Shown here: one piece after another, positions 1 through 64,000 of the stretch
Layout: the number at the start of each line of letters is the position of its first letter
Numbering within the stretch: position 1 is the stretch's first letter
From: an uncultured Gammaproteobacteria bacterium
GTDB taxonomy: Bacteria; Patescibacteriota; Patescibacteriia; UBA1558; 2-01-FULL-52-15
Length of the DNA stretch: 64,000 bases
Assembly (NCBI GenBank): GCA_964422585.1
Contig: CAYRBH010000005.1
Coordinates: forward strand, 3,401 to 67,400
Direction: 5' to 3'
Position numbers and translations under genes: made by a program
The notes under the pieces: model-generated
Told to the model about the DNA's origin: nothing
Database searches by the model: none
Seen by the model: only the letters and a program-made list of their open reading frames with translations

Positions 1-514
1 TCGGCTATGTCGCGAAAATACGGAAGCTGTTCGCCGTTTTCAATAACTAAGGCTTTAAGTTGTTTCTGTATACAAAAGGGGCCTCGCGCGTACGCGGGCC
101 CCTATCCAAGATGGTCTCAGCTCGAAAGAGTCAGTGTCCGACCAGTTGCCTCATCAGGCTCATGGGTCTGACAGTTGGCGTCAGCTCGAACCGTTCGCTG
201 TGCGGACGAACGTTCGGCGCGGCATGGCGTCCGAGACCGCCGTCTTCTTCCGGAGCCGGGTCCAGATCTCCCCGGTACTCGGCTGCGCCTCGTTTGGGCG
301 CGGCGTTGACATTCTTGGTCTTCGCTTTTCTTTTTTTGTTGGTCAATGTGCCTTCTCCTTGTTGCGCCCCACACTATGTGGAACAAGGCATTACATCATA
401 GATTTGATATTCTGTCAATAAGAGTTTGAATATACAGCCTTGGCTGGTTGTTTAATAACTGGGTTTCCAGTAGGATTAGTGCTGTAAGAAACCTTTTTAA
501 TATACAGAGAACTA

Positions 515-1909
515 ATGGCAACTTTCGACACATTAGGTATTGCACCGAAATTCCTCGATATACTCAAAAATCTTCAATTTACGACCCCGACCCCGATCCA
601 GGAAAAGGCCATTCCTATAGCTATAGAGGGAAATGACATCATCGGCATTGCTCAGACTGGTACTGGTAAGACCATGGCTTTCGGCATTCCTATGATACAG
701 CGCCTGGCAAAGGTGGGCGGCAAAGGGTTGGTCGTACTCCCTACTCGTGAGCTCGCATTGCAGGTGGAGGAGGTGCTGCGCAAGATCGGCGGACCCCTTG
801 GGCTTCGCACGAGCGTTCTGATCGGTGGCGCGCCGATGGGAAAGCAGATGCAGGATCTGCGTAGGAATCCGCATATCGTCATAGCAACGCCCGGCAGACT
901 CCTGGATCACGCTGAACAGCGCTCGGTGAACCTAAGTGTCATGACTATCGTCGTGCTTGATGAAGCGGACCGCATGCTTGATATGGGCTTTGCTCCGCAG
1001 ATAAAGAAAATCCTGGCGGGACTCCCGAAGGAGCGTCATATGATGCTCTTTTCCGCAACCATGCCACAGGATATTGTGCAGATTGCGACTAAACATATGA
1101 AGCTGCCGCTTCGCGTCGAGATAGCTCCGACCGGTACTACTGCTGAACGTGTGGAGCAAGAGCTTTTCATGGTTCCGAAAGAGGATAAGCTCCGTTTGCT
1201 CGAGACCTTGCTTGGGCAGTATCATGGAACAGTACTGATCTTCTCACGGACGAAGCATGGCGCGAAGAAGATCTGTAGAGCAGTGACCGCTATGGGCCAT
1301 CCTGCGGCTGAATTGCATGCGAATAGATCGCTCGCGCAGCGCAAAGAAGCGCTGGGAGGCTTCAAAGCTGGGAAGTATCGTGTCATGGTAGCAACGGATA
1401 TTGCCGCGCGCGGGATCGATGTCGAAGGTATCGAGTTGGTTATCAATTTTGATATCCCCGATGATCCAGGAGACTATGTGCATCGCATAGGCCGGACTGC
1501 TCGAGCCGGGCGGGAGGGTAAAGCTATCACGTTCGTTGCGCCGGATCAGCGCGGCAAGCTGCGGGACATAGAGCGATTGACGCGGATGACTTTAAAAATT
1601 TCACAACCGCCGGTACTGGCTCCGCGTCGCATCCCTGAGCTCGCTACTCGCCCGCATCGTCCAGGGCGTCCGCATCAACCGAATCATCATGGATCTCCGG
1701 CATCGCCTTTCAAGTCCGTAGCGCCGACCCAACGAACGCGTCGTTTCCCTCGGAGAGGCTCTGAGCGTGTGCTGCGAGAAGAGCGGGTCGCTCGCTCAGA
1801 AGCTTCGCATGAATCGGTCGATGATCACTTCTTCAGCAGACCAAGACCCTCAAGACCCTATCGCGATCCGAAACGCGGACATCGAGGACGGGGGAGATCG
1901 TCAAGGTAG
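515..1909 (+). CDS. DEAD-box ATP-dependent RNA helicase with Arg-rich C-terminal tail
   Basis: Helicase motifs are present in order: AQTGTGKT (motif I), PTRELA (Ia), VLDEADRMLDMGF (DEAD, II), SAT (III), HRIGRTARAG (VI). The C-terminal ~100 aa is R/P/S-rich low-complexity sequence. Confidence 0.9.
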   Translation: MATFDTLGIAPKFLDILKNLQFTTPTPIQEKAIPIAIEGNDIIGIAQTGTGKTMAFGIPMIQRLAKVGGKGLVVLPTRELALQVEEVLRKIGGPLGLRTSVLIGGAPMGKQMQDLRRNPHIVIATPGRLLDHAEQRSVNLSVMTIVVLDEADRMLDMGFAPQIKKILAGLPKERHMMLFSATMPQDIVQIATKHMKLPLRVEIAPTGTTAERVEQELFMVPKEDKLRLLETLLGQYHGTVLIFSRTKHGAKKICRAVTAMGHPAAELHANRSLAQRKEALGGFKAGKYRVMVATDIAARGIDVEGIELVINFDIPDDPGDYVHRIGRTARAGREGKAITFVAPDQRGKLRDIERLTRMTLKISQPPVLAPRRIPELATRPHRPGRPHQPNHHGSPASPFKSVAPTQRTRRFPRRGSERVLREERVARSEASHESVDDHFFSRPRPSRPYRDPKRGHRGRGRSSR

Positions 1910-1918
1910 TATGGTTCT

Positions 1919-2563
1919 ATGAAAACCTTCATAGTCATTAATGGTTACGGAGTTCCTGTTGATATCATGACCGATCGCAGCTACCATAGCTATCTTGGTC
2001 AGGTTTTGAATTATCTATGGGACCATTATCGTTCCACATCGTTGACTATCATTACTGCCGGTGGCAATACCGATATGGTCAAGCCATATCGCAGAACTGA
2101 GGCAGGAGAGATGGCGAAGTGGTTAGCGCCTCGTATCAAAAGTCTGCATCGTTCGAAACAGTGGAAGATAAGAACAATCGTTTCAAGTCTTAATGCTCTG
2201 GATACTCTTCTGGCAGCACAGCGAATCGTCGGGGTCAATAAGCTTATCTATTGCTGTGAGAAAACGCGTGAACAGAAAAGTAACATGTTGGTGAAAAAGT
2301 TATTCGGCTCACGAGGCTCTGTGCTCGCCTTTGATTTTGACACTTCGAAACCGCGTTATGATACGGTGACACGAAAGGCTATGGAGCGGGAAGACATGCA
2401 GTATTGTCTCCGGGCATTGAAGGATCCGCAGTGGGCCGCCAAGTTGCGGGCCGCGAATAGAATGAAAATTGAGGTACTGCGTACAACATCTGCTGCTACG
2501 AGAGCGATCTCGATTGATACGATAACACGTCAGTTGCGTAAGGAATATCTGCGGAGAAAATAA
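1919..2563 (+). CDS. DUF218 (YdcF/SanA-like) domain protein, putative
   Basis: The order FIVINGYG ... IITAGGNTD ... EAGEMAKWL ... SSLNALDTL loosely fits the DUF218 pattern (GG-rich core, EA..M..yL, S.nT.eNa). Match recalled from memory, not searched. Confidence 0.4.
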   Translation: MKTFIVINGYGVPVDIMTDRSYHSYLGQVLNYLWDHYRSTSLTIITAGGNTDMVKPYRRTEAGEMAKWLAPRIKSLHRSKQWKIRTIVSSLNALDTLLAAQRIVGVNKLIYCCEKTREQKSNMLVKKLFGSRGSVLAFDFDTSKPRYDTVTRKAMEREDMQYCLRALKDPQWAAKLRAANRMKIEVLRTTSAATRAISIDTITRQLRKEYLRRK

Positions 2564-2606
2564 TCATTGTTATTTTGGGTAGGGCATAGTATAGTAAAGG
2601 TGTTCT

Positions 2607-3728
2607 ATGAACAAAGTGAACTGGAAGAACTTCAATTGGACCATCGGCGGATTCATCATCATCTACCAGAGTCTTTTTATACTCATAGTGCCGTTCTATC
2701 TGTACTTTTTTCCGCCGAAACTATCAATGCTGCTGTGGTCTTTGCTGCTGCTCGTCCTCACGGTATTCAGCATTGGGGTGTATCATCGGCACTATGCGCA
2801 TCGTGGCTATAAGCTCAGCAAATGGGTCGAGCCATTTTTCCTGTTCTTCGCGACAGCCGCCTTCCAAGGCAGTGCTATCTGGTGGTCGCATGATCATCGC
2901 AAGCATCATCATTTCGTTGATACCGATGGGGATCCTTATGCTATAAACAAGGGTTTTTGGCACGCGCATGTGCTGTGGCTATTGGAGCGACCCACGCCCA
3001 AAGAGGAAGAGCGCTATGTGCCAGATCTTCTGAAGAATAAGTTGCTCGTATTCCAAAACAAGTACTATCTACCGTTAGCGATTGGCACCAATGTTGTGCT
3101 GTGGCTCATTGGGGGCTTCCTGCTGCATGATTTTATCGGAGCATTCGTGTTGGCATGGTGGGGGAGGCTCTTCGTATCACATCATGTGACGTGGTTTATT
3201 AATTCGCTCGCGCATTATTGGGGCGAACGGACCTACTCGAAGGAGCACTCCGCGGTCGATAACTATATGATGGCATTCTTCACGGGCGGTGAAGGCTACC
3301 ATAACTACCATCACACATTTCCGGCTGACTATCGCAATGGGATTCGCTGGTATCATTTTGACCCGAATAAGTGGCTGGTCTGGACCTTGAGCAAGGTTGG
3401 TCTCGCGTCAGGGCTCCTGCGCTACCCTGAACATGCCATTCAGGAGCGTCTGCTGTTGGCAGATAAGGAATTATTTCTTGATAAACTTTCTAAGCGCGCT
3501 TATGCCAGCAAAGCTGAACTCGAGCAGCGCGTGCAGCAACTGGCCGCATCGATACAGGGGAAATTACATCGTATGCGGACGCTCGCCGATGAACGACGAG
3601 CCGCATTCAAAACAAAGCGCAAGGAGTTAGCTCGAGAATTGCGCGGCGTACGCAAGAGCATTCGCGCGGAATGGCGCCAATGGCATGAGATAGGACGGAC
3701 TATTGTCTATCCGCGCATTGTGCGGTAA
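2607..3728 (+). CDS. Membrane fatty-acid desaturase (stearoyl-CoA/acyl-lipid delta-9-type), with C-terminal coiled-coil extension
   Basis: Three His boxes HRHYAH, HDHRKHHH and HNYHHTF are in the canonical order and spacing within a polytopic N-terminal region. The extra ~90-aa K/R/E-rich C-terminal tail is not typical of the family. Confidence 0.85.
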   Translation: MNKVNWKNFNWTIGGFIIIYQSLFILIVPFYLYFFPPKLSMLLWSLLLLVLTVFSIGVYHRHYAHRGYKLSKWVEPFFLFFATAAFQGSAIWWSHDHRKHHHFVDTDGDPYAINKGFWHAHVLWLLERPTPKEEERYVPDLLKNKLLVFQNKYYLPLAIGTNVVLWLIGGFLLHDFIGAFVLAWWGRLFVSHHVTWFINSLAHYWGERTYSKEHSAVDNYMMAFFTGGEGYHNYHHTFPADYRNGIRWYHFDPNKWLVWTLSKVGLASGLLRYPEHAIQERLLLADKELFLDKLSKRAYASKAELEQRVQQLAASIQGKLHRMRTLADERRAAFKTKRKELARELRGVRKSIRAEWRQWHEIGRTIVYPRIVR

Positions 3729-3737
3729 GGTCTCCCT

Positions 3738-3944
3738 ATGGGATTACTACAAGATTTAGAGAGTGCCATCGGTTTTACTGGCTCTGATTCTGATAGCTAT
3801 CACGATTCAGGGCTTGCAGGCATCGGCCATGGTATAGCGCATGGTATACGGGATATCGCTCCAGCCGCGCTCGGCTTAGGTATTGTTGCCGCGGGATTCA
3901 AGATTATCACGAGCGGCCTTTCGGGCAGCAAGAAGAGGCGGTAA
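3738..3944 (+). CDS. Small Gly/His-rich hypothetical protein
   Basis: 68-aa ORF tightly packed between the desaturase and the prenyltransferase (10-bp gaps). GxxxG-rich with a basic C-terminus. No recognisable family. Confidence 0.25.
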   Translation: MGLLQDLESAIGFTGSDSDSYHDSGLAGIGHGIAHGIRDIAPAALGLGIVAAGFKIITSGLSGSKKRR

Positions 3945-3953
3945 TACGGAAGT

Positions 3954-5516
3954 ATGTTCGCCGGACTTCTGTCATCATTTCGTAAAGTAGTAGCGGCACT
4001 CGAGGATACTCGCGTGCCTTTTGTGTATAGTGTTTTGACTTTTTGCGGCTGTATTGCGCTGCGTACTTTTTTTGAAGTGCTGGTGACTCAGAACGATGTT
4101 ATCAAGCCGGTGATGTTCCTAGAGTATGTGATGCTCTATATAGTGCTCGCGCTTTGTATCATACTGCTCTTTAAGTTCGCCACGAAAAAATCAGCGGCTG
4201 TGCTGGCCCGCGTCGTACTGCCATTCTTCGCCATACTGCTGCTCGTGCCGCTCATTGATATACTTGCTGGCTGGAAGGGATATCCATTGATGTACTTAAT
4301 TCCAGAGATACATGGTCCGCTACTTCCACGCTTTTTCACTTTTTTTGGCAATGCGCCTGATGCTGGCGGTATTTCACTGGGCATGCGCATAGAGATGGCT
4401 CTCGCAATCATAGGCAGCGGGCTCTATTTCTATATAAGCACCTTGCAGAAAGCGCGGAGCATCATCTACGCGATAGCTGTCTATGTCATATTCTTCCTTC
4501 TGGCAGCGTCGCCGTATTGGATTGCGGCTATCTATCGCATCGCCGGTTTCTCGTATGATGGTATCAATCAGGTGTCAGATAGCATGTTCATTCGTTTCTT
4601 TTTGATCATCAGTGCCATAGTGACGGCAAGCATTGCCTATTTAGAGAATAAGCGTCTTTTTCACGTTCTGGTTAAGGATTTGCGGTTATTGCGCATAGCG
4701 CATTATGTGCTCATGATCCTTTTTGGCGTCATCCTTGGTATGCAGCGGGCATCGCATATATTCGGTATTGATCAGTTATTCGCGATGGTACTTATTCCAT
4801 TGGCCTTAGTATCGGCTGTTATCTTTTCGATTGTCATGAACAATACAGCTGATATTGAGATAGACCGCATAACGAATAGTGACCGTCCGTTAGTACAGAA
4901 TGAGGTAACCCTGCACACCTATCATGTTATCGGCTGGACCTTCTTCGTCCTGAGTCTCATATTCGCCGCCGCTGTATCTATGTACGCATTCTTTTTCATA
5001 GCGCTTTTCATCCTGGTCTATTTCCTGTATTCAATGCCGCCATTGCGATTGAAGCGCGTACCATTTTTTTCTAAAGTACTGATCGCGCTCAACACTCTGT
5101 TTATGACGATGCTCGGTTTCCTGAGTACGAGCAGGCTGACGATACTCGATTTCCCTTTTGGATTAGGATGCGGGATGGTCATCATGTATACATTCGCTGC
5201 CCAACTCATAGACCTGAAGGATTATGAGGGCGATAAGCGCGCCGGAATACAAACGCTCCCGGTTCTTCTGGGCCTGTCTACAGCTCGCCTGGTGATAGGG
5301 AGTATACTAGTGCTTGCTTATATGTCCGTCTACCTGCTGCTTCCAGATACTCTGCTGATTCTGCCTTTAGTAGTATTCGGCTGTCTACAGTTTCATTTTG
5401 TCATGAAGGTGCCTTATCATGAGAAGCCGATATTCGTGACCTATATCATAAGCCTCCTCATGCTATTGTTGTATTGCTGTACGATAGGAAGCGGTTTTGT
5501 ATCGGGTACTGCGTGA
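3954..5516 (+). CDS. UbiA-family prenyltransferase domain fused to an N-terminal polytopic membrane domain
   Basis: The C-terminal half carries the two Asp-rich UbiA motifs, NNTADIEIDRITNSDRP and DLKDYEGDKRAG, between hydrophobic helices. The N-terminal ~280 aa are additional transmembrane helices of unknown function. Confidence 0.65.
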   Translation: MFAGLLSSFRKVVAALEDTRVPFVYSVLTFCGCIALRTFFEVLVTQNDVIKPVMFLEYVMLYIVLALCIILLFKFATKKSAAVLARVVLPFFAILLLVPLIDILAGWKGYPLMYLIPEIHGPLLPRFFTFFGNAPDAGGISLGMRIEMALAIIGSGLYFYISTLQKARSIIYAIAVYVIFFLLAASPYWIAAIYRIAGFSYDGINQVSDSMFIRFFLIISAIVTASIAYLENKRLFHVLVKDLRLLRIAHYVLMILFGVILGMQRASHIFGIDQLFAMVLIPLALVSAVIFSIVMNNTADIEIDRITNSDRPLVQNEVTLHTYHVIGWTFFVLSLIFAAAVSMYAFFFIALFILVYFLYSMPPLRLKRVPFFSKVLIALNTLFMTMLGFLSTSRLTILDFPFGLGCGMVIMYTFAAQLIDLKDYEGDKRAGIQTLPVLLGLSTARLVIGSILVLAYMSVYLLLPDTLLILPLVVFGCLQFHFVMKVPYHEKPIFVTYIISLLMLLLYCCTIGSGFVSGTA

Positions 5517-5601
5517 AGGCATGCACGGGGAAGAGCAACCTTCGTTTACTGTTTCCGTGAAAGTAGGCTATACTGTAGTCATTCAGCATTAATAACATCC
5601 T

Positions 5602-7983
5602 ATGCGCCAAAAAGTATCTACCTATTTTTACGCTATCTTAGGCGTTTTGTTCGTTATAAGCTTTGGATATCTTTTCTTAACACAGCACCTCAACCCCACG
5701 ACGAATACGAATATCGAGCCGAATACGAACAGCAACGGATCACAGAATCCATCCACCACCACTGGTCCAGGCGCTTTGAAGCAATTCACGAGCTACGATG
5801 ATTTCAAGAAATTCATAACCGATAATTTGACCACGGCTGGCGTTGGTGGAGGGGTCGCGATGCATAGTCTTGCTTCGAATGCTGTCGGAGCAGCCCCTGC
5901 CGCGGCACCTGCTCCTGATACTGCGGGTACTGAGCAGAAAAGCCCTGATACCACCATTCCGGCCGGACCCGATTATTCCCAGACGAATATACAGGTCGCT
6001 GGGGTGGATGAAGCTGATATCATTAAGAGCGATGGAAGCTATTTCTATATCGTTTCAGGGAATAGTCTCGCTATCGTGCAGGCAACGCCTGCGGCCGACG
6101 CAAAGATCGTGAGTACGGTAGCGCTCACTGATTACCCGCAAGGCTTGTATATCAGCGACGATCATACGAAATTGGCAGTGTATGGTAGCCAAAATCAAGT
6201 GTACTATCCGATGGGAGCTGGTGCGAAAGTGATGGCTGGCGGCCCAGTGAGTACCATGATGCCTATTCGTGGCGGTTCGCAGCAGACGTTTTTCAAAGTC
6301 TACGATATTACCGATAAGACACAGCCGAAACTGATCAGGGATGTGAGTTTCGAGGGTTCGGCGACGGATTCTCGTATGGTCGGGAACTTCGTGTACTTTA
6401 TAACGCAGAAAAATGAATACAATTGGTTCGATGGTCCGTATCCGCTCCCGCGTATACTGGACAATGGGAAAGTTGTTGGTGGTGAGCCTGACTCAGCATC
6501 TTATCGTTTCCCGAGCGTCTATTATTTCCCCTTTCCCTATGACAGCTCGAATTTGACGACAGTCTCTGCCATCAATCTGATGGACGCGACCGCAGAGCTT
6601 ACTACTCAAAATTATGTGCTGGAGAACGGACAGCAGATCTACGTATCACCCGAAGATATCTATATAACGTATACGAAAAACCTCGACCAGCAGCAGATAG
6701 AGTATGACGCCATGAAGTCTGTCTATATGGATAAGCTGACTGCCGTCGAGAAGGGGGAAGTGCAGCAGATCGAAGCGGCACCGAACTATATTCTCAATAA
6801 GTATGAGCGCCAGCAAAAAGCGACCATCATATTCCAGAACCATCTGGCAGCATTACCAGAAGTGGAGCAGCAGAGTTTGGAGAAGATTTTCGAAGATACG
6901 GTCAAGCAGAAGTATCAAGAATTGGCTGATCAATTCGAGCAGACTAGCATCTATAGGATCGCTTTTAAGGATGGCGCCCTGACCTATCAGGGGACAGCGG
7001 ATGTGCCGGGAATGGTGATTAATCAGTTCGCGATGGATGAATCGAATGGTTATTTCAGGATCGCTACCACGAAGGATCCTGTGTGGATACCCTATACTGA
7101 TGGAGAGCAAACAGAGAAGCCATACAATAATCTCTATGTGTTAGGGCCTGATATGAAGCGTGTCGGTGCTGTGGAGCATCTAGCAGAGGGTGAGCAGATC
7201 TATTCGGTACGCTTCATGCAGAATAGAGCTTATATGGTCACCTTCAAGCAAGTCGACCCGCTCTTCGTGATAGACGTAGCGGACCCGACTGCTCCGAAGG
7301 TGCTCGGCACCCTCAATGTGCCTGGTTACTCAAGTTATTTGCATCCGCTTGATGAGAACACCTTGATAGGATTAGGCAAAGAAACTGAGACGAACCAGTT
7401 CGGCGCGGTGATACCTAAGGGTATCAAACTATCATTGTTCGACGTGACCGATGTAGCGAATCCGAAAGAGACCGCGAGCTATAGCTTCAATACGCAATCA
7501 TCCGATTCACCGGCTCTCTATGATCATAAAGCCTTCCTGTATTCAGGCACTAAGGACCTCCTTGTGATACCGCTGCAAGTCTGGTCAGCTGGATATGGTG
7601 CGCCGAAAGGACTCTCAGATAATTTCATGGGAGCTGCGGTATTCACGGTGACGAAAGACAGTATAGCCCTGAAAGGATTCGTGAAGCACGCGAGCGATGT
7701 GCAGAATGGTTACACCTATGATCAGTATGTGAAGCGGAGTATGTATATCGATGATGTTCTCTATACCCTTTCGGATGCGTATTTGAAGGCAAATAACCTT
7801 TCCGATTTGAAAGAGATCAAGAGCATCGCTTTGCCGGCACTCCAGCCAGTCCCTGTCCAAAACGAAACGAAGCCTTCGCAGGGAGGTGCAACTTCTGATG
7901 CTCCGCCCGCGCCTGCCAGCGTGCCGCCTGCGGCCGGTTCTGGTGGCAGCGCATCAGGCGCAGCAACATCGCCGACATATTAG
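5602..7983 (+). CDS. Secreted or membrane-anchored beta-propeller domain protein (COG4880-like), Pro/Ala-rich C-terminus
   Basis: An N-terminal hydrophobic anchor is followed by a T/N/P low-complexity linker. The long central region has repeated beta-strand-like blocks resembling the archaeal/CPR 'beta-propeller domain' family, and the tail is PAPASVPPAAGSGG-rich. Confidence 0.5.
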   Translation: MRQKVSTYFYAILGVLFVISFGYLFLTQHLNPTTNTNIEPNTNSNGSQNPSTTTGPGALKQFTSYDDFKKFITDNLTTAGVGGGVAMHSLASNAVGAAPAAAPAPDTAGTEQKSPDTTIPAGPDYSQTNIQVAGVDEADIIKSDGSYFYIVSGNSLAIVQATPAADAKIVSTVALTDYPQGLYISDDHTKLAVYGSQNQVYYPMGAGAKVMAGGPVSTMMPIRGGSQQTFFKVYDITDKTQPKLIRDVSFEGSATDSRMVGNFVYFITQKNEYNWFDGPYPLPRILDNGKVVGGEPDSASYRFPSVYYFPFPYDSSNLTTVSAINLMDATAELTTQNYVLENGQQIYVSPEDIYITYTKNLDQQQIEYDAMKSVYMDKLTAVEKGEVQQIEAAPNYILNKYERQQKATIIFQNHLAALPEVEQQSLEKIFEDTVKQKYQELADQFEQTSIYRIAFKDGALTYQGTADVPGMVINQFAMDESNGYFRIATTKDPVWIPYTDGEQTEKPYNNLYVLGPDMKRVGAVEHLAEGEQIYSVRFMQNRAYMVTFKQVDPLFVIDVADPTAPKVLGTLNVPGYSSYLHPLDENTLIGLGKETETNQFGAVIPKGIKLSLFDVTDVANPKETASYSFNTQSSDSPALYDHKAFLYSGTKDLLVIPLQVWSAGYGAPKGLSDNFMGAAVFTVTKDSIALKGFVKHASDVQNGYTYDQYVKRSMYIDDVLYTLSDAYLKANNLSDLKEIKSIALPALQPVPVQNETKPSQGGATSDAPPAPASVPPAAGSGGSASGAATSPTY

Positions 7984-8073
7984 CTGTTCAGAGAGTACCA
8001 GTTACAATAGCGTAGCCCTCCGTCGCTCTCCCGAATATCGGGAGTTGAACGGAGGGCTGTGCGTTGCCCGGCC

Positions 8074-8373
8074 TCAGGGAGAACCGGGGAAGTAGTGTTT
8101 GAGAGTGAGGAACGCCGCGATGACGATGATGAAAGCCAGCAGCAGGATCAGCCTGCCTGTGCCTGAAAGCCGATCTTCGTCGGTGTCCGCTCGCTCGCGC
8201 TCCCTTGCGAGAGCCTTTTCTTCTTCCAAGTCACTTGCGAGTCCCATCTCGTCCCCTGGAGCAAGCTCTTCGTCAGGAGAGCTTAACTCGCCTCTGCGGT
8301 GGAGCTCTAGTCGCTCAGACTTAGTGAGTAAGCTCATAGCCCCCTCTCTGGAATTGAAGAACGTTACGGTCAT
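8074..8373 (-). CDS. Hypothetical acidic protein with C-terminal transmembrane anchor
   Basis: 99-aa ORF with an E/D/R-rich coiled-coil-like N-terminus and a C-terminal LILLLAFIIVIAAFL helix. No homolog recognised. Confidence 0.3.
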   Translation of the reverse strand: MTVTFFNSREGAMSLLTKSERLELHRRGELSSPDEELAPGDEMGLASDLEEEKALARERERADTDEDRLSGTGRLILLLAFIIVIAAFLTLKHYFPGSP

Positions 8374-8682
8374 AGAAACATACTAGTATGCTCTTTTGCA
8401 AGTATTTGTCAATCCCGCGGGGGCATTTTCTACCTGGCGGAGTAGTTCGAGTATGCGTAGAACCTCGCCGTACAGCTTGGGGCGAGGTCCCTAATGCTTC
8501 TTGAGCAGGTAGCTGACTACAGTAATCTCTACCACTTTGATAGCGACCAACAGGATAATCGCCTTCCAAGTCAGGGACAAGAATCGCTGCAGGACATAGA
8601 CTGCTGCTCTTTTTAACATGATGCACCTCGAAAGAACGTTGGTCATCAAAGAATAAGACATCTATGTCATCATGTCGAGTAT

Positions 8683-8710
8683 TGCATTCTTATACAAAGA
8701 CAGGTAGTAT
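8683..8710 (+). promoter_or_regulatory. Candidate sigma70-like promoter for tRNA-Pro (TTGCAT-16 nt-TAGTAT)
   Basis: Hexamers TTGCAT (8683-8688) and TAGTAT (8705-8710) lie about 50 nt upstream of the tRNA 5' end. Pattern only. Confidence 0.25.
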
Positions 8711-8762
8711 GGTGTCTATGCTTTTCGTGGATCGAATGAAAAGCGATCCGGAACATATATCA

Positions 8763-8839
8763 CGGGGTGTGGCGCAGTTGGCTAGCGCGCAGCGTTCGGG
8801 ACGCTGAGGTCGCCCGTTCGAGTCGGGTCACCCCGACCA
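8763..8839 (+). tRNA. tRNA-Pro (anticodon CGG)
   Basis: Cloverleaf folded by hand: acceptor CGGGGTG/CACCCCG, D-stem GCGC/GCGC, anticodon stem CAGCG/CGCTG with loop TTCGGGA (CGG), T-stem GCCCG/CGGGT with loop TTCGAGT, discriminator A, encoded CCA. Confidence 0.85.
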
Positions 8840-8889
8840 TTCTTCGCTCCGGGAGAGCTTCGAATGGTAGTAGTATTACTTTTTGAATA

Positions 8890-9450
8890 ATGACAAAGAA
8901 AAAATCGGCACAGATCACTTTTTTAAAATCAGCACTCACTGACCACATGGTCGGGGCATGGTTCCGCAGTTCGCGGTTTGTCATCAATAAAATTTTGAAG
9001 CAACTGAAGCCAAGTTATCGCTACATTGTTGAATATGGAGCTGGCGATGGCGTCATAACCCAGGAGCTGTTGAAACGGCTTCCACGCGACGCCAAAGTGA
9101 TAGCCCTTGAGATAAATAAACTATTACTCGAGGAACTTCGTACCATCAAGGATTCCCGACTGGTGGTGCTGGATGCTAGTGTGGTCGATATGTCGAAGGA
9201 TTTCTCTAAATTCGGCTTGCCACGGATAGACGCTGTCATATCAGGCATACCTTTTACTTTTTTTTCAGCCACTGTTCGTAAGGAGATTATGCAGAATACC
9301 CATGATGGTCTTGTACCAGGCGGACGCTTCATTGTGTATCAGTATTCTCTGCTCATGTATGCGCATCTGAAGAAAGCATTTCCGAAACGACATTTCGTCT
9401 ATGAGCCGAGAAATGTATTGCCCTACTTTATTATGGTAGGGGAGAAGTAA
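8890..9450 (+). CDS. Class I SAM-dependent methyltransferase (KsgA/Erm-like fold, small)
   Basis: Motif I is VEYGAGDGVIT, followed by an acidic post-I residue (ALE) and LDASVVD. The size and motif order fit small rRNA adenine methyltransferase-like enzymes. Confidence 0.55.
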   Translation: MTKKKSAQITFLKSALTDHMVGAWFRSSRFVINKILKQLKPSYRYIVEYGAGDGVITQELLKRLPRDAKVIALEINKLLLEELRTIKDSRLVVLDASVVDMSKDFSKFGLPRIDAVISGIPFTFFSATVRKEIMQNTHDGLVPGGRFIVYQYSLLMYAHLKKAFPKRHFVYEPRNVLPYFIMVGEK

Positions 9451-9459
9451 AGCATCGCC

Positions 9460-10485
9460 GTGTATTTGGACCGCTATAATTTTACTTTCCCTAAGGCATT
9501 GATAGCCCAGAAGCCTGTGCATCCGCGTGATGCCGCGCGGCTTCTTATTTTCGATCGCAGAAAGAAGAAGACGGCTTTCGTAACCTTTAAGGATCTGCCC
9601 AAGTTCTTGCCTAGCGGATCCGTACTGGTCTTGAATCAGACCAAGGTCATCCCGGCGCGGCTGTTCGTGAAGAAAGAGACAGGCGGCAGGGTCGAAATAC
9701 TTTATCTGAGCACAGAGGGGAAGAACATCAAAGCATTAGCGAATAAGAAAGTAGCCATTGGAGCGCGACTCATCCTCTCCAAGAGGTTTTCTTTCGTTGT
9801 TATGAAGCAGGTAGGTTCAGAGTATTTCTTGAAGCCATCATTTCCTCTCAAAGAATTGGATGGCATTTTTGAACGATATGGGCATACTCCGCTACCGCCC
9901 TATATTAAACATTCACTGCTCTCAGAAAAGAAGTTGCGAGAGGAATACCAGACTGTCTTCGCGAAAGAAAGGGGTTCGGTCGCAGCGCCTACAGCTTCGT
10001 TGCACATTACGAATAGACTTTTGAAAGAGTTACAGCGTCGAGGTATCGCTGTAGTATATGTGACATTGCATGTCGGTCTTGGCACTTTTGCTTCAGTTAC
10101 TGAGCGGCACATACGCTCAAAGACATTGCACCATGAGCGTTATCATATCTCGAAAGAGGCTGCGACATTTTTGAATCGAGCCAAGAAAGAAGGACGGCCA
10201 ATCATTGCGGTGGGCACGACCGTTGTACGCACATTAGAGTCGTCGGCTAGTTCTCGTCGGCATTGTAGAGAGGCGGTATCCGGAGACACAAGCCTTTTCA
10301 TTCAGGAAGGCTATCAATTCAAGTTCATTGACGGCATGATCACGAATTTCCACGTGCCGAAGTCGAGTTTATTGATGCTTGTCTCCGCTTTCGTAGGACG
10401 TGCTCAGGTTTTGAAATTATATCGCCACGCTATTCGAAAGAAGTTTCGATTATTTTCATTCGGTGACGGGATGCTTTTGCTTTGA
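9460..10485 (+). CDS. queA: S-adenosylmethionine:tRNA ribosyltransferase-isomerase
   Basis: Collinear with E. coli QueA across its length: VIPARLF, GHTPLPPYI, YQTV, APTASLH, TLHVGLGTF, AVGTTVVRTLES, TNFHVPKSSLLMLVSAF, RLFSFGDGM. Confidence 0.93.
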   Translation: MYLDRYNFTFPKALIAQKPVHPRDAARLLIFDRRKKKTAFVTFKDLPKFLPSGSVLVLNQTKVIPARLFVKKETGGRVEILYLSTEGKNIKALANKKVAIGARLILSKRFSFVVMKQVGSEYFLKPSFPLKELDGIFERYGHTPLPPYIKHSLLSEKKLREEYQTVFAKERGSVAAPTASLHITNRLLKELQRRGIAVVYVTLHVGLGTFASVTERHIRSKTLHHERYHISKEAATFLNRAKKEGRPIIAVGTTVVRTLESSASSRRHCREAVSGDTSLFIQEGYQFKFIDGMITNFHVPKSSLLMLVSAFVGRAQVLKLYRHAIRKKFRLFSFGDGMLLL

Positions 10486-10866
10486 AATTGGGAAGGGTGT
10501 CCGCACCTCTTCCCGATAGGCCTTCTGGCTTTGGTTCGGTGCAGACACCCTTTGTGCCCGTGCGCGCAAAGTCCCTGTGGACTTAAGCTAACGAACGGCA
10601 CGCGTCATGGAAATTTTACGAGCGGCGCATGATCGCTCTGGCGACCTCCTTCCGACGTTGCGGTCCGTCGTGTTCGTGGGAACAATAGTTGCACACCCAG
10701 CTTCCGGCCTATCAGCGGTGCGTCCGCTTTGCCGTAGGCACACAATGCGCAGAGCTGCTGTTCACGCGTGTACATAACAGAATAGACTCTTCTTTTTTTG
10801 TTGTCAATTACATCAATACAGGCACGCAGTACCATGGACTAAGCTCGCATATGCTATACTGCATAC

Positions 10867-11697
10867 ATGCACAGAACAGCAACAGCCCGAGAGATACGAA
10901 CATTTCGAAAGCTTCTCTACGATTTTTTCAAAAAAGAGGGGCGAGACTTGCCTTGGAGGAACACGAAAGACCCCTATCATATCCTTGTTTCGGAAATAAT
11001 GCTGCAGCAAACCCAAGTCGATCGAACGATACCAAAATTCAAGGAGTTTATTCGCACATTTCCTACGGCCCAGAAACTTGCCACGGCCTCGACTAAGAAA
11101 GTGCTGCAAGTTTGGCAAGGAATGGGCTATAACAGGCGAGTGTTGAATCTGCAGAAAGCAGCACAGGCTATCGTGACGCGCTATGCAGGCACGGTGCCGC
11201 ACACGATCGAGCAGTTGGTTGATTTACCGGGCATCGGTCCCTATACTGCGCGAGCCATCATGGCTTTTGCATTCGATCAGCCGGTGGTCCTTATAGAGAC
11301 CAATGTACGCACGGTGTACTTATATCATTTTTTCCCGAAGAAACAAAAGGTACGTGATGATGTTCTAATGCCTTTGATCGAGCAAACACTCGATAGCAAG
11401 CATCCGCGTCAATGGTACTCTGCTCTGATGGACTATGGCTCGTATTTGAAAAAGACAGTACCGAATCCTTCTCGCAGGAGCATACATCATACGAAGCAAT
11501 CGAAATTCGAAGGCTCACTTCGGCAAGCGCGGGGCGCTGTGCTGCGTTCACTACTTGGGACGAGTCAGCTTTCAGCCGAACAGATAGCTCATGCATCAGG
11601 TATCGAAGCGCCTCGAGTTCGTGAAGCACTTGCTGCGCTCCGGGCAGAGGGGATAGTGATGTTCGGCAAGAAAGGCTATCACTTGGTTGAGCACTAG
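10867..11697 (+). CDS. HhH-GPD base-excision DNA glycosylase (MutY/EndoIII-like, no obvious Fe-S cysteine cluster)
   Basis: LPWRNTKDPYHILVSEIMLQQTQV and the helix-hairpin-helix LVDLPGIGPYTARAIMAFAF with a catalytic Asp region. The C-terminal part lacks the Cys-x6-Cys-x2-Cys-x5-Cys cluster. Confidence 0.8.
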   Translation: MHRTATAREIRTFRKLLYDFFKKEGRDLPWRNTKDPYHILVSEIMLQQTQVDRTIPKFKEFIRTFPTAQKLATASTKKVLQVWQGMGYNRRVLNLQKAAQAIVTRYAGTVPHTIEQLVDLPGIGPYTARAIMAFAFDQPVVLIETNVRTVYLYHFFPKKQKVRDDVLMPLIEQTLDSKHPRQWYSALMDYGSYLKKTVPNPSRRSIHHTKQSKFEGSLRQARGAVLRSLLGTSQLSAEQIAHASGIEAPRVREALAALRAEGIVMFGKKGYHLVEH

Positions 11698-11761
11698 GCA
11701 TACCTGCTCGCTTGACCCCCAGAGAGAGGCTGGCATATACTGAAGCTACCCAGTCAATCAT

Positions 11762-12196
11762 ATGCAGAACAAAAACATACAGCTCGTTCCGATCATGCTC
11801 CTCTATGCAGTGGCGTTCATGGTCACTGGATGCGCAACATCAACGAAACAAGCTCCTGCTGCAGCAGCGAGTCCTACGCAACAACAGAATACGAACACGA
11901 CTGCAGCGCCGGTTCAGCCAGGACCCAAGGAATTTTCGATCACTGCCTCGAATTTCTCCTATGACGTGAAAGAGATAGATGTGAACAAGGGTGACACAGT
12001 AACTATACATGTCAAAGATGTGGAAGGGTATCATGATTGGGTCATCGATGCGTTCAAGACCAGAACCAAACAGCTGCAGCCAGGCGAAACTGCTACGATC
12101 ACGTTCGTAGCGGATCAGACTGGCAGCTTCGAATATTACAGTAGTATAGGTCAGCAGCGATCGATCGGCATGACCGGGAAAGTAGTGGTCCATTAA
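11762..12196 (+). CDS. Cupredoxin-like lipoprotein with degenerate type-1 copper site
   Basis: Lipobox-like signal (...MVTGC). The C-terminal FEYYSSIGQQRSIGMTGKVVV aligns with the plastocyanin FYCSPHQGAGMVGKVTV loop, but the Cys and His copper ligands are replaced. Confidence 0.6.
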   Translation: MQNKNIQLVPIMLLYAVAFMVTGCATSTKQAPAAAASPTQQQNTNTTAAPVQPGPKEFSITASNFSYDVKEIDVNKGDTVTIHVKDVEGYHDWVIDAFKTRTKQLQPGETATITFVADQTGSFEYYSSIGQQRSIGMTGKVVVH

Positions 12197-12234
12197 ATAA
12201 TTCGAGGGCATAGTAAGTCGGACAGTATACGATT

Positions 12235-12957
12235 ATGATAGACACAGGTATCATCGGTATCGGAGTAGCTTTTGCCGGCGGGTTGGTCTCATTTTTTGCG
12301 CCCTGCATCTTGCCGTTGATCCCGGGGTTTCTGGCCTACCTTGCTGGCACCACGGTCGCTGGCGCTCAGGTCAAACGAAAAGACATGTTCATTCACAGCT
12401 TACTCTTCGTATGTGGGTTCTCATTGGTCTTTTCATTGCTTGGAGTATTGTTGAATACGGTGCTGCAACACGCCGCCTATAGCGTGCAAGAGTGGCTCTC
12501 GCGTATCGGTGGTATTATCATTATCTTTTTTGGATTATATATTACTGGTTTATTGCATATCGGATTTCTAGAGAAAACATTGAAGATACAAGTGCGAGAG
12601 AAAAGCAGCCGCTCTCGCTATGTGACATCCATACTGTTTGGCGCGGCCTTTGCTGCCGGCTGGACCCCATGCGTCGGCATTGCTCTCGGGGCTATTTTGG
12701 GTCTTGCCGCGTCACAACCAGGCATCTCATTCTATCTATTGTTGGCCTACTCTATAGGATTGGGCATTCCCTTCCTTATCGCTGGTGTCTTCGCAGCAGA
12801 AGTACAGCGGGGCTTGCACCGTCTTGGTGTGATCGCCCAGTATATTAATATTCTGTTTGGCATCATCCTTATCATCCTGGGTATCCTTATTTTCACTCAA
12901 AATCTTGCCCAAATCGCTAATTGGGATCTATTAAATCAAGTGCTATTAAGCAAATAA
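12235..12957 (+). CDS. ccdA: Cytochrome c-type biogenesis/thiol-disulfide electron transporter CcdA (DsbD beta-domain family)
   Basis: Six transmembrane helices with the two hallmark membrane-embedded cysteines, FFAPCILPLIPG and GWTPCVGIALG. Confidence 0.85.
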   Translation: MIDTGIIGIGVAFAGGLVSFFAPCILPLIPGFLAYLAGTTVAGAQVKRKDMFIHSLLFVCGFSLVFSLLGVLLNTVLQHAAYSVQEWLSRIGGIIIIFFGLYITGLLHIGFLEKTLKIQVREKSSRSRYVTSILFGAAFAAGWTPCVGIALGAILGLAASQPGISFYLLLAYSIGLGIPFLIAGVFAAEVQRGLHRLGVIAQYINILFGIILIILGILIFTQNLAQIANWDLLNQVLLSK

Positions 12958-12961
12958 TCCT

Positions 12962-14080
12962 ATGCAAGAACGAATTCGACTGCTGTTACTGTGCCTTGTT
13001 ATCGGGGTCATTATCGGGGCTATCGTCTATCTGCAAAAGCAGAAGGTAAATCCGATAGCAAGTTCTTCTGGTTCCCAGCAAGCAGCGATCGTTCCGAAAG
13101 GGCTCTCTATGACTGCGGCTGAAAAAGCTAAAAAATATCCTGTAGCGAAAGAGATCAGCACACCTGACGGATTCATCAATACTGACAAGATCAGTATCGG
13201 TGATCTGATCGGTAAGAAGGTCATTCTCGTCGATTTCTGGACCTATAGCTGTATTAATTGTCAGCGCACGACGCCGTATCTGAATGCTTGGTATGATAAG
13301 TATAAGGACCAGGGTCTCGAGATCATCGGTATTCATACGCCGGAATTTGATTTTGAAAAAAATTATGACAATGTAAAAAAAGCAGTCGAGAAAGAAGGTA
13401 TCAAGTTTCCGGTCGTTCTGGATAATGACTACTCGACCTGGATGGCCTATGGTAATGAGTATTGGCCGCGCAAGTACCTGATCGATATCGATGGGTATAT
13501 TGTCTATGATCATATCGGCGAGGGCGCGTATGACGAGACCGAGCAGAAGATACAGGCAGCTCTTGCTGAGCGTATGGCAGCTTTGAAGGAGAATGGCACG
13601 GTACAGTCGGGCCTTGTATCGCCAGATCATGTAGAGATCCCGAAGGCCCAAAGTCCCGAGACCTATTTTGGCGCATCGAGGAATAATCTGGGCTCGGGTA
13701 CTTCGCAGGCCGTTGGTGAACAGTCATTCACGAAACCAGCGAGTCTGGTCAATGATACAGGCTATTTGGTCGGGGATTGGGATATACAGAATGAGTATGC
13801 GCAGTCGAAAAGTGACAATGCGAGCGTACTATTCCGCTACACGGCTGAGAATGTCTATGTCGTCGCCAGTAGCGACACGCCTGTTCGGGCTAAAGTACTG
13901 ATCGACGGCCAGCCGGTAGGTGATCGAGCGGGTGCCGATGTCGGCAGTGATGGCTCGGTGATGATTAGCGGCGATCAGTTATTCGAGTTGGTAGCTGATC
14001 CGAAAGGAGTAGGCACCCATACCCTTGAATTGCAGATCGAGAAGCCAGGCGCCAAGGTATTCACATTCACTTTCGGATAG
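12962..14080 (+). CDS. Membrane-anchored thioredoxin-fold thiol:disulfide oxidoreductase (TlpA/ResA-like) with extra C-terminal domain
   Basis: N-terminal transmembrane anchor and a thioredoxin fold with WTYSCINCQ (CxxC) in TlpA-like context (VILVDFWTYSC..C). The start is 5 bp downstream of the ccdA stop. Confidence 0.8.
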   Translation: MQERIRLLLLCLVIGVIIGAIVYLQKQKVNPIASSSGSQQAAIVPKGLSMTAAEKAKKYPVAKEISTPDGFINTDKISIGDLIGKKVILVDFWTYSCINCQRTTPYLNAWYDKYKDQGLEIIGIHTPEFDFEKNYDNVKKAVEKEGIKFPVVLDNDYSTWMAYGNEYWPRKYLIDIDGYIVYDHIGEGAYDETEQKIQAALAERMAALKENGTVQSGLVSPDHVEIPKAQSPETYFGASRNNLGSGTSQAVGEQSFTKPASLVNDTGYLVGDWDIQNEYAQSKSDNASVLFRYTAENVYVVASSDTPVRAKVLIDGQPVGDRAGADVGSDGSVMISGDQLFELVADPKGVGTHTLELQIEKPGAKVFTFTFG

Positions 14081-14327
14081 AACAGTAGTATACTTACTAC
14101 GAGCGGACGAGATGTGAAGGCAACAGGGGGAAAAGTAAGCTATACGCCAACCTCCGGGGAACACCGCGCGATGTTCGCGGCCTCGAACAGGCAGGCACCT
14201 GACCGGCGTCTATCGCCCTTACACTTTCATATTTTTTCCGCGGAGGCTGCGTGACTTCGGTTGCGCAGCCTCAAACCTATTTAGAACTTGCGATTTTTCA
14301 CATCATAGGTTAGCCTATGTCAGTAAT

Positions 14328-14401
14328 GGGCCTATGGTCTAGTGGTATGACACGGCATTCGCATTGCTGAAGCGGGAGTTCGATTCTCCCTAGGTCCACC
14401 A
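14328..14401 (+). tRNA. tRNA-Ala (anticodon CGC)
   Basis: Hand-folded cloverleaf: acceptor GGGCCTA/TAGGTCC containing the G3:U70 alanine identity pair, anticodon stem CGGCA/TGCTG with loop TTCGCAT, T-loop TTCGATT, encoded CCA. Confidence 0.85.
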
Positions 14402-14433
14402 AAAATATTAATTCTCACAGTTGAGCACCGACT

Positions 14434-14784
14434 ATGAATGAGATGTTAAGAGATGCTTATCATGAAGGCGAGCCAGATCTTCACCTTGAGGAGGATAACT
14501 GGCTTGCATTGCCGGAGGAACTCAGAGAACGCATCGAAGGCTATATACAAGGCACCGCAGTTGACTGGAGCGAGGAAGAGCGGGTTCAGTTACAGCGCTA
14601 TTTACGATGGAATTTGATCTATCTGCATAAACTTATCTATAAGGAACAGCAAGAGCATGCGGCCGAAGGAACGGATGTTATAATGAAAGGGCTACTCGAG
14701 AGATATCAGGCGGTGCAGCGACGTATAGAGATGAAAGTGCTCGCGGATGCATTGCATCGTGAGCAGGAGAAAGAGCAGCAATGA
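14434..14784 (+). CDS. Hypothetical acidic coiled-coil protein
   Basis: 116-aa ORF with E/Q/R-rich heptad-like sequence. No family recognised. Confidence 0.35.
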   Translation: MNEMLRDAYHEGEPDLHLEEDNWLALPEELRERIEGYIQGTAVDWSEEERVQLQRYLRWNLIYLHKLIYKEQQEHAAEGTDVIMKGLLERYQAVQRRIEMKVLADALHREQEKEQQ

Positions 14785-14793
14785 TCTAAGAGT

Positions 14794-15285
14794 ATGGATT
14801 GGCAATTACTTTTCGGCCATAAAACAGTAGCTTTCTTCGACCTCTGGTCCATCGAGCATATCGTGAGCGGTATCTCATTCGGTTCCCTCGCCTTCCTGCA
14901 TACGCGTAAGAAATTCTCAAATGTCGTTGCTCAATTCGGCGCTACGCTTGAGCATCTCGCAGAGAAGCAGCGCGCTGTTCTCACGCGTTTCGACGTCATC
15001 ACTGTTCTCTTTATTGCTTATTTTTGGGAGACACTCGAGCACTATCTCGAGACAGGACTGCTCGGGCCCAAAGTAGTGTACTGGTTCCAGGGAGTGGAGG
15101 CTTGGGATAACCGTTTCATTTCGGATCCGTTGATGCTGCTGCTCGGCTATTGGATAGTGAAACGTTGGCCGAAACTTGTCTGGCCGGCGCGGATATTTTC
15201 TATCGTGTGGCTTTATTTCCACATTTTTGTTTTCCCGCATAGTATGTATCTGCAGGATATGTTGGACCGCATTCTGTACCATTGA
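14794..15285 (+). CDS. Hypothetical membrane protein
   Basis: 163-aa ORF with several hydrophobic helices, 10 bp after the preceding ORF. No family recognised. Confidence 0.35.
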   Translation: MDWQLLFGHKTVAFFDLWSIEHIVSGISFGSLAFLHTRKKFSNVVAQFGATLEHLAEKQRAVLTRFDVITVLFIAYFWETLEHYLETGLLGPKVVYWFQGVEAWDNRFISDPLMLLLGYWIVKRWPKLVWPARIFSIVWLYFHIFVFPHSMYLQDMLDRILYH

Positions 15286-15324
15286 TCGGCAGGCCTTTTT
15301 ACATGCTGGTACAGGCGTGTTAGG

Positions 15325-16701
15325 ATGCATCCATCTATGAAAAGATTCATCATACAGATTATACTCTTCTATCTTCGTTTCTGGGCCCGTCTCGCGATAG
15401 CAGTGCATCGGCCTCTAGTCATTGGTATCGCGGGTTCTGTCGGTAAATCATCGACGAAACAGGTACTGTTGGCAGCCTTAAGTTCTTTCGGTAAGACGAT
15501 TGCCACTCAGGGCAACTCAGAAACAGGCTTGCCGCTTTCTATACTCGGTGTGCAGGTGGATGGATATCGGATGCTTGATTGGCTTCGCTATTTGTGGCAA
15601 GCGCCATTCGGCATCTTTAACCTGGTCGGCGTTGACTATCTTATTGCTGAGATGGGCATCGATAGTCCGAGGCCGCCGAAGAATATGAGGTATCTCTTGA
15701 CGATCGTGGAGCCCGATATCGCGGTCATCGTCCAAGAATCAGCGGCACACACCGAGGAATTCGAACAGCTACTGACGCCGGAGGAGCGGAAGCATTTGTC
15801 AGACGAGCAACGTCTCCGGCGATTAGTGCAGTTTATTATTGAGGAAGATATAATGATGGCACAGACGCAGCGCTGTACCAAGGTCATCTATAATGCCGAT
15901 ACTGAGGAGCTCGCGGCAGCTATATCTCAAATCCAACATGGAGGTAAGAAGTTTTTTGCTTTCGGCGCTTCGAATCACATGGATGCCTACTATCTGACTA
16001 CAGCGACTTCTCTTGATGAAACGCGTTTCGATATGATGGTGCTGGGCGCTCCGGTAACGGTCAGGTATGCTAAAGCGGTGTTACCTCGTGAGTACCAGGA
16101 AGTGACAGCCGCGGCATTGCTGGCATGTGCAGTATTGGGGTTGAATGTGAATCAAGCTGCCGCCGCGATAGAAAAAACGGTATCCCTGCCAAAAGGCCGC
16201 GCAAGCGTGTTCAAAGGTATTGCTGCTTCGACCATACTAGATTCTTCATATAATGCTTCACGAGAATCAGTCATGGCTTTCCTGGATCTTCTGGAGCAGT
16301 TAAAGAAGCAGACAGGCAGTGTTGTTATCTTTGCTTGTGGAGATATGCGGGAGCTGGGAGCAGAAGCAAAGATTGAGCATGCGGCAGTAGCGAACAGGAT
16401 CCTCGAAGTCGTAGATATCGCTTATTGTGTTGGTGCTGTAACCAAAGATTATGTCATGCCGCTTTTGCAGGATAAAGTTCCATCGAAGTGGTTTCAGAAT
16501 GCTCGCGAGCTGGGGGCGCATTTGAAAGAGCATATGCCTCAGGGAGCAATTGTGCTTTTCAAAGGCTCGCAGAATACTATCTTTCTGGAGGAAGCCATCA
16601 AGGCTGTTCTTGCTGACCCGAACGACGAAAGAAAACTCTGCAGACAAGAGGAATATTGGTTAGCTATGAAGAAGCGGCTTGGTTTTCTGAACGAAGCATA
16701 A
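15325..16701 (+). CDS. murF: Mur ligase, MurF-like (UDP-MurNAc-tripeptide:D-Ala-D-Ala ligase), N-terminal domain reduced to a hydrophobic segment
   Basis: P-loop IGIAGSVGKSSTK, DSSYNASRES (MurF DDSYNAN-like) and C-terminal ACGDMRELG (MurF GDMLELG-like). The P-loop sits at aa ~35, so the ~80-aa N-terminal domain of canonical MurF is missing. Confidence 0.7.
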   Translation: MHPSMKRFIIQIILFYLRFWARLAIAVHRPLVIGIAGSVGKSSTKQVLLAALSSFGKTIATQGNSETGLPLSILGVQVDGYRMLDWLRYLWQAPFGIFNLVGVDYLIAEMGIDSPRPPKNMRYLLTIVEPDIAVIVQESAAHTEEFEQLLTPEERKHLSDEQRLRRLVQFIIEEDIMMAQTQRCTKVIYNADTEELAAAISQIQHGGKKFFAFGASNHMDAYYLTTATSLDETRFDMMVLGAPVTVRYAKAVLPREYQEVTAAALLACAVLGLNVNQAAAAIEKTVSLPKGRASVFKGIAASTILDSSYNASRESVMAFLDLLEQLKKQTGSVVIFACGDMRELGAEAKIEHAAVANRILEVVDIAYCVGAVTKDYVMPLLQDKVPSKWFQNARELGAHLKEHMPQGAIVLFKGSQNTIFLEEAIKAVLADPNDERKLCRQEEYWLAMKKRLGFLNEA

Positions 16702-17899
16702 GCGCTTTCTCAACAGCTTTTCGCTCATCCCATGTAATCTCGCCTTCTGCCATCGCGAGTGATTGTTCATGGCCTTTCCCAGCAAGAACGATCGTGTCGC
16801 CTGGTTTCGCTATCTGTATGGCGAAGTCAATAGCTTGTTGTCGGTCAGGAATAGCATAGAGCAACTTCATGCCCGCAGGGGCTATCGTTCCTGGGTCAAG
16901 TTTGGTAAACCCAGCAATGCCTTGCGCTATCATCGCATTGATAGCAAGCACGTTCTCATCGCGAGGATCATCGGCAGTCAGTATGATAGTCGAAGCATAG
17001 CGAGCGGCAGCTCGGCCCATATCTGGGCGTTTTTTCGTGTCGCGTTTGCCGGCTGAACCGAAGAGCACGATGAGTCTGCCTTTGGTGGTTTCTTTCGCTG
17101 CCCGGAATATATTTTCAAGCGCGTTCGGCGTATGGGCGAAGTCAACAATAATGCGGAAGTCCTGATCATACACAATTTCTTGCCTTCCTTTCGGTGCGGT
17201 GAATGACTGGAGGCTCTGCACAATATCCTGCTTCGCAAGGCCGAGTTTCTCGGCGGCTGCGTAGGCTGCGAGCGCGTTCATCACATTGAATGAGCCAAGC
17301 AGCTGAAGTTTGAAAGGGTATTTCATCGGGGTATACTTCGCCTTTTGATTCACCGCCGAGTAACTGATGATCTTATCTGATCTCAATGTGCGCACTAAGA
17401 GTTCATAGGACCGGTCATCATAATTGATAATGGCGGTGTCCGCTGCTTTCAGCAAGATACATTTAGCCTGTGTATACCGTTCATAGGTTTTGTGATAATC
17501 CAGATGTTCATTCGTGATATTCGTCAGGATGCCTATGGAGAAATGGATGCCAGCGACACGGTTCTGATCCAATGCATGCGAGGTCGTCTCAAGCACGGCG
17601 TAGGTGCAGCCTTTTTGGACCGCGGTTCTTAGTAATTTTTGCACGGTGAAGGAAGAGGGTGTGGTGACGTGCAGACCAATAGCATACTGCTCATCATTGA
17701 TCAGTGCTCCGACAGTGGTAATGACGATACCTTTCTTCCCGGAGTCGCGGAGTATGCGATAGAGCATATGCGCGGTCGTCGTCTTGCCGTCAGTACCGGT
17801 AATGCCTACGACGGTAAGCTTCCGCGAGGGGAATCCATAGATCAGATTGGCTAGACAAGCCTGGATCAGATGATAGAAATTTTTGATAGATTGCCACAT
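16664..17899 (-). CDS. murE: Mur ligase, MurE-like (adds diamino acid), lacking canonical N-terminal domain
   Basis: P-loop VVGITGTDGKTTTAHML at aa ~33 and the MurE-specific DNPR-like motif LTADDPRDE near the C-terminus. There is no ~90-aa N-terminal UDP-binding domain. Confidence 0.75.
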   Translation of the reverse strand: MWQSIKNFYHLIQACLANLIYGFPSRKLTVVGITGTDGKTTTAHMLYRILRDSGKKGIVITTVGALINDEQYAIGLHVTTPSSFTVQKLLRTAVQKGCTYAVLETTSHALDQNRVAGIHFSIGILTNITNEHLDYHKTYERYTQAKCILLKAADTAIINYDDRSYELLVRTLRSDKIISYSAVNQKAKYTPMKYPFKLQLLGSFNVMNALAAYAAAEKLGLAKQDIVQSLQSFTAPKGRQEIVYDQDFRIIVDFAHTPNALENIFRAAKETTKGRLIVLFGSAGKRDTKKRPDMGRAAARYASTIILTADDPRDENVLAINAMIAQGIAGFTKLDPGTIAPAGMKLLYAIPDRQQAIDFAIQIAKPGDTIVLAGKGHEQSLAMAEGEITWDERKAVEKALMLRSENQAASS

Positions 17900-17901
17900 A
17901 C

Positions 17902-20505
17902 TTATTTCCCCCCTAGCATCTTCGCATATTTTTTGAATTCATTTCCTTTCTCTATGAAATTTTTCCACAGAGAATAGCTTGGCGATGCGGTTGACAGTAA
18001 ACAGATACTGCCTGGCTGAGTGTATTTGTAGGCAAAAGCGATTGCTCGTTCTATACTTCTCGTCTCAAATACCCTAAGTCCTTTCTGGGACTTGAGCATT
18101 CGCTTGCCGGTATCAGGAAACAGGACAATATTTCGTATCTTATATTTCCGTACGGTCTTCTCAAGTCGCGCAAAATCATAACCGCGATCTTCGCCACCCA
18201 GGAAAATCGTATCAACTTTTTTTAACGCTTTGATAGCCATAATGGTTGAATCAGGCGTTGTGGAAATAGCATCGTCATAGAAAGTAATTCCTTTGAACGT
18301 GCCAATGTTCTCAAGTCGATGGGGCAGCGGTTTGAAGTTCTTGATTCCTTTACGTATTGCCGCGTCTGAAATACCAAGCTGCCGGACAACTTTGATCGCG
18401 GCGCGTATATTCTGCATATTATGATCGCCAATGAGAGGAATGTCAGATTTTTTCAATGGGATTTTCGCATTGAAAGGCGCGACGATTGCGATATCCTGTG
18501 AACTCTGGAACCTGAATATATTTTTTTTCGCGGCATAGTAGTTCCCAAGTCCGCCATGATAGGTCATATGATCAGGGAAGAGATTGAGTAGTAGCGCGAT
18601 ATTCGGTGAATAGTCGATATCATCGAGCATATAGCTCGAAAGCTCTATGACAAAGATCTCTTTCGGATTAATTCTGGTAAGTAAAGTCGCGAGCATCGGA
18701 TTGCCGATATTGCCGACGAGCCGTACTTTTTTGCCAGCTGCTCGCAGCATCGCGTAGATGAGACTTACCGTCGTGCTTTTGCCCTTGGTGCCAGTAACAC
18801 CGATCGTGAAATTTTTATTCTCAGCGAAAAAGATATTGGTGGCCGTGGTATAGGGAATGGTGATTTTATATTTTGGTATGCCTGGTGTTTTGAGCGCAAG
18901 ATCATAGTGATCTTGTTTTGTGAGATAGTTTTTATCGAATTTCTGATCGAGGATCCCGATCTTCAGGTGAGGGTATTTTTTTCGTAGGTATTTTTCAGTG
19001 GCTTTTCCCTCGACATCATAGCCGATAATGCACACAGTCTTGATGCCAAGTAGTCTGAAGGACGCGGGTGTTGTTGGCGCTGGTTGCGTTTTGAATACTT
19101 CAGTAATGAGCGCGCGGCCATTTCGTATCTGAGGAAGAAAGGTTTTGACCACGAGACTTTCTTTGAAGTGTTTGGCCGCGAGGTAGAGTGCCGCGCGCGA
19201 CTCTTCGAAGGTGCCAACGCAATCAAATGGCTTATAGTTCCCGAAACCAAGGGTATTTTTATAAGTCAGCAGAAGTGTTTTGTCTTCGAAAAGATTCTTC
19301 CCAAATATGCTAATTAGTTTTTTCTTTGGAAGAAATGGCGCGAGTATCAGAAAAACGAAAGCGCATTTCGGACACGCGCCGCACCAGCGCGTATTCGGCG
19401 TAGTTTTCGCGCTAGCGGAGCTTCTATTACAGCTTGAGAAGAGTGAATGATACTTTGTATGCCTGGCGAACAGTTCCGCTATTCTTATTTCATATAATTG
19501 TCGCAGCAACGAGAAGTAGACAATGTCAGGGGTGATGAATTTCCTGGTGTAGTTTTGCAGTAATGCCTCGAATTCGGCGGATTTGCTCCATTGATGATTG
19601 ATCATGTCGCCACGATAGCGCGTGTTCCCGAAATTGCTGCTCTGCTCATTGCTCACAATGACGTACCTGTATTTATAGAGCGCTGCCGAGAGTAGGCCGA
19701 GGAACGCGAATATGGCTGAAATAGGGATATGTCCAGTATAACCCCCTTCATGTTTCTGAAGGATTTTCGGATCCAATATTCTTCGCAGCTGCAATGAAGG
19801 ATTTCCGATTTTTTGTATAACGGCTTTGGCTGTAGCATCTTTTCTCCGTGTCTCAATATGAAATGAGGTCACATCGAACTCATGCAGCAGCTCGGCAGAT
19901 ACAATAGAGTCTTTGCCACCGCCGATGCCGAGGAGTATTTTTTCAAACTGTCCAACTGGAGCGGCAGCAGTCTTGACGGTAGAGTAAGGGAAGCGGGCGA
20001 CATGTTGTGGATCAAGCCTATTCCGATAGAGGAATTCACCGAGACCTTTACGATAGACACTGTTCCAGAACTCAGCTTGTTCTTTCGACAGTTTGAAAGG
20101 CAGAGTTACCTTCGGCGGGCAATACAGTTTATAGTAGCTAATACCCAAGATGAGATGCAGCGGCTCGAGGAATTTCCGAAGTGTCTCGTGATCTAGTTTC
20201 TGAGACGGAGCTTTCGGGAGTATGACCCGCTCGGTAAAGGTAAGAGGCTTTCTATCTGAGAAGGTGATCTCATACGTAAAAGAAAAGGAGCGCCTCTGGG
20301 CGGTATAGGCGTATCCTCGGAAGTGAAATGCTTGGGCTTTTGGTCGCATAGTGAGCGCTGCAAGATGCGTAGTTATCCTACTGTACTTAGCGGAATTTTC
20401 CAAGAGAGCAGGGCTTCTTCCCTTTTTCGCAATAGTATGCAAATCTATAGCTGCTATGCGCAAGAAAAAACGATTCATCGTCATCTGCGACAATATCCGG
20501 AGCAC
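17902..20505 (-). CDS. Fusion protein: N-terminal PP-loop ATP-pyrophosphatase-like domain (~480 aa) + complete MurD-like ligase. Start codon uncertain (alternative Met would place it at 20349)
   Basis: The C-terminal ~380 aa carry a MurD Rossmann N-domain (KTVCIIGYDVEGKA), P-loop IGVTGTKGKSTT and GNIGNPML. The N-terminal half carries an SGGxDS-like PP-loop (LLGIGGGKDS) and a WCGACPKC cysteine cluster. Translated by eye. Confidence 0.7.
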   Translation of the reverse strand: MLRILSQMTMNRFFLRIAAIDLHTIAKKGRSPALLENSAKYSRITTHLAALTMRPKAQAFHFRGYAYTAQRRSFSFTYEITFSDRKPLTFTERVILPKAPSQKLDHETLRKFLEPLHLILGISYYKLYCPPKVTLPFKLSKEQAEFWNSVYRKGLGEFLYRNRLDPQHVARFPYSTVKTAAAPVGQFEKILLGIGGGKDSIVSAELLHEFDVTSFHIETRRKDATAKAVIQKIGNPSLQLRRILDPKILQKHEGGYTGHIPISAIFAFLGLLSAALYKYRYVIVSNEQSSNFGNTRYRGDMINHQWSKSAEFEALLQNYTRKFITPDIVYFSLLRQLYEIRIAELFARHTKYHSLFSSCNRSSASAKTTPNTRWCGACPKCAFVFLILAPFLPKKKLISIFGKNLFEDKTLLLTYKNTLGFGNYKPFDCVGTFEESRAALYLAAKHFKESLVVKTFLPQIRNGRALITEVFKTQPAPTTPASFRLLGIKTVCIIGYDVEGKATEKYLRKKYPHLKIGILDQKFDKNYLTKQDHYDLALKTPGIPKYKITIPYTTATNIFFAENKNFTIGVTGTKGKSTTVSLIYAMLRAAGKKVRLVGNIGNPMLATLLTRINPKEIFVIELSSYMLDDIDYSPNIALLLNLFPDHMTYHGGLGNYYAAKKNIFRFQSSQDIAIVAPFNAKIPLKKSDIPLIGDHNMQNIRAAIKVVRQLGISDAAIRKGIKNFKPLPHRLENIGTFKGITFYDDAISTTPDSTIMAIKALKKVDTIFLGGEDRGYDFARLEKTVRKYKIRNIVLFPDTGKRMLKSQKGLRVFETRSIERAIAFAYKYTQPGSICLLSTASPSYSLWKNFIEKGNEFKKYAKMLGGK

Positions 20506-20923
20506 TCATAATGTAGGCTCTATTTTTCGTACGAGCGATGGAGCTGGCGTGGATCAGATATACTTATGCGGCATCACGCCGCGCCCGCCGCGGAAAGATA
20601 TCGATAAGGTTTCGCTGGGAGCTGAGAGGTCGGTCCCGTTTGTTTATCGTAGAAGCGTCTTGAGTGTGGTGACAAAACTCAAAAAAGAAGATTATCAAAT
20701 CATTGCCCTTGAGAATAATGTGCCAGGGGTGATCGAATATCAGAAATATAAACCCACATTTCCTCTGGCCCTGGTTATCGGCAGTGAAGTGGGAGGTATT
20801 GACTCGAACATCCTGAAAAAGGCTCATCAGAAAGTGTCTATCCCTATGCGCGGGAAGAAGGAGTCGTTGAATGTGTCTGTCGCCTTTGGGATCATCGCGT
20901 ATGCGCTGACCACGGGGGAGTAG
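20456..20923 (+). CDS. SpoU/TrmH-family RNA 2'-O-methyltransferase (start set at internal Met; track ORF begins at 20351)
   Basis: SPOUT motifs NVGSIFRTSDGAGVD, LALVIGSEVGGID and SLNVSVAFGIIAYA. The upstream extension would overlap the neighbouring gene, so MRKKKRF is the likelier start. Confidence 0.8.
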   Translation: MRKKKRFIVICDNIRSTHNVGSIFRTSDGAGVDQIYLCGITPRPPRKDIDKVSLGAERSVPFVYRRSVLSVVTKLKKEDYQIIALENNVPGVIEYQKYKPTFPLALVIGSEVGGIDSNILKKAHQKVSIPMRGKKESLNVSVAFGIIAYALTTGE

Positions 20924-20992
20924 GCTGCCGGGTGTGGATTTCGCGCTGTAGCGGTGCTATACTAGATGCGTCTTATACTTAAGAACTAAACT

Positions 20993-21217
20993 ATGCAAAA
21001 TTTAGGAAGCGGTCAGTTGTGGTTCATACTTATTTCCCTATGGACCTTGCCCTGGAAAGGTGTCGCTCTGTGGAAGTCTGCACGAGCTCAAGAGAAGTGG
21101 TGGTTCATCGCATTATTATTGATTAATACTATAGGGATTTTGGAGATCGTATACATTTTCTTCTTCGCGCCTTCTACGACGCAGAAAAAAGGTTTTCACT
21201 GGCCTTGGAAGAAGTAA
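20993..21217 (+). CDS. Small hypothetical membrane protein (two TM helices)
   Basis: 74-aa ORF with W-rich hydrophobic helices. No family recognised. Confidence 0.3.
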   Translation: MQNLGSGQLWFILISLWTLPWKGVALWKSARAQEKWWFIALLLINTIGILEIVYIFFFAPSTTQKKGFHWPWKK

Positions 21218-21232
21218 CTACCTGCAGTAGCC

Positions 21233-21961
21233 ATGGGTAAGCTTCAAACATTTCCTGCCATTGTCGCGCACCGTGGCTTCTGGATGCAGTATCCGGAAAA
21301 TACGGTGCCTGCTTTTATTGAGGCCATGCGCATGGGTGTTGATATGGTCGAGCTGGACGTGCATGAGACTAAGGATGGCGAATTTATTGTGTGCCATGAC
21401 GCGACCCACCCTGCAGCTATACACCCCTGGCGTAAATTGACCTACGCGGAGATCAGGAAGTCTATGGGCGATCTGCTCGTTCCGAAGCTCGAGGACTGCA
21501 TACGAGCGATCCCTACCCTCCGTATTAATTTTGAGATCAAGAGCATAAAGCATCCATCGAAACTGCTACGCCTTCTCGAGAAGAATCCGCCTCTTCCCGG
21601 CAGCTTTATCTCTAGTTTTCACTATATCGATCTGAAAACGCTACATCGATTACATTGCGCTTTCCCGCTCTATCTGATTACATCGCTCCCGCCGCGAGGT
21701 TTCCAGCGATTGTTCACGCAGCTCGTATTCTGGCTGAGGCTCTATCGATTCACGCCGAGGTTCTTGGCGGGCGTATCTTTGCAGTATCGTCTGGTTACCC
21801 GGAGGCTTATCCGGACTATGCATCGTCGGGGGTTCAAGGTTCATAGTTGGACCGTGGATAATCCTAAGAAAATGAAAAAGTTCATCGAATACGCTATTGA
21901 CGGCATCATTACCAACCGTCCTGACATACTGCTCGGTTTGAAAGATCAATTGCTGCGCTGA
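21233..21961 (+). CDS. Glycerophosphodiester phosphodiesterase
   Basis: Canonical GP-PDE N-terminus VAHRGFWMQYPENTVPAFIEAMRMGVDMVELDVHETKDGEFIVCHD. Confidence 0.88.
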   Translation: MGKLQTFPAIVAHRGFWMQYPENTVPAFIEAMRMGVDMVELDVHETKDGEFIVCHDATHPAAIHPWRKLTYAEIRKSMGDLLVPKLEDCIRAIPTLRINFEIKSIKHPSKLLRLLEKNPPLPGSFISSFHYIDLKTLHRLHCAFPLYLITSLPPRGFQRLFTQLVFWLRLYRFTPRFLAGVSLQYRLVTRRLIRTMHRRGFKVHSWTVDNPKKMKKFIEYAIDGIITNRPDILLGLKDQLLR

Positions 21962-21963
21962 GT

Positions 21964-23628
21964 ATGAAACGATTGAAGATGTATATACTGCCCATTGCCT
22001 TCCTTGCGGTGGCACTTATTGTATTTCCTGTGCCGAAGCAAGGAGGGTTCGTTTCGGACGACTGGGATTGGTTATCGGCAGCAGCCAGACATACCAGCAT
22101 CTTCCCTGATCTGCTGGCAAACAGCACCGGCACACATGCTGGTGGCTCCTATAATCCGCTGAGCTCGCTCTGGATCAATGTGCTCCATCGATCTTTCAGA
22201 ATGAACGCAGCTTCGTATCATATCGCGAGCATCATACTGCATAGCCTGAACGCTTTCTTATTGGCATTACTTGCGATGCTGATTTTGAGAGTTTTCTTTT
22301 TAGAAAAAAGGGCTTGGAAGTTCGGTACAGGAGCAGGACTTCTTTTTGTACTTTGGCCCACTCATGTCGAGGCAGTACAGTGGATAGCGGCAGTACCTCA
22401 TATGCTGGCAACCTTCTTTGTTCTGCTCACCCTCTATGCGTATATCTTGTTTCGAGTCGATAAGAGCCGCTTCGCCTCTTGGTTGGTGCTGTTCTCAAGT
22501 CTTTGCGCTTTTTGCAGTAAAGAAACAGCCTTGATGCTACCATTGCTATTGCTTGGCATTGAGCTGTGGTATCAACGTCATCATCTCAAGACAATTAAAC
22601 TGGGCGAGTATAGGTTTGTCATAGGAGTCTTTCTTGTAGCCATCATATTTCTAGTGATGCGTTTCGTTGCTACGGGCATCGTACTTGGTGATTATGCTGA
22701 ACAGCAGCTGGTCATACGACCGTTGCAGTGGATCAATACGCTGCTGACCTTCTTCGAAGAGTTTCTTACCCTCGGTACGGCTCGCGTGCCGTGGATGCAG
22801 TGGTACTGGCAGCACCCCGTGCTCATCGGTTGTAGTGGCCTAGTAGTATTCGCTGGTATCTGGTGGTGTATTTGGCGTTTACGGAAAGAGGGTCTCTTAC
22901 TGTGGTGGCATTTGTTACTTATTTCACTCGTGCCGTTCATAACGCTCGGATTCAATCGCCTATCCCAAGAGGGCGAGCGCTATACCTATTTGCCGTCGGC
23001 GTTTTTCATCATATTCGTGACGATACTAGTATATCTGTATGCGCGTCGTTTCGCGTATCTACTATTCGTACTGATGTTCTGCGCTACAGTACAGCCACTA
23101 GTGATCCGGAATCAGGCTTGGCAACAGGCATTTCGCGTCGCTCATGACATCGTTATTGCAGCTAGTAGCTTGCCGCAACTTTCTGACCCCTCCCATCTCT
23201 ATCTGTTCGTAGGATTGCCTGACACTATCGGTGGAGCGCAGGTGTTCCGTAATAATCTGGCTGAAGCCGTCCTATTCTCCGCACCAGAGCATGCTGCGCA
23301 GGTGATCGAGCTGCCGATCTATACACAATTCAGGAGTTCTGAAGCGAATGCTTCGGTACTGCGATGGACATCTGATAGCAGGGGGCTGTTCGCGAGGAAT
23401 CCGGACCATCGCCTAGTAGTGACCGGTTTCGATCGACGTGAGACCGAGTATCTGACCTATGAGCTCTGGGATTATAACTATTCTTTTTTCAGCTCAGATA
23501 CGATACGTCTTCTGTTCGCCGATAGCCTGAAGCAAGCTATTAGCAGCGGCAAGGCCTCTATTATGACCTGGAATGCTGGTAGCCTTCTGGAGGTGACTCA
23601 CTCACCGGCAGAGACTTCCTCATTGTGA
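21964..23628 (+). CDS. Polytopic membrane protein, possibly GT-C-fold glycosyltransferase (PMT/ArnT-like)
   Basis: About 11 predicted TM helices. The first extracytoplasmic loop has acidic DDWDW followed by an NPL motif, reminiscent of GT-C mannosyl/arabinosyl transferases. It starts 3 bp after the phosphodiesterase. Assignment tentative. Confidence 0.4.
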   Translation: MKRLKMYILPIAFLAVALIVFPVPKQGGFVSDDWDWLSAAARHTSIFPDLLANSTGTHAGGSYNPLSSLWINVLHRSFRMNAASYHIASIILHSLNAFLLALLAMLILRVFFLEKRAWKFGTGAGLLFVLWPTHVEAVQWIAAVPHMLATFFVLLTLYAYILFRVDKSRFASWLVLFSSLCAFCSKETALMLPLLLLGIELWYQRHHLKTIKLGEYRFVIGVFLVAIIFLVMRFVATGIVLGDYAEQQLVIRPLQWINTLLTFFEEFLTLGTARVPWMQWYWQHPVLIGCSGLVVFAGIWWCIWRLRKEGLLLWWHLLLISLVPFITLGFNRLSQEGERYTYLPSAFFIIFVTILVYLYARRFAYLLFVLMFCATVQPLVIRNQAWQQAFRVAHDIVIAASSLPQLSDPSHLYLFVGLPDTIGGAQVFRNNLAEAVLFSAPEHAAQVIELPIYTQFRSSEANASVLRWTSDSRGLFARNPDHRLVVTGFDRRETEYLTYELWDYNYSFFSSDTIRLLFADSLKQAISSGKASIMTWNAGSLLEVTHSPAETSSL

Positions 23629-23658
23629 GCGCTACGCCTATCGGCTATACTATAGTAT

Positions 23659-25035
23659 ATGGATGATGCTGATCAGCCTATCAATCCAAGCGCACCGGAA
23701 CAGCCGCGAGACTCTGCTGACCGTATGGCCCAAGAAACGCGTATCCGCTTAGAGTTGCAGCGGAGGCTTTCGTATAGCGATGAAGCGCAGGTGCTGTCTG
23801 AAAAAGTAGGGAGTTCTCGGGGTAGGCATCGACTGCGGAAACTCCTCATTTTTTTGGTATTAGTCTGCGGTATTTTTATAATTGGCGCGCTGGCATTAAA
23901 TATGGCCATCGTCCCTCGTGTCATAGCTGGACTGCCGAGCTTCATTCGGGTACCGTATCAAACACTTCCTGGCTACAAGAGGACGATCAGTGGTTCAGTC
24001 GATTATTATCCGCCATTGGTGGTAAGTCCCACAAAGACAGGTATTTCAGAGTTCGATCATGGAGCGTCATTCTCGTTCATATCGAGCGCAGATGTGCTCT
24101 CGCACAAAGGGATCGAGGGTGTTCTCAGGCTTGATATCAATAAGACTCAGGCAAGCACAGCGGCAAGCGATATTGATGTGGGGTATAAGGTCTTGTTCCC
24201 GCAGAAGCAGGGGACTGGCATTTACTTTTTCTTTAACCACTGGCCTTCATACCTACAAGACTTGGGAATCGCCGGTGACAGTCGTGGTATATGGTTTGGT
24301 TATGATTCTCAAGATAAGCAAACTTCCCAGCCAGATATCAATGAACTCCTTGGTCTCCTGAATCCAGAGAGCAATCAGCAGGGCGCCCAGCATTTTATCA
24401 ATGCTCTCTGGACCTATGCTTCTGCGAAAGGCGCTTTACAATGGAAAGTGCAGCGACTTTTCTATAGCTTATCTGATGGCACCCGCGCCGCTGATATACA
24501 GGTGTCTATAGATCCTGATACATTTCCCTCAACGATCGCTGCTTTTGTGAAAGATCCTTCGTATACCGGAGATATCAAGGCCATCGGTGATTCGCCGGTT
24601 GCCGGCACCACCGTTGCCGGCCTGCTTGGATCGATACGTTCATTGACCGGCCTTATCACGGTTGGCATCACTGATCATTTTATCCATCAGGCGGTGTGGA
24701 ATTTCGATATTAATGATCCGGCTGCAGGCACCTATCGTGGCACTGTCACCTCAGCCCTTGATCTTGTACAGGCCAAGAAAGATATTGTGAAACCTCAGCA
24801 GACTAAGAGTGCGATAGATATCCTTGACTTAATCGCAACAGGAACGCCGGATCTGACTCCGGCGACTGTGGCAACCACGACCGATTCGGATGGGGATGGT
24901 CTCAGTGATAGCGATGAGATAAATAAATATCACACGGATCCGTTCGTAGCTGACACCGATCATGACGGGTTCAGCGACGGCGCTGAGGTGCGGATGGGGT
25001 ATAATCCCTTAGGACCAGGGAAGCTGAAGCAGTAA
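23659..25035 (+). CDS. N-terminally anchored surface protein with C-terminal tandem DxDxDG calcium-binding repeats (thrombospondin-type-3/dockerin-like)
   Basis: A TM helix at aa ~60-85, a large extracytoplasmic domain, and a C-terminal DSDGDGLSDSDE...DTDHDGFSDGAEV pair. Confidence 0.5.
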   Translation: MDDADQPINPSAPEQPRDSADRMAQETRIRLELQRRLSYSDEAQVLSEKVGSSRGRHRLRKLLIFLVLVCGIFIIGALALNMAIVPRVIAGLPSFIRVPYQTLPGYKRTISGSVDYYPPLVVSPTKTGISEFDHGASFSFISSADVLSHKGIEGVLRLDINKTQASTAASDIDVGYKVLFPQKQGTGIYFFFNHWPSYLQDLGIAGDSRGIWFGYDSQDKQTSQPDINELLGLLNPESNQQGAQHFINALWTYASAKGALQWKVQRLFYSLSDGTRAADIQVSIDPDTFPSTIAAFVKDPSYTGDIKAIGDSPVAGTTVAGLLGSIRSLTGLITVGITDHFIHQAVWNFDINDPAAGTYRGTVTSALDLVQAKKDIVKPQQTKSAIDILDLIATGTPDLTPATVATTTDSDGDGLSDSDEINKYHTDPFVADTDHDGFSDGAEVRMGYNPLGPGKLKQ

Positions 25036-25039
25036 GCTT

Positions 25040-25558
25040 CTAGAAACGGTACACGAAGACATTGCGCCATCGCTCATGGAATTCTTTGAGCGGTTTTTTA
25101 GTATCAAATGAAAAATTGTATGAGATGACATAGGTCCCTGGTTTCGCTTCACGAGTGAGCTTAGGTCCTATCTTTTGGTTGATGGTATCAGGCAGGCCAT
25201 AGACAAAAATGATGTCGAATGTTCCTAGAGGTGCAGCATAGAGATCTTGCAGGACTATGTTCACCGAAGCTCCGCGGTAAAATAGTTGACGAAGCTTAGC
25301 TAGAGCATAGGGGAGTGGTGAGATTTCATAACCAGTCGCCGCGAGTCTATACTTCCGCCACACATAGAATACAACCCGTCCGTAACCGAGGCCAAGATCT
25401 GCGAAGCGCATGCCTGGCTGTGGGTGTATCGATGCTAAGGCTTGTGCGACCATCGTGGTTTTGCTGGGTATCCATGGTGCGAGAGAATAGAATGCCCGTA
25501 TCAGGTAAAAAACAACAATTGCGATCACCACATAGATACCGATGACCAGGAATGCCAT
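25040..25558 (-). CDS. Membrane-anchored class I SAM-dependent methyltransferase, putative
   Basis: An N-terminal TM helix, then motif I FADLGLGYGRVV, post-I GYEISP and IIFVYG. Confidence 0.45.
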   Translation of the reverse strand: MAFLVIGIYVVIAIVVFYLIRAFYSLAPWIPSKTTMVAQALASIHPQPGMRFADLGLGYGRVVFYVWRKYRLAATGYEISPLPYALAKLRQLFYRGASVNIVLQDLYAAPLGTFDIIFVYGLPDTINQKIGPKLTREAKPGTYVISYNFSFDTKKPLKEFHERWRNVFVYRF

Positions 25559-25563
25559 AGGTA

Positions 25564-26859
25564 TCAGCGGATGTAGTTCAACGGGTTGGTCACGCGACCA
25601 TTGATCCTGATCTCGAAATGCAGGTGAGGGCCAGTAGAGCGGCCGGTCGAGCCTATCAACCCGATAGTTTGTCCACGCGTGACCGTGTCACCAGCTTTCA
25701 CAAGGATCTTCGATTGATGACCATAGAGTGTCTGTATGCCATTACCATGATTGAGAATGACATAGTTGCCATAACCGCCATTATTCCAGCCGGCGCGCTC
25801 GACGCGGCCGCTTTCAGCCGCATAGATTGGATCGCCGATGGTTTCCCCGATATCAACACCGGTATGCCGCAGGCCGAAATATTGCGTGATACGTCTGCTC
25901 AGGACCGGCCAGAGGAATTTGCCGCCAAGCTCTTGTCCTGATCCCGCTGGCGGTGGGATAAAGAAGTTCTTTATGACATTGCCGAGACTTTGCGGTGTCC
26001 GTTGTCGGACAACCACATCGGTCGGATTGATGCCGTCGGGTATGATGAGGTCTTCACCGACCTGTATGTCAGTAGCGCTCGCGAGCTTATTGCCTTCGAT
26101 GATAGCGGTTGGATCTACCTGATACTTTTTCGCTATCTCGGCAATGGTTTCTCCGGATTTCACGGTATGCGACACGCCACTCCTTGGCAGTATGGTCAGT
26201 GTCTGACCGGGTTTGATGGTGCTATTCCAAGTCAAGCTGTTTGCCCAGAGTATGGTGTTCACGCTGATCTCGAATTTTTGCGCTATCGTACCCAAGGTGT
26301 CGCCTGACTCGACCGTATAGGTCTCGTTTTTCGAGCGCCCTGTCCCAGTGCCATTCCCTGTGTCCGTGATGACCGGCGCCACTATTGGTTGATCATCCTC
26401 CGGATTATAGATCATATCCTGGTCGGTATCCGGAGCAGCCGGACCAGTGATAATATCGTCGGTCACGACGGTATCCGTATCAAGGTAGCTGACCTTGGCT
26501 GATTGTCCATTCGCCGGCAGCGGACCCTCTTGGATCAGCTGTACGGCCGTTTGGTCGTTCTGACCCATGATGCTATTCAGTGGTATGCTTGCGGCGAGCT
26601 CTTCAGCATTCAAGGTAGTGGCCCAGAGATTATGTCCGAGTGCTATGATGACAATACTGAGGATGGTTCCTTTATATAGATAACGATTGAGCCATGTCAA
26701 AATCGTATGGTTGCTGGATTGAGTTAATGACTTTACCTTTCGTTGCACTTTCAAGATTAGGAAGTAGACGCTGAGTATGCTACCGAGGAAGAATCGCTTG
26801 ATGAACTTCCGTGCACTGCGGAGCGGTGGCATCGCGCCTCGCCGCAGCTTGTTTCCCAT
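25564..26859 (-). CDS. LysM-domain M23 (LytM-type) peptidoglycan peptidase
   Basis: Two LysM motifs (YTVESGDTLGTIAQKF, HTVKSGETIAEIAKKY) and a C-terminal M23 domain (HTGVDIG...GNYVILNHGNGIQTLYGHQ...GSTGRSTGPHLHFEI). Confidence 0.88.
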   Translation of the reverse strand: MGNKLRRGAMPPLRSARKFIKRFFLGSILSVYFLILKVQRKVKSLTQSSNHTILTWLNRYLYKGTILSIVIIALGHNLWATTLNAEELAASIPLNSIMGQNDQTAVQLIQEGPLPANGQSAKVSYLDTDTVVTDDIITGPAAPDTDQDMIYNPEDDQPIVAPVITDTGNGTGTGRSKNETYTVESGDTLGTIAQKFEISVNTILWANSLTWNSTIKPGQTLTILPRSGVSHTVKSGETIAEIAKKYQVDPTAIIEGNKLASATDIQVGEDLIIPDGINPTDVVVRQRTPQSLGNVIKNFFIPPPAGSGQELGGKFLWPVLSRRITQYFGLRHTGVDIGETIGDPIYAAESGRVERAGWNNGGYGNYVILNHGNGIQTLYGHQSKILVKAGDTVTRGQTIGLIGSTGRSTGPHLHFEIRINGRVTNPLNYIR

Positions 26860-27032
26860 CCATACGAAAGCGTCGACCAGTTTAATGATCGACCACAGTG
26901 CAATGCGCTTGATTGTGAGATTCAGTTTACGAATACGGCCTTTCTTTAACTATTCATAGATACCATATTTATATGAGTTTGTAAACAGTTCTTGCGTTGA
27001 TTTTTATCAGACGCTTTGTTAGAGTAAGACCT

Positions 27033-29564
27033 ATGGCTGAAAGGAAATATCAACCGCGTGATTTCGAATCGCATTGGCAAGAGCAGTGGGAACAACAAGG
27101 CATCTACCATGCGAAAGATTTTGATACACGAAAGAAGCAATATGTTCTTGTTGAGTTTCCGTACCCTTCGGGCGAAGGTCTGCATGTAGGGCATTGTCTT
27201 TCCTACATTGCGCAGGACATCGTTGCTCGGTATCTGCGTATGAAAGGTAATAATGTGTTGTATCCGATTGGTTGGGATGCGTTCGGTTTGCCGGCTGAAA
27301 ATTTTGCGATCAAGCATAAAGTAAAGCCGCAAGACTCAACCAAAAAAAATATCGCGAACTTCAAGCGACAGATCCAATCAATGGGTATTTCATTTGATTG
27401 GTCGCGTGAACTTAATACCACAGATCCAAAATACTATAGATGGACACAGTGGATTTTTTTGCAACTATTCAAAGCAGGTCTTGCCGAGAAAAAAGAAATG
27501 CCGATTAACTGGTGCCCGAAAGATAAGATTGGTTTGGCTTTTGAGGAAGTCGTTAACGGCTGCTGTGAACGTTGCGGCGCGCCGGTCGAACGAAGAAATA
27601 TCAAACAATGGATCTTGAAGATTACGAAGTACGCTGATCGATTGATCGATGATCTCAAAACAGTTAATTTTTTGCCGGCTATTGCGCAGCAGCAGATCAA
27701 CTGGATCGGGAGGAGCGAGGGTGCTGAAATTGATTTTGCAGTTTCAGGCTCAAAAGAGAAAATAACAGTTTTTACCACCCGACCAGACACGCTTTTTGGC
27801 GCTACCTATATGGTCCTTTCGCCAGAGCATGAGTTTATTGAAAAAAATAAGAATTCGATCACGAACTTCAAAGAAGTTTCAAAGTATATTTCTGTTGCAA
27901 AGAATAAATCTGAACGTGAAAGGCAGGAAAATAGAGAAAAAACAGGCGTTGCATTAAAAGGTATCAAGGCAATCAATCCTGCGAATAAGAAAGAAATCCC
28001 GATCTGGGTTGCTGATTATGTTTTAAGTGGATATGGCACTGGTGCGATCATGGCAGTGCCTGCGCATGATTTACGAGATAATGAATTTGCTCACAAATTT
28101 AGAATTCATCCAATCGTGCCAGTGATTATTCCTGAGAGCATCGATAACCTTGGGCACACTCGAGCAGTTATTAAAGATAGCGGCCAAATCGGTATAATCG
28201 GCGATGTTTTGACAGTCTGGCAGGGCCAAAGCACCTCGGAGGCATTTCAAATTTTAGTTGGAAGGATTAAGTCTGGAACTCAGTCCTACTTTGGCGAAGG
28301 AAGATTAATTAATTCAGGAAAGTTTGATGGCTTAGCTTCAGAAGAGGCAAAACAAAAAATCACCAAGGCTGTTGGTGGAGAAATGAAAGTGCAATACAAG
28401 CTCCGCGATTGGATTTTTTCACGACAACATTATTGGGGTGAGCCAATCCCTATTATTCATTGTGAAACATGTGGTGAAGTTGCAGTCCCTGAAAAAGACT
28501 TACCAGTAGTTTTACCAGATGTTGAGTACTATGAGCCAACTGATACTGGCGAGTCGCCATTAGCGAAAATCGAGACTTGGGTCAATGTACAATGTCCAAA
28601 TTGTCACGGCGATGCAAAGCGTGAAACAGATACCATGCCAAACTGGGCCGGCAGCTCTTGGTATTTTATGCGCTATACTGATCCGCATAATGACAAAGCA
28701 TTTGCTGATAAGAAAAAATTGAAGTACTGGATGCCCGTGGATCTGTATAATGGAGGAGCAGAGCATACAACATTGCATGTTTTGTATTCGCGGTTTTGGT
28801 ATAAATTTTTGTATGATCAGGGCTATGTGCCAACGTCAGAACCGTATCAGGTCAGAGTGCAACACGGCATGATCCTAGCGCCTGATGGTCAGAAAATGTC
28901 AAAGTCGCGCGGTAATGTTATCAATCCTGATGAGATAATCGAAAAGCACGGAGCAGATATTTTCCGCCTGTATATGATGTTTATGGGAGAGTATGATCAG
29001 TACAAATCGTGGAATGATAAAAATTTGCAAGGTGTGGCGCGATTCATGAGGCGACTCTATGAGTATGTGACGCAAGTGACTATCGCAAAGTCGTCTGTTG
29101 CTGCTCGGACAGCAGTACATCGCGCTATTCGGGATATAGGCGCGGATCTCGAGCGCAGATCGTTCAACACAGCCGTGAGCAAGCTCATGATCTGCCTCAA
29201 CTCACTAGAAAAAGAATCATCCATCGACCGCAAAGACTTGAGCGCTCTAGTGCGTAGCACTGCTCCATTCGCGCCGCATCTCACGGAGGAGCTTTGGCAC
29301 AGTAAACTCAGCGAAAAAACCAGCATACACAGGTCTCAGTGGCCAGACTTTGATGCCTCGGCAATCAATGAAGAAGGAGTTACTCTCGGTGTGCAGGTTA
29401 ACGGTAAGGTTCGCGCGGACATAGTAGTTACCACGGATATGAGCGAGGCTGATGTACGCACTGCCGTACTTGCTCTGGAGTCGATACAGAAATATGTGCC
29501 GAATCCAGCCGCCATCAAAAAGTTCATCTATGTGAAAGGCAGGATCATCAGCATTGTCGTATAG
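27033..29564 (+). CDS. leuS: Leucyl-tRNA synthetase
   Basis: HIGH (PYPSGEGLHVGH) and KMSKSRGN motifs plus LeuS-specific blocks (WDAFGLPAEN, DWIFSRQHYWGEPIP). Start placed at the Met giving the canonical MAERKYQP N-terminus. Confidence 0.95.
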   Translation: MAERKYQPRDFESHWQEQWEQQGIYHAKDFDTRKKQYVLVEFPYPSGEGLHVGHCLSYIAQDIVARYLRMKGNNVLYPIGWDAFGLPAENFAIKHKVKPQDSTKKNIANFKRQIQSMGISFDWSRELNTTDPKYYRWTQWIFLQLFKAGLAEKKEMPINWCPKDKIGLAFEEVVNGCCERCGAPVERRNIKQWILKITKYADRLIDDLKTVNFLPAIAQQQINWIGRSEGAEIDFAVSGSKEKITVFTTRPDTLFGATYMVLSPEHEFIEKNKNSITNFKEVSKYISVAKNKSERERQENREKTGVALKGIKAINPANKKEIPIWVADYVLSGYGTGAIMAVPAHDLRDNEFAHKFRIHPIVPVIIPESIDNLGHTRAVIKDSGQIGIIGDVLTVWQGQSTSEAFQILVGRIKSGTQSYFGEGRLINSGKFDGLASEEAKQKITKAVGGEMKVQYKLRDWIFSRQHYWGEPIPIIHCETCGEVAVPEKDLPVVLPDVEYYEPTDTGESPLAKIETWVNVQCPNCHGDAKRETDTMPNWAGSSWYFMRYTDPHNDKAFADKKKLKYWMPVDLYNGGAEHTTLHVLYSRFWYKFLYDQGYVPTSEPYQVRVQHGMILAPDGQKMSKSRGNVINPDEIIEKHGADIFRLYMMFMGEYDQYKSWNDKNLQGVARFMRRLYEYVTQVTIAKSSVAARTAVHRAIRDIGADLERRSFNTAVSKLMICLNSLEKESSIDRKDLSALVRSTAPFAPHLTEELWHSKLSEKTSIHRSQWPDFDASAINEEGVTLGVQVNGKVRADIVVTTDMSEADVRTAVLALESIQKYVPNPAAIKKFIYVKGRIISIVV

Positions 29565-29581
29565 AACCTTGTGTCGGTATC

Positions 29582-30211
29582 GTGTATACTGTAAGCATGA
29601 AGATCATCAAGTATGCGCCAGAAAAGAAAGCCTCTATCCTTGCCGAAGCATTGGTAGTCCTGTTGTCAGGCGGGACGGTCGTCTATCCGACCGAGACAGC
29701 TTACGGACTGGGGGCTGATTTTTTTTCGCCGCGTGCCTATCGATCGATTTTTTCCATCAAGTATCGTGATGCGAAGAAGGCCTTGCCCGTGATTGTCCCT
29801 GACCTCGAATATGCGACGACGCTCGTTGAATTCAGTCCACAGGCATCGAAGCTTGCCGCTGAGTATTGGCCCGGACCTTTGACGCTCGTATTACCCTTCC
29901 GCTATGGGAAGGAGTATGAGTATCACACTGATCCGTATCTAGCACTTCGAGTGAGCTCCCATCCCATTGCTGCGAGCCTTGCTCAGGCTTTCGGTAAGCC
30001 ATTGATAGCGACATCGGCCAATGCGAGCGGCAAAGCAGTATGCTATAGTGCTGATGACGTCATCCGGCAATTCGAAAGCAGCCGTTCACAACCTGATCTG
30101 GTCATCGATGCGGGTATGCTGCCCGAAGCCCCGCCCTCAACGATAGTAAAGGTAGACCGCGACTCTCTGGAAGTAATACGTAATGGTTCGATACTACTCA
30201 ACAAAAAATAA
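29582..30211 (+). CDS. tsaC: L-threonylcarbamoyladenylate synthase (YrdC/Sua5 family)
   Basis: YrdC fold signature VVYPTETAYGLGAD, K..LP.IV, PGPLTLVL and SANASG. Confidence 0.85.
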   Translation: MYTVSMKIIKYAPEKKASILAEALVVLLSGGTVVYPTETAYGLGADFFSPRAYRSIFSIKYRDAKKALPVIVPDLEYATTLVEFSPQASKLAAEYWPGPLTLVLPFRYGKEYEYHTDPYLALRVSSHPIAASLAQAFGKPLIATSANASGKAVCYSADDVIRQFESSRSQPDLVIDAGMLPEAPPSTIVKVDRDSLEVIRNGSILLNKK

Positions 30212-31390
30212 ATGCTCAAAAAGACCACAGATCGTTTCTTGAATATCTTCCCGCATCATATGCGACAGCAGATACGTGAGCTGTATGCGGCAACCTCGAT
30301 CTTGGATTTCGCGGTAGCGATGATCCAGATCTTCGAGCCGATCTATTTGTATACTTTAGGCTATACACTGCAGCAGATTATTCTGTTCTTCCTCATCGTC
30401 TATGGTGTTTATTTTTTTATCATGCCGCTCGGTGCTCGTGTCGCGAGGCGGGTTGGATATGAACATGCTATCGCCTATAGCACGGTCGTGTTCATACTGT
30501 ATTATTTCATTTTTTATAATATCGCGTTCGCTCCATTTTTATTCGTTCCCGCAGCCCTGCTGTATGCCATCCAGAAAATGCTGTACTGGCCGGCATATCA
30601 TGCTGATTTCGCACGTTTTGCGGATGCGGGTCAAGATGCTCGGGAGATTAGCTTTCTGACAGTCACCGCGGCAGTCGTTGGAGTGATCGCCCCATTAGCA
30701 TCAGGTTTTATACTTGAGTATTGGGGATTTGGCGCGCTTTTTACCTTTGTTTCATTGATCTTCCTCATATCCAATGTCCCCTTGCTAATCACGAAAGAGA
30801 TATTCGAGCCAGGTACTTTCGAGTATTTCAGCGTGTATAAGGATCTTTTTTCGAAGGAGCGCAGAAGGAGCTTTTTCGCCTATGTAGGGTTCGGAGAAGA
30901 ATTGATAGTGCTTGTCGTATGGCCTGTTTTCATCGCGACCATTGTCGTTGATCTTTTGAATATTGGTATTTTGACTGCGCTGACGACCCTGATCAGTGTT
31001 ATCATTACCGTTTATATCGGCAAGTCTTCAGATGTCGGTGACAAGCGTAGCATCTTAAAATTCGGCGCTATCATATATTCGATTGCCTGGTTTATGCGAC
31101 TCATCGTTCATGCGACAGTGGGCATCTTCTTCACTGACACGCTATCACGCATTTCGAAGAATATTGTTACCGTACCTCAGACAGCGCTTACCTATGAACA
31201 GGCGAAGCAACAGAATGTGATGCATACGGTTGTGTTCTTCGAAGCAAGTTTAGTCGTTGGCAAGCTGATAGCGATGTTGATCATATATGGTGCGCTCTTC
31301 ATCTTGCCCTCATTCTTGTCCGGCGCGATGATATACCAATCGATCTTCGTTCTTGCCGGCCTCATGTCGCTCTTGTATATGCTACAGTAA
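30212..31390 (+). CDS. MFS-type transporter, putative
   Basis: About 10-12 TM helices and MPLGARVARRVG, resembling MFS motif A between TM2 and TM3. Confidence 0.5.
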   Translation: MLKKTTDRFLNIFPHHMRQQIRELYAATSILDFAVAMIQIFEPIYLYTLGYTLQQIILFFLIVYGVYFFIMPLGARVARRVGYEHAIAYSTVVFILYYFIFYNIAFAPFLFVPAALLYAIQKMLYWPAYHADFARFADAGQDAREISFLTVTAAVVGVIAPLASGFILEYWGFGALFTFVSLIFLISNVPLLITKEIFEPGTFEYFSVYKDLFSKERRRSFFAYVGFGEELIVLVVWPVFIATIVVDLLNIGILTALTTLISVIITVYIGKSSDVGDKRSILKFGAIIYSIAWFMRLIVHATVGIFFTDTLSRISKNIVTVPQTALTYEQAKQQNVMHTVVFFEASLVVGKLIAMLIIYGALFILPSFLSGAMIYQSIFVLAGLMSLLYMLQ

Positions 31391-32223
31391 TGTCGAAAGC
31401 TACGGTCCAGTATGTGATGCAGAAGTGGAACATTCGTCCGGATACGGAGCAGGGTCAGCATTTTTTAGTCGATGACACGATACTGCAGCGTATCATCACT
31501 GCATCTCAGCTCAACAAGAAACAACATGTGCTTGAAGTAGGCCCGGGCATCGGTACTCTCACCTCGCTGCTTGCTGAAACCGCTGAACGAGTCGCTGCTG
31601 TTGAGATCGACCCTCAGTTCAAGCCGTTGCTCGAAGCTTTCGTTGCAGTTAATACGAATGTGCAACTGCTCTTCGCGGATATTTTGAAGGTACCTTTTGA
31701 AACAGTACGCGCCGCTCTGGATTTGAGATCGGGGAGTGGGTATAAGGTTATTGCGAATATCCCTTACTATCTCACGTCCCGATTTTTTGCGACGGTCCTG
31801 AAGTATCAAGAGCTTCCGACGATGATCGTAGTCTTGATACAGAAAGAAGTAGCTGAGCGTATCGTCGCGCAGCCTGGTGATCATTCGAAGTTATCATTGA
31901 GCATTCAGCTCTATGGCGCCCCGCGCATCGCTTTTCAGGTGCCACGAACAGCTTTCAGTCCTATACCGGAGGTCGATTCAGCAGTCTTGGTCATAGAAGA
32001 TATCCACCAATGGAGTTATGCGGTGCCAGAACGTAAAGTATGGCAGCTCATTACCTTCGGTTTTAGCTCACGCCGGAAGAAATTGGTGAATAACCTTATG
32101 GCAGGTATGCATATCTCAAGGGATGCTGCCTTAGATATACTGAAAAAGGCAGGTATTGAGCCAAATATACGAGCTGAAGACATGTCTATTGAGAGTTGGC
32201 TGCGTCTCGCTGAGCATGCATAA
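31390..32223 (+). CDS. rsmA: 16S rRNA (adenine1518/1519-N6)-dimethyltransferase
   Basis: QHFLVD..., VLEVGPGIGTLT and the NIPY motif region. The start overlaps the previous stop by 1 nt. Confidence 0.92.
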   Translation: MSKATVQYVMQKWNIRPDTEQGQHFLVDDTILQRIITASQLNKKQHVLEVGPGIGTLTSLLAETAERVAAVEIDPQFKPLLEAFVAVNTNVQLLFADILKVPFETVRAALDLRSGSGYKVIANIPYYLTSRFFATVLKYQELPTMIVVLIQKEVAERIVAQPGDHSKLSLSIQLYGAPRIAFQVPRTAFSPIPEVDSAVLVIEDIHQWSYAVPERKVWQLITFGFSSRRKKLVNNLMAGMHISRDAALDILKKAGIEPNIRAEDMSIESWLRLAEHA

Positions 32224-32348
32224 GAGATAGCTCTTGACGCTCTTCAAAGCACTTGGTGGTTGCTTATAGAATATGCTATAATAATCCCATTGTTGGTAGC
32301 CAGGTATTGGCTAATAAGAAATAAAATCACTACCATTTTACACTAACT

Positions 32349-33101
32349 ATGCCGCAGAGTAAGAACAGTGGACCGGGGCATGGTATTGGGTTCCGTTCGC
32401 AGCCGCGAGGTGTACAAGCGTTATTGGTTGCGGTTGCTTTCTTCGGAGCAGCTTCACTCGGCTATGGAGCATATGCCATTCAAGATAAATTGGTCAGCCC
32501 TTTCAAAGCAAGTGTCATAACATCCGATAAGGTTTTGAATGAAATACTGCCCACGGCTGATCAGGGCGCGCTCGCGTCAAAGACCAAAGATACTGATGGC
32601 GACGGATTGAGCGATTATGACGAAGTGGCTATCTATAATACGAGTCCATATCTCGCTGATACTGATGGCGATGGTATTCCTGACGGGGTTGAAGTGAAGA
32701 ACGGTACTGATCCGAACTGCCCCCAGGGCCAAGTATGCAATGGTTTGCGGCTCGTAACACCTGATACGAAGATCTCTGATCTGTTCCCGCAGTTCTCTAC
32801 CTCGAATGTTACGTTGAAAGATAAGACGGTTCAGGAATTTAGGCAGATACTGCTGGCTCAGGGATTCGATAAAGCTAAACTTGATCAGATCAGTGATAAT
32901 ACCTTGCTCATCATACTGCAGGAGAGCTTGAAGGCTCAGGATGAGGCGCAAGGCACCAGCACCCCGACCACCACGGATGCGATCACGGTAGGAGATTATG
33001 ATCAGCTTCGCTTGCTTCTCGTCGATATGGGCGTGCCTCATGATGAGGTGTATAGCATGAGCAATCAAGATATACAGAATATGCTGAAGACATTCAAGTA
33101 G
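32349..33101 (+). CDS. N-terminally anchored protein with tandem DxDxDG calcium-binding repeats, immediately upstream of the giant protein
   Basis: A TM helix (LLVAVAFFGAASLGYGAYA), then DTDGDGLSDYDE...DTDGDGIPDGVEV. This is the same motif pair as in 23659..25035. Confidence 0.5.
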   Translation: MPQSKNSGPGHGIGFRSQPRGVQALLVAVAFFGAASLGYGAYAIQDKLVSPFKASVITSDKVLNEILPTADQGALASKTKDTDGDGLSDYDEVAIYNTSPYLADTDGDGIPDGVEVKNGTDPNCPQGQVCNGLRLVTPDTKISDLFPQFSTSNVTLKDKTVQEFRQILLAQGFDKAKLDQISDNTLLIILQESLKAQDEAQGTSTPTTTDAITVGDYDQLRLLLVDMGVPHDEVYSMSNQDIQNMLKTFK

Positions 33102-33114
33102 GACCAGAATATCC

Positions 33115-36100
33115 ATGCAGGCACCAAAAACAAACCGCAAACTATTCTTACGCCTTGTCGCCACCGTTTTTTGTTTGAGTATCTTTTTGATAGCAGCACC
33201 GCTCAAGCCGGTGCATGCGCAGCTCTCTGTTTTTGATCCTCAGCAGTTCGTGGAGACGATCAAGGAGTATATCGCGAAATTGAAAGATATCTCTTGGAGG
33301 CAAGCGGCGACCGTAGCTTTGGATAAAGCAGCTTCGAGCTTCATCAATAAACTAGCTCAAGACGCTGGCAACTACTTAGCTACCGGGGGCAAGGGGCAGA
33401 GCAGCCTGGTCCGCCGCGAGTCATTCGGCTCTATTTTAAGGAAGGATGGCGAGGCGGCATTGGGCAATTTCGTCCAAGATCTCTCATCAGAAACACAGCT
33501 TGATAAGCTTGGCTTAAACTTATGTAATCCGTCGGCGCAGCTCAAAGCAAATATTAGCTTGCAGCTTTTGGACGCTGGCCAGCCAGTGCCACTCGGGGCT
33601 GCCGGCTGTAATATCCGGGATATTCAGGCCAATTGGCAGCGATTCGCTCAGAATGCCGGCGTCGTCAATGTGAATGTGACCACCGGCAGTCAGCTGGGTA
33701 TCAGTGGCGGCGCAATTTATGGAGCACCGACAGCGGGGACTTGTCAGACCTCGAAAGGCCAATGTGTGCTTTCAGGATCGAACGCTTCATATGCCGGCTA
33801 CTGCGAGCAGCTTTCTTCATCAAGCCAGCAGCTGCAGACCTACTGTAATACGAAAGCCGATTGCGCAGGAGGAGCGAACTGTATCATCGTAACGGGAGAT
33901 TGTTCTAGTAATGCCGATTGTAAAGGAGGCTCGACATGTAATCTCGTCAGCGGAGGGTCATGCTTCACTGATAGTGATTGTTCTGGTGTAGGAGCGAGAT
34001 GTGTCGGCGCCACCAGCGCATCAAGTGGTGTGCCTTGGCTCGACATCACTAAAGATTTCTCACCAGCTGAAAAACTAAAGACTCTGAATGACCTCTTCTC
34101 GCCTCAACAGAGTGATCTCGGTGCTTATACATTGCTTTCCACCAAAGAAGCTGAGCTGCAGGCAGCAGAAGAAAAATATAAGACCCTCGACCTCTCGACC
34201 TGTAATGCTTACAAAGATGTTGGTTCGAAGATCACTGATGACTATGTCCATCAGAACTGTGATGAGATAAAGGCGTTAGCAGCGAAAACCGCTCCACCAT
34301 CGACAGCCGAGGAAACGCAGGCATTGAAGAGTCAGGGCGATAATGGCTTTTGGCTCAATGCGGCCAAGATCTTCGGCCGTTCACTCATCTCAGGCTTGCT
34401 GAAGAAATATATCAAGGCAGGTTCTTTCTCGCTGGCGCAACTCGGACAGCAAACCGATCTCAGTCAGGTGCGGGAGAATATCGTACAGCAGCTTCGCGGC
34501 GGAGTCACCTCACCGTTGAATGCTTTACAAGTGACGAATACATTGTCTACCGACCAGAAGCCGTCATTGGATAAAGTCGATAATTTCGATTATATCGCTA
34601 CCTTCTCACAGTGTCCTGATGACCGTACGCTTGTTGAGCTTGATAACTGTACTCTCGATGATAACTTTGCTTCTGCGATCCGTGACAAGAAAACTGTCGG
34701 AGATGCATTGGCTGATGGCACACTGCGGGGCGATTTGCCGCTTATCTCCGACCTCAATACAAGCCTTGATGGCGATCCATTCTGTGTAAGGAGTGGTTAT
34801 TGCCATAGCAATATCGTGCGTCTGCGTAAGTATCGCGTGTTGCCAGTCGGTTGGGAGATCGCTGCGTCCCTGAGTCCGATAGACGCGCCAATCACGCTGC
34901 AGGATGCGGTCGACTGTTTCGATAATAATGGTAAGTGCAAGCTTGATCCAGCCTCGAATATCTACTATCACTTGATCGACCCGAATTGGGTATTGAAGGC
35001 GCCGGAAACGCAATGTAAGGCAATGGTCTATGGTCCGAAGCCTCTCAGTACTGAAGTAGCTGAACGTCAGCAGTATTGTGCGGATGGTGTTTCTTGTCTG
35101 GCGGAGGATGATAACGGCACCTGTACTGGCGGCTATGGTTACTGCACGAAAGAGAGCAATATCTGGCGCTTCAATGGTGAGCAGTGCCCAATGCAGTATG
35201 CCAGCTGCACGACGTATACGCGCACCAGCGATAAGCAGGTATTTTCCTATTTGAGCAATTCGGTCGACACCTGTGACGCTTCGGAGAATGGCTGTCAGTG
35301 GTATTCGAAGAGCCAGGATAATGTCGGCACGGTGGATCAGCCGCAGTATGTATGGAATCCACATGACCGCATTTATTTCAATAAGAATGTCGCGACCTGC
35401 GAAGCTGATCAGGTCGGCTGTAATGAGTATGTCTCATTGCTCACGCCTGGCGTCAACTTAGTCACGAACGGCGACTTCGATTATTTCACGGCTTCTTCGT
35501 CGACGAATTTTTCAGATCCGAATTGGATGAACGATACTCTGCCGGACACCTTCGATGGCTGGCAGGGCACGGCTAATGCGTTCACGACTCGCGATAATGC
35601 ATACTATGGATCTGTCGGCTTGCATTTACAGGGTGGCGGCAGGCTTTCGACGAATGTGATAACCGGCATTTTGGCTGACAAGACCTACATACTATCGTGG
35701 TATGCGAAGTCGGCGAGCGGTAATGACTGCACGACCGACGTATCTATCGCTTCCCCGGGTTCTCCGGCCCAGAGTACGACCGTCACCTATACGAAAGATT
35801 GGAAGCGCTTCGAGCTCTCGAAGAGCTTCGATGTGAATGCTCAGGATACCCAAGCGACCATCTCGTTCTCAGGCAACTGTGCAGCCCCGACGGCGAGCGA
35901 TATGTATATTGATGGAGTGAAGTTCGAGCTGAATAATCAATCGTCCGGTTTCACGCAGTATGCTGAGAATGGGAAGACTTATCTCAAGTCACAGAACCAG
36001 TGTACGAAAGATGATGTCGGATGTGATATGTATACGGCGACTGATAGCGGGATCAAGGTACCAGGTAAGATCGATTCGAACGACATTTGTCCGGCTGAGT

Positions 36101-39100
36101 GTGTGGGGTATCAGAATTATCTCGAGCTCGCAAGCCAATACGATGTGCTTGAACGGTTGCCACTGGCTCCGCCAGCGCCTCGGTCTGTTAATTTCATAGC
36201 ATCGACGGCTGCCGCATGCCCGGCGAACGAAGTTGGCTGCGAAGAGTTTACCAATGAGCAGGAAGTGGCTCAGGGCGGCGAAGGCAAGCATTACTTCAGC
36301 TATGTCAGGCAATGCGTCGAGGATGCTCTTGGCAGCACCTACTATACCCTCGAAGGCAGTGATACTGCTGGATATCAAGTGAAGACCTGGAGACTCTTGG
36401 CATCGGACCTTCCTTCTGGTCAGCCTTGTACCAATGTCGATATCGGAGCCAAGAACTGTATCGATGGCAGCACGACGCCAGCGACTTGCAGCGCGGCCGA
36501 CCTGGGGACGAACTTGGATTGTCGCGAGTTCTTCGATATCAATGGCAACCCGCATTATGTGCTGCAAAGCAGGGTCATCATTTCAAGCACTGATTGTCAG
36601 GCATATCGCAGAACCTCTACGGGGACGACATTCTACGCGCTCGGTAGTGAGAGCAGGGCCTGCTCCGCTCAGAGCAATAATTGTCGCGAATACCGCGGTA
36701 ACCAATCAGGCAATCTACGAACCGTTTTCTCGGATTACTTCGAGCAAGGCACTATCGATGCTTGGGACTCTACGCTCTCATCACTTTCGACCGAAGCAGT
36801 AAGTACCGGCGGCCACTCTATCGTTAATCGTAATCCATCGGATGTGCTGCAGAGTACCTTATCACGGAATGCGAAGAGTTATCCGATCGATGCTGGCCGC
36901 GAGATATATATGGACTTCTGGATGAAGAATACTGGTCCGGTGCAGGTGACGATGAAGGCTGACGCGAGCACGTATTTCGCGACGACCACCATGCAAGTGG
37001 CAAGTGACTGGCAGCAGTATACAGTAGGTCCTGTGTATTTGGATACTGCGATCACGGCGACGCCATCGATACAACTGACTCCGGTGGGGGCCAATCCGAT
37101 ACCAGCGGTATATTTTGACAATATCGACTTCAAGGAATCACAGACCAATATCTTCCTTATTAAGGATAGCTGGAAGACGCCGCTTTCCTGCGATCAGCCG
37201 ATACCTGGCGCAATGCTGGGCTGTCAGGAATACACCAATAAAGCAGGTGTCTCCTATGACCTACGTTCATTCACGAAGCTGTGCTCGACCGATGTGATTG
37301 GCTGCCAGGCTTTCATCAATACGCAGAATTCGACTAATCCATTCCAGAAGATCTATAACGCGGATGATCCTTCGCAGGTCATTGTCCCGGCCGATACCAT
37401 CAGCTACCTGGTTTACAATGAACAGAACCGCTGCTTCAGTCAGAGCAAGGGTTGCAGCGCGCTTGGTTCTCCGCAGCTGAATCTCAATCTGCCTGAGGCT
37501 GATCCGAAATACATCGATGGCTATAAAGTAAAGACATTAATCAATAATCCAGACACCTACGACAATACGCTCTGTACCGATAAGGGATTGTTCTGCGAAG
37601 AGTATACCAATAGCGACTCTCAGACGGTATATTTCAAGAACCCTCGCGATCGCGTCTGCGTCTATAAGGAAAATCAGAATGTGAACGGTAAGATCGTTAC
37701 GGGTTGGTTCCAAAAGAAGAGCATCGATGGCGGCGGGACGCCGATTGGCTGTTCTGATGACGGCGTGTTGCCGATCGAAGATAAAGATTTCCAGCTTTCG
37801 AACAATTTGGATTTCAACTATCAAGGCTGGGTTGGCGAGTGTTCGGCGCAGTATGATCAGTGCACGGAATTCAGGGATCCGCTTGATACCCAGGGCGATA
37901 ATGCGTTGAAAAACGCCGACTTCAGTCTGATAAACCCCGCCAATGGGCAGCCATTGAATTGGAATGACCATATTTGGAGCTGGCCATATCAGAGTACGCC
38001 GCCGGCCAACTGGTTACAGACCAACCCTGGTCTCCGCTATGGTATATCGACCTTCGAACCGTATGGCTCTATGTCATTCGGGCAGGACTTCTCGAATGTC
38101 GATGGCAGCGATGTGTTCGCCTATAGCGTTGATGTGAATGTGCAGAAGATGACTCATGGTATGAACTCTGGCGTCAGCGCGAACCTATCATGCCATTTCG
38201 ATTCACCTAAGGATATAGATTTCTGCAGTACCTCAACGTGGACAGATCCAGCCAGCACTTGTACCACTACAGCTGATTGTAAGGCTGGCGGCGCTTGTAC
38301 AGCGGGGCAGTGCAAGTATCCGACGGGCAACTATGATTATAGTAAGCCTTGTGGGCCGAATAATTCCTGTTCCGGAAACAGTATGTGCTATACCTTCTCT
38401 TGGAATGCCTGCGAAGGACCGGGTCCAGATGGTACTTTCAATAATCGCGCCGACGATGACTTCACTAATATGCAATGCGCTGCATCGACTCCGACTGATG
38501 ACGCTGCCTGCGCAGCGGTCCCTGGCCGAGCAGGGTATAAGTGCTTGAGCTGGCCATATGATAAGACCAAGGATCGCGATCTGGTCTTGGACTATGTCAC
38601 GAATGCCAATCCATATCTCTACAATCAATGGCAGACACTGCGCAGGGTCGTTGACCTTGGAGCGGATAGTGGACAACGGAACGTGTATGAGTGTACGTTC
38701 TGGCTTAGCGCGACGCAGAATCAATATGACCAAAACAACACGAATAGCAGTGGCGGCGCCTGTGCCCCAGCCGCAACCTATGCCTATGACTTGGCATGTG
38801 GAGATACCTACTGTACGAGACCTGGGCCTGACGGCAAGGTCGGCACTGCTGACGATATACCGACCACCGTTAAATGCTCTACGAGTACGAACCCGGCTCT
38901 ACCGACGGTCATTGGTGATGCTGGTTGTAAAGCGGCTCCTACGGGCGCACGACCTGGTACTGGTGACCCTGCGGCGGTCTGCGGGAGCACTGCTGCCGAG
39001 CCCGATACATTCTGGTGGACGAATCCTTTGTTCAAGAAGGCCAAGAGTTACTACTACTTGAATAATGATGAGATAGATACGAAGACCTGCAACGGTCAGG

Positions 39101-42100
39101 TAGGTAAGAAAGATGGTTGCTTGCTCTTCCTCGACATGAGCAAGCGAGACGTGAAGAATTATAGCGCCTTTGCCAGCTATGATAAGAGCGATGGTAACAA
39201 TGGCGGTCTGGTGCAACCAGTGTCATGCGCTGCAGGGGACCCGAATTGCAGTAATGATAGCAATACGATACTCAAGGTGCAGCGTGATCGACAGTGCTCA
39301 GAGTGGCTCGCCTGCCGCAGCGCTACTGAAGTCTTCGACCCGGCGACCAATTCGTTTAGACAGGTCTGTGATCAGGTAGGTACCTGTACCAAGTATTCCT
39401 CAGGGAGCGACATTTTGAACTGTGCTCAGTGGGCGCAGCCATCAACCCAGCGACTCGAGTATGGTTACTATGTGAATCGTTCCATCAATTTCGACGCGGC
39501 TGATTATAGCGGATACTCTATCTATAATGATTATCCGGTCGGTAGCCTCGAGTTGGTCGATATTAGCCACATGGACACCACCTCTGGCGGAGTCACTACT
39601 GAAGGTCCTGACGCGAGGAACCCTGATTATCGCTTGGTACGTGTCGTTGACTCATGTAATAGCACGACATCCTACGGGCAGCCATGCGGGCCTATCGATC
39701 CATTGAATCCGGTCGATAAGCTTGGTAGATGCTTCGCGACGAATAAATGCGTGGTCGGCATCGACGGCAGCAATTTCAGCGCCGACTCTGATTTCGTCAT
39801 CAAACGCTCGACTCGGGCCTATGCTGAGAAAGACTCACCGTTCCCTTATTCGGTCGTGGAGAGCGACCAGGGTGATACGCGTACAGTGAAGTTCGGCTTC
39901 CAGCAGGCGCATATCTGCGATACGGCGACCGCTTCATGCGAGGATCATTACTATAAGTTCCAATATGGCGCTGCTAATGCCATCACGAAGTATTTTTCAG
40001 CTGATGTGCAGCTATCAGGTGGCGCGATACCGACCTGCGTATGTCAGGGTGGTCAGCTTGATAACCAAGAATGTTCGACCAAGGATATCGAAGGAGCATT
40101 CGCGTGCAGTAGTGCGAGTGGTACGACGACTGGCTCCTGTCAGACAGATGCCGATTGTAACAAGAATGGTAATACTGGACAGCGATGCTTGCCTGCTCCT
40201 GACGGTAAGCTGTCAGCAGAAGAGCGCTGCCCCGATAATGGTAGCCCGCTGTATTTGAGGAGATCAGATAGCTTCCTGAACTGGCCTGGATTCTGTCTGG
40301 AGAAGGATAATCGGGCTAATATCAATGCGTCGCAGACCGAGCATGCCTGCCTGAACTGGTTGCCGGTAGATAATGCGCCGGTAGGCTATGATTTCTATAA
40401 TCAGAATAGAGAAGCTGGCTACTCCTACAAAGCCCCTGCTTATTATTGCCTCGAAGTGGGCCTGTTCGAATTCCGTCATAAGGTGAATGTGGGATGTATG
40501 TGTTCAGGCGACTGTACTACAGGTAATTCGAACATCAATCCTGACCCGCGCTACTACCATACTGAATGGGGTCCGAATTGTGGCTCATGCCATAGCTGGC
40601 ATGCGTGGGGCAATAGATATGTATGCTACATAGTCCCGAATGGCGGAGAAGGTTCATATCCCTACAATGGCGACACTATAGCGACTTGGTATGGCCAACC
40701 TCTCGAAGATAAGCCAGACAGCAGCTGTCAGGTACTGGGTATGGCAGTGGATGCCAAAGGCGAGAATGCCGCGATGACCAACTTCTTCTGGTCGGATTAT
40801 AAGGGTGGCGCGGGTTATGCTATAGGCGATAATCCTATCGGTACCAGCACAGCGCCGCTCGGCTATAAACTCGGTCAAGACGATAAGCCATTCGGCTCAG
40901 CAGTACCCACGGGCTTTGGATTCGTGACCGACCAGCTGACTATGCAATCTTCGCAGAGCATACCTCGCGCTGGCAGCCCCTATGCGTGTAGCAGTACCGC
41001 AGCTTCCTGCGCGCTCTGGGATCCAATTAATAATTCGCCACTGGCAATACAAGGTTGGAAAAATCCGCCGTTCGTGGGGAATGAAGGCTATACGATCGGT
41101 GTCCGTCGCTTGAAAGAGATCTATCGTAAGATATTCAATATCTATCGATGGGGAAATGGCAATACTTGCGACAATATGATCTGCGGCCGCACTGATGATG
41201 GGCCGAATGCTAGTGGCGTCAGCCCGGAGCATGGCGGTTATTTCGGTGGACAAGCCTGTGATCCTGCTGATGCGAATTCATGTAACAATACGCCGGGCGT
41301 GACATCGTGCGCACCAATCATTCAGAAATGTGTCAACTCGGTATTCAATAATCAAACTAATCCATCGTCTTCCCTGACATCGAACTGCCAGACCTGCCGG
41401 CCAGGCGATCTTGTCGAGAGGACTCCCGATAAACGTTGTATGAGCTCGACGCTCTACACTGATGCGGCCTCCTGTGAATCTGCTACCTTATGTACTTCCG
41501 CCTATCCTGGAGGAGCCTGCGCTGTTGATCCAACCGATGCTTCAGGAAGGTATCGATGCTACAGCGCGAAGTTGGCTGGTAATGATTGTAAGATCCCAAC
41601 CAATCCTGACGGTACACTCATCGCTTCGTATCTGACCTGTAATCAGACGACACCGGGGCAGCCAGGCACCTGCTTCTACAATGGTGAAGATACCCAAGTG
41701 CCGTGTAATTCGGTCAGTGATTGCACGGCGAATGATGATGGTGACCCGAACAATACTATCGGTACATTGGCGGCGACGAATAAGACAGCGTATTGCGCGG
41801 ATAATAACTTAGAAGGCACCTATGATTATGGCACCGGAAGCTTCTGCCTTGGTGAGCCATTCTCATTCGGTGATAATATCGGTAACCCGAACGCCTACCT
41901 CTTCAATGGCCCGCCGGTACACTGTGAGGGCGGCGCCAATCCTGCGACATACACGAATGCGCTTGGCTATACCCTTACCGGTCCGGATATCTGTAATTTC
42001 CACGGTATGTGCTTGGCCTCATTTGAAGTCAAGAACGCCAGCGGAGCATTGATGTGCAAGCAGCAACCTGAGAAAGGCTATCTCCCGCTCTGTAACCCTG

Positions 42101-42966
42101 ATATCGAAGATTGCACAGGCCTTGATCCGCAATGGATAATCAAGAAATCAGCTCTGCCGCTCGATATAACCGCTTCATCCAGTCTCGATGGCCTGACATC
42201 GGTACCGGCCTATGCGCCATATATCATCCCGGCGGTGTGTGATGCTTCCGGCGTGAAGTGCAAGCAGTCAACTTCGACGAGCCAATTCCAGGTACCGAAT
42301 GGTCCCGCGGATCCACATAATGATAATGGCTTCAGTGTCAATGATAAACTTGGCACCGACGCGACCCCGCAGAACAATATCATCGATGGTTTCCAGAATC
42401 TGCTGACATCGCTCAAGTTCTACATGGCATCGGATAAGAACCATATGCCGATCCGCTATATTGATCTTGATTGGGGCGATGGTTTGGCGCAGACTCGCAT
42501 CGGTTACTATAAGAACTATATGGACCAATGCGGCGACCCGAACGCTTTCGGACCGAAGACTCCGCCGGTCGCGCAGTCACATCTCGATTATGCGGCAACT
42601 GATCAGGCCTGTCGTGAGGCCTTCAGGAACTATCTCCACGTCTATGCCTATGATCCAGCCTATACCTGCAGCCGCTGTGATAATGATGCGAACCGTAGCT
42701 GTGGTAGAGACGAGGATTGTGCTGGTGGCGGCAAATGTGACCCGGCGAAGCGAGGTATTGATGGAGCCGTAGCATGCTATCGCCCGCGCGTCATGCTGCA
42801 GGACAATTGGGGCTGGTGTACGAATGGAGTCTATGGTCTTACTGGCATGGGCTGTAAAGATCCTAATGTAATCAACAGTGGCCTGCCTCCATCGCCGCCT
42901 TCTTCGAAATCAGCCTATGTGAATTATCCGGGTATCATCATGGTGTATAAAGACGCTAAACCCTAA
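33115..42966 (+). CDS. Giant (3283-aa) secreted or cell-surface cysteine-rich protein, function unknown
   Basis: Uninterrupted ORF with a signal peptide (…FLIAAPLKPVHAQ). Cysteines are very frequent along the whole length, often in C-x(2-8)-C spacing and recurring (S/T/A)DC-x-GG-x-C modules. Rich in G/N/T/D/Y with no TM helix after the signal. Confidence 0.8.
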   Translation: MQAPKTNRKLFLRLVATVFCLSIFLIAAPLKPVHAQLSVFDPQQFVETIKEYIAKLKDISWRQAATVALDKAASSFINKLAQDAGNYLATGGKGQSSLVRRESFGSILRKDGEAALGNFVQDLSSETQLDKLGLNLCNPSAQLKANISLQLLDAGQPVPLGAAGCNIRDIQANWQRFAQNAGVVNVNVTTGSQLGISGGAIYGAPTAGTCQTSKGQCVLSGSNASYAGYCEQLSSSSQQLQTYCNTKADCAGGANCIIVTGDCSSNADCKGGSTCNLVSGGSCFTDSDCSGVGARCVGATSASSGVPWLDITKDFSPAEKLKTLNDLFSPQQSDLGAYTLLSTKEAELQAAEEKYKTLDLSTCNAYKDVGSKITDDYVHQNCDEIKALAAKTAPPSTAEETQALKSQGDNGFWLNAAKIFGRSLISGLLKKYIKAGSFSLAQLGQQTDLSQVRENIVQQLRGGVTSPLNALQVTNTLSTDQKPSLDKVDNFDYIATFSQCPDDRTLVELDNCTLDDNFASAIRDKKTVGDALADGTLRGDLPLISDLNTSLDGDPFCVRSGYCHSNIVRLRKYRVLPVGWEIAASLSPIDAPITLQDAVDCFDNNGKCKLDPASNIYYHLIDPNWVLKAPETQCKAMVYGPKPLSTEVAERQQYCADGVSCLAEDDNGTCTGGYGYCTKESNIWRFNGEQCPMQYASCTTYTRTSDKQVFSYLSNSVDTCDASENGCQWYSKSQDNVGTVDQPQYVWNPHDRIYFNKNVATCEADQVGCNEYVSLLTPGVNLVTNGDFDYFTASSSTNFSDPNWMNDTLPDTFDGWQGTANAFTTRDNAYYGSVGLHLQGGGRLSTNVITGILADKTYILSWYAKSASGNDCTTDVSIASPGSPAQSTTVTYTKDWKRFELSKSFDVNAQDTQATISFSGNCAAPTASDMYIDGVKFELNNQSSGFTQYAENGKTYLKSQNQCTKDDVGCDMYTATDSGIKVPGKIDSNDICPAECVGYQNYLELASQYDVLERLPLAPPAPRSVNFIASTAAACPANEVGCEEFTNEQEVAQGGEGKHYFSYVRQCVEDALGSTYYTLEGSDTAGYQVKTWRLLASDLPSGQPCTNVDIGAKNCIDGSTTPATCSAADLGTNLDCREFFDINGNPHYVLQSRVIISSTDCQAYRRTSTGTTFYALGSESRACSAQSNNCREYRGNQSGNLRTVFSDYFEQGTIDAWDSTLSSLSTEAVSTGGHSIVNRNPSDVLQSTLSRNAKSYPIDAGREIYMDFWMKNTGPVQVTMKADASTYFATTTMQVASDWQQYTVGPVYLDTAITATPSIQLTPVGANPIPAVYFDNIDFKESQTNIFLIKDSWKTPLSCDQPIPGAMLGCQEYTNKAGVSYDLRSFTKLCSTDVIGCQAFINTQNSTNPFQKIYNADDPSQVIVPADTISYLVYNEQNRCFSQSKGCSALGSPQLNLNLPEADPKYIDGYKVKTLINNPDTYDNTLCTDKGLFCEEYTNSDSQTVYFKNPRDRVCVYKENQNVNGKIVTGWFQKKSIDGGGTPIGCSDDGVLPIEDKDFQLSNNLDFNYQGWVGECSAQYDQCTEFRDPLDTQGDNALKNADFSLINPANGQPLNWNDHIWSWPYQSTPPANWLQTNPGLRYGISTFEPYGSMSFGQDFSNVDGSDVFAYSVDVNVQKMTHGMNSGVSANLSCHFDSPKDIDFCSTSTWTDPASTCTTTADCKAGGACTAGQCKYPTGNYDYSKPCGPNNSCSGNSMCYTFSWNACEGPGPDGTFNNRADDDFTNMQCAASTPTDDAACAAVPGRAGYKCLSWPYDKTKDRDLVLDYVTNANPYLYNQWQTLRRVVDLGADSGQRNVYECTFWLSATQNQYDQNNTNSSGGACAPAATYAYDLACGDTYCTRPGPDGKVGTADDIPTTVKCSTSTNPALPTVIGDAGCKAAPTGARPGTGDPAAVCGSTAAEPDTFWWTNPLFKKAKSYYYLNNDEIDTKTCNGQVGKKDGCLLFLDMSKRDVKNYSAFASYDKSDGNNGGLVQPVSCAAGDPNCSNDSNTILKVQRDRQCSEWLACRSATEVFDPATNSFRQVCDQVGTCTKYSSGSDILNCAQWAQPSTQRLEYGYYVNRSINFDAADYSGYSIYNDYPVGSLELVDISHMDTTSGGVTTEGPDARNPDYRLVRVVDSCNSTTSYGQPCGPIDPLNPVDKLGRCFATNKCVVGIDGSNFSADSDFVIKRSTRAYAEKDSPFPYSVVESDQGDTRTVKFGFQQAHICDTATASCEDHYYKFQYGAANAITKYFSADVQLSGGAIPTCVCQGGQLDNQECSTKDIEGAFACSSASGTTTGSCQTDADCNKNGNTGQRCLPAPDGKLSAEERCPDNGSPLYLRRSDSFLNWPGFCLEKDNRANINASQTEHACLNWLPVDNAPVGYDFYNQNREAGYSYKAPAYYCLEVGLFEFRHKVNVGCMCSGDCTTGNSNINPDPRYYHTEWGPNCGSCHSWHAWGNRYVCYIVPNGGEGSYPYNGDTIATWYGQPLEDKPDSSCQVLGMAVDAKGENAAMTNFFWSDYKGGAGYAIGDNPIGTSTAPLGYKLGQDDKPFGSAVPTGFGFVTDQLTMQSSQSIPRAGSPYACSSTAASCALWDPINNSPLAIQGWKNPPFVGNEGYTIGVRRLKEIYRKIFNIYRWGNGNTCDNMICGRTDDGPNASGVSPEHGGYFGGQACDPADANSCNNTPGVTSCAPIIQKCVNSVFNNQTNPSSSLTSNCQTCRPGDLVERTPDKRCMSSTLYTDAASCESATLCTSAYPGGACAVDPTDASGRYRCYSAKLAGNDCKIPTNPDGTLIASYLTCNQTTPGQPGTCFYNGEDTQVPCNSVSDCTANDDGDPNNTIGTLAATNKTAYCADNNLEGTYDYGTGSFCLGEPFSFGDNIGNPNAYLFNGPPVHCEGGANPATYTNALGYTLTGPDICNFHGMCLASFEVKNASGALMCKQQPEKGYLPLCNPDIEDCTGLDPQWIIKKSALPLDITASSSLDGLTSVPAYAPYIIPAVCDASGVKCKQSTSTSQFQVPNGPADPHNDNGFSVNDKLGTDATPQNNIIDGFQNLLTSLKFYMASDKNHMPIRYIDLDWGDGLAQTRIGYYKNYMDQCGDPNAFGPKTPPVAQSHLDYAATDQACREAFRNYLHVYAYDPAYTCSRCDNDANRSCGRDEDCAGGGKCDPAKRGIDGAVACYRPRVMLQDNWGWCTNGVYGLTGMGCKDPNVINSGLPPSPPSSKSAYVNYPGIIMVYKDAKP

Positions 42967-42968
42967 GC

Positions 42969-45527
42969 ATGCGGTCACTTACTACCAAAACAAAAAATAT
43001 AAGCCGGACATTCTGGATACTGCTCATGACCGTCGCGGTCAGCGGAGTTGGTATTTTGTTAGCGCATCCGGTCTATGCTGATTGGGTGCAGGATGTGTTC
43101 GGCCCGATCATACTCTATGGTATATTCTCGCCTTTCATAATTCTTCTGAACCTCCTGACCTATGCGTTGGTGAAAGTCGCTCTGTACAATGGTTTTGCTA
43201 ACGCAACCATCGTCAATATCGGCTGGCCGATCATTCGAGATGTCAGTAATATGTTCTTCGTGCTGATCTTGTTGGTTATCGCTATCGGTACGATAGTGAA
43301 ATGGGACAGAATCAATTACCGGCAGAACTTACGACGCCTCATCATCATGGCTTTGCTCATCAATTTCAGCAAGACCATCGTCGTTTTTTTCATTGATATA
43401 TCTCAGATTTTCACCCTAACCTTCATCAATGCGGTCAGCAGTGTGCTGCAAGTCGGTATGATCACGGCATTAGGCTTGAATAAAATAGCGAACCCGGTCA
43501 CTGAAGGATTGATAGATACCTCTACTCAGGCAGGTATCGGGTTATTTACCTATATCATGGCCGGCATTATGGTCGCGATAGCTGCACTCACGGTGGCAGT
43601 TATGGTCATTATTTTCGTAGTGCGTATCATTACTCTTTGGGTTTTGATGGTGTTCGCGCCGCTGGCTTTCTTGGCCAGCACCTTACCGCAAACAAAACGT
43701 TGGTATGATGAGTGGTGGGATGCATTAGGCAAGGCGCTGGTCGTAGCGCCGGTTCTTGCCTTCATGCTCTGGCTGGTGTTCGCGGTTGTTTCTAAAGATG
43801 CAAGTTTTGCGAATGTCGGTGGTTTCACAGGAACTGATCCCGCCCCCCAAGGCGTTGCCCCGGGCGACATCATCGCCTTCGCGACAGCTATAGGGCTTCT
43901 GATCTACTCTATCAAGCTTGCGATACAAATGGGCGGTGCTGGTGGTAAATTCGCTTCTGCATTGCAGAGCAAAGCAGCGGGCGGAGCTAAGTGGCTTGCC
44001 TATGGTTCAAGCGGCAAGGGAGGATTGGTCGGCTTGGTGAAGAGCGGAGCTACCGCGGCAGTGACAAGGCCGGTACAGACTGCGGGAAATATCGCAGGAG
44101 GAGCTTATCGTTTGACGGTAGGCGGCTTAGGAGCTGGCGGGGTACAAACAGTGGGACGTATTATCGGCAGCGAACGCATACAGCGTGCTGGCGCCCGAGT
44201 TAGAGAGGATGTTGCTGCGCGTGGTCGACGCTTTGATGCTGCTACGAAAGAATCTCGCGCTACGTTCGATTCTTCTCGTAATGTATTTGCGCGTACGGCG
44301 AGATTTGGTCTGGGCGTATTGAGCCGGCAGGAAGAGGATCGTCAGAAAGCCCGTGCTGCTATATATACAGGGTCTACTGCTCGCGAAGATTTGAAGTCAC
44401 GTGTCGATAATATTCAGAACCCAGTTATCTTCCCTGCCAAGAAAGCTGAGGAGGCTCGCCAGATAGTGAAGGATGGTCAGCTAGAAGAAATAGAGAAGAT
44501 GAGCAAAGCAGGCCAGCTTCCAGAGGGATTTGCACAGCAAGTCTTTGACCGCTTCATCTCTGATTCTGGTTTGACTGCCCAAGAACAGCTCGAGTACAAG
44601 AAGAAAAATCTGCGTTATGTGAAGGATAGGCAGGAACGGAAAAAACTTAATAATGAGCTTGCTGATGATAAGAAACTGCCGTCTCTCGATGATCTGCGTA
44701 GTAAGAATGCTGCTGGTGAAAACGAAGTCGCAGCAAATTTCGTGGCAGACGCCTATGGTCGTCTGAGTAAGGATGATTTTGGTGATCTCATGAAAAAGAT
44801 GCCGCGCGATCTGCAGGACGCTATCGCTAAAGGAATGCAGATCTCCATGCGTCGCTTATCCGATACTGCCACAGGGCGTGATCCGAAAGAAATTGATAAG
44901 GATCTCGAGCGCATACGCGGCGAGCTGATCAAGCGTGATCCTGATAATATACGCAGTACGTACTCGAAGCCAATAGAGAAGGGCCCTGATGGCCAGTATC
45001 GTTTCAATACTCTGGCTGCTTCAGATGAAGCGATCATCAGGCAGCATGTTCGCAAGCTCAAGCCGAAAGAATTCAGCAGTATGAAAGAGGACACCTTGCG
45101 CGACGTCGGTTACCATTTGGCACCGGGCGATATCGTCAAAGTTATCAACCATGAGGATATGAATCCTGAGCAGAAAGAGGCTATCATTGAGAGCGTCGGA
45201 AGCCACTTGGGGGATGAGAATATCAATGTTACCTTTAATAGCATACTCAAGAATGACCTAGTAGGAGGCGACACTCGAAAATTGGTACAAGAATCGTTGA
45301 ACCCTGCTAGCCCAGACAGCATTTTCAGTAAGCTGAAAACAGCTGGTGGTGATCCTGATGCAGCAGTTGCGGCTACAGATACCGATGATGTCGCTAAGTT
45401 GAAACAGCGTCTTGCCGCGTATCGTAAAATGAAAGTTGCTATAGACGCTTATGATACATCGAAAGGCGGCGGCTCGAAGCCGAAGGATTCCGCGACGCCA
45501 CCTCCTCCAGATAGCCGTACGCGTTAG
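42969..45527 (+). CDS. Polytopic membrane protein with long hydrophilic C-terminal domain; putative VirB6/TrbL-like T4SS channel component
   Basis: The start is 3 bp after the giant gene. It has a signal/TM and about six TM helices in the first ~330 aa with a large loop, a Gly-rich segment, and a ~450-aa charged coiled-coil C-terminus. The topology resembles VirB6/TrbL/ConG. Confidence 0.45.
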   Translation: MRSLTTKTKNISRTFWILLMTVAVSGVGILLAHPVYADWVQDVFGPIILYGIFSPFIILLNLLTYALVKVALYNGFANATIVNIGWPIIRDVSNMFFVLILLVIAIGTIVKWDRINYRQNLRRLIIMALLINFSKTIVVFFIDISQIFTLTFINAVSSVLQVGMITALGLNKIANPVTEGLIDTSTQAGIGLFTYIMAGIMVAIAALTVAVMVIIFVVRIITLWVLMVFAPLAFLASTLPQTKRWYDEWWDALGKALVVAPVLAFMLWLVFAVVSKDASFANVGGFTGTDPAPQGVAPGDIIAFATAIGLLIYSIKLAIQMGGAGGKFASALQSKAAGGAKWLAYGSSGKGGLVGLVKSGATAAVTRPVQTAGNIAGGAYRLTVGGLGAGGVQTVGRIIGSERIQRAGARVREDVAARGRRFDAATKESRATFDSSRNVFARTARFGLGVLSRQEEDRQKARAAIYTGSTAREDLKSRVDNIQNPVIFPAKKAEEARQIVKDGQLEEIEKMSKAGQLPEGFAQQVFDRFISDSGLTAQEQLEYKKKNLRYVKDRQERKKLNNELADDKKLPSLDDLRSKNAAGENEVAANFVADAYGRLSKDDFGDLMKKMPRDLQDAIAKGMQISMRRLSDTATGRDPKEIDKDLERIRGELIKRDPDNIRSTYSKPIEKGPDGQYRFNTLAASDEAIIRQHVRKLKPKEFSSMKEDTLRDVGYHLAPGDIVKVINHEDMNPEQKEAIIESVGSHLGDENINVTFNSILKNDLVGGDTRKLVQESLNPASPDSIFSKLKTAGGDPDAAVAATDTDDVAKLKQRLAAYRKMKVAIDAYDTSKGGGSKPKDSATPPPPDSRTR

Positions 45528-45571
45528 ACGTTTTTTGTAGCTACACCTGAAATTAACAAACAAAAAGAAAC

Positions 45572-46867
45572 ATGCCTTTTGACTCGCTGAAAACGCTGCC
45601 GCCAGCAGTCCGTGAAGAATTACTTGATGACAAGTATGTTGCCTTTTTTGATACACTCTATGCGTCATATGGTTTGACCGGTGTTCAGGTTGCTGTCTAT
45701 GGGGACATTGTCCGAGATATTATATTCAAGAAGCGCCCGGTCCTTGATTTTTCTGAACTGCTAACACAAAGGATGTCTGACCCTCAGAACATTGACCTGC
45801 GTGGACTTGCACTGCAAACAGCGCTACATCGTTTCTGGCCCATTAATTACTATCTTGGTAATGTTGATCTTCTGATCCGCCGCCTCGGTGGGGTCGTGCC
45901 GGCCCCTGTGCTTCCTCGTATCGTCGAAGCTGATGATGAAAAAGGGGATGAGCCTGTGCCTGCGGACGAAGCTCCTCAAGAGGGCGGCTGGGTACAGGGC
46001 GTTGCGAAAGAGATACTGCGGCGCTACCAGTCCTATGCGGAGCTCTACCTCACCCAGAAGCCTATACGCGACAGTGAGGACCGGTTAAAAGCCCCCACCC
46101 TCAATAATTGGCTGCAGGACTATTTACATACCGTGGGAGCAGAAGGTACTGGTAGCTTGAAGCGCAGCAAGTATTTGACTCGGAGTATGAACGCGCTTGC
46201 TTTGAACGGCCCAGAAAAACAAAATCTGTTGAATTTTTTGCTTTCCTATGAGGAAGGCATGCCTATGTATTGGCATGTGGCTGAGCAGCAGTATTTGCTG
46301 ATCGAGGCAGAGATGCCTACAGAACAGGCGCAGGCGAAAGCTGCGCAGCAGTCCACCGAGCAGATGTCTGGACTCGTCGAGAAATATACTTCGATACAAC
46401 GTAGTTATCAGGCTCTCTTTGAAGAAAAGAAGAAAGGCCTGGAACTCGAGATCAATGGCAATAACGCAAAGATAGCTGATATCGTTTGGGATGCCCTGGG
46501 CTTAGGTGATAGCGAACGCTGTCTCGCCGCACTGGATTTGCTCATCGATCATCATTGGCTGCTGGAAACACTGAAGACCGATCATCGATTCCAGGGAATC
46601 GTCAGCAGGATCCTTGGAGTGAAGTATGGCCTTGAAGCAAAGAACACCTGGAATGGCGACCTGACGACCGGTATGATGCTTGCTCTGTTCTGGAAATTAG
46701 TGCTGGTGGATAAGCTTGGCCTGGATGAGATGACGGCAGCCATACTTGCTGATTACTATAGGAAGAAGCTCGAACTGAAGGCGAGTCCGGTCTATTTAGA
46801 CCTTAAGTTAGGAACATTCTTGTTTAGAGATGTCACGTATAAAGACAGGGCATTCAGTTTTGCGTAA
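45572..46867 (+). CDS. Hypothetical soluble protein
   Basis: 431-aa ORF with no TM helices and no recognisable motifs. It follows the VirB6-like gene on the same strand. Confidence 0.4.
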   Translation: MPFDSLKTLPPAVREELLDDKYVAFFDTLYASYGLTGVQVAVYGDIVRDIIFKKRPVLDFSELLTQRMSDPQNIDLRGLALQTALHRFWPINYYLGNVDLLIRRLGGVVPAPVLPRIVEADDEKGDEPVPADEAPQEGGWVQGVAKEILRRYQSYAELYLTQKPIRDSEDRLKAPTLNNWLQDYLHTVGAEGTGSLKRSKYLTRSMNALALNGPEKQNLLNFLLSYEEGMPMYWHVAEQQYLLIEAEMPTEQAQAKAAQQSTEQMSGLVEKYTSIQRSYQALFEEKKKGLELEINGNNAKIADIVWDALGLGDSERCLAALDLLIDHHWLLETLKTDHRFQGIVSRILGVKYGLEAKNTWNGDLTTGMMLALFWKLVLVDKLGLDEMTAAILADYYRKKLELKASPVYLDLKLGTFLFRDVTYKDRAFSFA

Positions 46868-46941
46868 TTGTTCGATACAGAGTATACGAAACAGCGGCGG
46901 GCCTATGGCCCGCCGCTGTTGACGTCAGAGATAGTTCTTGG

Positions 46942-47511
46942 TTACTCGTTCGCCCGCTCTACATATTCACCGGTTTCAGTATTGATACGGATTGATTCGC
47001 CTGGGTCGATGAAGAGCGGAACACGGATTTCGATGCCGGTCTCAAGCGTCGCGGTCTTCGTCGCAGAGCCAGAGGTGTCGCCGCGTACTCCGGGAGGAGC
47101 GCTTTTCACGAGCAGGGTTATTTTTTTCGGAAGCTCTATGATGAGCGCGTTGCCATTGTAGAGGAGTACGTCCACGGCTTGCCCTTCTTTCAGATAACCT
47201 GCTCGTTCAGCGATGATGTCGGTGTCGAATTCATACTGTTCGAAGTTCTCATTGTCCATGAAGTAGAATTTGCCACCTTCGGTATAGAGAAAATTTGCTT
47301 TTCTGCGGCCGAGATCAGCTTCTTCTACCTTATCACCGCCCGAGAAACTCTTTTCGAGCATTGATCCGGTCAGGAGATTCTTCAGTTTTGTGCGCAGGGT
47401 CGCGGCGCTTCGAGCGACTTTGATATGCTGCGTGAATACGACCACATAGGGCTGCTCATTCAGCGTCAAGACTTTGCCCAACTTGATCTCGCTCATTGCT
47501 AGGTGTGCCAT
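46942..47511 (-). CDS. efp: Elongation factor P
   Basis: The N-terminus KLGKVLTLNEQPYVVVFTQHIKVARSAATLRTKLKNLLTG matches the EF-P KOW domain, including the conserved K/R loop. Confidence 0.93.
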   Translation of the reverse strand: MAHLAMSEIKLGKVLTLNEQPYVVVFTQHIKVARSAATLRTKLKNLLTGSMLEKSFSGGDKVEEADLGRRKANFLYTEGGKFYFMDNENFEQYEFDTDIIAERAGYLKEGQAVDVLLYNGNALIIELPKKITLLVKSAPPGVRGDTSGSATKTATLETGIEIRVPLFIDPGESIRINTETGEYVERANE

Positions 47512-47522
47512 AGTCTATCTGA

Positions 47523-47750
47523 TTACCTTGGCGTATAGGGGATCAGCGCCATATAACGCGCGCGTTTGATCGCGGTCGCGAGTTTCCGTTGATGCTTCGA
47601 ACAGACGCCTGATTTGCGTCGCGGCACGATCTTCGAATACGATGAGGTGTATCTCAGCAGACCCTGACCATTCTTATAATCAATGGTCTTCAGAGAGTTC
47701 ACGCAGAAATCGCATGCTTTGGTTCGTGGCTTAGTAGTAGTTGTTTGCAT
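47523..47750 (-). CDS. rpsR: 30S ribosomal protein S18
   Basis: CDFC...IDYKN..LLRY.S..SKIVPRRKSGVC.KHQRKLATAIKRARYMALIPY matches the S18 signature. Confidence 0.93.
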   Translation of the reverse strand: MQTTTTKPRTKACDFCVNSLKTIDYKNGQGLLRYTSSYSKIVPRRKSGVCSKHQRKLATAIKRARYMALIPYTPR

Positions 47751-47759
47751 ACAAGTGCT

Positions 47760-48212
47760 TTAAAAAGGGATATCTTCAATATTAATCTCTTCTTCAGGGG
47801 CCGGCGCTGGCGCTGGCTGAGCAGCATCTTCGAAGGGTGTATTACTCGATGCGCCTGCAGAGCCTTGTCCGCCGGCAGCGGATCCCGCTTTGTCGAGGAG
47901 GATCATGTTGTCAGCGATGATCTCGGTTCGGTAGCGTTTGATCCCGTTCTGATCATCCCAGCTACGATTTTGTAAACGCCCTTCGAGGTAGATCTTGCTG
48001 CCTTTCTTCACATATTGTCCGACTATCTCACCGAGGCGTCTCCAGGCCACGATATTATGGAACTCGGCCTTCTTTTGCTGTTGACCGTTTTTGTCTTTCC
48101 AGACCAGGTTCGTGGCTATCGAGAACGATGCGACGGATTGGCCCGAGGGAGTGGTCCGCACTTCAGGGTCGCGGACGACATTGCCGATGAGCATAACCTT
48201 ATTCAGGTCCAT
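47760..48212 (-). CDS. ssb: Single-stranded DNA-binding protein
   Basis: OB-fold N-terminus (MDLNKVMLIGNVVRDPEVRTTPSGQSVASFSIATN), a Gly/Ala/Pro linker, and the acidic C-terminal tip ...EEINIEDIPF. Confidence 0.93.
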   Translation of the reverse strand: MDLNKVMLIGNVVRDPEVRTTPSGQSVASFSIATNLVWKDKNGQQQKKAEFHNIVAWRRLGEIVGQYVKKGSKIYLEGRLQNRSWDDQNGIKRYRTEIIADNMILLDKAGSAAGGQGSAGASSNTPFEDAAQPAPAPAPEEEINIEDIPF

Positions 48213-48222
48213 AGACGTAGTA

Positions 48223-48723
48223 TTAATTGATCATCTCAGTATCAAGGAGCTCGTCGAGCTTCTTGTCGAGATCATCGAGGCTTATCTTAGCGTCCTTCTT
48301 CGATCCGGTCGTGGATTCATCAGAAGGCATCGCTGCATCTTGGCGCTTGCCAGGACGCATATCGGTTCCTTGGCCATGCGTTAATGCTCGACGGCGAGCA
48401 TTCTCTTGCATCAGGACTTCTTTCGCCGAGAGTGGCTTCTTGTCCAACAGCAAATACCGCATAATGAGTTTATGCAGCCTGAGGTCTTTCTGCAATTCGG
48501 CAACATTCAAGCTCTCCAGGTCGAATTCGTTCAGGAGATAGAAACCGAACTTTTCTTTATTAATTGGGTAGGCAAGCTTCTTCCTTCCCCATGATTCTTG
48601 CTTGGTGATCGTACCACCGAGCTTCTTCACCCATCCAGAGACTTCGTTCTGTATGGTTTCTAGCTGGTTTTCAGGCACATGAGCCGAGACCAGGTAGAGT
48701 AATTCATATTGTTTCATGAACAC
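48223..48723 (-). CDS. rpsF: 30S ribosomal protein S6 (with C-terminal extension)
   Basis: MKQYELLYLVSAHVPENQ...WGRKKLAYPI matches S6. It lies in the conserved rpsF-ssb-rpsR arrangement. Confidence 0.9.
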   Translation of the reverse strand: MFMKQYELLYLVSAHVPENQLETIQNEVSGWVKKLGGTITKQESWGRKKLAYPINKEKFGFYLLNEFDLESLNVAELQKDLRLHKLIMRYLLLDKKPLSAKEVLMQENARRRALTHGQGTDMRPGKRQDAAMPSDESTTGSKKDAKISLDDLDKKLDELLDTEMIN

Positions 48724-48883
48724 CTTACATTACTAATTAAGTAAGGACCTTCAGCACAAGGCCGATAGGTATGGCTGATACATGATCTTATAACGATGTT
48801 ACAGAGAACGTATCGGGCATTACCGTATCATAGAGTGCTCACTATGTCAAGAATAATATGATATACTATACCAATACTATTCT

Positions 48884-50089
48884 ATGCATACGTATCTCTG
48901 TATTTTGGGCCGTACTCCAGAATTATCTACCGAGGAATTATTGGTTGTAGCCAGAAAGCTTGGGCATATCGTCGAGGTTACCCCAGGATGTGTAGTGCTG
49001 CAGGGCTCATTCGATCCGGTGGCATTACTTTCACGCCTGGGTGGCACAATAAAGATAGCTCGGGTCGAGAAGACCATCAAGAGCTGGCAAGATATGACCA
49101 AGGATACCTGGCTCGCGATCTTGAGGAGCGAACTGCATGATGTGAAGGGTAAATTCCTGTTTGGCTATAGTATCTATGATGCACAAGGTCGGGCACAGAA
49201 GCACTTCTATGCTATCGGCTTGGCGTTGAAGAAGCATTTGAAGATTGCCGGAATTTCGGCCCGATTGGTCAGCTCGAGCGAGGAGGCATTGTCATCAGTC
49301 GTGGTCAGGAAGAATAACCTCATTGGTCGTGAGCTGATTGTCGTGCAGGGAGAAAAATGTTATCTGGGCCGTACGATGGCTGTACAGGACTTTGATTCAT
49401 ACGGCCTACGCGATTATGGACGGCCATCGCGTAATATGGAGCGAGGATTGTTGCCACCGAAACTCGCACAGGTGCTATTGAATCTCGCTGAAGTGACTAC
49501 CGCTACGAAGCTGCTGGATCCTTTCTGCGGTGGTGGCACGGTCGTGCAGGAAGCTTTGCTGATGGGTTTGCATGCGGTATGGGGGAGTGATATCGATCCG
49601 AAGGCTATCGAAGAGACGCAGAAGAATAGCACTTGGCTCTCAGAGCAGTTCAAGGTGCCGAAGCCGAAGCTTGCGGTAGCTGACGCGCTTGATCTAGCCA
49701 CGAGTTACCCTGATGAACATTTTGATGCCATAGTCACCGAGCCATTCCTTGGTCCAGCACGGATACTGCGCCAGAAAAGCCTGACGCGGGCAGAGCTTAC
49801 TCGGATTGTTGCCGATATTAGCCGCGTCTATAGTGACTTTTTCAGGTCTATGAGCTTGGTGTCAGCGCCTGGCGTGACAGCGGTAGTTGTGTTCCCTATC
49901 ATCAGGCTTTTCGGCAATGAGTATATGGTGGGAGATCTGTCGCAGATGGCGAAACATGGGTGGAAGCTCCAGACGCCTGAAGTATCGCATCGCATGCCAC
50001 AGCCGCATCTTTCTTCTCGGGGCCAACTGCTGTACTCTCGTGATGATCAGATCGTCTTGCGTGAAATTACGATATGGAAGCGTGTCTAA
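48884..50089 (+). CDS. RNA methyltransferase with N-terminal THUMP-like domain (Trm14/RlmL-like m2G family), putative
   Basis: An N-terminal ~150-aa domain, then LLDPFCGGGTVVQEA (DPFCGSGT-type motif I) and VTEPFLG (motif IV-like). Confidence 0.55.
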   Translation: MHTYLCILGRTPELSTEELLVVARKLGHIVEVTPGCVVLQGSFDPVALLSRLGGTIKIARVEKTIKSWQDMTKDTWLAILRSELHDVKGKFLFGYSIYDAQGRAQKHFYAIGLALKKHLKIAGISARLVSSSEEALSSVVVRKNNLIGRELIVVQGEKCYLGRTMAVQDFDSYGLRDYGRPSRNMERGLLPPKLAQVLLNLAEVTTATKLLDPFCGGGTVVQEALLMGLHAVWGSDIDPKAIEETQKNSTWLSEQFKVPKPKLAVADALDLATSYPDEHFDAIVTEPFLGPARILRQKSLTRAELTRIVADISRVYSDFFRSMSLVSAPGVTAVVVFPIIRLFGNEYMVGDLSQMAKHGWKLQTPEVSHRMPQPHLSSRGQLLYSRDDQIVLREITIWKRV

Positions 50090-50185
50090 TAGTTTGGTGT
50101 TTAGGGCTTACTATGGTATACTAGTTACTGTATATGACAGCAGTATCTCTCAAGGTTAGCTAAAAAATAAGCCTTTTCGAATAGG

Positions 50186-51502
50186 ATGGAAGAAAATAAA
50201 AATCAAACAGGACAAGCAGGCCCGAATGGCATTGTCGTCAAAGATTATGACGGCAATTTTAAGGTATTGAGCGACGGAGAACTGAAAGATCTCGATGCAT
50301 TGCTTTCGTCTACCGAGAGTAGCGGGTCCTCAGCACAGCCGATGTCAATGGCAGCTCAGCAGGATGGTGGTGTCCTTAGTTTTCCCAAGTTTACTGACCT
50401 GGCAGTCATCCCAAAGGATGAACATTTCCAGGCTCCTGAGACGAAACAGACCGGAAATAAGGTGGCTGAGTTACAGTTCCATCCTGACGATACAGCTGAG
50501 GTTGAGCGCGAACTAGAAAAGTTGAACGCAGCCTTTAATTTGAATACGCAGAAGCAGTACAGCGTTGCTAAGATCACGCAGAAGCTTATTGATAAGCACG
50601 GGCTGAAACTTTCTCAGGAGGATGTGTCAGCCTTGCATAAGGTACTCCTTTCTTATTTCCGTCAGGCACGAAGCTTGGTCGAGACGAGAGCTATGCTGAC
50701 CCAGTCGAAGCAGGCTGGTGGCCTTGGGATAGCCTTGGATACCGCTGACCATATGATCGCCGTCTTGAAGCATTTGAAGCTGAAGATAGAGGAAAGCGAC
50801 GGCATCGTTGTTGAGGTTGATGAGCCTTCAGCAGGTGCTGCGCCAGCATCTCCGAAAATGGTCGAAGAGAAGAAAATCCAGCCTCAACAAAGGCCAATGC
50901 CTGCTCCGGAACCTCCCAAACCTGCCCTGCCGAATCTCGCGACGTTTACGCCGCCTCCGATGGCAGCAAAAGTAGAACCAGCTCCCGTAAGGCCAATGAC
51001 ACCGCCACCCGCTCCTGCCCCGGAGCCTCCGCGTCCAGAGCAGCCGAAGACGCCGGAACAGCCAAGGCCTGTTGTAGCGGAGGAGACGCCGAAGATCAAT
51101 CGACCGCAGATCCCTAGTTTCAAGCCCCCGATGATGGAGATTAAGCGCCCGCAGACAAATGCTGTTCTTTCTGGAAAACCGACAGGGCGTGTCGACGAAC
51201 TTGCCCTCATGGACATGGCAACGTGGCGCATGCTCGATCCTGATCCACGCATCCGCGCAGGCAAGATCTTGGGCAAAATACAGAACTTGGAACAAGAGTC
51301 ACTGACCAGAAAGAGCCAGGGCATTCAAGCATGGCGTTCGAACGAGGTATATCAGTACTATCTGATGATCGGGCAGATGAGCTTGGAGCAGAAGAAAGAT
51401 GTCGCCGAAGTGATACAGGCTTTGACCGCGCAGGGCCAGCAGACATTGACCCTTGATGAGTTCGAGGCGATCTCGGACCTGAATAGAATGTTACGATACT
51501 AG
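50186..51502 (+). CDS. Hypothetical protein with central Pro-rich segment; first gene of the T4SS-like operon
   Basis: 438-aa ORF with a PxP-rich region (PAPEPPKPALP...PPPAPAPEPPRPEQPKTPEQPRP). The stop lies 2 bp before the PrgI-like gene. Confidence 0.4.
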   Translation: MEENKNQTGQAGPNGIVVKDYDGNFKVLSDGELKDLDALLSSTESSGSSAQPMSMAAQQDGGVLSFPKFTDLAVIPKDEHFQAPETKQTGNKVAELQFHPDDTAEVERELEKLNAAFNLNTQKQYSVAKITQKLIDKHGLKLSQEDVSALHKVLLSYFRQARSLVETRAMLTQSKQAGGLGIALDTADHMIAVLKHLKLKIEESDGIVVEVDEPSAGAAPASPKMVEEKKIQPQQRPMPAPEPPKPALPNLATFTPPPMAAKVEPAPVRPMTPPPAPAPEPPRPEQPKTPEQPRPVVAEETPKINRPQIPSFKPPMMEIKRPQTNAVLSGKPTGRVDELALMDMATWRMLDPDPRIRAGKILGKIQNLEQESLTRKSQGIQAWRSNEVYQYYLMIGQMSLEQKKDVAEVIQALTAQGQQTLTLDEFEAISDLNRMLRY

Positions 51503-51504
51503 CA

Positions 51505-51966
51505 ATGCAAAAATTCGTGGTACCACAATTCATCGACGTCGAGAGCAAGATCCTGGGTCCTATCACGGTCCGGCAGTTCGCGACGGTCGCGGTCGGCGCG
51601 GTGTTCCTCTTCGCTGCCTATAAGCTGGCTACGTTTAATTTATTCCTGATCTGGGCGACTCTCATTCTCGGAGCTACCATGTTGCTCGCATTCTTTAAGT
51701 TCAATGGCCTTCCTTTTCACATCTTCATGCTGAATGTCGTATCCACCTATAAGCGTCCTATGCTGCGGGTATGGCTGAAAGAAGAGTATAAACCAGTGAA
51801 AGAATCCAAGAACAATAAAGATAAGGCTGAAGAGAAATTTTTCGTCCCGAAGAAGGAATTTTCATCCGAGAAGCTCTCTGAGCTTGCCCTCATAATCGAT
51901 ACGGGCGGTATCTATAAAGGGGAGGCGGAAGCGAATCGTATCAATAAGTCTTTGTATGAAAAGTAA
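51505..51966 (+). CDS. PrgI/VirB3-like small membrane protein
   Basis: 153 aa. The N-terminal ...IDVESKILGPITVRQFATVAVGAV... is followed by two TM helices, and the gene sits directly upstream of VirB4. This is the pattern of PrgI/TcpE/ConD-family proteins, recalled from memory. Confidence 0.5.
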   Translation: MQKFVVPQFIDVESKILGPITVRQFATVAVGAVFLFAAYKLATFNLFLIWATLILGATMLLAFFKFNGLPFHIFMLNVVSTYKRPMLRVWLKEEYKPVKESKNNKDKAEEKFFVPKKEFSSEKLSELALIIDTGGIYKGEAEANRINKSLYEK

Positions 51967-52636
51967 GGCATTACAAGGTAATAAACCGAAGGTCTCTACG
52001 CAGCGTTTCTTGGATATCGCGGAGATCCGCGATGATATGGTCGTGATGAAGGATGGGACGGTGCGCGCGGTTCTGATGGTTTCGTCGGTTAACTTCGACC
52101 TTAAGTCTGAGGAAGAGCAGAATGCCATGGTCGGATCCTATGTGCAGTTCCTGAACTCACTGCAATTCCCTTTGCAGATCGTAGTACAGTCGCGTCCGTT
52201 GAATATCGATGAGTATATACAGCGCCTTATCATCACCGAACGCGAACATTCCAATGAGCTGCTGCGCATGCAGACCGCCGACTACCGCAATTTCGTTAAT
52301 GACCTGGTACATCTTGAGAAGATCATGAGCAAGAAGTTTTTCATCGTAGTGCCGTATGCGCCAGGGCAGGATAATAAGTTGAAATTCAGCGACCGCTTCG
52401 TAAGTTTGTTCTCGACAGCCAAGGCGGTTACCGTGAGCCGTAAGAAATTTGAGAACTATTCCCGTGAACTGAATAAGCGCGCGCTCTTCATCTATTCAGG
52501 CACGACCAGTATGGGATTGACCGCTCGCCGTTTGAATACACAAGCCCTGATTGAGCTGTATTACAATAGTTATAATCCCTCCCTATCTCAGAATGAGCAG
52601 TTGGGAGACATTAATGAATTATCAATCGACGAGTAA
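51956..52636 (+). CDS. VirB4-family N-terminal domain, encoded as a separate ORF (split VirB4, part 1)
   Basis: STQRFLDIAEIRDDMVVMKDGTVRAVLMVSSVNFDLKSEEEQNAMVGSYVQFLNSLQFPLQIVVQSRPLNIDEYI resembles the N-terminus of Gram-positive conjugative VirB4 ATPases (PrgJ/TraE/TcpF type). The TAA stop overlaps the next ATG (TAATG). Confidence 0.55.
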   Translation: MKSKALQGNKPKVSTQRFLDIAEIRDDMVVMKDGTVRAVLMVSSVNFDLKSEEEQNAMVGSYVQFLNSLQFPLQIVVQSRPLNIDEYIQRLIITEREHSNELLRMQTADYRNFVNDLVHLEKIMSKKFFIVVPYAPGQDNKLKFSDRFVSLFSTAKAVTVSRKKFENYSRELNKRALFIYSGTTSMGLTARRLNTQALIELYYNSYNPSLSQNEQLGDINELSIDE

Positions 52637-54543
52637 TGTTTAAACCAAAAGAAGCGCAAGCGACGAAGCAGCAAGAGGATCAGCCGATGCTCTCGTTCGA
52701 GGAGCAGAAATCGATAGGCGTAGAACGAGCGGAGACCGAAGGCGAATTACTCTTGGCGGAGAAGGCGTTCCGCGAGGGTGTCGTCTCAATCACCGATATT
52801 ATAGCACCGGCTGCTTTCAAGGTAGACTCCAGCTTTGTACGCTTGGGAGAACAATTCGTGCGGACAGTATTCGTTGTCGCTTACCCGCGCTATATTACGA
52901 TCGGCTGGTTCGCGCCGATCATCAATTTCAGCCTGGCGCTCGATATCGCGATGTTCTTCTATCCGGTCGACAGCGCTATAATCTTGAAAAAGTTGAAGTA
53001 TAAGGTCGGAGCCATCGAAGCGCAGATAGCCGCAGACTTAGAGAAAGGTGCGCCTCGCGACCCTGTGCAGGAAACAGCGCTCAGGGACATCGAGTCTTTG
53101 CGTGACTCACTGAGCCAGGGCACTGAGAAATTTTTTAAATTCGCTCTGTATATCACGCTGTACTGCAAATCCAAAGAAGAGTTAGATTCGAATACCGATA
53201 AGATCGAGAGTACGCTTGGTGCATATTTGGTCCTTTCACGCAGGTCGCTCTGGCAAGCGGAGCAAGGCTTCAATTCGACTCTGCCTCTCGGCAATGATGA
53301 GATCGCGATCTCGAACAATATGTCATCATCGCCGGCGGCCGCATCGTTTCCCTTCATTTCATCTGAGCTCACCTCGGATAATGGCATCATGTATGGCATC
53401 AATCGGCACAATAACAGCTTGATTATTTTCGATCGTTTCAGCTTACAGAATGCGAATTCGGTCGTCTTCGCGACCTCAGGCGCGGGCAAAAGTTATACGA
53501 TCAAACTCGAAGTGCTGCGCAGCATGATGTTAAATACTGATGTCATCTGTATTGATCCTGAGAAAGAGTATCTGCATCTCTCTGATGCTGTCGGCGGCAC
53601 TTACATCAACTTGTCATTGAACTCAGATAGCAAACTGAATCCTTTCGACCTGCCGACGAACTTGGGTGACAGCAAGCCAGAGGATGTACTCAGGAGCGCG
53701 GTAATCACGCTGAAAGGCTTGATCAGACTCATGGTCGGTGAATTGACGCATGATGAGGACTCGATCGTCGACCGTGCCTTGCTTGAGACCTACGCGAAGA
53801 AGGATATCAGCTCGACCAGCGATTGGTCGAAAGCGGAAATGCCGCTCATGGCTGATCTTGAGCAGATACTCGCTGGTATGATCGGGGGAGAGGACCTCGC
53901 TCTGCGTATCAAGAAGTACACACAAGGAACCTTCTCTGGACTGTTCAATAGCAGGACTAATGTTGACATTACGAATCAGCTTGTTGTCTTCAGCGTCCGC
54001 GACTTGGAAGATGAGCTGCGGCCGATCGCTATTTATACTATCGTAAACTATATCTGGAACGTGGTGCGCTCACATGTGAAGAAGCGCATCCTGGTCATCG
54101 ATGAAGCGTGGTGGCTCATGCAGCATGAGGATTCGGCGAAGTTCATCTATGCCTTGGTCAAGCGTTGCCGCAAATACTACCTGGGCGTCACGACCATTAC
54201 GCAAGACGTGAATGACTTCCTGCGATCACCTTATGGACAGGCTATCGTTACCAACTCCAGTATGCAGATCCTGTTGAAGCAATCACCTGCATCCGTTGCG
54301 CTCATTCAGAAGACCTTCATATTGACCGAGGGTGAGAAGTATTTACTGCTCGAATCAGGAGTCGGAGAAGGCATTTTCTTCGCCGGTAACAAGCATGCCG
54401 CGATTAAAGTGCTCGCTTCCTATACTGAAGATCAGATCATCACCTCAGATCCGAAACAACTTTTGCAAATAGAGGAATCTAAGAAAGAGTTCAAGCAGGC
54501 TATGCAATTGCAGCAGGAGTCTGCCCCTGAGCCAGCAGCTTAA
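52636..54543 (+). CDS. VirB4-family T4SS ATPase (split VirB4, part 2; contains the full ATPase core)
   Basis: Walker A VVFATSGAGKSYT, Walker B ILVIDEAWWLM, and the surrounding AAA_10/VirB4-type blocks (VAYPRYITIGW..., GINRHNNSLIIFDRF, TTITQDVNDF). Confidence 0.85.
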   Translation: MFKPKEAQATKQQEDQPMLSFEEQKSIGVERAETEGELLLAEKAFREGVVSITDIIAPAAFKVDSSFVRLGEQFVRTVFVVAYPRYITIGWFAPIINFSLALDIAMFFYPVDSAIILKKLKYKVGAIEAQIAADLEKGAPRDPVQETALRDIESLRDSLSQGTEKFFKFALYITLYCKSKEELDSNTDKIESTLGAYLVLSRRSLWQAEQGFNSTLPLGNDEIAISNNMSSSPAAASFPFISSELTSDNGIMYGINRHNNSLIIFDRFSLQNANSVVFATSGAGKSYTIKLEVLRSMMLNTDVICIDPEKEYLHLSDAVGGTYINLSLNSDSKLNPFDLPTNLGDSKPEDVLRSAVITLKGLIRLMVGELTHDEDSIVDRALLETYAKKDISSTSDWSKAEMPLMADLEQILAGMIGGEDLALRIKKYTQGTFSGLFNSRTNVDITNQLVVFSVRDLEDELRPIAIYTIVNYIWNVVRSHVKKRILVIDEAWWLMQHEDSAKFIYALVKRCRKYYLGVTTITQDVNDFLRSPYGQAIVTNSSMQILLKQSPASVALIQKTFILTEGEKYLLLESGVGEGIFFAGNKHAAIKVLASYTEDQIITSDPKQLLQIEESKKEFKQAMQLQQESAPEPAA

Positions 54544-54554
54544 ATACTACTCGT

Positions 54555-55145
54555 ATGCAGCAGCAACAAGGAAAATACAATAAGAATCGATTGGCAGCAC
54601 TGGGTGTATTGATACTGCTGCTCCTGTTGCTGCTCTTCCTGATATGGTGGTGGTTCATACCGCACTCGAGTGCGCCAACGGGCCCGCAGCCTACCGCGAC
54701 CGCGCCTGCGCACGATACGGTGGTATTACCGCCACAGCAGGCGCCAGCGACCGATGTGCAGCCCAAAGTTGACACGCCAGCCCCTGGCGAGACTGAAGTG
54801 CGCTCTCTCGCGCGGAATTTCACTGAGCGGTATGGGAGCTGGTCGACCGATAGTAAGTTTCAGAACCTTAAGGATTTGTTCCCGAATATAACCTCACGAT
54901 TGCAGGCGTCATTCCAGAAAACGATTGACACCTCATCGGCGCCGACTGATTTCAAGAGCGCTGAGACGCGGGTGGTCCAGATACAGATCGACTCGCTAAC
55001 GGCGACCAAGGCCAGTGTCTTGGTCACGGCACAGCAGACGACCCGCGATGCCGCGCTGAAAGAGACGCAAGCTTTCGTGAAACTAGCGCTCACGATGGTG
55101 AATGATGGTAAGTATTGGTATGTGGACAGCGCTGAGTGGAAATAA
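54555..55145 (+). CDS. Bitopic membrane protein with C-terminal NTF2-like domain; candidate VirB8-like component
   Basis: An N-terminal poly-Leu TM helix and a P/T/A linker, then a ~120-aa domain ending ...VNDGKYWYVDSAEWK with a strand pattern suggestive of an NTF2-like fold. Topology and position match VirB8. Tentative. Confidence 0.3.
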   Translation: MQQQQGKYNKNRLAALGVLILLLLLLLFLIWWWFIPHSSAPTGPQPTATAPAHDTVVLPPQQAPATDVQPKVDTPAPGETEVRSLARNFTERYGSWSTDSKFQNLKDLFPNITSRLQASFQKTIDTSSAPTDFKSAETRVVQIQIDSLTATKASVLVTAQQTTRDAALKETQAFVKLALTMVNDGKYWYVDSAEWK

Positions 55146-55154
55146 TAACTACCT

Positions 55155-55736
55155 ATGGCTGAAGCAGTACAACAATTCCCTTACTATGACGCAGTAGCGC
55201 GCGATCAAGAAGAAGCGCGCCGCGCGCGCGAATTGCGCGCGCGGCGAGTGATGACCGGCGCCCTTCGAGCTGAACAGGGCCGTCAGAGCGCCTTCGGCCA
55301 AGTCGGTCAATCGGCCGAGGCTTTGCAGGAGATCCAGAAGAAAATAAAGAATATACGGAATGTCGTCACGCTTATCGGAGGACTGACTTCGCTCACCCTG
55401 ATTGGTATTATTTGGACCATTATACAATGGAATCTACAGATGATATGGAAAGTATTTGGATTGCCAGGTGAAAATTATTTTGGCCTTTCCTGGTGGCTTG
55501 TGCCGGTGATACTATTGGTTGATTTTATCCTGTTTATACTTTTTATTGCAGTGATGCTGGTCGCGTTCTTCGTTTCAAATCCGACCCAAGCCTGTAGCAT
55601 CGCTCCCGATCTGACGAAGTTAGCGCTTGGCGATGGATTCATAGGAACCTTGGGTACTTTAGGAGCTAAAGTGCTCTGTGGCATCCCTGCTCTGATCAGC
55701 CACGCTGTAGATACAATTAAGAGCGCGGTTCAATAG
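55155..55736 (+). CDS. Hypothetical membrane protein (Arg-rich N-terminus, 3-4 TM helices)
   Basis: 193-aa ORF inside the operon with RRARELRARRVM followed by hydrophobic helices. No family recognised. Confidence 0.35.
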   Translation: MAEAVQQFPYYDAVARDQEEARRARELRARRVMTGALRAEQGRQSAFGQVGQSAEALQEIQKKIKNIRNVVTLIGGLTSLTLIGIIWTIIQWNLQMIWKVFGLPGENYFGLSWWLVPVILLVDFILFILFIAVMLVAFFVSNPTQACSIAPDLTKLALGDGFIGTLGTLGAKVLCGIPALISHAVDTIKSAVQ

Positions 55737-55737
55737 T

Positions 55738-56970
55738 ATGGATAGAAAAAGAATATTACTTATCACGTTATTCATCCTGTCGGTCATTCTGTTCGGCTGG
55801 GGTTTGTATGCGATATTCTTCAGCAGTCTCTTGCCGGGCGCTCCTACCAATGGGAATACGAATCAAGTTGGCACCTTGCCAACCCCTGGCAATGGCGGTC
55901 CGGGCAGAGTCAATACCAATGCAAGCCAGACACCGGTGCTGCCCGGTTTCTCGACGACTATCGATGTGAATGCGCCCACGGATATCGCACAGGGCGGCTA
56001 TACTAAAGTAGTGGATTATGGTTCAACGCAGGTTCAGGACTTCGTTTCCGGATCCCAGGGGGCTTTTTTCTACAACAAAGACTCGGGCTTATTCTATAAA
56101 ATGGATGCTGGCAAGGCAGTACCGATTTCTGATCAGAAGTTTTTTGATGTAAGTACTATTACCTGGTCTGCTGATCAGAGTAAGGCTATCCTGGAGTATC
56201 CTGATGGCTCGAATATCGTCTACGATTTCAAAGCGAATAAGCAGATATCCTTGCCGAAAGAGCTGACCGATTTTTCGTTCTCGCCGCAAGGTGATTCTAT
56301 AGCCGGCAAATGGATGGGCAAAACTAATGATGAGAATTGGCTCATGGTGGGAGATTCGAATGGTTCGAATTTTAAGCTGATTGAGCCGCTCGGTGATCGA
56401 TACAATAATGTGCAAGTAGATTATTCTAATGACGGGCAAGTCGTGGCCCTGGTGCGAGACCCGGTCGACGCGAACACACAGAGCGTACTGCCTATCGGTT
56501 TGAATGGTGAGAATTTCCCCTCATTCAATGTGGAAGGGCTGAAATTCGAGAGCAAATGGGCCCCCAGCGGCGATCAGTTGCTCTATAATGTCTCGACCAA
56601 AGACAATAACTATGATCCTAAGCTCCTCATTACCGGTGGTAATGGTGATACGCTTGGTTCGAGCAGTCTGGATCTACAGCTGAACACCTGGGCTTCGAAA
56701 TGTGCCTTCAATGCAGCCTCGACTTCGCTCTATTGTGCCGAGCCAACGAGTTTGCCGCGCGGTTCAGGTCTCTATCCTGATCTGGCGCGGGGTATTCCTG
56801 ACGTGTTCTATCGTATCGACCTGCGGAGCGGACAGAAGATACCGCTGGCAGTCCCGGTCGGCAATCAATCGTCGTATAGCGCTTCATCGGTATTCCTGTC
56901 GCAGGATGAAAAGTCATTGTACTTCGTCGATGAATTGACCAATCAACTGCATTCGATACGGCTACAGTGA
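55738..56970 (+). CDS. N-terminally anchored beta-propeller-like (TolB/WD40-like repeat) protein
   Basis: A TM helix, then a G/N/P/T linker and repeated ~40-aa blocks with aromatic/Gly/Asp patterns (..DGS.IVYDF.., ..DGQVVALVRD.., ..SGDQLLYNV..). Confidence 0.35.
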   Translation: MDRKRILLITLFILSVILFGWGLYAIFFSSLLPGAPTNGNTNQVGTLPTPGNGGPGRVNTNASQTPVLPGFSTTIDVNAPTDIAQGGYTKVVDYGSTQVQDFVSGSQGAFFYNKDSGLFYKMDAGKAVPISDQKFFDVSTITWSADQSKAILEYPDGSNIVYDFKANKQISLPKELTDFSFSPQGDSIAGKWMGKTNDENWLMVGDSNGSNFKLIEPLGDRYNNVQVDYSNDGQVVALVRDPVDANTQSVLPIGLNGENFPSFNVEGLKFESKWAPSGDQLLYNVSTKDNNYDPKLLITGGNGDTLGSSSLDLQLNTWASKCAFNAASTSLYCAEPTSLPRGSGLYPDLARGIPDVFYRIDLRSGQKIPLAVPVGNQSSYSASSVFLSQDEKSLYFVDELTNQLHSIRLQ

Positions 56971-57617
56971 TGAAGCGTTTTTTTATAGTGTTAGGTATTC
57001 TTCTGGTAGTTATCGGAGGCTTGGCATTGCTCATTAGCATCTATGGGACGGAGGATCAGCAAGCAGCCACTCCCGTAACAACTCCTGTGCAGCATGGGTT
57101 GCACGCTGCAGACACCGATCCTTCTCAGGGACCACGTAATGGGAAGGTGACGGTCATCACGATGAGTTCATTTACCTGTCCAGCATGTAAAAGTACGAGC
57201 GAAGAGATGGATCAGTTGCGGGCGCTCTATCCGGATCAGGTCCGTCTCGTCTGGAAGGATCTGCCTGATACCGTTGGTACTGCCTATCAGGCCGCGATAG
57301 CTGCTCGTTGCGCTCAGGAGCAAGGCAAGTTCTGGCAATTTCACGATGTTCTTTTTCAGAAACAAGATTTTCTAGCGACGCGTTCCCTGTATACCTTATG
57401 GGCTCAGGCTCTAGGTATGCTGAGCGATGTATTCGATAACTGCCTGGATAAGCAACAGACGAAGCCGCTCGTCGATGCTAATATCAACGAAGCGCTCCAG
57501 CAGGGTGTGAAACTGGTCCCTTATGTGCAAATAGGGGATATGACCTATGAAGGGCCGCAGACGCTTACGGTGTATCGGACAGCAGTCGATCAAGCTCTTG
57601 GTATGACAAAGAAGTAA
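56967..57617 (+). CDS. DsbA-like thiol:disulfide oxidoreductase (membrane-anchored)
   Basis: An N-terminal TM helix, then a thioredoxin fold with SFTCPACK (CPxC), DsbA-like helical-insert sequence (FWQFHDVLFQKQ) and a cis-Pro region (KLVPYV). Confidence 0.75.
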   Translation: MMKRFFIVLGILLVVIGGLALLISIYGTEDQQAATPVTTPVQHGLHAADTDPSQGPRNGKVTVITMSSFTCPACKSTSEEMDQLRALYPDQVRLVWKDLPDTVGTAYQAAIAARCAQEQGKFWQFHDVLFQKQDFLATRSLYTLWAQALGMLSDVFDNCLDKQQTKPLVDANINEALQQGVKLVPYVQIGDMTYEGPQTLTVYRTAVDQALGMTKK

Positions 57618-57619
57618 GT

Positions 57620-58525
57620 ATGTCCCCCCAAAAAACCTCCCTCATTGTAGTGACTTTGGCGCTGCTCACCCTGTGTGCCATGCCTGTGCATGCCCTGACG
57701 GGTACTGATGTCATGAAGTACACTGGCTTAACCAAAGCCGACCAGACCTGCACGTTCACGTCCATGTCAGGCCTCCTGAACAATGGTAAAGTATTCACCA
57801 GCGGCTGTACCGGAGGCGACCTCGTTGCCTTTATCAATGCCCTCGATACCTTCTTCTACCGCCTCGCCATAGTCTTAGCAGTTCTCATGATAACCATCGG
57901 GGGTATGCAGTGGCTCATGGCCATAGGCAATTCCTCCAAAATCTCCAATGCCAAAGATACTATCCAACAGGCTGTCATAGGCCTGATCCTTGCTATGACT
58001 GCCATACTACTCTTCAACCAGATAGACCCAAGCTTTACGAATTTGAAGAGTATAGATTTGAAGAAATTGGATTCGGCAACAAGCGCTTCATGCGAATCTA
58101 TAACTGCGATAGCGCAATGTCTCGCTACAAAAAATTGTCGATGGACCCCAACGGATCCTACGAAAGGAGCATTGAGCGCAGGTACCTGTAGTGCTGGAGA
58201 CGCGACACAGGATGGTGACTGTAGCGGAGCTAGCTCAGGAACTTGCCTCAATTACACAGGTTGTTATTTAAGCAAAGATGGGCTGTGTGCTTCGTCGCCG
58301 AATATATGTATAAAGACTGCCGCTGACTATCAATCTTTCAAAGCTCAATACTCCACGGTCAAGCCTGAGTGCTGTGTTAATAAAAGCGGGCCGACACCCG
58401 TATATGCTTGGGCTAACTTTGTACTGAATAAGAATATTGAGTGTTCTACAGTATGCGGCTCGGATGCTCTTTCTACAGAATGGCAGAAAGGCGATATAAA
58501 TGACTGCATAAATAATATGCAATAG
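57620..58525 (+). CDS. Pilin-like (VirB2/TrbC-like two-helix hairpin) protein, paralogue A, with Cys-rich C-terminal domain
   Basis: A signal peptide (…PVHA), a short Cys-containing segment, two long hydrophobic helices separated by NSSKISNAKDT, then a ~150-aa domain with about 15 Cys. The N-terminal 145 aa are identical to paralogue B. Confidence 0.4.
   Translation: MSPQKTSLIVVTLALLTLCAMPVHALTGTDVMKYTGLTKADQTCTFTSMSGLLNNGKVFTSGCTGGDLVAFINALDTFFYRLAIVLAVLMITIGGMQWLMAIGNSSKISNAKDTIQQAVIGLILAMTAILLFNQIDPSFTNLKSIDLKKLDSATSASCESITAIAQCLATKNCRWTPTDPTKGALSAGTCSAGDATQDGDCSGASSGTCLNYTGCYLSKDGLCASSPNICIKTAADYQSFKAQYSTVKPECCVNKSGPTPVYAWANFVLNKNIECSTVCGSDALSTEWQKGDINDCINNMQ
57689..58047. repeat. Direct repeat copy 1 (359 bp, identical to 58608..58966)
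   Basis: A constant offset of 919 bp and no mismatch found by eye over the whole length. The identical antisense ORFs in the track (57856..58251 and 58775..59008) share the same peptide, which corroborates the repeat. Confidence 0.9.
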
Positions 58526-58538
58526 TTTTGAATTAGAA

Positions 58539-59651
58539 ATGTTTACTAGAGCGCGTCTCTTTATCCTTGTTAGTGTCGGCCTATCACTGGTACTGTCTGT
58601 CCCGGCTCATGCCCTGACGGGTACTGATGTCATGAAGTACACTGGCTTAACCAAAGCCGACCAGACCTGCACGTTCACGTCCATGTCAGGCCTCCTGAAC
58701 AATGGTAAAGTATTCACCAGCGGCTGTACCGGAGGCGACCTCGTTGCCTTTATCAATGCCCTCGATACCTTCTTCTACCGCCTCGCCATAGTCTTAGCAG
58801 TTCTCATGATAACCATCGGGGGTATGCAGTGGCTCATGGCCATAGGCAATTCCTCCAAAATCTCCAATGCCAAAGATACTATCCAACAGGCTGTCATAGG
58901 CCTGATCCTTGCTATGACTGCCATACTACTCTTCAACCAGATAGACCCAAGCTTTACGAATTTGAAAGGCCCGACGCTTGTGACGTCAACTTTCAGTTGT
59001 GAGACCATTCAAGATCCTAGTTCATGTATTGCCCAGGCAGCGGCGAATTCTTGTAAGTGGACCTGCACCGATCCATCGGAAAGTAAGAAACGGGTACTCC
59101 CGCCGAACACCAAGTGGACCTCTGATTTTCAGAACCCACTGTGCATACCTGGGAAATGCACGACGGGCGTTACGACGGCCGGAGGTGCGGCAAATGCAGC
59201 AACTTGTGATAATACGAGTGGACTCGCGGCCCAGTATGGAACGAATCCGAACCTTACAAACTCGCCTCAGTTGAATGCTTTGATACAATGTGTTAACAGT
59301 AGTCCGGCCGGAGCTCTTCTCGGGCCAGATTCGAATCAGGGAACCTGGGAAAGTGCTCAGCATAACACAAAATGTAATTTTACGCGGGGTAATCCCATCT
59401 GTGGGCCATGTGTACACGCGGTGAACTCGTGTCACTATGGTGGTAAGACTGGTAATAATGGCGCTGAGGCCGTTGACTTTAACGCGGCAGATGGATCACC
59501 TGCCGGAGAAGCAGCGTTATGCCGGGCTTTGAGAGCTGCGAGTGCTGGCTGCAACTTCGGATTCCTTAACTTCGAAGGTAATCATACTCATGTAAGCACA
59601 GCCTCATGTGATGGCGATGGCACAGGCATCGGAACAGACTGTCCGAGCTAA
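58539..59651 (+). CDS. Pilin-like (VirB2/TrbC-like) protein, paralogue B, with a different Cys-rich C-terminal domain
   Basis: The N-terminal module is the same as paralogue A, with a perfect 359-bp DNA repeat. The C-terminal ~220 aa are unrelated, Cys/Gly/Asn-rich and end in ...DGDGTGIGTDCPS. Confidence 0.4.
   Translation: MFTRARLFILVSVGLSLVLSVPAHALTGTDVMKYTGLTKADQTCTFTSMSGLLNNGKVFTSGCTGGDLVAFINALDTFFYRLAIVLAVLMITIGGMQWLMAIGNSSKISNAKDTIQQAVIGLILAMTAILLFNQIDPSFTNLKGPTLVTSTFSCETIQDPSSCIAQAAANSCKWTCTDPSESKKRVLPPNTKWTSDFQNPLCIPGKCTTGVTTAGGAANAATCDNTSGLAAQYGTNPNLTNSPQLNALIQCVNSSPAGALLGPDSNQGTWESAQHNTKCNFTRGNPICGPCVHAVNSCHYGGKTGNNGAEAVDFNAADGSPAGEAALCRALRAASAGCNFGFLNFEGNHTHVSTASCDGDGTGIGTDCPS
58608..58966. 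repeat. Direct repeat copy 2 (359 bp, identical to 57689..58047)
   Basis: See copy 1. Identity ends exactly where the two C-terminal domains begin (…CTAATTTGAA then G vs A). Confidence 0.9.
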
Positions 59652-59655
59652 CGGT

Positions 59656-61029
59656 ATGGCTATACAGACGATATATGTTTGTTCCAACTGCGACGCCCAA
59701 GCTCCCAAGTGGTCTGGACGCTGTTTAGAGTGTGGTAAATGGGGGACCTTAGTTGAACAAGCAAAGCCGGTTATTGCGGCAAAGACCGCCCGAGGCAAAG
59801 CCGCGGGCGGCTCGAGGCCAGCCTTTTCTTCTGCGCCCGCAAAAGTCATTAAATTTTCTGACCTTGAACAAGGCGCGGTACAGCGCATTTCTGCCAAAGG
59901 TTTTCCCTTTGATGAGATTTTTCCAAAAGGCATAGCTTTAGGCAGCCTGACCTTGCTGACCGGCGAACCTGGTTCAGGTAAATCAACACTTGCTTTGCAG
60001 CTGATGCGGACTTTGAGTAGCGAGCATCAAGCCTTGTATGTCTCGGCAGAGGAGTCAGCGGTACAGGTGAAGGAACGTGCCAGTCGTGTAGGCACCTTTG
60101 GTCACTACTTTAGTATTACGGAAAGCACGAATCTGGAAGAAATCATCGCTACATTACATGTCCAGAAACCAAAAGTCGTGTGCATTGATTCTCTACAGGC
60201 CATAGTGAGCGCCGAAGTCACCGGTGATGCTGGATCTTTGAATCAAATCAGAGCCGTGACCGCGCAACTGTTAGAGTTAGCTCGTAAGGAACACATAGCA
60301 ATTCTTCTGATCGGTCATGTGACAAAAGACGGCACCTTGGCAGGTCCGAAATCGCTGGAACATTTGGTAGATGCAGTCTATTACCTCGAAGCTGATCGTA
60401 ACAGCAGTTATCGTCTCCTGCGCGTCTACAAGAATCGCTATGGCGCTTCAGGTGCAGTCCTCGTTATGCAAATGGGCGGGGGAGGCATGACAGCGGTCGC
60501 AAACCCAGCAACGATTTTCATTCATAACTTTAGCCCCAAGCCCGGCTCAGTGCTGACCGTGACTGAAATTGATGATCAGTTTTTCTTTCTGGAAGTTCAG
60601 GCTTTGGTTGCCAAAAGCGGTTTTGGCTATGCCAAGCGCACTGCGTCTGGTTTTTCTAAGTCGCGTCTTGAATTATTGCTCGCGATTGTCAAAAAACAAC
60701 TACATATCGATGCCGATCTCTATGATATCTATATCAATATTGCCGGCGGCTTTTCCGTGCATGAGCCGGCGCTTGATCTTGCAGTATTGATGAGTATTCT
60801 CTCAAGCCTCAAAGAGCAATCTTTGCCTCCGAAGACAGTTGTCTTTGGCGAACTTGGCCTTTCAGGAGAGCTGCGCGTGGTGAAAGACACGGGAGCACGC
60901 TTGAAGACTATTGCTGAACATGGGTTTGCAAACGTGTATTTCCCGCCGCTTGAACAGAAAGTACAGAGTAAACTAAATCTACACTCATTCGCTTCAATTA
61001 CAGAGTTTGTAAAAAAACTTGGTTGGTAA
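59656..61029 (+). CDS. radA: DNA repair protein RadA/Sms
   Basis: N-terminal C4 zinc finger (CSNCDAQAPKWSGRCLECGKWG), Walker A GEPGSGKSTL, the KNRYG motif and a Lon-protease-like C-terminal domain. The start is taken at the Met just after the upstream stop. Confidence 0.93.
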   Translation: MAIQTIYVCSNCDAQAPKWSGRCLECGKWGTLVEQAKPVIAAKTARGKAAGGSRPAFSSAPAKVIKFSDLEQGAVQRISAKGFPFDEIFPKGIALGSLTLLTGEPGSGKSTLALQLMRTLSSEHQALYVSAEESAVQVKERASRVGTFGHYFSITESTNLEEIIATLHVQKPKVVCIDSLQAIVSAEVTGDAGSLNQIRAVTAQLLELARKEHIAILLIGHVTKDGTLAGPKSLEHLVDAVYYLEADRNSSYRLLRVYKNRYGASGAVLVMQMGGGGMTAVANPATIFIHNFSPKPGSVLTVTEIDDQFFFLEVQALVAKSGFGYAKRTASGFSKSRLELLLAIVKKQLHIDADLYDIYINIAGGFSVHEPALDLAVLMSILSSLKEQSLPPKTVVFGELGLSGELRVVKDTGARLKTIAEHGFANVYFPPLEQKVQSKLNLHSFASITEFVKKLGW

Positions 61030-61034
61030 AACAT

Positions 61035-61403
61035 ATGTCTACAATCCACTTTATTCAGCATGGGTTCAAGAGACCCACTAAAGCGGCCGGCGCTCTTAAA
61101 GAGGCATTAGAGATTCGTGGAGTTGGAGTTTTATCAGAATTATATGACGGTTATAAACACATTGATTTAGCCATTCCTAGGGCAAAGATTAATATCGAGA
61201 TTGATGGTATTCAACATCTGATAAACCCATATCAAATTGTCGCAGACCTTTCGCGCGGATATTATTCCAATCAATTAGGTTACAATACTATGCATATACC
61301 AAACGAAATGATACGTTTACATCTGCCTGAAATTGCCGACGCTTTAGCCGAGGCATCTAAAATTCGAGAGCAAAGAATAAGGGTTCATCTCACAAAATCC
61401 TAA
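61035..61403 (+). CDS. DUF559 (Vsr-like endonuclease fold) domain protein
   Basis: ...DGYKHIDLAIPRAKINIEIDGIQH... matches the DUF559 core. The track ORF starts at a TTG that overlaps the radA stop; ATG at 61035 is the likelier start. Confidence 0.55.
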   Translation: MSTIHFIQHGFKRPTKAAGALKEALEIRGVGVLSELYDGYKHIDLAIPRAKINIEIDGIQHLINPYQIVADLSRGYYSNQLGYNTMHIPNEMIRLHLPEIADALAEASKIREQRIRVHLTKS

Positions 61404-61429
61404 ATATTCAAGCTATATTGTGTAGCATT

Positions 61430-63511
61430 TTATTCCCAATGCAACCCCACCCGTTCATCTAGTCTGTGCGTAATTGAGTTATAGTAGTCTAGGTTTGTAT
61501 CATCTTTCACAATCTGATCAACATATTTTTTCGCCTTTTCGATCAAATCAGTATCACGCAACGTAGCTATTTTGAAATTAACGATACCAGATTGTCTGGT
61601 GCCAAAGACTTCTCCTTCGCCACGGAGTTTCAGATCTGCTTCAGCAAGCTCGAAACCGTCATTACTCTTGGTCAGCAACTCAAGCCGCTGTTTCGTTGTT
61701 TCATTTTTACTTTCAGTAAAGAGCAGACAATAGGATTGCATGTCATTTCTGCCAACCCGGCCTCGGAATTGATGGAGCTGCGCAATACCGAACCTGTCGG
61801 CGCCTTCGATCACCATGACAGTGGCTTTGGGTATATCAATGCCCACTTCTATCACCGAGGTTGTAACGAGAATCGGGAAGGCGCCGCTCTTGAAATCCTC
61901 AAGTATTTTTTTCTTTTGTTCCGGCTTCAGCTTGCCATGTAAGTAACGAAGCTCCAGATCAGGGAAAATATCCTTTTGTAGCCGTTCATATTCAGAAAGC
62001 ACGGATTTGCTTTCACTTTTATCATTCTCATTGATCAAGGGGCAGAGGATAAATATCTGTTGTCCTTTTTTGATAAGCCCCCGGATAAAGTCATAGGCTT
62101 TGGGTCGTTTAGTTTCATCAACGATTTTGGTAATGATCGGCTTTCTGCCTTGTGGCCGTTCTTTAATGTTTGTAACCTGGAGCTCGCCATACAATGTCAA
62201 AGCAAGCGTACGGGGGATTGGGGTTGCGGTCAGTGAAAGTAAATGCGGAACCATGCCATCGCGTCGCATCGAAGTCAATGTTTTTCGCTGTCCAACACCG
62301 AATCGATGCTGCTCGTCAACGACTGCAAGCCCCAAATTTGGAATATGCAGATCTTTCTGAATGAGACTATGTGTGCCGATGATCAGGAGTATCTGTTCAC
62401 TCCCAAGCCCCTCTACTATAGTATTTCGCGAGGTCTTCTTGCCCCGGTACATGGCATGTTTGGCTGTCAGTAGGGCAATAGGCAGACTCGGTAGTAGTTT
62501 TGTGAGGGTTTCATAGTGCTGCAGTGCCAAAACCTCAGTCGGAGCCATGAGCGAGCTCTGATAGCCTGCCAAAGCAGTGCTTAACATACCCATAGCAGCG
62601 ACAACGGTCTTCCCAGAGCCCACATCGCCTTGCACCAGACGGTTCATTGGCTCTGATTTCTCAATATCCTGCACAATCTGATACCCAGCTTTTTTCTGGT
62701 CATCAGTCAGTTTGAAAGGAAGTGTTTTGACCCAGTCAGCAATATCTTGCTGCTTGAATGGAATCTGCGGCGTATCATGCTGTTGATAGAAACGCTTTGC
62801 ATACCCAACGCCCAACTGCAGCCAAAAAAGTTCTTCAAATTTTAAACGACGTATCGCTTTCTCTAGTTTTTCAGGATCATCAGGAAAGTGAACCTGTTTC
62901 AGAGCGTCCGCCAGCAATGGCAGCTTTTCTTTTGAAATTATGTCCTCAGGTATTTCTTCAACCGGCTGCTCGGCAGTTTTCAAGGCCGTTTGTATGAGGA
63001 AGCGCAGCTGTTTATGGCTGACTCCTTCAGTCAATGAGTAGTAGGGGATGATATGCGCCGTATGCAGTTGTTCTTCTCTGACTTTTTCATAGACCGGATT
63101 GATAAACTCCGGGCCAACCAAGGTTAGTTTTGCTTTTCCAGAAAGGTATATCTCGTCACCAACTTTCAATGTCTTACTAATATACGATTGTCCAAACCAT
63201 ACTGCTTTAAGCTCACCAGTATCATCTTCCATACGCAGGTCAGTAATAAACATTCTTTTTTTGAACGACCGAAATGCTTTGACTGCGATAATTTTTCCAC
63301 GTACCGTTACTACCGTGTCGGCGGGTATATCGGCAACGTGAACAACAGTGCGCATATCTTCATAGCGCAGAGGCACATACCAGAGCAAGTCGGCGATGGT
63401 AGTGATACCAAGTCTGTGTAATCTCGGAGCTGTTTTGCTGCCGATATGGTGTAAGTCTTCGAGTGGGGATTCCAGGGAGAGCATATGGGTATTGTACCAG
63501 AAGAAATACAA
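61430..63511 (-). CDS. recG: ATP-dependent DNA helicase RecG
   Basis: An N-terminal wedge/OB region, Walker A GDVGSGKT, DEQHRFGV (DExH), TATPIPRTL and QLHQFRGRVGR. Full length, about 690 aa. Confidence 0.93.
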   Translation of the reverse strand: MYFFWYNTHMLSLESPLEDLHHIGSKTAPRLHRLGITTIADLLWYVPLRYEDMRTVVHVADIPADTVVTVRGKIIAVKAFRSFKKRMFITDLRMEDDTGELKAVWFGQSYISKTLKVGDEIYLSGKAKLTLVGPEFINPVYEKVREEQLHTAHIIPYYSLTEGVSHKQLRFLIQTALKTAEQPVEEIPEDIISKEKLPLLADALKQVHFPDDPEKLEKAIRRLKFEELFWLQLGVGYAKRFYQQHDTPQIPFKQQDIADWVKTLPFKLTDDQKKAGYQIVQDIEKSEPMNRLVQGDVGSGKTVVAAMGMLSTALAGYQSSLMAPTEVLALQHYETLTKLLPSLPIALLTAKHAMYRGKKTSRNTIVEGLGSEQILLIIGTHSLIQKDLHIPNLGLAVVDEQHRFGVGQRKTLTSMRRDGMVPHLLSLTATPIPRTLALTLYGELQVTNIKERPQGRKPIITKIVDETKRPKAYDFIRGLIKKGQQIFILCPLINENDKSESKSVLSEYERLQKDIFPDLELRYLHGKLKPEQKKKILEDFKSGAFPILVTTSVIEVGIDIPKATVMVIEGADRFGIAQLHQFRGRVGRNDMQSYCLLFTESKNETTKQRLELLTKSNDGFELAEADLKLRGEGEVFGTRQSGIVNFKIATLRDTDLIEKAKKYVDQIVKDDTNLDYYNSITHRLDERVGLHWE

Positions 63512-64000
63512 AAGAGCTCTTTGGTAAGAGCCCTTTTGTAAACGTCTACTTATTTGTCGTGAGTATAGGTTTCCCCCAAGTATGCGCTTAAGGAATGCCT
63601 AAACCCTTTTATTAACTGGGACAAATAGGTAACTTATACAGAGTATAAGTTAGATGGAGTATAGCATATATGTGAGGAGCGCGCAATGCGTTTAGAGCAG
63701 GGGTTGTGTATAACTTGCCGCGCTCTTAATTGTCATTCCCGACTTCTATTTCCAAGTCATCTATATGCGGCTTTTTTCGCAATAATCCTTGCAGACGAGG
63801 GTTTCGAATATGCCCATTCTCTCCTGAGTCTCCAGAGGTATTCCCGTTTTGTTGACTTTCTGATTGATCGGCTATGCTCGAATCAGGCCCGATGACTGTG
63901 AACGATAGGGTGCTCGTGGGGCTTGTAGTTCCGACAGAAGCATCCTCGGCCCTCTTGAATTTGATCTGTATATGCCCCTTAAGATTAGTATGTGCATTGA

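Follow-up and report, generated by a model that had tools for sequence, protein, structure and literature searches.

A putative split DipZ reductase next to a cupredoxin lipoprotein with a disabled copper site in a Patescibacteria genome

The locus at positions 11762-14080 of the window (the whole stretch of 64 kb of DNA that was analysed), from an ultra-small bacterium of the Patescibacteria, consists of two components of different standing, a reductase that its sequence identifies as a split DipZ and a cupredoxin that has lost two of its copper ligands. Our best explanation, held with moderate confidence, is that the reductase would serve the repair of proteins outside the membrane and not cytochrome c maturation, and that it is accompanied by a cupredoxin without copper.

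Three ORFs were found, all on the + strand, at 11762-12196 (144 aa), 12235-12957 (240 aa) and 12962-14080 (372 aa), and they are separated by gaps of 38 bp (cupredoxin/CcdA) and 4 bp (CcdA/Trx). The initial annotation had given the same ORFs, gaps and motifs, and its three gene identities were confirmed by Pfam (Cupredoxin_1/Copper-bind, DsbD_TM and Redoxin/AhpC-TSA, respectively). The features of the locus are the following:

11712..11741, +: promoter-like site (TTGACC, 18 nt, TATACT), 20 bp before the start codon of gene 1 (consensus match)
11762..12196, +: gene 1, cupredoxin-family lipoprotein, copper site disabled by C127S and H132Q (Pfam, alignment, AlphaFold)
11762..11833, +: signal peptide and lipobox, residues 1-24 (...FMVTG-C24), read from the sequence
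11924..12193, +: beta-sandwich of the cupredoxin domain (residues 55-144), modelled with seven strands
12032..12034, +: codon of His91, first copper ligand, retained (invariant alignment column)
12140..12142, +: AGT, Ser127 where the sister genome has TGC for the copper-ligand Cys
12155..12157, +: CAG, Gln132 where the sister genome has CAC for the second His ligand of copper
12170..12172, +: codon of Met137, axial ligand, retained (alignment)
12235..12957, +: gene 2, CcdA (DsbD_TM) membrane thiol-disulfide electron transporter (Pfam 5e-16)
12304-12306 and 12670-12672, +: Cys24 and Cys146 of CcdA
12962..14080, +: gene 3, membrane-anchored DipZ-type ectodomain protein, Trx-like plus PF17991 (PDB 2hyx/5cyy, Pfam)
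13250..13261, +: active site C97-I-N-C100 (context WTYSCINCQR, residues 93-102), invariant in the homologue alignment
13652..14077, +: PF17991 (Thioredoxin_10) C-terminal domain, residues 231-372 (Pfam 2.1e-33, aligned to 2hyx)

The promoter-like site was the best consensus match within 10400-14900, with 10 of 12 positions, and neither promoter-like nor terminator-like sites were found in the gaps of 38 bp and 4 bp. Spacing and promoter match suggest that the cupredoxin gene and ccdA are probably carried on one transcript.

The CcdA-Trx pair

The product of gene 2 matched DsbD_TM (PF02683) with 59.1 bits against a cutoff of 27.1, its residues 10-221 aligning with positions 6-216 of the 219 of the profile, and it is 82.5% identical to its orthologue in the sister genome. 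Cys24 (APCILP) is conserved in 27 of 32 homologues and Cys146 (TPCVG) in all of them, in agreement with the initial annotation, which had recognised both membrane cysteines. Gene 2 is predicted to transfer electrons to a Trx partner; what is observed is its adjacency to, or fusion with, such a partner.

Gene 3 encodes an N-terminal membrane anchor followed by a Redoxin/AhpC-TSA domain that carries C97-I-N-C100. Its residues 63-371 matched DipZ (PDB 2hyx/5cyy) with an E value of 1.8e-53 over both ectodomain domains, and PF17991 was matched over the full profile length with 116.3 bits (cutoff 27.1). The SCINC active site is also present in Rv2874 (PMC6107167; PMC7479077), in which the PF17991 domain has a carbohydrate-binding-module fold according to the literature. 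Judged from these matches, the pair formed by genes 2 and 3 corresponds to Mycobacterium DipZ/Rv2874 split into two genes. Common to both are the two ectodomain domains, the SCINC motif, PF17991 and a transporter with two membrane cysteines. However, in DipZ/Rv2874 of Mycobacterium tuberculosis the CcdA-type membrane domain is fused to the ectodomain, whereas here they are encoded by separate genes placed 4 bp apart, and gene 3, unlike the fused ectodomain of Rv2874, has a membrane anchor of its own. As CcdA and the ectodomain are separate genes, we call the pair split DipZ and not DipZ.

Proteins in which CcdA, Trx and PF17991 are fused were also present among the homologues (for example in loci L027, L113 and L119). 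Of the 8000 scored candidates, 7993 were homologues of gene 3 at E<1e-20, most of them of about 370 aa and from Patescibacteria, and the CcdA-Trx pair is extremely common in this group. The TlpA/ResA-like variant that the initial annotation had seen in gene 3 turned out to be an ordinary and very widespread split DipZ, given the match to 2hyx and the approximately 8000 homologues. Taken alone, the locus matters little: its reductase has thousands of near-identical counterparts, and its cupredoxin is a single lineage-specific variant.

The cupredoxin lipoprotein

The lipobox of gene 1 is VTGC24, and close relatives (P0002, P0003, P0005, L166 and L167) have lipoboxes of the same type, SGC, GGC or AGC. 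Gene 1 matched Cupredoxin_1 (3.5e-9) and Copper-bind (1.7e-5), both above the Pfam gathering scores (25.6 bits against a cutoff of 21.2 for Copper-bind, PF00127). The structure prediction that the initial annotation had proposed for the lipoprotein gave a confident cupredoxin fold: the AlphaFold model had a pLDDT of 98 over residues 55-144, and the top Foldseek matches were cupredoxins (E 3e-9, rmsd 0.8-1.8 A). In addition, gene 1 was scored with a family HMM from which it had been left out; its 153.7 bits lie at the 11th percentile of the family, and the score becomes a typical one once the two ligands are restored. A search with the family profile gave as the best solved relative the N-terminal cupredoxin of Hyphomicrobium NirK, an electron donor (E 1e-27). 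The fold of gene 1 is common to this tethered domain of H. denitrificans NirK (PDB 2dv6, 6tfd), plastocyanin and auracyanin, and its family has the Cys-x4-His-x4-Met spacing of the ligand loop and the export signal of blue copper proteins. On these sequence grounds gene 1 is a member of a widespread family of type-1 copper (plastocyanin-like) lipoproteins of Patescibacteria.

Type-1 blue copper proteins have four ligands. The protein of the window lacks two of them: in the alignment with 28 homologues H91 and M137 are kept and the loop length is unchanged, but the near-invariant C127 and H132 are replaced by Ser and Gln, so that two of the four ligands of the His-Cys-His-Met set remain. The initial annotation had already reported the replacement of the Cys and the His. 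As the thiolate Cys and one His are replaced, the protein is predicted to be unable to form a type-1 copper centre or to carry electrons as its relatives presumably do. It would therefore be a relative of the blue copper family by descent, and not a blue copper protein.

Ser and Gln at these positions were found in this protein alone among approximately 215 family sequences (the best 150 matches of an exhaustive search plus 67 word-indexed matches); all the others readable there keep both ligands. A pattern scan of contigs demanded FEYYCS, was hence biased against ligand-less members and was not counted for this uniqueness. A subfamily of pseudo-cupredoxins was considered and rejected, since the approximately 215 sequences contained no other ligand-less member. 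The pseudo-cupredoxin of the initial annotation is thus no feature of the family and, being a singleton, cannot define the function of the operon. Cupredoxin folds without copper ligands are known from CyoA of the E. coli quinol oxidase and from the early-nodulin-like phytocyanins of plants. As in gene 1, the fold is retained and the metal ligands are replaced, but in those cases whole families conserve the loss, whereas here it affects a single sequence of a family that otherwise keeps the site.

Outside the copper site the scaffold of gene 1 is intact and not generally decayed. Its domain is 64% identical to that of the sister genome, with a dN of 0.235 (0.26 for QueA and 0.32 for HhH); synonymous sites are saturated against this sister (pS about 0.75-0.85), the only close relative, so that dN alone is comparable and purifying selection on the ligand-less protein is not measurable. 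Given the normal conservation elsewhere in the fold, the ligand loss would be either recent or tolerated, or the protein would be kept for a copper-independent role. That the substitutions are a sequencing or assembly artefact or a minor population variant of a normal blue copper protein is scarcely credible: the variant is a singleton and both assemblies that contain it may come from the same reads, but two assemblers gave the identical 144-aa protein (the second one in a separate Logan assembly of run SRR12313479), the change comprises three substitutions in two codons (TGC>AGT and CAC>CAG) amid many ordinary differences between the sister genes, and frameshifts and low-complexity context are absent.

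The order cupredoxin-CcdA-Trx was found in four genomes of one subclade, the other three having intact copper sites. The cupredoxin gene immediately precedes ccdA in the window, in the sister genome (GCA_964402565.1; HhH-cupredoxin-CcdA-Trx, Trx 80% identical) and in L167; in L166 it is upstream within the same module (Trx 59-63% identical for L167 and L166), and in L027 it is found at a distance of 2 kb. Among the neighbouring genes, CcdA and Trx are the best conserved between the window and the sister genome (82 and 80% identity, respectively). A general three-gene operon of Patescibacteria was rejected, since the module was absent within 6 kb in 79 of 80 cupredoxin loci and a cupredoxin was present in none of 80 metagenome module loci; the order is clade-limited. 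Elsewhere, a NOX-like gene (Ferric_reduct+FAD+NAD) was the commonest direct neighbour of the cupredoxin family; at least 10 of 80 loci had it downstream, at a distance of 7-64 bp. The "plastocyanin" genes of Patescibacteria thus repeatedly adjoin transmembrane electron exporters, NOX-like ones in many lineages and CcdA-Trx in this subclade. The conservation of the order in four genomes hints at a functional tie, which the reading of the locus as two separate components leaves unexplained.

Possible clients of the reductase

The papers on Rv2874 consulted here (PMC6107167; PMC7479077) do not establish its physiological clients. Candidate clients of the split DipZ were sought in the neighbourhoods of related modules. 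In 80 metagenome module loci CcdA was almost always adjacent or fused to Trx. A small anchored WCPxC thioredoxin was placed directly upstream in 16 of them, MsrA was near the module in 16 (often 12-24 bp downstream) and MsrB in 10, the neighbouring Msr genes being confirmed by Pfam (PMSR 5e-60, SelR 5e-51), while CcsBA was never present. These neighbours support the initial annotation, which had suggested that the reducing power is used for a purpose other than cytochrome c maturation.

The mechanism can be modelled on the homologous DsbD/CcdA systems. The Cys24/Cys146 pair of CcdA would be reduced by thioredoxin of the cytoplasm; the electrons would then cross the membrane through CcdA and reach the C97-x-x-C100 disulfide in the anchored Trx-like ectodomain, which would in turn reduce extracytoplasmic client proteins. 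From the gene neighbourhoods in relatives, the likeliest clients would be the small anchored thioredoxin and MsrA/MsrB, and the pathway would then repair oxidative damage of surface proteins. The best-supported role of the split DipZ may thus be that of reductant for repair enzymes outside the membrane, with clients and direction of electron flow deduced from these comparisons.

A known analogue is the extracellular methionine sulfoxide repair by CcdA-Etrx-MsrAB2 (PMC3914529). This system of Streptococcus pneumoniae and S. gordonii has, as here, CcdA and a surface protein of Trx fold; msr genes are linked to it as they are to homologous modules of Patescibacteria, in some of which MsrA/MsrB follow immediately downstream, and both groups of organisms are probably without cytochrome c. 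However, Etrx is a lipoprotein whereas gene 3 is of the DipZ type with an extra C-terminal domain, and the likeness is read from genes, with no MsrA, MsrB or small thioredoxin detected by tblastn in the 64 kb window. As Msr is linked in relatives only, the split DipZ may be said to work like an Msr repair system and not to belong to one. The comparison with relatives is of more use than the locus itself: it assigns the very common CcdA-Trx module of Patescibacteria to the DipZ type and ties it to extracytoplasmic Msr and thioredoxin instead of cytochromes, which bears on the protection of envelope proteins in surface-attached, oxygen-exposed epibionts.

We also considered that in the subclade the cupredoxin itself is the direct client of the DipZ-like reductase, either by electron export to Cu(II) or by its Cys being kept reduced for copper insertion; in that case the protein of the window would be either a knock-out that arose naturally or a copper-free partner put to another use. 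This is unlikely, although the gene order described above is in its favour. Moreover, in L167 the cupredoxin fills the slot of the small thioredoxin of other lineages, this slot is occupied in L166, L169 and L170 by secreted proteins that are CHRD-like and/or cupredoxin-like, and the commonest neighbour of the family, the NOX-like protein, is another transmembrane electron exporter. The CHRD domain was only matched below threshold (E about 1e-3) in the N-terminal domain of proteins upstream of related modules, for which reason they are called CHRD-like. A pairing of a reductase with a copper protein of cupredoxin fold is reportedly found in Bradyrhizobium, in which the Trx-fold reductase TlpA is said to ready the Cys ligands of the copper site of CoxB/ScoI, and the gene order of the subclade would fit it. 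Nevertheless, CuA has two Cys and can form a disulfide, while a type-1 site has one, which cannot form the intramolecular disulfide that is the usual target of Trx-fold reductases, and the protein of the window has none. Nor is there a citable precedent for two-electron thiol chemistry that supplies a one-electron copper centre, and the absence of the module from 79 of 80 cupredoxin loci and of the cupredoxin from all 80 metagenome module loci is against such a pairing. Finally, CcdA and Trx are well conserved although the cupredoxin of the window is without Cys, so that other clients must exist.

The membrane donor to the cupredoxins of CPR bacteria is stated to be unknown in the literature (PMC5581439; PMC12931201), and the adjacency of exporters offers a testable answer to the published question of the route by which the extracytoplasmic cupredoxin, a proposed donor to NirK, receives its electrons. 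In its widest form, which we regard as decidedly unlikely, the blue-copper lipoprotein would be the electron acceptor of the CcdA/DipZ-like pathway in the subclade and of the adjoining NOX-like flavocytochrome elsewhere, and the genome of the window would be a loss-of-function case for the carrier that has kept the reductase for other clients. If true, fermentative cells that have no respiratory chain would possess a minimal export route, by which electrons pass to a copper carrier outside the cell and from there to NirK or a host.

It is quite unlikely that CcdA-Trx instead works as a disulfide isomerase or reductase and, as the main idea of the initial annotation had it, corrects the disulfides that a DsbA-like oxidase makes in the Cys-rich surface proteins at 33-59 kb. 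The window does encode a DsbA-like protein (56967-57617; Thioredoxin_4 1e-24), whose gene immediately precedes those of two secreted proteins with T4SS_pilin domains (17 and 18 Cys), and a 3283-aa protein with 155 Cys; DoxX and VKOR follow one of the related modules, L169, and oxidative folding usually needs a reductive counterpart, as in the DsbC/DsbD systems. However, the DsbA-like locus lies more than 40 kb from CcdA-Trx (with the Cys-rich proteins it forms a type IV secretion-like cluster, 20-45 kb from the module), no DsbA- or pilin-type cluster was among the listed neighbour clusters apart from the VKOR of L169, and the comparative signal favours Msr and the small thioredoxin.

The possibility of an ordinary System II pair for cytochrome c maturation (CcdA plus ResA/CcsX), with the cytochromes and CcsBA elsewhere in the genome, is very improbable. 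Gene 3 resembles ResA/CcsX in being a membrane-anchored protein of TlpA-like Trx fold adjoining ccdA, ResA was its best sub-threshold NCBIfam match, and CcdA/DipZ have been named components of cytochrome c maturation (PMC3781833). However, the score for ResA (NF002854) was 73.4 bits, far below the cutoff of 170, and the full-length match was to DipZ, including the extra PF17991 domain. The cytochrome c reductase of M. tuberculosis is CcsX (Rv3673c), distinct from Rv2874, and CPR lineages are generally reported to be without electron transport chains (PMC5581439). As the initial annotation had stated, the window contains neither cytochrome c nor heme-lyase genes, as judged by scans for CxxCH motifs and the Trp-rich motif of CcsA/ResC and by Pfam analysis of the other genes; the two CxxCH motifs present are incidental, in LeuRS and in the giant protein with 155 Cys. 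Likewise, the 64 kb window and 160 related loci contained no ResB/ResC (CcsBA), no c-type cytochrome, no Trp-rich motif of CcsA and no multi-CxxCH protein.

As regards the rest of the 64 kb window, NOX-like, CopA-like, TspO and MsrQ-like genes, the XRE/small-membrane-protein pair and a second cupredoxin were searched for and not found. A simple scan identified no terminator 3' of gene 3. A GC-rich hairpin of 9 bp without a T tract lies 3' of the Trx gene, at approximately 14237-14275. An Rfam scan of the window at the gathering threshold reported tRNA-Ala alone, and tRNA-Pro was matched in a targeted Rfam scan.

Three-gene cluster and its split DipZ

Re-reading of the sequence reproduced exactly the coordinates that the initial annotation had given to three consecutive ORFs, together with the gaps of 38 bp (gene 1/gene 2) and 4 bp (gene 2/gene 3). 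The identities proposed there (cupredoxin-like protein, CcdA and anchored thioredoxin, Trx) were borne out by Pfam matches.

11712-11741, forward strand: promoter-like site TTGACC-18-TATACT, the strongest of the region, just 5' of gene 1
11762-12196, forward strand: gene 1, ORF of 144 aa, cupredoxin lipoprotein
12235-12957, forward strand: gene 2, ORF of 240 aa, CcdA
12962-14080, forward strand: gene 3, ORF of 372 aa, anchored DipZ-like Trx protein

The promoter-like site and the lack of any terminator-like site within the cluster in a sequence scan constitute weak evidence that genes 1-3 would share a single transcript. Homologues of all three proteins were found exclusively in Patescibacteria/CPR metagenome-assembled genomes. 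In the closest genome found, GCA_964402565.1 (hereafter the sister genome), the genes from fatty-acid desaturase to Trx inclusive are collinear with those of the window, with protein identities of 63%-86% (82.5% for CcdA and 79.8% for Trx).

Gene 2 matched DsbD_TM (5e-16, Pfam) and retained both conserved Cys of CcdA. In gene 3, Redoxin/AhpC-TSA (Pfam) covered residues 74-197 and PF17991, "Thioredoxin like C-terminal domain", residues 231-372 (2e-33). Residues 63-371 aligned with both ectodomain domains of Mycobacterium tuberculosis DipZ, Rv2874 (2hyx, 5cyy; E 1.8e-53), and the SCINC active site, a motif taken from the literature (PMC6107167), is common to both proteins. Against the ResA family gene 3 scored 73 bits, far under the cutoff of 170. 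Among related loci and contigs (L-numbers), CcdA and Trx were either adjacent genes or a single fused protein, such as that of 568 aa in L027. Together, genes 2 and 3 make up a split DipZ, which is ordinary and widespread: 7993 of the 8000 scored candidates for gene 3 gave E<1e-20, most homologues among these candidates being ~370 aa long, 50-60% identical and from Patescibacteria.

Other elements flank the cluster. Upstream (10867-11697) lies the gene of an HhH-GPD DNA glycosylase whose C-terminal domain is a winged helix; it is also upstream in the sister genome (L083), L166 and L170, so that synteny extends past the closest relatives. A 9-bp GC-rich hairpin (GAGGCTGCG...CGCAGCCTC, 14237-14275), with neither T tract nor Rfam match, was located ~160 bp 3' of the Trx gene and 50 bp 5' of tRNA-Ala. 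Past this tRNA, two neighbouring ORFs of 116 and 163 aa (14434-15285) without Pfam or NCBIfam match were called as well in the independent Logan contig L001; the 163-aa product resembles a multi-pass membrane protein.

A cupredoxin lacking two copper ligands

Gene 1 matched Cupredoxin_1 (3.5e-9) and Copper-bind (1.7e-5) in Pfam, and its product is a lipoprotein (lipobox VTGC24) in which a low-complexity linker precedes the cupredoxin domain at the C-terminus. The protein is predicted to be structurally intact, with an AlphaFold model of pLDDT 98 over residues 55-144 whose best structural matches were cupredoxins, namely 4hcf, auracyanin, the NosZ CuA domain and the N-terminal domain of Hyphomicrobium NirK. 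This last, electron-donating cupredoxin was also the best solved relative of the family profile (E 1e-27).

Alignment of 28 homologues revealed a near-invariant motif, FHDWVID...FEYYCSVGxHRxxGM. The ligands were screened in 215 family sequences taken from a word-indexed search and an exhaustive HMMER search (1.84 billion representatives, 4239 hits). Every readable ligand loop kept the Cys and the second His, except that of the window protein, which alone has Ser and Gln, and the axial Met varied in only three sequences. The replacement of Cys and His initially noticed in the copper loop was confirmed by alignment and by the codons, which are AGT and CAG in the window where the sister genome has TGC and CAC. 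An identical protein was present in an independent Logan assembly, and no second cupredoxin was found in the window.

Since synonymous sites were saturated between the window and the sister genome, dN only, and no dN/dS, was considered. The loss concerns the ligands specifically: the cupredoxin domain is 64% identical in both, and its dN (0.235) resembles the values for QueA (0.26) and for the HhH glycosylase (0.32). Scored with a family HMM from which it had been left out, gene 1 reached 153.7 bits (11th percentile of 186 members, median 171.5), rising to 165.6 when both ligands were restored in silico. Gene 1 is a ligand-less singleton within a blue-copper lipoprotein family that is common in Patescibacteria, and its product is predicted not to assemble a type-1 copper site.

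Role of the module and its association with the cupredoxin

The neighbourhoods of the module formed by the CcdA and DipZ-like Trx genes were studied in 80 metagenome loci retrieved by means of the Trx alignment, in which CcdA almost always adjoined or was fused to Trx. A small anchored WCPxC thioredoxin was encoded directly upstream in 16/80 loci, MsrA in 16 (often 12-24 bp downstream), MsrB in 10, a small membrane protein in 12 and an XRE-type regulator in seven. Pfam confirmed these neighbours (PMSR 5e-60, SelR 5e-51, Thioredoxin), and the Msr association was shared by Patescibacteria-like loci of low GC and fused-DipZ loci of high GC. The Trp-rich motif of CcsA/ResC was absent from the window and from all 160 related loci, and the only two CxxCH motifs of the window were incidental. 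Both the Msr/small-Trx neighbours and the missing CcsA motif support the earlier idea that the pathway serves something other than cytochrome c maturation. The best-supported role of the module would be to provide extracytoplasmic repair enzymes with reductant rather than to mature cytochrome c; among known systems its function comes closest to that of CcdA-Etrx-MsrAB2 in streptococci (PMC3914529). The 64-kb window contains neither an msr nor a small trx gene.

A recurrent Patescibacteria module was observed in L086-L129, comprising XRE, a small membrane protein (~120 aa, without Pfam match), WCPxC thioredoxin, CcdA, DipZ-like Trx, MsrA and sometimes MsrB (e.g., L099:48-3602 and L094:4116-7490). 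The window and the sister locus lack its XRE regulator, small thioredoxin and Msr genes.

Evidence for the cupredoxin being part of the reductase system was mixed. Against it, a DipZ-like gene lay within 6 kb of the cupredoxin only in L027 among 80 cupredoxin loci of GTDB genomes, and no cupredoxin was present in the 80 metagenome module loci. In its favour, the order cupredoxin-CcdA-Trx was found in the window, the sister genome and L167, and L166 (a Komeilibacteria MAG) encodes a CHRD-like and cupredoxin fusion followed by peptidase, thioredoxin, CcdA and Trx. Copper sites were intact in the sister genome, L167 and L166, the window being the sole exception. In L167, the cupredoxin gene lies between an XRE/small-membrane-protein pair, which goes with the module and not with the cupredoxin, and ccdA, that is, in the small-thioredoxin slot of other lineages; CHRD-like proteins, one with a sub-threshold cupredoxin-like domain, fill the same slot in L170 and L169. 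From the gene order shared by the nearest module contexts, the cupredoxin was probably recruited into the module's operon in this subclade, which suggests at least co-regulation. This order, conserved in four genomes, would be the sole feature beyond what is known.

A shared CHRD-like domain, which matches CHRD below threshold and has two Cys in its motif QPAHIHxGxC...YVxCGD, is found at the N-terminus of secreted proteins of L166 (1510-2406), L170 (2743-3648) and L169 (2735-3679), directly 5' of Trx-CcdA-DipZ-like genes, and also in L040, L041 and L049. It is fused to a type-1 cupredoxin, a degenerate cupredoxin-like domain or RskA_C.

The commonest immediate neighbour of the cupredoxin, in at least 10 of the 80 GTDB loci, was a NOX-like protein (Ferric_reduct + FAD_binding_8 + NAD_binding_1) encoded 7-64 bp from an intact cupredoxin gene, usually downstream (L002, L005, L009, L015, L026, L029, L045, L052, L064 and L074; e.g., L015:4451-5764). 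CopA-like ATPases, MsrA/B, TspO and an MsrQ-like protein also recurred. CPR cupredoxins have been proposed as electron donors of NirK, their membrane donor being stated as unknown (PMC5581439, PMC12931201), and the NOX-like protein may be this missing donor. Because the alternative neighbours, NOX-like and CcdA-Trx, both carry electrons out of the cytoplasm across the membrane, the cupredoxin could be the physiological electron acceptor of the CcdA/DipZ-like pathway in this subclade and of the NOX-like protein elsewhere, a reading that we consider improbable.

Type IV secretion-like cluster and remaining genes

The remaining genes of the window are housekeeping ones and a type IV secretion-like cluster, with the following members:

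33115-59651: extent of the cluster (33-59 kb)
within 33115-59651: giant exported protein, 3283 aa, 155 Cys, weak CBM_4_9 match only
within 33115-59651: TrbL/VirB6-like protein, 852 aa
52636-54543: TraG/VirB4-like ATPase
56967-57617: DsbA-like protein, directly 5' of the two following genes
57620-58525 and 58539-59651: T4SS_pilin-domain paralogues with 17 and 18 Cys, identical in their N-terminal 40 residues

The DsbA-like protein and the Cys-rich proteins indicate that an oxidative pathway is present in the window, which makes a reductive or isomerising counterpart plausible. For the link suggested by the initial annotation, the comparative data gave no tie between the DipZ module and type IV secretion-like or Cys-rich clusters except for L169, where DoxX and VKOR genes (6196-7017) lie 3' of the DipZ-like gene, placing a disulfide-forming enzyme beside the reducing module. 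Overall, the initial interpretation is supported in part.

Window 2607-5516 encodes a Cys-free, 373-aa member of the fatty-acid desaturase family (83% identical to the sister copy) and a 520-aa UbiA prenyltransferase with an N-terminal extension of ~260 residues. These lipid- or quinone-related genes are unexpected in a CPR genome, as electron transport chains are reported missing from these lineages (PMC5581439). Three Mur-ligase-family genes are clustered at 15325-20505 (458 aa, forward; 411 and 867 aa, reverse); the largest product has a long N-terminal part without family match, the Mur domains not beginning before residue ~570. Finally, two proteins with TSP3_bac (bacterial thrombospondin type-3) calcium-binding repeats are encoded at 23659-25035 and 32349-33101, the second directly 5' of the giant Cys-rich protein.

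Follow-up and report, generated by a model that had tools for sequence, protein, structure and literature searches.

Does the long reverse-strand open reading frame (ORF) at positions 17902..20505 of the window, by which we mean the whole 64-kb stretch of DNA analysed, encode both enzymes of the MurD2/MurL route to the D-Glu of the stem peptide? A preliminary description had considered such a reading from a GIGGGKDS motif and a WCGACPKC cysteine cluster ahead of a MurD-like ligase, and both motifs are found in the translation, which includes LLGIGGGKDSIV and RWCGACPKCAFVF. In this route, described in 2017, the Xanthomonas oryzae enzymes ligate L-Glu and carry out a unidirectional epimerisation that uses ATP and forms AMP (PMC8788868). 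MurL activity is known only from the enzymes of X. oryzae, Micromonospora and Salinispora, and the discoverers describe the route as limited to relatively few genera (PMC8788868); in the reviews, the MurD2/MurL taxa are confined to Xanthomonadales, a few Alphaproteobacteria and Micromonosporaceae (PMC8788868, PMC5808125).

The ORF listing confirms 17902..20505 on the reverse strand, with a GTG start that would give 867 aa. The start had been left open between positions 20505 and 20349; the protein almost certainly begins at the ATG at 20349, giving a product of 815 aa, and not at the GTG at 20505. This choice follows from an identical database protein of 815 aa (P0001), from 119 homologues (767 to 861 aa) that align over 92 to 100% of the 815-aa form, from the MurL profile match, which on the 867-aa form opens only at residue 56, and from the extra 156 nt, which would enter a divergent spoU-type gene with its ATG at 20456 (+). 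The stop codon is a TAA at 17902-17904. Coordinates of all features are collected in Table 1.

Table 1. Features of the fusion gene and its neighbours (positions in the window; residue numbers refer to the 815-aa protein)
Feature	Position	Strand	Evidence
murF-like ligase, convergent with murE	15325..16701	+	Pfam Mur_ligase_M and Mur_ligase_C; TIGR01143
murE, next pathway step	16664..17899	-	TIGR01085, 396 bits; NF001126, 374.5 bits (cutoff 373)
Probable bifunctional MurL-MurD2-type coding sequence, complete, 815 aa	17902..20349	-	start and stop in sequence; P0001; 119 homologues
Spurious 5' ORF extension, in the intergenic region facing the divergent spoU-type gene	20350..20505	-	covered by no homologue or profile
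MurL module, aa 1-433	19051..20349	-	
PP-loop-like motif GIGGGKDS, aa 141-148, presumed ATP pyrophosphate-binding loop	19906..19929	-	conservation
Motif NHQWSKS, aa 251-257	19579..19599	-	conservation
Cysteine cluster SSC307N and WC323GAC326PKC329	19363..19437	-	conservation
WCGACPKC part of the cysteine cluster, aa 322-329	19363..19386	-	
Motif KPFDC377VGTFEE	19201..19233	-	conservation
MurD2-type ligase module, aa 434-815, with a Rossmann-like domain (N-terminal), an ATPase domain (central) and a C-terminal domain	17905..19050	-	
Mur ligase P-loop GVTGTKGKST, aa 517-526	18772..18801	-	alignment
FPD593H594MTYHG; D593 at the E. coli D182 position, H594 equivalent to H183	18553..18579	-	alignment
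YDDAI695STTP; Ile at the E. coli K319 position	18253..18279	-	alignment
LGGEDR722GYDF; Arg at the E. coli K348 position (X. oryzae MurD2 R358)	18172..18201	-	alignment
STASP790SY792SLWKNF; Pro and Tyr at the E. coli A414 and L416 positions (MurD2 P433 and F435)	17956..17994	-	alignment

The N-terminal half is homologous to MurL. It matches NCBIfam NF041275, the UDP-N-acetyl-alpha-D-muramoyl-L-alanyl-L-glutamate epimerase model, at E 5.8e-102 and 341.5 bits over profile positions 6-413 of 447. This bears out the MurL identity that had been proposed as possible, and the fallback of an undescribed MurD accessory domain is unneeded. The model was built for Xanthomonadales, and its equivalog cutoff of 700 bits is reached neither by the module nor by unfused MurL relatives with GC-rich-type composition (243-571 bits). 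The boundary of the two modules, described beforehand as about 480 and about 380 aa long, is placed between aa 433 and aa 434. Precomputed Pfam matches of the fusion homologues are MurL_N and MurL_epimerase_C (PF26299 and PF26298), and MurL is already modelled in both Pfam and NCBIfam.

Comparison with 72 MurL proteins from murL-murD2 loci shows that 94 of the 134 columns conserved there at 90% or more are identical in the module. The polar motif residues are all kept: GGGKDS, R190, H207, NHQWSK, E261, R283, SCN, WC..CPKC and KPF.CVG..E. Identity to MurL from loci of pathway-demonstrated taxa is 31-35% over about 420-430 aligned residues. Within the PP-loop-like motif, G145 is invariant among 134 family members, with conservation of 90% or more at G143, G144, K146, D147 and S148. 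H252 and K256 of NHQWSKS are likewise invariant, with N251, Q253, S255 and S257 conserved at 90% or more; any role of this motif is putative. The cysteine cluster has invariant S306, N308 and K328 and at least 90% conserved C307, W322, C323, C326 and C329 (134 members); it is presumed to be a metal site, and we take it to resemble the zinc site of QueC. In KPFDC377VGTFEE, P374, C377 and V378 are invariant and K373, G379 and E383 nearly so across 134 sequences; Cys377 is a candidate acid/base of the epimerisation step.

Whether MurL is a PP-loop protein had been an open point, and reviews describe MurL as having no known conserved domains. A search of PDB sequences with the MurL half by phmmer returned no match at E <= 1, and QueC was absent from the results of both sequence and profile searches of the PDB. 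The MurL profile matches TtuA precisely at the PP-loop (E 3.1e-4), and the profile search aligns GIGGGKDS with the SGGKDS of TtuA, MJ0690 and MnmA; GGGKDS agrees with an SGGxDS-type PP-loop at five of six positions. A confident structure model of the module (pLDDT 96, pTM 0.94) finds TtuA and Cap9 in Foldseek at E 1.7e-4 to 8.5e-4. Judged from this model, MurL has a QueC-like PP-loop ATPase fold, which fits the reported stoichiometry of ATP to AMP (PMC8788868). This fold gives the proposed adenylation of the alpha-carboxyl group a concrete structural footing, and it names residues worth mutating: K146, D147, C377 and the cysteine cluster.

The same fold raises the question of whether the module might have diverged so as to catalyse a different adenylation-dependent step on the stem peptide, such as conversion of the Glu alpha-carboxylate to the iso-glutamine amide. 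The nearest solved folds, QueC and Cap9, belong to carboxylate activators that form an amide or nitrile, and the match below the equivalog cutoff would leave room for such a change. We regard it as very improbable in view of the identity to MurL of pathway-demonstrated taxa over almost the whole module and the retention of every polar motif residue conserved there. In addition, the same type of ligase is linked in the same order from Proteobacteria to CPR bacteria, and the sequence gives no sign of an ammonia-delivering partner.

Gene order ties the two activities together. In 78 of 80 unfused loci (Xanthomonadales, Alphaproteobacteria and others) a ligase gene directly follows murL on the same strand, and this order is the domain order of the fusion. 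Unfused loci of uncultured bacteria also carry murL and then the ligase gene, with overlaps of 4 to 14 nt; one MurL cluster includes a Woesebacteria-labelled member. A 1038-aa ORF spanning murL and murD2 in a Rhodanobacteraceae locus (L030) is no fusion but a stop-free stretch of another frame in GC-rich DNA, since the frame of the ORF begins at 3463 and the tblastn match at 3464.

Since the genes of unfused relatives overlap by a few nucleotides, a single-base error could in principle fuse them, and the long ORF might then be an artefact of a frameshift or of chimeric assembly. The chance of this is negligible. Each of the best 120 homologues (767-861 aa) is a full-length fusion, and they come from many independent assemblies and sources and share the junction P428...G443 without a linker. 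The structure model of the full-length protein is confident across the junction (pLDDT 93.5, pTM 0.88) and indicates a compact two-enzyme body.

The C-terminal half is homologous to MurD. It scores 240.6 bits against TIGR01087 (murD) in the whole protein and 245.8 alone (cutoff 211.95), matches solved MurD structures in the PDB at E 2.7e-48, and in Foldseek finds MurD structures at E 2e-28, with closed E. coli MurD reaching a target-normalised TM as high as 0.77. Alignment shows equivalents of the catalytic K115, N138, H183 and K198 (E. coli numbering), the K115 position being conserved in all 199 aligned sequences. Described beforehand as complete, the ligase does have three domains and its catalytic residues, but its central domain lacks about 40 residues: the module is short (382 aa versus 437), its alignment to 3lk7 jumps residues 229-268 of that structure, and Pfam Mur_ligase_M matches over positions 1-121 of 200 only.

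To read the stereospecificity of the ligase half, we compared five positions defined in the literature (E. coli 182/319/348/414/416). Here the fusion reads DIRPY, MurL-linked ligases EIRPF or EIRPY, and E. coli MurD DKKAL, so that MurD2-type residues (I, R, P and Y) occupy four of the five. MurL-linked ligases have Ile at the 319 position in 76 of 78 cases and Pro at the 414 position in 75 of 78, and K319 and A414 are found in all five canonical MurD proteins with solved structures. Arg at the 348 position is not specific alone, being present in S. agalactiae MurD as well. The K319T change lets E. coli MurD take L-Glu, and in X. oryzae MurD2 E197D changed the stereospecificity and E197D/R358K gave a D-Glu ligase (PMC8788868). 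Asp593 of the fusion lies at the E197 position, and the ligase half might therefore accept D-Glu beside or instead of L-Glu. The D182 position is Glu in 76/78 MurL-linked proteobacterial ligases and 104/119 fused homologues, and Asp in the remaining 2 and 15, respectively; the signature DIRPF occurs in 2 of the 78 MurL-linked proteobacterial ligases. The ligase half probably takes L-Glu. Bit scores leave its clade membership undecided between the best MurL-linked ligase (193; median of that group 145) and S. agalactiae MurD (168), with E. coli MurD at 118.

The wider context supplies the next pathway step. The fusion stop codon and the start of murE are separated by only 2 nt, and the two genes are therefore probably co-transcribed. 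On the opposite strand, the murF-like ligase gene overlaps murE at the 3' ends by 38 nt; its product scores 166 bits against TIGR01143, under the cutoff of 288.6. Scanned for promoters and terminators, the region 15.2-21 kb yielded weak consensus matches only, none of them convincing in the 106-nt divergent region. We also examined stretches of about 20 kb around the fusion gene in relatives, namely a 70%-identical protein (P0002) and others. The gene adjoins murE and murC or lies near mraY-ftsW-murG, and there is no separate murD in these stretches. Within the window, neither murI nor a D-amino-acid aminotransferase was detected: the scanned ORFs of at least 150 aa, a set defined without the 3283-aa ORF 33115..42966 and without shadow ORFs that overlap larger genes, contain no Asp_Glu_race or class-IV aminotransferase domain. 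An active MurI is reported for at least one CPR lineage, Saccharimonas, by a reference cited in PMC11974145.

These observations bear on a second explanation, in which the ligase half is an ordinary D-Glu MurD, its D-Glu coming from murI, an aminotransferase or the host, and the fused MurL serves only to repair or proofread, turning occasional mis-ligated L-Glu product into the D form. The Asp at the D182 position is that of E. coli MurD, S. mutans MurD, with Arg at 348, uses D-Glu and accepts L-Glu to a slight extent (PMC8788868), and the inspection for murI covered the 64-kb window alone. The ligase module also passes the cutoff of TIGR01087, a "D-glutamate ligase" model, but so does our control, the S. 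maltophilia MurD2 orthologue (297.7 bits), and the model thus cannot separate MurD from MurD2. We consider a repair role unlikely: Ile and Pro replace the K319 and A414 of canonical MurD, close fused homologues mostly have Glu where this copy has Asp, the same Asp/Glu swap occurs in proteobacterial MurL-linked ligases, and a permanent 1:1 fusion of 433 residues would be costly for occasional repair in a reduced genome.

The fusion is thus likely a bifunctional enzyme for both steps of the MurD2/MurL route to stem-peptide D-Glu, as the preliminary description had suggested; the NF041275 match, the four diagnostic residues and the order of murL and ligase genes support that reading. In the proposed mechanism, the C-terminal ligase module would first add L-Glu. 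The MurL module, with its QueC-like PP-loop core, would then spend a second ATP on adenylating the terminal L-Glu at its alpha-carboxylate, freeing PPi and rendering the alpha-proton acidic; this adenylation was proposed by the discoverers, and we infer it here as well. MurE, encoded 2 nt downstream, would finally attach the diamino acid. The fusion is likely to have arisen from murL->murD2, a widespread pair of adjacent and overlapping genes, and it probably holds both activities at 1:1 and would pass the L-Glu intermediate on directly.

A fuller version of this mechanism, which we put forward tentatively and hold to be possible rather than probable, makes the fusion the sole source of cell-wall D-Glu in much of Patescibacteria and a channelling machine. 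The L-Glu intermediate would move straight from the ligase site to the QueC-type adenylation site, where the invariant cysteine and a Cys4 metal site would perform the inversion, and the Asp593 ligase would represent a relaxed stereospecificity tolerated because of the fused epimerase. If so, these cells would never make free D-glutamate.

MurL-ligase fusions are common in Patescibacteria. More than 1800 relatives are present in a 90%-identity collection, and at 50% identity the whole MurL family comprises 2637 clusters. The distribution of the pathway is therefore far wider than published accounts give it, and the natural fusion provides independent evidence, of the Rosetta-stone type, that both activities work together. 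Source labels of the fusion copies are mostly "Mur ligase family protein", "D-glutamate ligase" or "hypothetical"; they hide the epimerase half and probably give the wrong substrate stereochemistry. Our literature search found the fusion, and MurL in CPR bacteria, unmentioned, though a remark may exist in the original 2017 JACS paper. The discoverers promote MurD2/MurL as a narrow-spectrum antibiotic target (PMC8788868), an argument that needs qualifying. As a single chain, the fusion is also suited to structural studies of the hand-over of the intermediate.

The closest known system is the X. oryzae pair MurL (XOO_1319) and MurD2 (XOO_1320), whose orthologues in Micromonospora, Salinispora and Stenotrophomonas have also been assayed (Feng et al. 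2017, as summarised in PMC8788868 and PMC5808125). The fusion shares with it both enzyme families, the murL-before-ligase order, the MurL motifs and, in the ligase, I, R and P at E. coli positions 319, 348 and 414 with an aromatic residue at 416; the overall reaction is therefore presumed to be the same. It differs in being one polypeptide without a linker, in belonging to Patescibacteria (CPR) rather than to the Xanthomonadales, Alphaproteobacteria or Micromonosporaceae of the reviews, in a ligase half some 55-90 residues shorter, and in an Asp in place of the specificity-determining Glu197. Its MurL is only about 35% identical to proteobacterial MurL. With canonical MurD, the ligase half has in common the three-domain Mur ligase fold and the catalytic residues, whereas K319, K348, A414 and L416 of E. 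coli MurD are replaced by I, R, P and Y, about 40 central-domain residues are deleted, and the protein is fused to MurL.

QueC (7-cyano-7-deazaguanine synthase) and the QueC-like protein Cap9 activate a substrate carboxylate, convert ATP to AMP and yield amides or nitriles. They share with MurL the PP-loop ATPase fold and a C-x2-C-x2-C cluster after the core, at 15-17% identity of aligned residues in structural superposition. MurL differs from them in carrying an additional domain of about 130 aa at the N terminus and a helical region of about 100 aa at the C terminus, in acting on a UDP-sugar dipeptide and in bringing about an epimerisation instead of amide or nitrile formation. Precedents for Mur fusions are the NCBIfam-modelled MurE/MurF (NF008896), MurC/Ddl (NF011171) and MurF/alanine racemase (NF008897) proteins, which join consecutive stem-peptide steps or link D-amino-acid supply to a Mur ligase. 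None of these contains MurL. In the MurL fusion, the stereo-inversion would follow ligation, with the nucleotide-peptide rather than the free amino acid as its substrate.

A single gene in the window joins a MurL epimerase module (aa 1 to 433) to a MurD2-like ligase module (aa 434 to 815). The mechanically called reading frame is longer, and its translation contains both motifs singled out in the preliminary description, LLGIGGGKDSIV and RWCGACPKCAFVF. That description had placed the start at either 20505 or 20349; the true start is the ATG at 20349. A public protein identical to the window fusion is 815 aa long, the MurL profile starts to match the 867-aa form only at residue 56, and the additional 156 nt of the GTG-start frame would reach into the region from which a SpoU-type methyltransferase gene diverges, all of which argue for the shorter form. 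Among the matches listed, 119 further homologues of 767 to 861 aa align over 92 to 100% of this 815-aa form. Residues are numbered from its ATG. The two modules meet without a linker: the conserved MurL C terminus (P428) directly joins the first strand of the ligase Rossmann-like domain (IKTVCIIGY, from aa 436). After the TAA stop, only 2 nt precede the ATG of murE.

Coordinates of the fusion gene and other features of the window
Feature	Position	Strand	Remark
Mechanical ORF of the fusion	17902..20505	-	867 aa, GTG start
Fusion gene, ATG start	17902..20349	-	815 aa
MurL/ligase module boundary	19050/19051	-	aa 433/434
Stop codon of the fusion	17902-17904	-	TAA
SpoU-type methyltransferase gene, ATG	20456	+	
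murE	16664..17899	-	411 aa
murF-like ligase gene	15325..16701	+	
Fatty-acid desaturase	2607..3728	+	
UbiA-family prenyltransferase	3954..5516	+	N-terminal extension of ~260 aa
Beta_propel protein	5602..7983	+	793 aa
TSP3 (thrombospondin type 3-like) repeat proteins	23659..25035, 32349..33101	+	
Giant ORF	33115..42966	+	3283 aa
ORFs following the giant ORF	to 46867	+	852 aa and 431 aa
Type IV secretion- or conjugation-like cluster	50186..59651	+	
PrgI-family protein	51505..51966	+	in this cluster
TraG/VirB4-like P-loop ATPase	52636..54543	+	in this cluster
DsbA-like thioredoxin	56967..57617	+	in this cluster
T4SS_pilin genes	57620..58525, 58539..59651	+	in this cluster

According to its discoverers' reviews, MurL "lacks known conserved domains", needs one ATP equivalent and yields AMP (PMC5808125, PMC8788868). 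The N-terminal part of the fusion matches the NCBIfam MurL model NF041275 (E value of 5.8e-102, profile positions 6 to 413 of 447). Its score of 341.5 bits lies below the equivalog cutoff of 700 for this model, which is named for Xanthomonadales; unfused MurL family members with a GC-rich-type amino acid composition also score only 243 to 571 bits. Newer Pfam models, precomputed on homologues, assign PF26299 (MurL_N) and PF26298 (MurL_epimerase_C). Searched against the PDB as a single sequence, the MurL half had no match at an E value of at most 1. A profile built from 16 diverse MurL sequences recovered the PP-loop enzymes TtuA (E value of 3.1e-4), MJ0690, MnmA, and NAD synthetase from the same database, with the TtuA and MJ0690 alignments falling on the PP-loop motif (vplGGGKDS versus vaVSGGKDS). 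An AlphaFold2 model of aa 1 to 470 (134 family members) reached a pLDDT of 96.0 and a pTM of 0.94, and Foldseek results with the MurL model are concordant with a PP-loop fold. The preliminary description had read the N-terminal domain as a PP-loop protein; the profile matches, the confident model and Foldseek bear this out, and profile comparison connects the domain to both the MurL (NF041275) and PP-loop (TtuA) families. The MurL core is predicted to adopt a QueC-like PP-loop fold. PP-loop enzymes cleave ATP to AMP and PPi via substrate adenylation, and QueC adenylates a carboxylate. Both properties match the proposal of the MurL discoverers that the Glu alpha-carboxylate is adenylated, so that a QueC-like fold would fit the reported biochemistry of MurL.

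Five motifs are conserved family-wide across 134 sequences: the PP-loop-like GGGKDS (143-148), NHQWSKS (aa 251-257), SSC307N, WC323GxC326PKC329, and KPFDC377VG..E383. Residues G145, H252, K256, S306, N308, K328, P374, C377, and V378 are invariant in all 134. The four-cysteine cluster is a putative metal site, by analogy with that of QueC, and Cys377 is a candidate for donating or accepting the proton when the stereocentre is inverted. The chemistry of the ligation and epimerisation steps is carried over by analogy from the characterised X. oryzae enzymes, and our own basis is homology, fold, residue signature, and genomic logic. In the proposed scheme, the ligase module would first attach L-Glu, the MurL module would adenylate the alpha-carboxylate of this L-Glu at the PP-loop site and invert the alpha-carbon, and MurE would then extend the stem peptide. 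In peptide chemistry, activating the carboxyl group of a C-terminal residue that is N-acylated classically causes racemisation via an oxazolone; speculatively, an oxazolone could be the route of inversion here. The full-length model of all 815 residues has a pLDDT of 93.5 and a pTM of 0.88, and this whole-model confidence suggests that the two enzymes are held in a fixed mutual arrangement, compatible with direct hand-over.

The C-terminal part of the fusion passes the TIGR01087 murD model (240.6 bits; cutoff of 211.95), and the local Pfam copy detects only Mur_ligase_M and Mur_ligase_C on the fusion. A Stenotrophomonas maltophilia MurD2 orthologue, used as a control, also passes TIGR01087 (297.7 bits) and NCBIfam contains no MurD2-specific model, so this "D-glutamate ligase" cutoff is uninformative here. 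Similarly, bit scores of the ligase half (best MurL-linked ligase, 193; median, 145; S. agalactiae MurD, 168; E. coli MurD, 118) do not by themselves decide its clade. X. oryzae MurD2 carries E197, R358, P433, and F435 in place of D182, K348, A414, and L416 of E. coli MurD; E197D/R358K turns it into a D-Glu ligase, and K319T makes E. coli MurD accept L-Glu (PMC8788868). We collected 80 genomic loci with unfused MurL (Stenotrophomonas, Xanthomonas, Dyella, Rhodanobacter, Lysobacter, Emcibacter, other Alphaproteobacteria, and a Solirubrobacteraceae MAG), 78 of which encode a MurD-like ORF directly after murL on the same strand, and placed these 78 ligases in one alignment with E. coli MurD, the window ligase half and the 119 fused homologues. 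At E. coli positions 182/319/348/414/416, E. coli MurD reads DKKAL; the MurL-linked ligases read EIRPF (61 of 78), EIRPY (12), or DIRPF (2), the fused homologues EIRPY (95 of 119) or DIRPY (12), and the window ligase DIRPY. K319 and A414 are present in all five canonical MurD proteins with solved structures (E. coli, P. aeruginosa, A. baumannii, S. agalactiae, and T. maritima). By these residues, the window ligase is MurD2-like at four of the five positions, among them the two at which the groups differ most clearly; the fifth is Asp, a minority state also found in proteobacterial MurL-linked ligases. Given this residue, Asp593, the stereospecificity of the ligase may be relaxed in the window copy, in which case the attached unidirectional epimerase would leave the end product unchanged. 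The ligase half is streamlined to 382 aa, missing about 40 central-domain residues equivalent to S. agalactiae MurD 229-268, and retains K115, N138, H183, and K198 (E. coli numbering). Superposing this half, as placed in the full-length model, on closed E. coli MurD with bound ligand gives target-normalised TM scores of up to 0.77.

Downstream of the fusion lie murE and then a convergent murF-like gene, and the same arrangement of spoU, fusion, murE, and murF recurs in a relative with 70% identity, whose contig is 633 kb long. The alignment of the murE product with TIGR01085 (472 positions, 396 bits) starts only near profile position 71; judging from this and the short length of the protein, the UDP-binding domain that normally forms the N terminus is apparently absent. 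The murF-like gene scores 166 bits against a TIGR01143 cutoff of 288.6, and its 3' end overlaps that of murE by 38 nt. In other Patescibacteria, the fusion is found either between a murE-like gene and murC or two genes after mraY-ftsW-murG, where mraY and ftsW have no separate murD between them; these two contexts indicate that it takes the place of a housekeeping murD. Where uncultured bacteria have unfused MurL genes, one cluster of which includes a Woesebacteria-labelled member, the ligase gene comes next and the two overlap by 4 to 14 nt. With domain order equal to gene order, the fusion is the straightforward outcome of joining a conserved, translationally coupled gene pair. Together with the MurL match and the four MurD2-type residues, the conserved order of murL and ligase supports the MurL-MurD2 interpretation offered in the preliminary description. 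No glutamate racemase or class-IV aminotransferase domain was detected among window ORFs of at least 150 aa (excluding the 3283-aa ORF and shadow ORFs that overlap larger genes), a murI survey of window ORFs that covers part of the genome. For at least one lineage of the CPR, Saccharimonas, an active MurI has been reported, in a reference cited in PMC11974145.

An apparent proteobacterial fusion in a Rhodanobacteraceae MAG (UBA703; locus L030, 3462..6576), stop-free for 1,038 codons over murL and murD2, was rejected as an artefact of GC-rich DNA, since its frame differs from that of the MurL match (3464..4783). At another unfused murL-ligase locus (P0281, GCA_016648615.1, genes 6001..9095), the ligase gene is immediately followed, on the other strand, by a gene for an inorganic pyrophosphatase; MurL is expected to release PPi, and the proximity is perhaps coincidence.

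Elsewhere in the window, the desaturase, prenyltransferase, and Beta_propel genes are grouped (2607..7983); lipid-modifying genes would not be expected in a reduced CPR-type genome. The two bacterial TSP3-repeat proteins, one of which is syntenic in the related locus L082, are probably calcium-binding surface proteins. The 852-aa and 431-aa ORFs that follow the giant ORF have no Pfam match.

The fusion has 1,826 public protein matches at an E value of at most 1e-5, and the best 120 of these are all fusions, from Parcubacteria, Uhrbacteria, Moranbacteria, and Paceibacteria assemblies. GCA_964402565.1 (633-kb contig) and GCA_028718635.1 (672-kb contig) are among the assemblies with the fusion. 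The MurL family comprises 2,637 clusters at 50% identity, with about 20 of the best 150 of fusion length. Fusions are usually labelled "Mur ligase family protein", "UDP-N-acetylmuramoylalanine-D-glutamate ligase", or "hypothetical"; among the matches listed, only one JGI entry names the epimerase. The two reviews that cover MurL list it only in Xanthomonadales, a few Alphaproteobacteria, and Micromonosporaceae, adding "low similarity" orthologues in a fungus, cyanobacteria, and an amoeba (PMC8788868, PMC5808125). Our literature search found neither the fused MurL-MurD2 architecture or its abundance in Patescibacteria nor MurL described as a QueC-like PP-loop enzyme. Already known are the pathway, its two enzyme families, and curated MurL models, and the chemistry is not new; new are the MurL-ligase fusion, the phylum in which this fusion occurs, and the QueC-like fold predicted for MurL. 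For cell wall specialists, the distribution and the natural fusion are noteworthy, and the QueC-like fold assignment is a useful mechanistic by-product.

What the first reader, a model, noticed from the sequence alone, without database searches (positions are those of the whole stretch)
23659..33101. Two membrane-anchored proteins share a tandem DxDxDG calcium-loop pair (TSP3/dockerin-like); one sits directly upstream of the giant protein
Both proteins are N-terminally anchored and contain the same bipartite motif.
- 23659..25035: DSDGDGLSDSDE-...-DTDHDGFSDGAEV.
- 32349..33101: DTDGDGLSDYDE-...-DTDGDGIPDGVEV.

The two loops are separated by about 13-15 residues, and each is followed by a short G..NP segment. 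This resembles the duplicated Ca-binding segments of dockerins or thrombospondin type-3 repeats. It could mediate Ca-dependent docking of surface components, for example to the giant protein.
Basis: seen in the sequence. Interest (0 to 1): 0.55.

Follow-up and report, generated by a model that had tools for sequence, protein, structure and literature searches.

The report
Calcium-loop partner of a giant protein
Both membrane proteins carry an ordinary, already catalogued bacterial calcium-binding module (two thrombospondin-type-3 repeats). The smaller one belongs to a family of ultra-small (Patescibacteria) bacteria that is always encoded directly in front of a giant secreted protein, next to their poorly understood type IV secretion genes.

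Summary
ORF A (23659..25035) and ORF B (32349..33101) each have one N-terminal membrane helix and two DxDxDGxxDxxE loops 23 residues apart. The window holds four such loops against none in 500 shuffles.

The motif is not new. Both proteins pass Pfam PF18884 (bacterial TSP3 repeat). The closest solved structure is the calcium-switch loop pair of Staphylococcus Bap. Nothing supports a dockerin.

A and B share only this module (57% identity, different codons).
- In A it is an optional tail on a lineage-restricted protein; a 52%-identical relative lacks it.
- In B it is the invariant core of a Patescibacteria-wide family: membrane helix, exactly two repeats, a Cys-x5-Cys cap, and one or two helical hairpins.

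The useful result is the gene pairing.
- A giant-protein homologue follows B in 68 of 68 genomes (median gap 12 nt).
- B precedes the giant in 72 of 72 metagenome loci chosen by the giant alone.
- All 60 complete giants have a signal peptide, no anchor of their own and no calcium loops.
- A VirB6-like gene follows, and VirB3, TrsD and VirB4 lie 5 kb away.

I infer that B is the membrane-anchored, calcium-stabilised partner of this secreted giant. Binding is untested. KsgA is also syntenic in 85% of loci, which weakens the synteny argument.

The parts
23659..25035 (+). ORF A, 458 aa. Cytoplasmic N-terminal tail of about 56 aa, one membrane helix, an ectodomain of about 300 aa of unknown fold, and a C-terminal TSP3 pair.
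   Evidence: ORF list; hydropathy. Only two full-length relatives: 57% and 52% identity. The AF2 model is poor, pLDDT 45.
23827..23934 (+). Membrane helix of A (residues 57-92).
   Evidence: Kyte-Doolittle window maximum 3.16.
24883..25020 (+). TSP3_bac repeat pair of A (two 23-residue units, no cysteine cap).
   Evidence: Pfam PF18884, 48.8 bits, 2 stretches; motif scan. The module is absent from homologue P0123, whose gene ends at a stop codon inside its contig.
32274..32282 (+). TGCTATAAT (extended -10-like) in the 125-nt KsgA-B spacer. Possible start of the B-giant transcription unit.
   Evidence: Read directly in the sequence. The consensus scan found only a weaker site at 32243-32272. 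Not evidence of function.
32349..33101 (+). ORF B, 250 aa. Signal-anchor helix, two TSP3 repeats, a Cys-x5-Cys cap, a Ser/Thr-rich linker and two helical hairpin motifs.
   Evidence: 1412 homologues, named sources all Patescibacteria.
32409..32480 (+). Membrane helix of B (residues 21-44). No signal-peptidase site is conserved across the family.
   Evidence: Hydropathy; AF2 helix 20-49 with pLDDT 93-96; alignment A1 shows no conserved AxA after the helix.
32589..32738 (+). TSP3_bac repeat pair of B plus the NCPxGxxC cap (C124, C130). This is the invariant core of the family.
   Evidence: Pfam 57.3 bits. Invariant in 35/35 sequences: D81 D83 D85 D89 E92 D104 D106 D108 D112 E115 G119 D121 P122 C124 C130. 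pLDDT 80-94. Foldseek to Bap 7c7r/7c7u: rmsd 1.1-1.4 A, 40-45% identity.
32820..33098 (+). Two copies of a helical hairpin motif (consensus LRQILxxxGxDxxxLDxISDxxLL), found only in the B family.
   Evidence: AF2 helices 161-200 and 217-249, pLDDT 88-95. HMMs of the two copies recognise each other and hit only B ORFs among 88 loci. phmmer against 1.8 billion representatives finds 10 proteins: mostly small B-like proteins, plus two long ones matched through the Thr-rich linker.
33115..42966 (+). Giant secreted Cys-rich protein, 3283 aa (155 Cys). Signal peptide ending VHA|Q, no membrane anchor, conserved core about aa 320-1600.
   Evidence: Weak CBM_4_9 match below cut-off. Homologues follow B in 68/68 loci.
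42969..45527 (+). Polytopic membrane protein, 852 aa, VirB6-like (sub-threshold), with a hydrophilic extension of about 530 aa. Starts 2 nt after the giant's stop codon.
   Evidence: Pfam TrbL/VirB6 E 1.6e-4, 21.9 bits, below the 25.9 cut-off. NCBIfam CD3337/EF1877 mobilome membrane protein E 1.5e-3. Several hydrophobic segments within the first 320 aa. Homologues lie downstream of the giants.
45572..46867 (+). Last gene of the same-strand run, 431 aa, no family match.
50186..59651 (+). Context: type IV secretion cluster. PrgI/VirB3-like, TrsD-like, VirB4-like ATPase, DsbA-like, two T4SS pilins.
   Evidence: Pfam PrgI, TraG P-loop, Thioredoxin_4/DSBA, T4SS_pilin. NCBIfam TrsD E 2e-9, below cut-off.

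Best explanation
Both proteins carry a canonical pair of bacterial thrombospondin-type-3 repeats (Pfam PF18884). This is a mobile extracytoplasmic module in which each 12-residue acidic loop (D1, D3, D5, G6, D9, E12) is expected to hold Ca2+, so the segment should be folded and stiff only when calcium is bound.

The two proteins are otherwise unrelated.
- In A the pair is an optional C-terminal tail on a lineage-restricted ectodomain of unknown function.
- In B the pair, capped by an invariant Cys-x5-Cys loop, is the core of a small bitopic membrane protein (N-terminus inside, C-terminus outside).

The B family is found across Patescibacteria and is always encoded immediately upstream of a giant, disulphide-rich secreted protein. 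A VirB6-like membrane protein follows, and the VirB3/TrsD/VirB4/pilin genes lie nearby. The giant has a signal peptide that looks cleavable, no anchor of its own and no calcium loops.

I therefore infer that B is its dedicated membrane-proximal partner. B would hold, or help assemble, the giant at the cell surface through a calcium-rigidified stalk and B-specific helical hairpins. This would resemble the way the TSP3-containing TraB partners the cysteine-rich receptor TraA in Myxococcus.

Shown here: module identity, architecture, family conservation and the obligate gene pairing. Inferred: calcium binding, topology, physical contact with the giant and a role in the secretion system.
For: Module identity.
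- PF18884 scores 48.8 and 57.3 bits against a cut-off of 25, two repeats each.
- The NCBIfam local matches fall in the thrombospondin-3-type proteins CglD and MtsD.
- The closest solved structure is the Bap B-domain (7c7r/7c7u): 40-45% identity over 44-48 columns, rmsd 1.1-1.4 A, with the sequence alignments. Those Bap loops (729-741 and 752-764, also 23 residues apart) are an experimentally shown calcium switch (PMC7785521).

The module is mobile. Nearly all of A's 111 hits cover only 5-24% of the query. They carry PF18884 next to OmpA, M23, binary-toxin, Ig-like and other domains. A's homologue P0123 lacks the module.

The B family.
- 1412 homologues.
- 35/35 aligned members have exactly two repeats, and all calcium-ligand positions and both cysteines are invariant.
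- The period is 23 residues in 43/43 loci that have two strict motifs.

The pairing.
- A giant homologue lies directly downstream of B in 68/68 species-level genomes with at least 3 kb of downstream sequence.
- The median gap is 12 nt, 42 of 48 gaps are 60 nt or less, and several overlap.
- In the reverse test, with loci chosen by a giant-protein profile only, 72/72 have a B ORF directly upstream on the same strand.

The giants. 60/60 complete copies have an N-terminal signal sequence ending AxA|Q, no C-terminal helix, no LPXTG and 2.8-4.9% Cys. 0/48 carry a TSP3 motif.

Secretion-system context. A VirB6-like gene is the next gene or follows a small ORF. PrgI, TrsD, VirB4, DsbA and pilins are in the window.

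Precedent. TraA (Cys-rich stalk) and TraB (TSP3 repeats plus an anchor domain) are encoded in one operon and form 1:1 complexes (PMC12045341).
Against:
- Gene order here is conserved even for an unrelated housekeeping gene. KsgA sits directly upstream of B in 85-86% of loci, so synteny is weaker evidence than the 100% figures suggest.
- In TraB the TSP3 repeats are a linker, not the TraA-binding surface. The analogy therefore does not show that the calcium loops do the docking.
- The VirB6 assignment is below the curated cut-offs in both libraries, and the VirB4 cluster is a separate transcription unit 5 kb away.
- The giant could instead be held by the VirB6-like protein's large hydrophilic domain, by the pilins, or be released.
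- Calcium binding is inferred from sequence only.
- Nothing is learned about A's ectodomain (pLDDT 45).
Confidence: 0.55

Rival explanations
1. Generic calcium-stiffened spacer, with no specific partner. The TSP3 pair only rigidifies or extends a surface-exposed segment. B is an independent envelope protein whose position next to the giant reflects the frozen gene order of this chromosomal region.
For: KsgA, which has no plausible link to the giant, is also directly upstream of B in 85-86% of loci. TSP3_bac occurs in very many unrelated architectures. In TraB and OmpA-type proteins the repeats are linkers.
Against: The pairing is 100% in both directions (68/68 and 72/72), against 85% for KsgA and 6-79% for other neighbours. 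The B-giant gaps are short or overlapping (median 12 nt), whereas the KsgA-B spacer is 125 nt here. The repeat number is fixed at two, and the ligand and cysteine positions are invariant across sequences down to 28% identity. A spacer would tolerate more variation.
Confidence: 0.22
2. Calcium sensor or switch. As in Staphylococcus Bap, the loop pair changes conformation with external Ca2+ and thereby gates assembly or activity of the giant protein or the secretion apparatus.
For: The nearest solved relative is the Bap loop pair with the same 23-residue period. Mutating its loops abolishes the calcium response.
Against: There is no evidence that the affinity lies in an environmentally variable range. 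Freshwater and groundwater habitats usually supply enough Ca2+ to keep such sites filled (my own knowledge, not tested). This reading is compatible with, not exclusive of, the anchor model.
Confidence: 0.12
3. Dockerin-type module that plugs into a cohesin-like domain of the giant protein.
For: Two calcium loops in tandem, each followed by a short predicted helix (H89-95, H112-117). One distant giant homologue (L008) carries a weak Dockerin_1 hit.
Against: - No Dockerin_1 hit in A or B, and no cohesin hit in the giant, at E<=1.
- The period is 23 residues, not about 32.
- BLASTP against a canonical dockerin gives E=23.
- Foldseek finds no dockerin.
- The weak dockerin hit in L008 is on the giant, not on B.
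Confidence: 0.03
4. Cell-wall or S-layer tether. The acidic calcium loops bridge B (and A) to anionic wall polymers or an S-layer, and so position membrane proteins within the envelope.
For: TSP3 repeats commonly sit beside peptidoglycan-binding OmpA domains. A sits in an envelope-related neighbourhood, with a polytopic membrane protein upstream and a LysM-M23 peptidase next door.
Against: There is no wall-binding domain in A or B. This reading does not explain the obligate pairing of B with the giant.
Confidence: 0.08

Closest known systems
Pfam PF18884 (TSP3_bac), bacterial thrombospondin type 3 repeat, e.g. in OmpA-family proteins (PDB 5wtl), Myxococcus CglD and MtsD
   Same: Same repeat: DxDxDGxxDxxE loops chained every 22-23 residues. 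Scores are above the curated cut-off for both proteins. There are local matches to CglD and MtsD and to the OmpA TSP3 structure 5wtl.
   Different: Here there are exactly two repeats. They sit on small single-pass membrane proteins of a monoderm lineage, not on outer-membrane or lipoprotein scaffolds. In B the pair ends in its own invariant Cys-x5-Cys cap and is followed by family-specific helical hairpins.
Staphylococcus aureus Bap region B, EF-hand-like loops 2 and 3 (PDB 7c7r, 7c7u)
   Same: Closest solved structure and sequence: two DxDxDG loops 23 residues apart. One Bap unit, DTDGDGKNDGDEVVNYKTSPLVG, is 14/23 identical to B's first repeat. The calcium response of these loops has been shown experimentally (PMC7785521).
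   Different: In Bap the loops are embedded in a large folded domain of an LPXTG-type adhesin and control amyloid formation. Here they form a free-standing module near the membrane.
Myxococcus xanthus TraA/TraB outer-membrane-exchange pair
   Same: An operon pair made of a cysteine-rich, disulphide-stiffened surface protein and a smaller partner that carries TSP3 repeats and an anchoring domain. The two form 1:1 complexes at cell-cell contacts (PMC12045341). B and the giant have the same division of labour on paper.
   Different: There is no sequence homology outside the TSP3 repeats. TraB is a beta-barrel plus an OmpA domain in a diderm; B is a single-pass protein in a monoderm. TraA is about 700 aa with a lipid tag; the giant is 2000-3300 aa with no anchor. 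This is an analogy, not membership.
Patescibacteria type IV secretion system (monoderm MPF-FATA-like; Quinonero-Coronel et al. 2025, Wang et al. 2023)
   Same: The window has the described components: PrgI/VirB3, TrsD, VirB4, VirB6-like, VirB2-like pilins, and KsgA nearby.
   Different: The survey mentions no TSP3, calcium or giant protein and reports that no adhesins were detected. The B-giant pair is not among the listed components in the papers I could search.
Type I dockerin (Pfam PF00404)
   Same: A duplicated calcium loop followed by a helix; an extracellular protein-docking role was proposed.
   Different: No profile hit, a different spacing (23 against about 32 residues), no sequence or fold match, and no cohesin partner.

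Membership tests
Pfam PF18884 TSP3_bac (bacterial TSP3 repeat) | Whole-protein score above the curated gathering cut-off (25 bits). | tested here: met
   A 48.8 bits, B 57.3 bits, two stretches each.
Pfam PF18884 TSP3_bac (bacterial TSP3 repeat) | Acidic loop with ligand positions D1, D3, D5, G6, D9, E12, repeated head to tail every 22-23 residues. | tested here: met
   All four loops fit D.D.DG..D..E. The period is 23 residues in A and B and in 43/43 B-family loci with two strict motifs. The ligand columns are invariant in 35 sequences.
Pfam PF18884 TSP3_bac (bacterial TSP3 repeat) | Actual Ca2+ binding. | not testable with these tools
   Inferred from homology to the Bap loops and to the OmpA TSP3 structure 5wtl.
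Eukaryotic thrombospondin type 3 repeat (Pfam TSP_3) | Profile match; cysteine-containing repeats (DxDxDGxxDxxDNCP...) stapled by disulphides. | tested here: not met
   No TSP_3 hit at E<=1, and no thrombospondin or COMP chain among PDB sequence hits at E<=10. Only B's cap (GTDPNCPxGxxC) recalls the NCP motif. A has no cysteines in the module.
Dockerin (Pfam PF00404) | Profile match; two loop-helix segments about 32 residues apart. | tested here: not met
Dockerin (Pfam PF00404) | A cohesin partner domain in the proposed binding protein. | tested here: not met
   The giant protein has no cohesin hit at E<=1; the only match is a sub-threshold CBM_4_9.
Canonical EF-hand (helix-loop-helix) | A 12-residue loop flanked by an entering and an exiting helix, in pairs. 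| tested here: inconclusive
   The loops fit the EF positions, and sub-threshold PDB hits to calmodulin and polcalcin appear (E 0.04-1). AF2 predicts only short exiting helices and no entering helix.
Component of the Patescibacteria type IV secretion system | Encoded with recognised T4SS genes (VirB4, VirB3, VirB6, pilins) across genomes. | tested here: inconclusive
   B and the giant are followed by a VirB6-like gene in the window and in 28 of 51 loci whose 10-kb flank reaches far enough. That gene is below the cut-off in both libraries. VirB3/TrsD/VirB4 lie 5 kb away on a separate unit. Pilin and DsbA genes are near B in several other loci.
Component of the Patescibacteria type IV secretion system | Required for secretion-system function. 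| not testable with these tools
   Tn-seq exists only for a Saccharibacterium (PMC10633639). I could not establish whether that genome has the B-giant pair.
B family (defined here) | Signal-anchor helix, two TSP3 repeats, a Cys-x5-Cys cap, at least one LRQIL...ISD hairpin, and a position directly upstream of the giant. | tested here: met
   ORF B has all five features. ORF A has only the first two and is not a member.

The most novel reading that the evidence does not exclude
The B-giant-VirB6-like trio is the missing host-contact module of the Patescibacteria type IV secretion system, for which no adhesin has been found. On this reading the giant disulphide-rich protein is the surface or tip structure that touches the host cell. 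B is its obligatory membrane tether, folded only when calcium is bound and working like a monoderm counterpart of TraB to the giant's TraA. The system could then be switched off by calcium chelation or by mutating four aspartates.
Probability: 0.25. Interest if true: 0.75.

Novelty: new variant of a known kind. Interest (0 to 1): 0.45.

Why it matters
The calcium-loop motif itself is ordinary and already in Pfam.

What is new, as far as the literature I could search shows, is the pairing. A small two-repeat TSP3 membrane protein is the invariant upstream partner of a giant secreted protein across Patescibacteria, in an operon with a VirB6-like gene.

- Its role is described as 'completely unknown' (PMC11665869).
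- A dedicated survey found no adhesin for it (PMC12102498).

A conserved giant surface protein with a small, mutable, calcium-dependent partner gives a concrete and testable candidate for how these cells hold on to, or act on, their hosts.

Tried and rejected
- **Dockerin/cohesin reading:** rejected.
- **Special kinship or recent duplication between A's and B's modules:** rejected. They are 57% identical at both protein and DNA level, and only 9 of 26 conserved residues share a codon.
- **Structure of A:** the alignment has only 3 sequences and pLDDT is 45, so it is unusable for fold search.
- **Homologue search with the giant's first 1000 residues:** returned nothing at E<=1e-10. A wider search for B-giant fusion proteins could therefore not be done. 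Within the fetched loci no giant carries a TSP3 motif.
- **phmmer of B's C-terminal 101 residues against 1.8 billion representatives:** only 10 hits, mostly small B-like proteins or low-complexity matches. The hairpin domain has no known relative.
- **PDB profile search of the B family:** only sub-threshold matches for the hairpins, to designed helical repeats and the PrsA N-terminal domain.
- **PDB sequence search for the VirB6-like protein:** nothing.
- **Promoter/terminator scan around B:** not above shuffle expectation.
- **Literature:** no paper links thrombospondin repeats with Patescibacteria or giant proteins with their secretion system.

Full report
**1. The observation**

Each has one strongly hydrophobic N-terminal segment: A residues 57-92 and B residues 21-44. 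Each has two DxDxDGxxDxxE loops:
- A at nt 24883 and 24952;
- B at nt 32589 and 32658.

In both proteins the loops start exactly 69 nt, or 23 residues, apart.

These four are the only DxDxDG matches in all six reading frames of the 64-kb window. Shuffling residues or codons gives a mean of 0.3 DxDxDG matches and no extended match in 500 trials.

There are two small inaccuracies. The spacer is 11 residues between 12-residue loops, not 13-15. The G-x-[ND]-P segment follows only the second loop of each pair.

**2. What the motif is**

It is a catalogued domain. Both proteins pass the curated cut-off of Pfam PF18884, 'Bacterial TSP3 repeat': A scores 48.8 bits and B 57.3 bits against a cut-off of 25, with two repeats each. 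NCBIfam gives only local, sub-threshold matches to the thrombospondin-3-type Myxococcus surface proteins CglD and MtsD.

The AlphaFold2 model of B was built on 35 family members. It has mean pLDDT 75, and pLDDT 80-94 over the repeat pair. Its best Foldseek match in the PDB is the B-domain of Staphylococcus Bap (7c7r, 7c7u): 44-48 columns, 40-45% identity, rmsd 1.1-1.4 A. The next match is the binary-toxin component CDTb.

Sequence searches of the PDB with either module find the same Bap segment, QDYDKDGLLDRYERQLSLSDAENEDTDGDGKNDGDEVVNYKTSPLVG, and the TSP3 repeats of an OmpA-family protein, 5wtl. In Bap these two loops (residues 729-741 and 752-764, also 23 residues apart) are the site through which calcium controls the protein; mutating loop positions 1, 3 and 12 abolishes the response (PMC7785521).

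A calcium-binding function is thus well grounded by homology, though I could not test it directly.

The dockerin alternative fails every test I could run:
- no Dockerin_1 hit at E<=1;
- wrong spacing;
- BLASTP E=23 against a canonical dockerin, whose sequence I supplied from memory;
- no dockerin among the fold matches;
- no cohesin hit in the giant protein.

**3. A and B share only the module**

Outside the 46-residue pair they do not align; tblastn of A against B-type loci matches only A residues 395-455. The two pairs are 26/46 identical in protein and 78/138 in DNA. Only 9 of the 26 conserved residues use the same codon. B's first repeat is as close to Bap (14/23) as the two pairs are to each other. 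The resemblance is to the family consensus, not to a recent duplication.

A search with A finds only two full-length relatives (57% and 52% identity). Nearly all of the other 108 hits cover just 5-24% of A. They carry PF18884 next to OmpA, peptidase M23, binary-toxin calcium domains, Ig-like domains and others, in bacteria and archaea.

The 52% relative (P0123) ends at a stop codon inside its contig and has no TSP3 tail. In A the module is therefore an optional appendage on a lineage-restricted ectodomain. That ectodomain's fold I could not obtain (pLDDT 45 with three sequences).

**4. B is a widespread family with a fixed design**

The search with B returned 1412 proteins. Wherever a source names them they are Patescibacteria: Komeili-, Buchanan-, Falkow-, Kerfeld-, Uhr- and Magasanikbacteria, Paceibacter and others.

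An alignment of 35 members down to 28% identity shows:
- an N-terminal helix with no conserved signal-peptidase site;
- an invariant proline just after it;
- exactly two TSP3 repeats in which every ligand position is invariant (D81 D83 D85 D89 E92; D104 D106 D108 D112 E115);
- an invariant G-T-D-P-N-C-P-x-G-x-x-C cap (C124, C130);
- a Ser/Thr-rich linker;
- one or two copies of a helical hairpin with consensus LRQILxxxGxDxxxLDxISDxxLL.

AF2 models the helix (20-49) and both hairpins with pLDDT 88-96.

HMMs of the two hairpins recognise each other. Among all ORFs of 88 loci they hit only B proteins. A phmmer scan of 1.8 billion representatives with the C-terminal 101 residues finds only 10 proteins. 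Most are small B-like proteins, and two long ones match only through the Thr-rich linker. The hairpin is therefore a family-specific element with no known relative.

A DsbA-like gene lies in the neighbouring secretion cluster, and DsbD- and thioredoxin-like genes lie elsewhere in the window. This fits an oxidised, extracytoplasmic Cys pair.

**5. The pairing with the giant protein**

B ends 13 nt before a 3283-aa ORF (33115..42966), whose stop codon is followed 2 nt later by an 852-aa polytopic membrane protein.

Six contig look-ups of B homologues at 32-69% identity all showed the same order. KsgA comes first, then B, then a protein of 2784-3341 aa. Then, directly or after one or two small ORFs, comes a protein of 830-1380 aa. 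tblastn confirmed that these large proteins and the downstream membrane proteins are homologous to those of the window.

I then ran two systematic tests.

*Forward test.* 80 species-level genomes were chosen by similarity to B. In all 68 with at least 3 kb of downstream sequence, a giant homologue lies directly downstream. The B-stop to giant-start gap has a median of 12 nt, 42 of 48 gaps are 60 nt or less, and several overlap.

*Reverse test.* 80 metagenome loci were chosen only by a profile of the giant's residues 500-790. In all 72 where the giant's 5' end and at least 900 nt of upstream sequence are present, a B-family ORF sits directly upstream on the same strand (E 1e-36 to 1e-72). 67 of them also match the hairpin model. 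Some of these loci are near-duplicates, so the number of independent lineages is lower.

**6. What the giant looks like**

All 60 complete copies have an N-terminal signal sequence ending in an AxA|Q-type site. None has a C-terminal membrane helix or an LPXTG motif. They are 2.8-4.9% cysteine. The conserved core is roughly residues 320-1600.

None of 48 giants examined carries a TSP3 motif. The window's giant has only a sub-threshold CBM_4_9 match. The giant thus appears to be exported with a signal peptide that looks cleavable and has no evident anchor of its own. The calcium module is always supplied in trans by B.

**7. Link to type IV secretion**

The 852-aa protein after the giant has several hydrophobic segments within its first 320 residues and two independent weak matches:
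- Pfam TrbL/VirB6, E 1.6e-4, 21.9 bits against a cut-off of 25.9;
- NCBIfam CD3337/EF1877 mobilome membrane protein, E 1.5e-3.

Five kb downstream, after EF-P, SSB and S6 on the other strand, lie a PrgI/VirB3-like gene, a TrsD-like gene, a VirB4-like ATPase, a DsbA-like gene and two T4SS pilins. In other genomes the pilin and DsbA genes sit just upstream of KsgA-B.

This matches the published description of the Patescibacteria system, including the frequent presence of KsgA near virB4 (PMC12102498). That survey does not mention TSP3, calcium or a giant protein, and it states that no adhesins were detected.

The system is essential in Southlakia epibionticum (PMC10633639), and its role is called 'completely unknown' (PMC11665869).

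**8. A control that tempers the synteny argument**

KsgA, a ribosomal RNA methyltransferase, is directly upstream of B in 60/71 and 54/63 loci, or 85-86%. Gene order in this region is therefore conserved even without any plausible functional link.

B-giant is tighter: 100% in both directions, with short or overlapping junctions, against a 125-nt KsgA-B spacer here that contains a TGCTATAAT element. Other neighbours drop to 6-79%. Even so, the pairing alone does not prove physical interaction.

**9. Most likely mechanism**

*Shown.* The modules are canonical TSP3_bac pairs. B is a conserved small single-pass protein whose most constrained part is the loop pair with its Cys cap. B and the giant are an obligate gene pair in a secretion-system neighbourhood. 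The giant has a signal peptide but no anchor.

*Inferred.* B sits N-in/C-out. Its loop pair binds Ca2+ and forms a short rigid element a few nanometres above the membrane, stapled by the C124-C130 disulphide. Through that element, the hairpins or both, B holds the giant at the cell surface or helps assemble it.

The best functional precedent is Myxococcus TraA/TraB. There a cysteine-rich surface receptor and a TSP3-containing anchoring partner are encoded in one operon and form 1:1 complexes (PMC12045341). In TraB, however, the TSP3 repeats are a linker rather than the binding surface.

My probability estimates:
- about 0.95 that the modules are genuine TSP3-type calcium sites;
- about 0.7 that B functions together with the giant;
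- about 0.35 that the calcium module itself makes the contact.

For A I can only say that it displays the same module at the far end of an unknown ectodomain. A conserved polytopic membrane protein lies directly upstream on the same strand. A methyltransferase gene and a LysM-M23 peptidase gene lie downstream on the opposite strand.

**10. Novelty and verdict**

At the level at which it was reported, a shared calcium-loop pair, the finding is an instance of a known Pfam family and is ordinary.

The follow-up adds something I could not find in the searchable literature. A two-repeat TSP3 membrane protein is the invariant companion of a giant secreted protein, next to a VirB6-like gene, across Patescibacteria.

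I rate it a new variant of a known kind, of moderate interest. Its value lies mainly in offering a small, mutable handle on a large and unexplained surface system.

Noticed in passing
window 57620..59651: Two tandem T4SS-pilin paralogues share a 300-nt block that is 100% identical (57689-57988 = 58608-58907). The proteins are identical across the pilin core and diverge in their Cys-rich C-terminal parts. This is a constant core with variable tips, possibly maintained by gene conversion.
   Followed up: partly
window 50186..59651: A type IV secretion cluster of the monoderm type: PrgI/VirB3-like (51505..51966), TrsD-like (51956..52636, sub-threshold), VirB4-like ATPase (52636..54543), several small membrane proteins, a DsbA-like gene (56967..57617) and the two pilins. 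No relaxase or coupling protein was seen among the ORFs I scanned.
   Followed up: partly
window 33115..42966 and 60 complete homologues in loci L003-L169: The giant proteins all have signal peptides ending AxA|Q, no C-terminal anchor and no LPXTG, and are 2.8-4.9% cysteine. Only residues of about 320-1600 are conserved across lineages; the N-terminal 300 and C-terminal 1700 residues vary. Their fold and function remain unknown.
   Followed up: partly
window 31390..32223 and loci L009-L170: KsgA is directly upstream of the B gene in 85-86% of loci across Patescibacteria. That is unusually rigid gene order for a housekeeping gene beside a surface-protein operon.
   Followed up: yes
L001 4203..7208; L008 2211..5594; window 26997..29564: Leucyl-tRNA synthetases of related genomes carry an inserted Ham1p-like (1001 aa) or NUDIX (1127 aa) domain. 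The window's enzyme (855 aa) has neither.
   Followed up: no
loci L009, L012-L015 and many others: Many third-party MAG records titled 'uncultured Gammaproteobacteria bacterium' hold loci with Patescibacteria-type gene content. The title looks like a placeholder or mislabel.
   Followed up: no
protein P0004: One source names a 202-aa B-family homologue (75% identical) 'CRISPR/Cas system-associated protein endoribonuclease Cas2'. This appears to be a misannotation.
   Followed up: no
window 15325..20505: Three Mur-ligase-like genes lie in a row. One (17902..20505, minus strand) is 867 aa, with an N-terminal extension of about 560 aa that has no family match.
   Followed up: no
window 32577..33206 (-): A 209-aa ORF runs antisense across the B gene and the start of the giant gene. 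It is almost certainly spurious, given the strong conservation of the + strand frame.
   Followed up: no
L008 10839..20159: One distant giant homologue (3106 aa) carries a weak precomputed Dockerin_1 hit. The window's giant has no such loop.
   Followed up: partly
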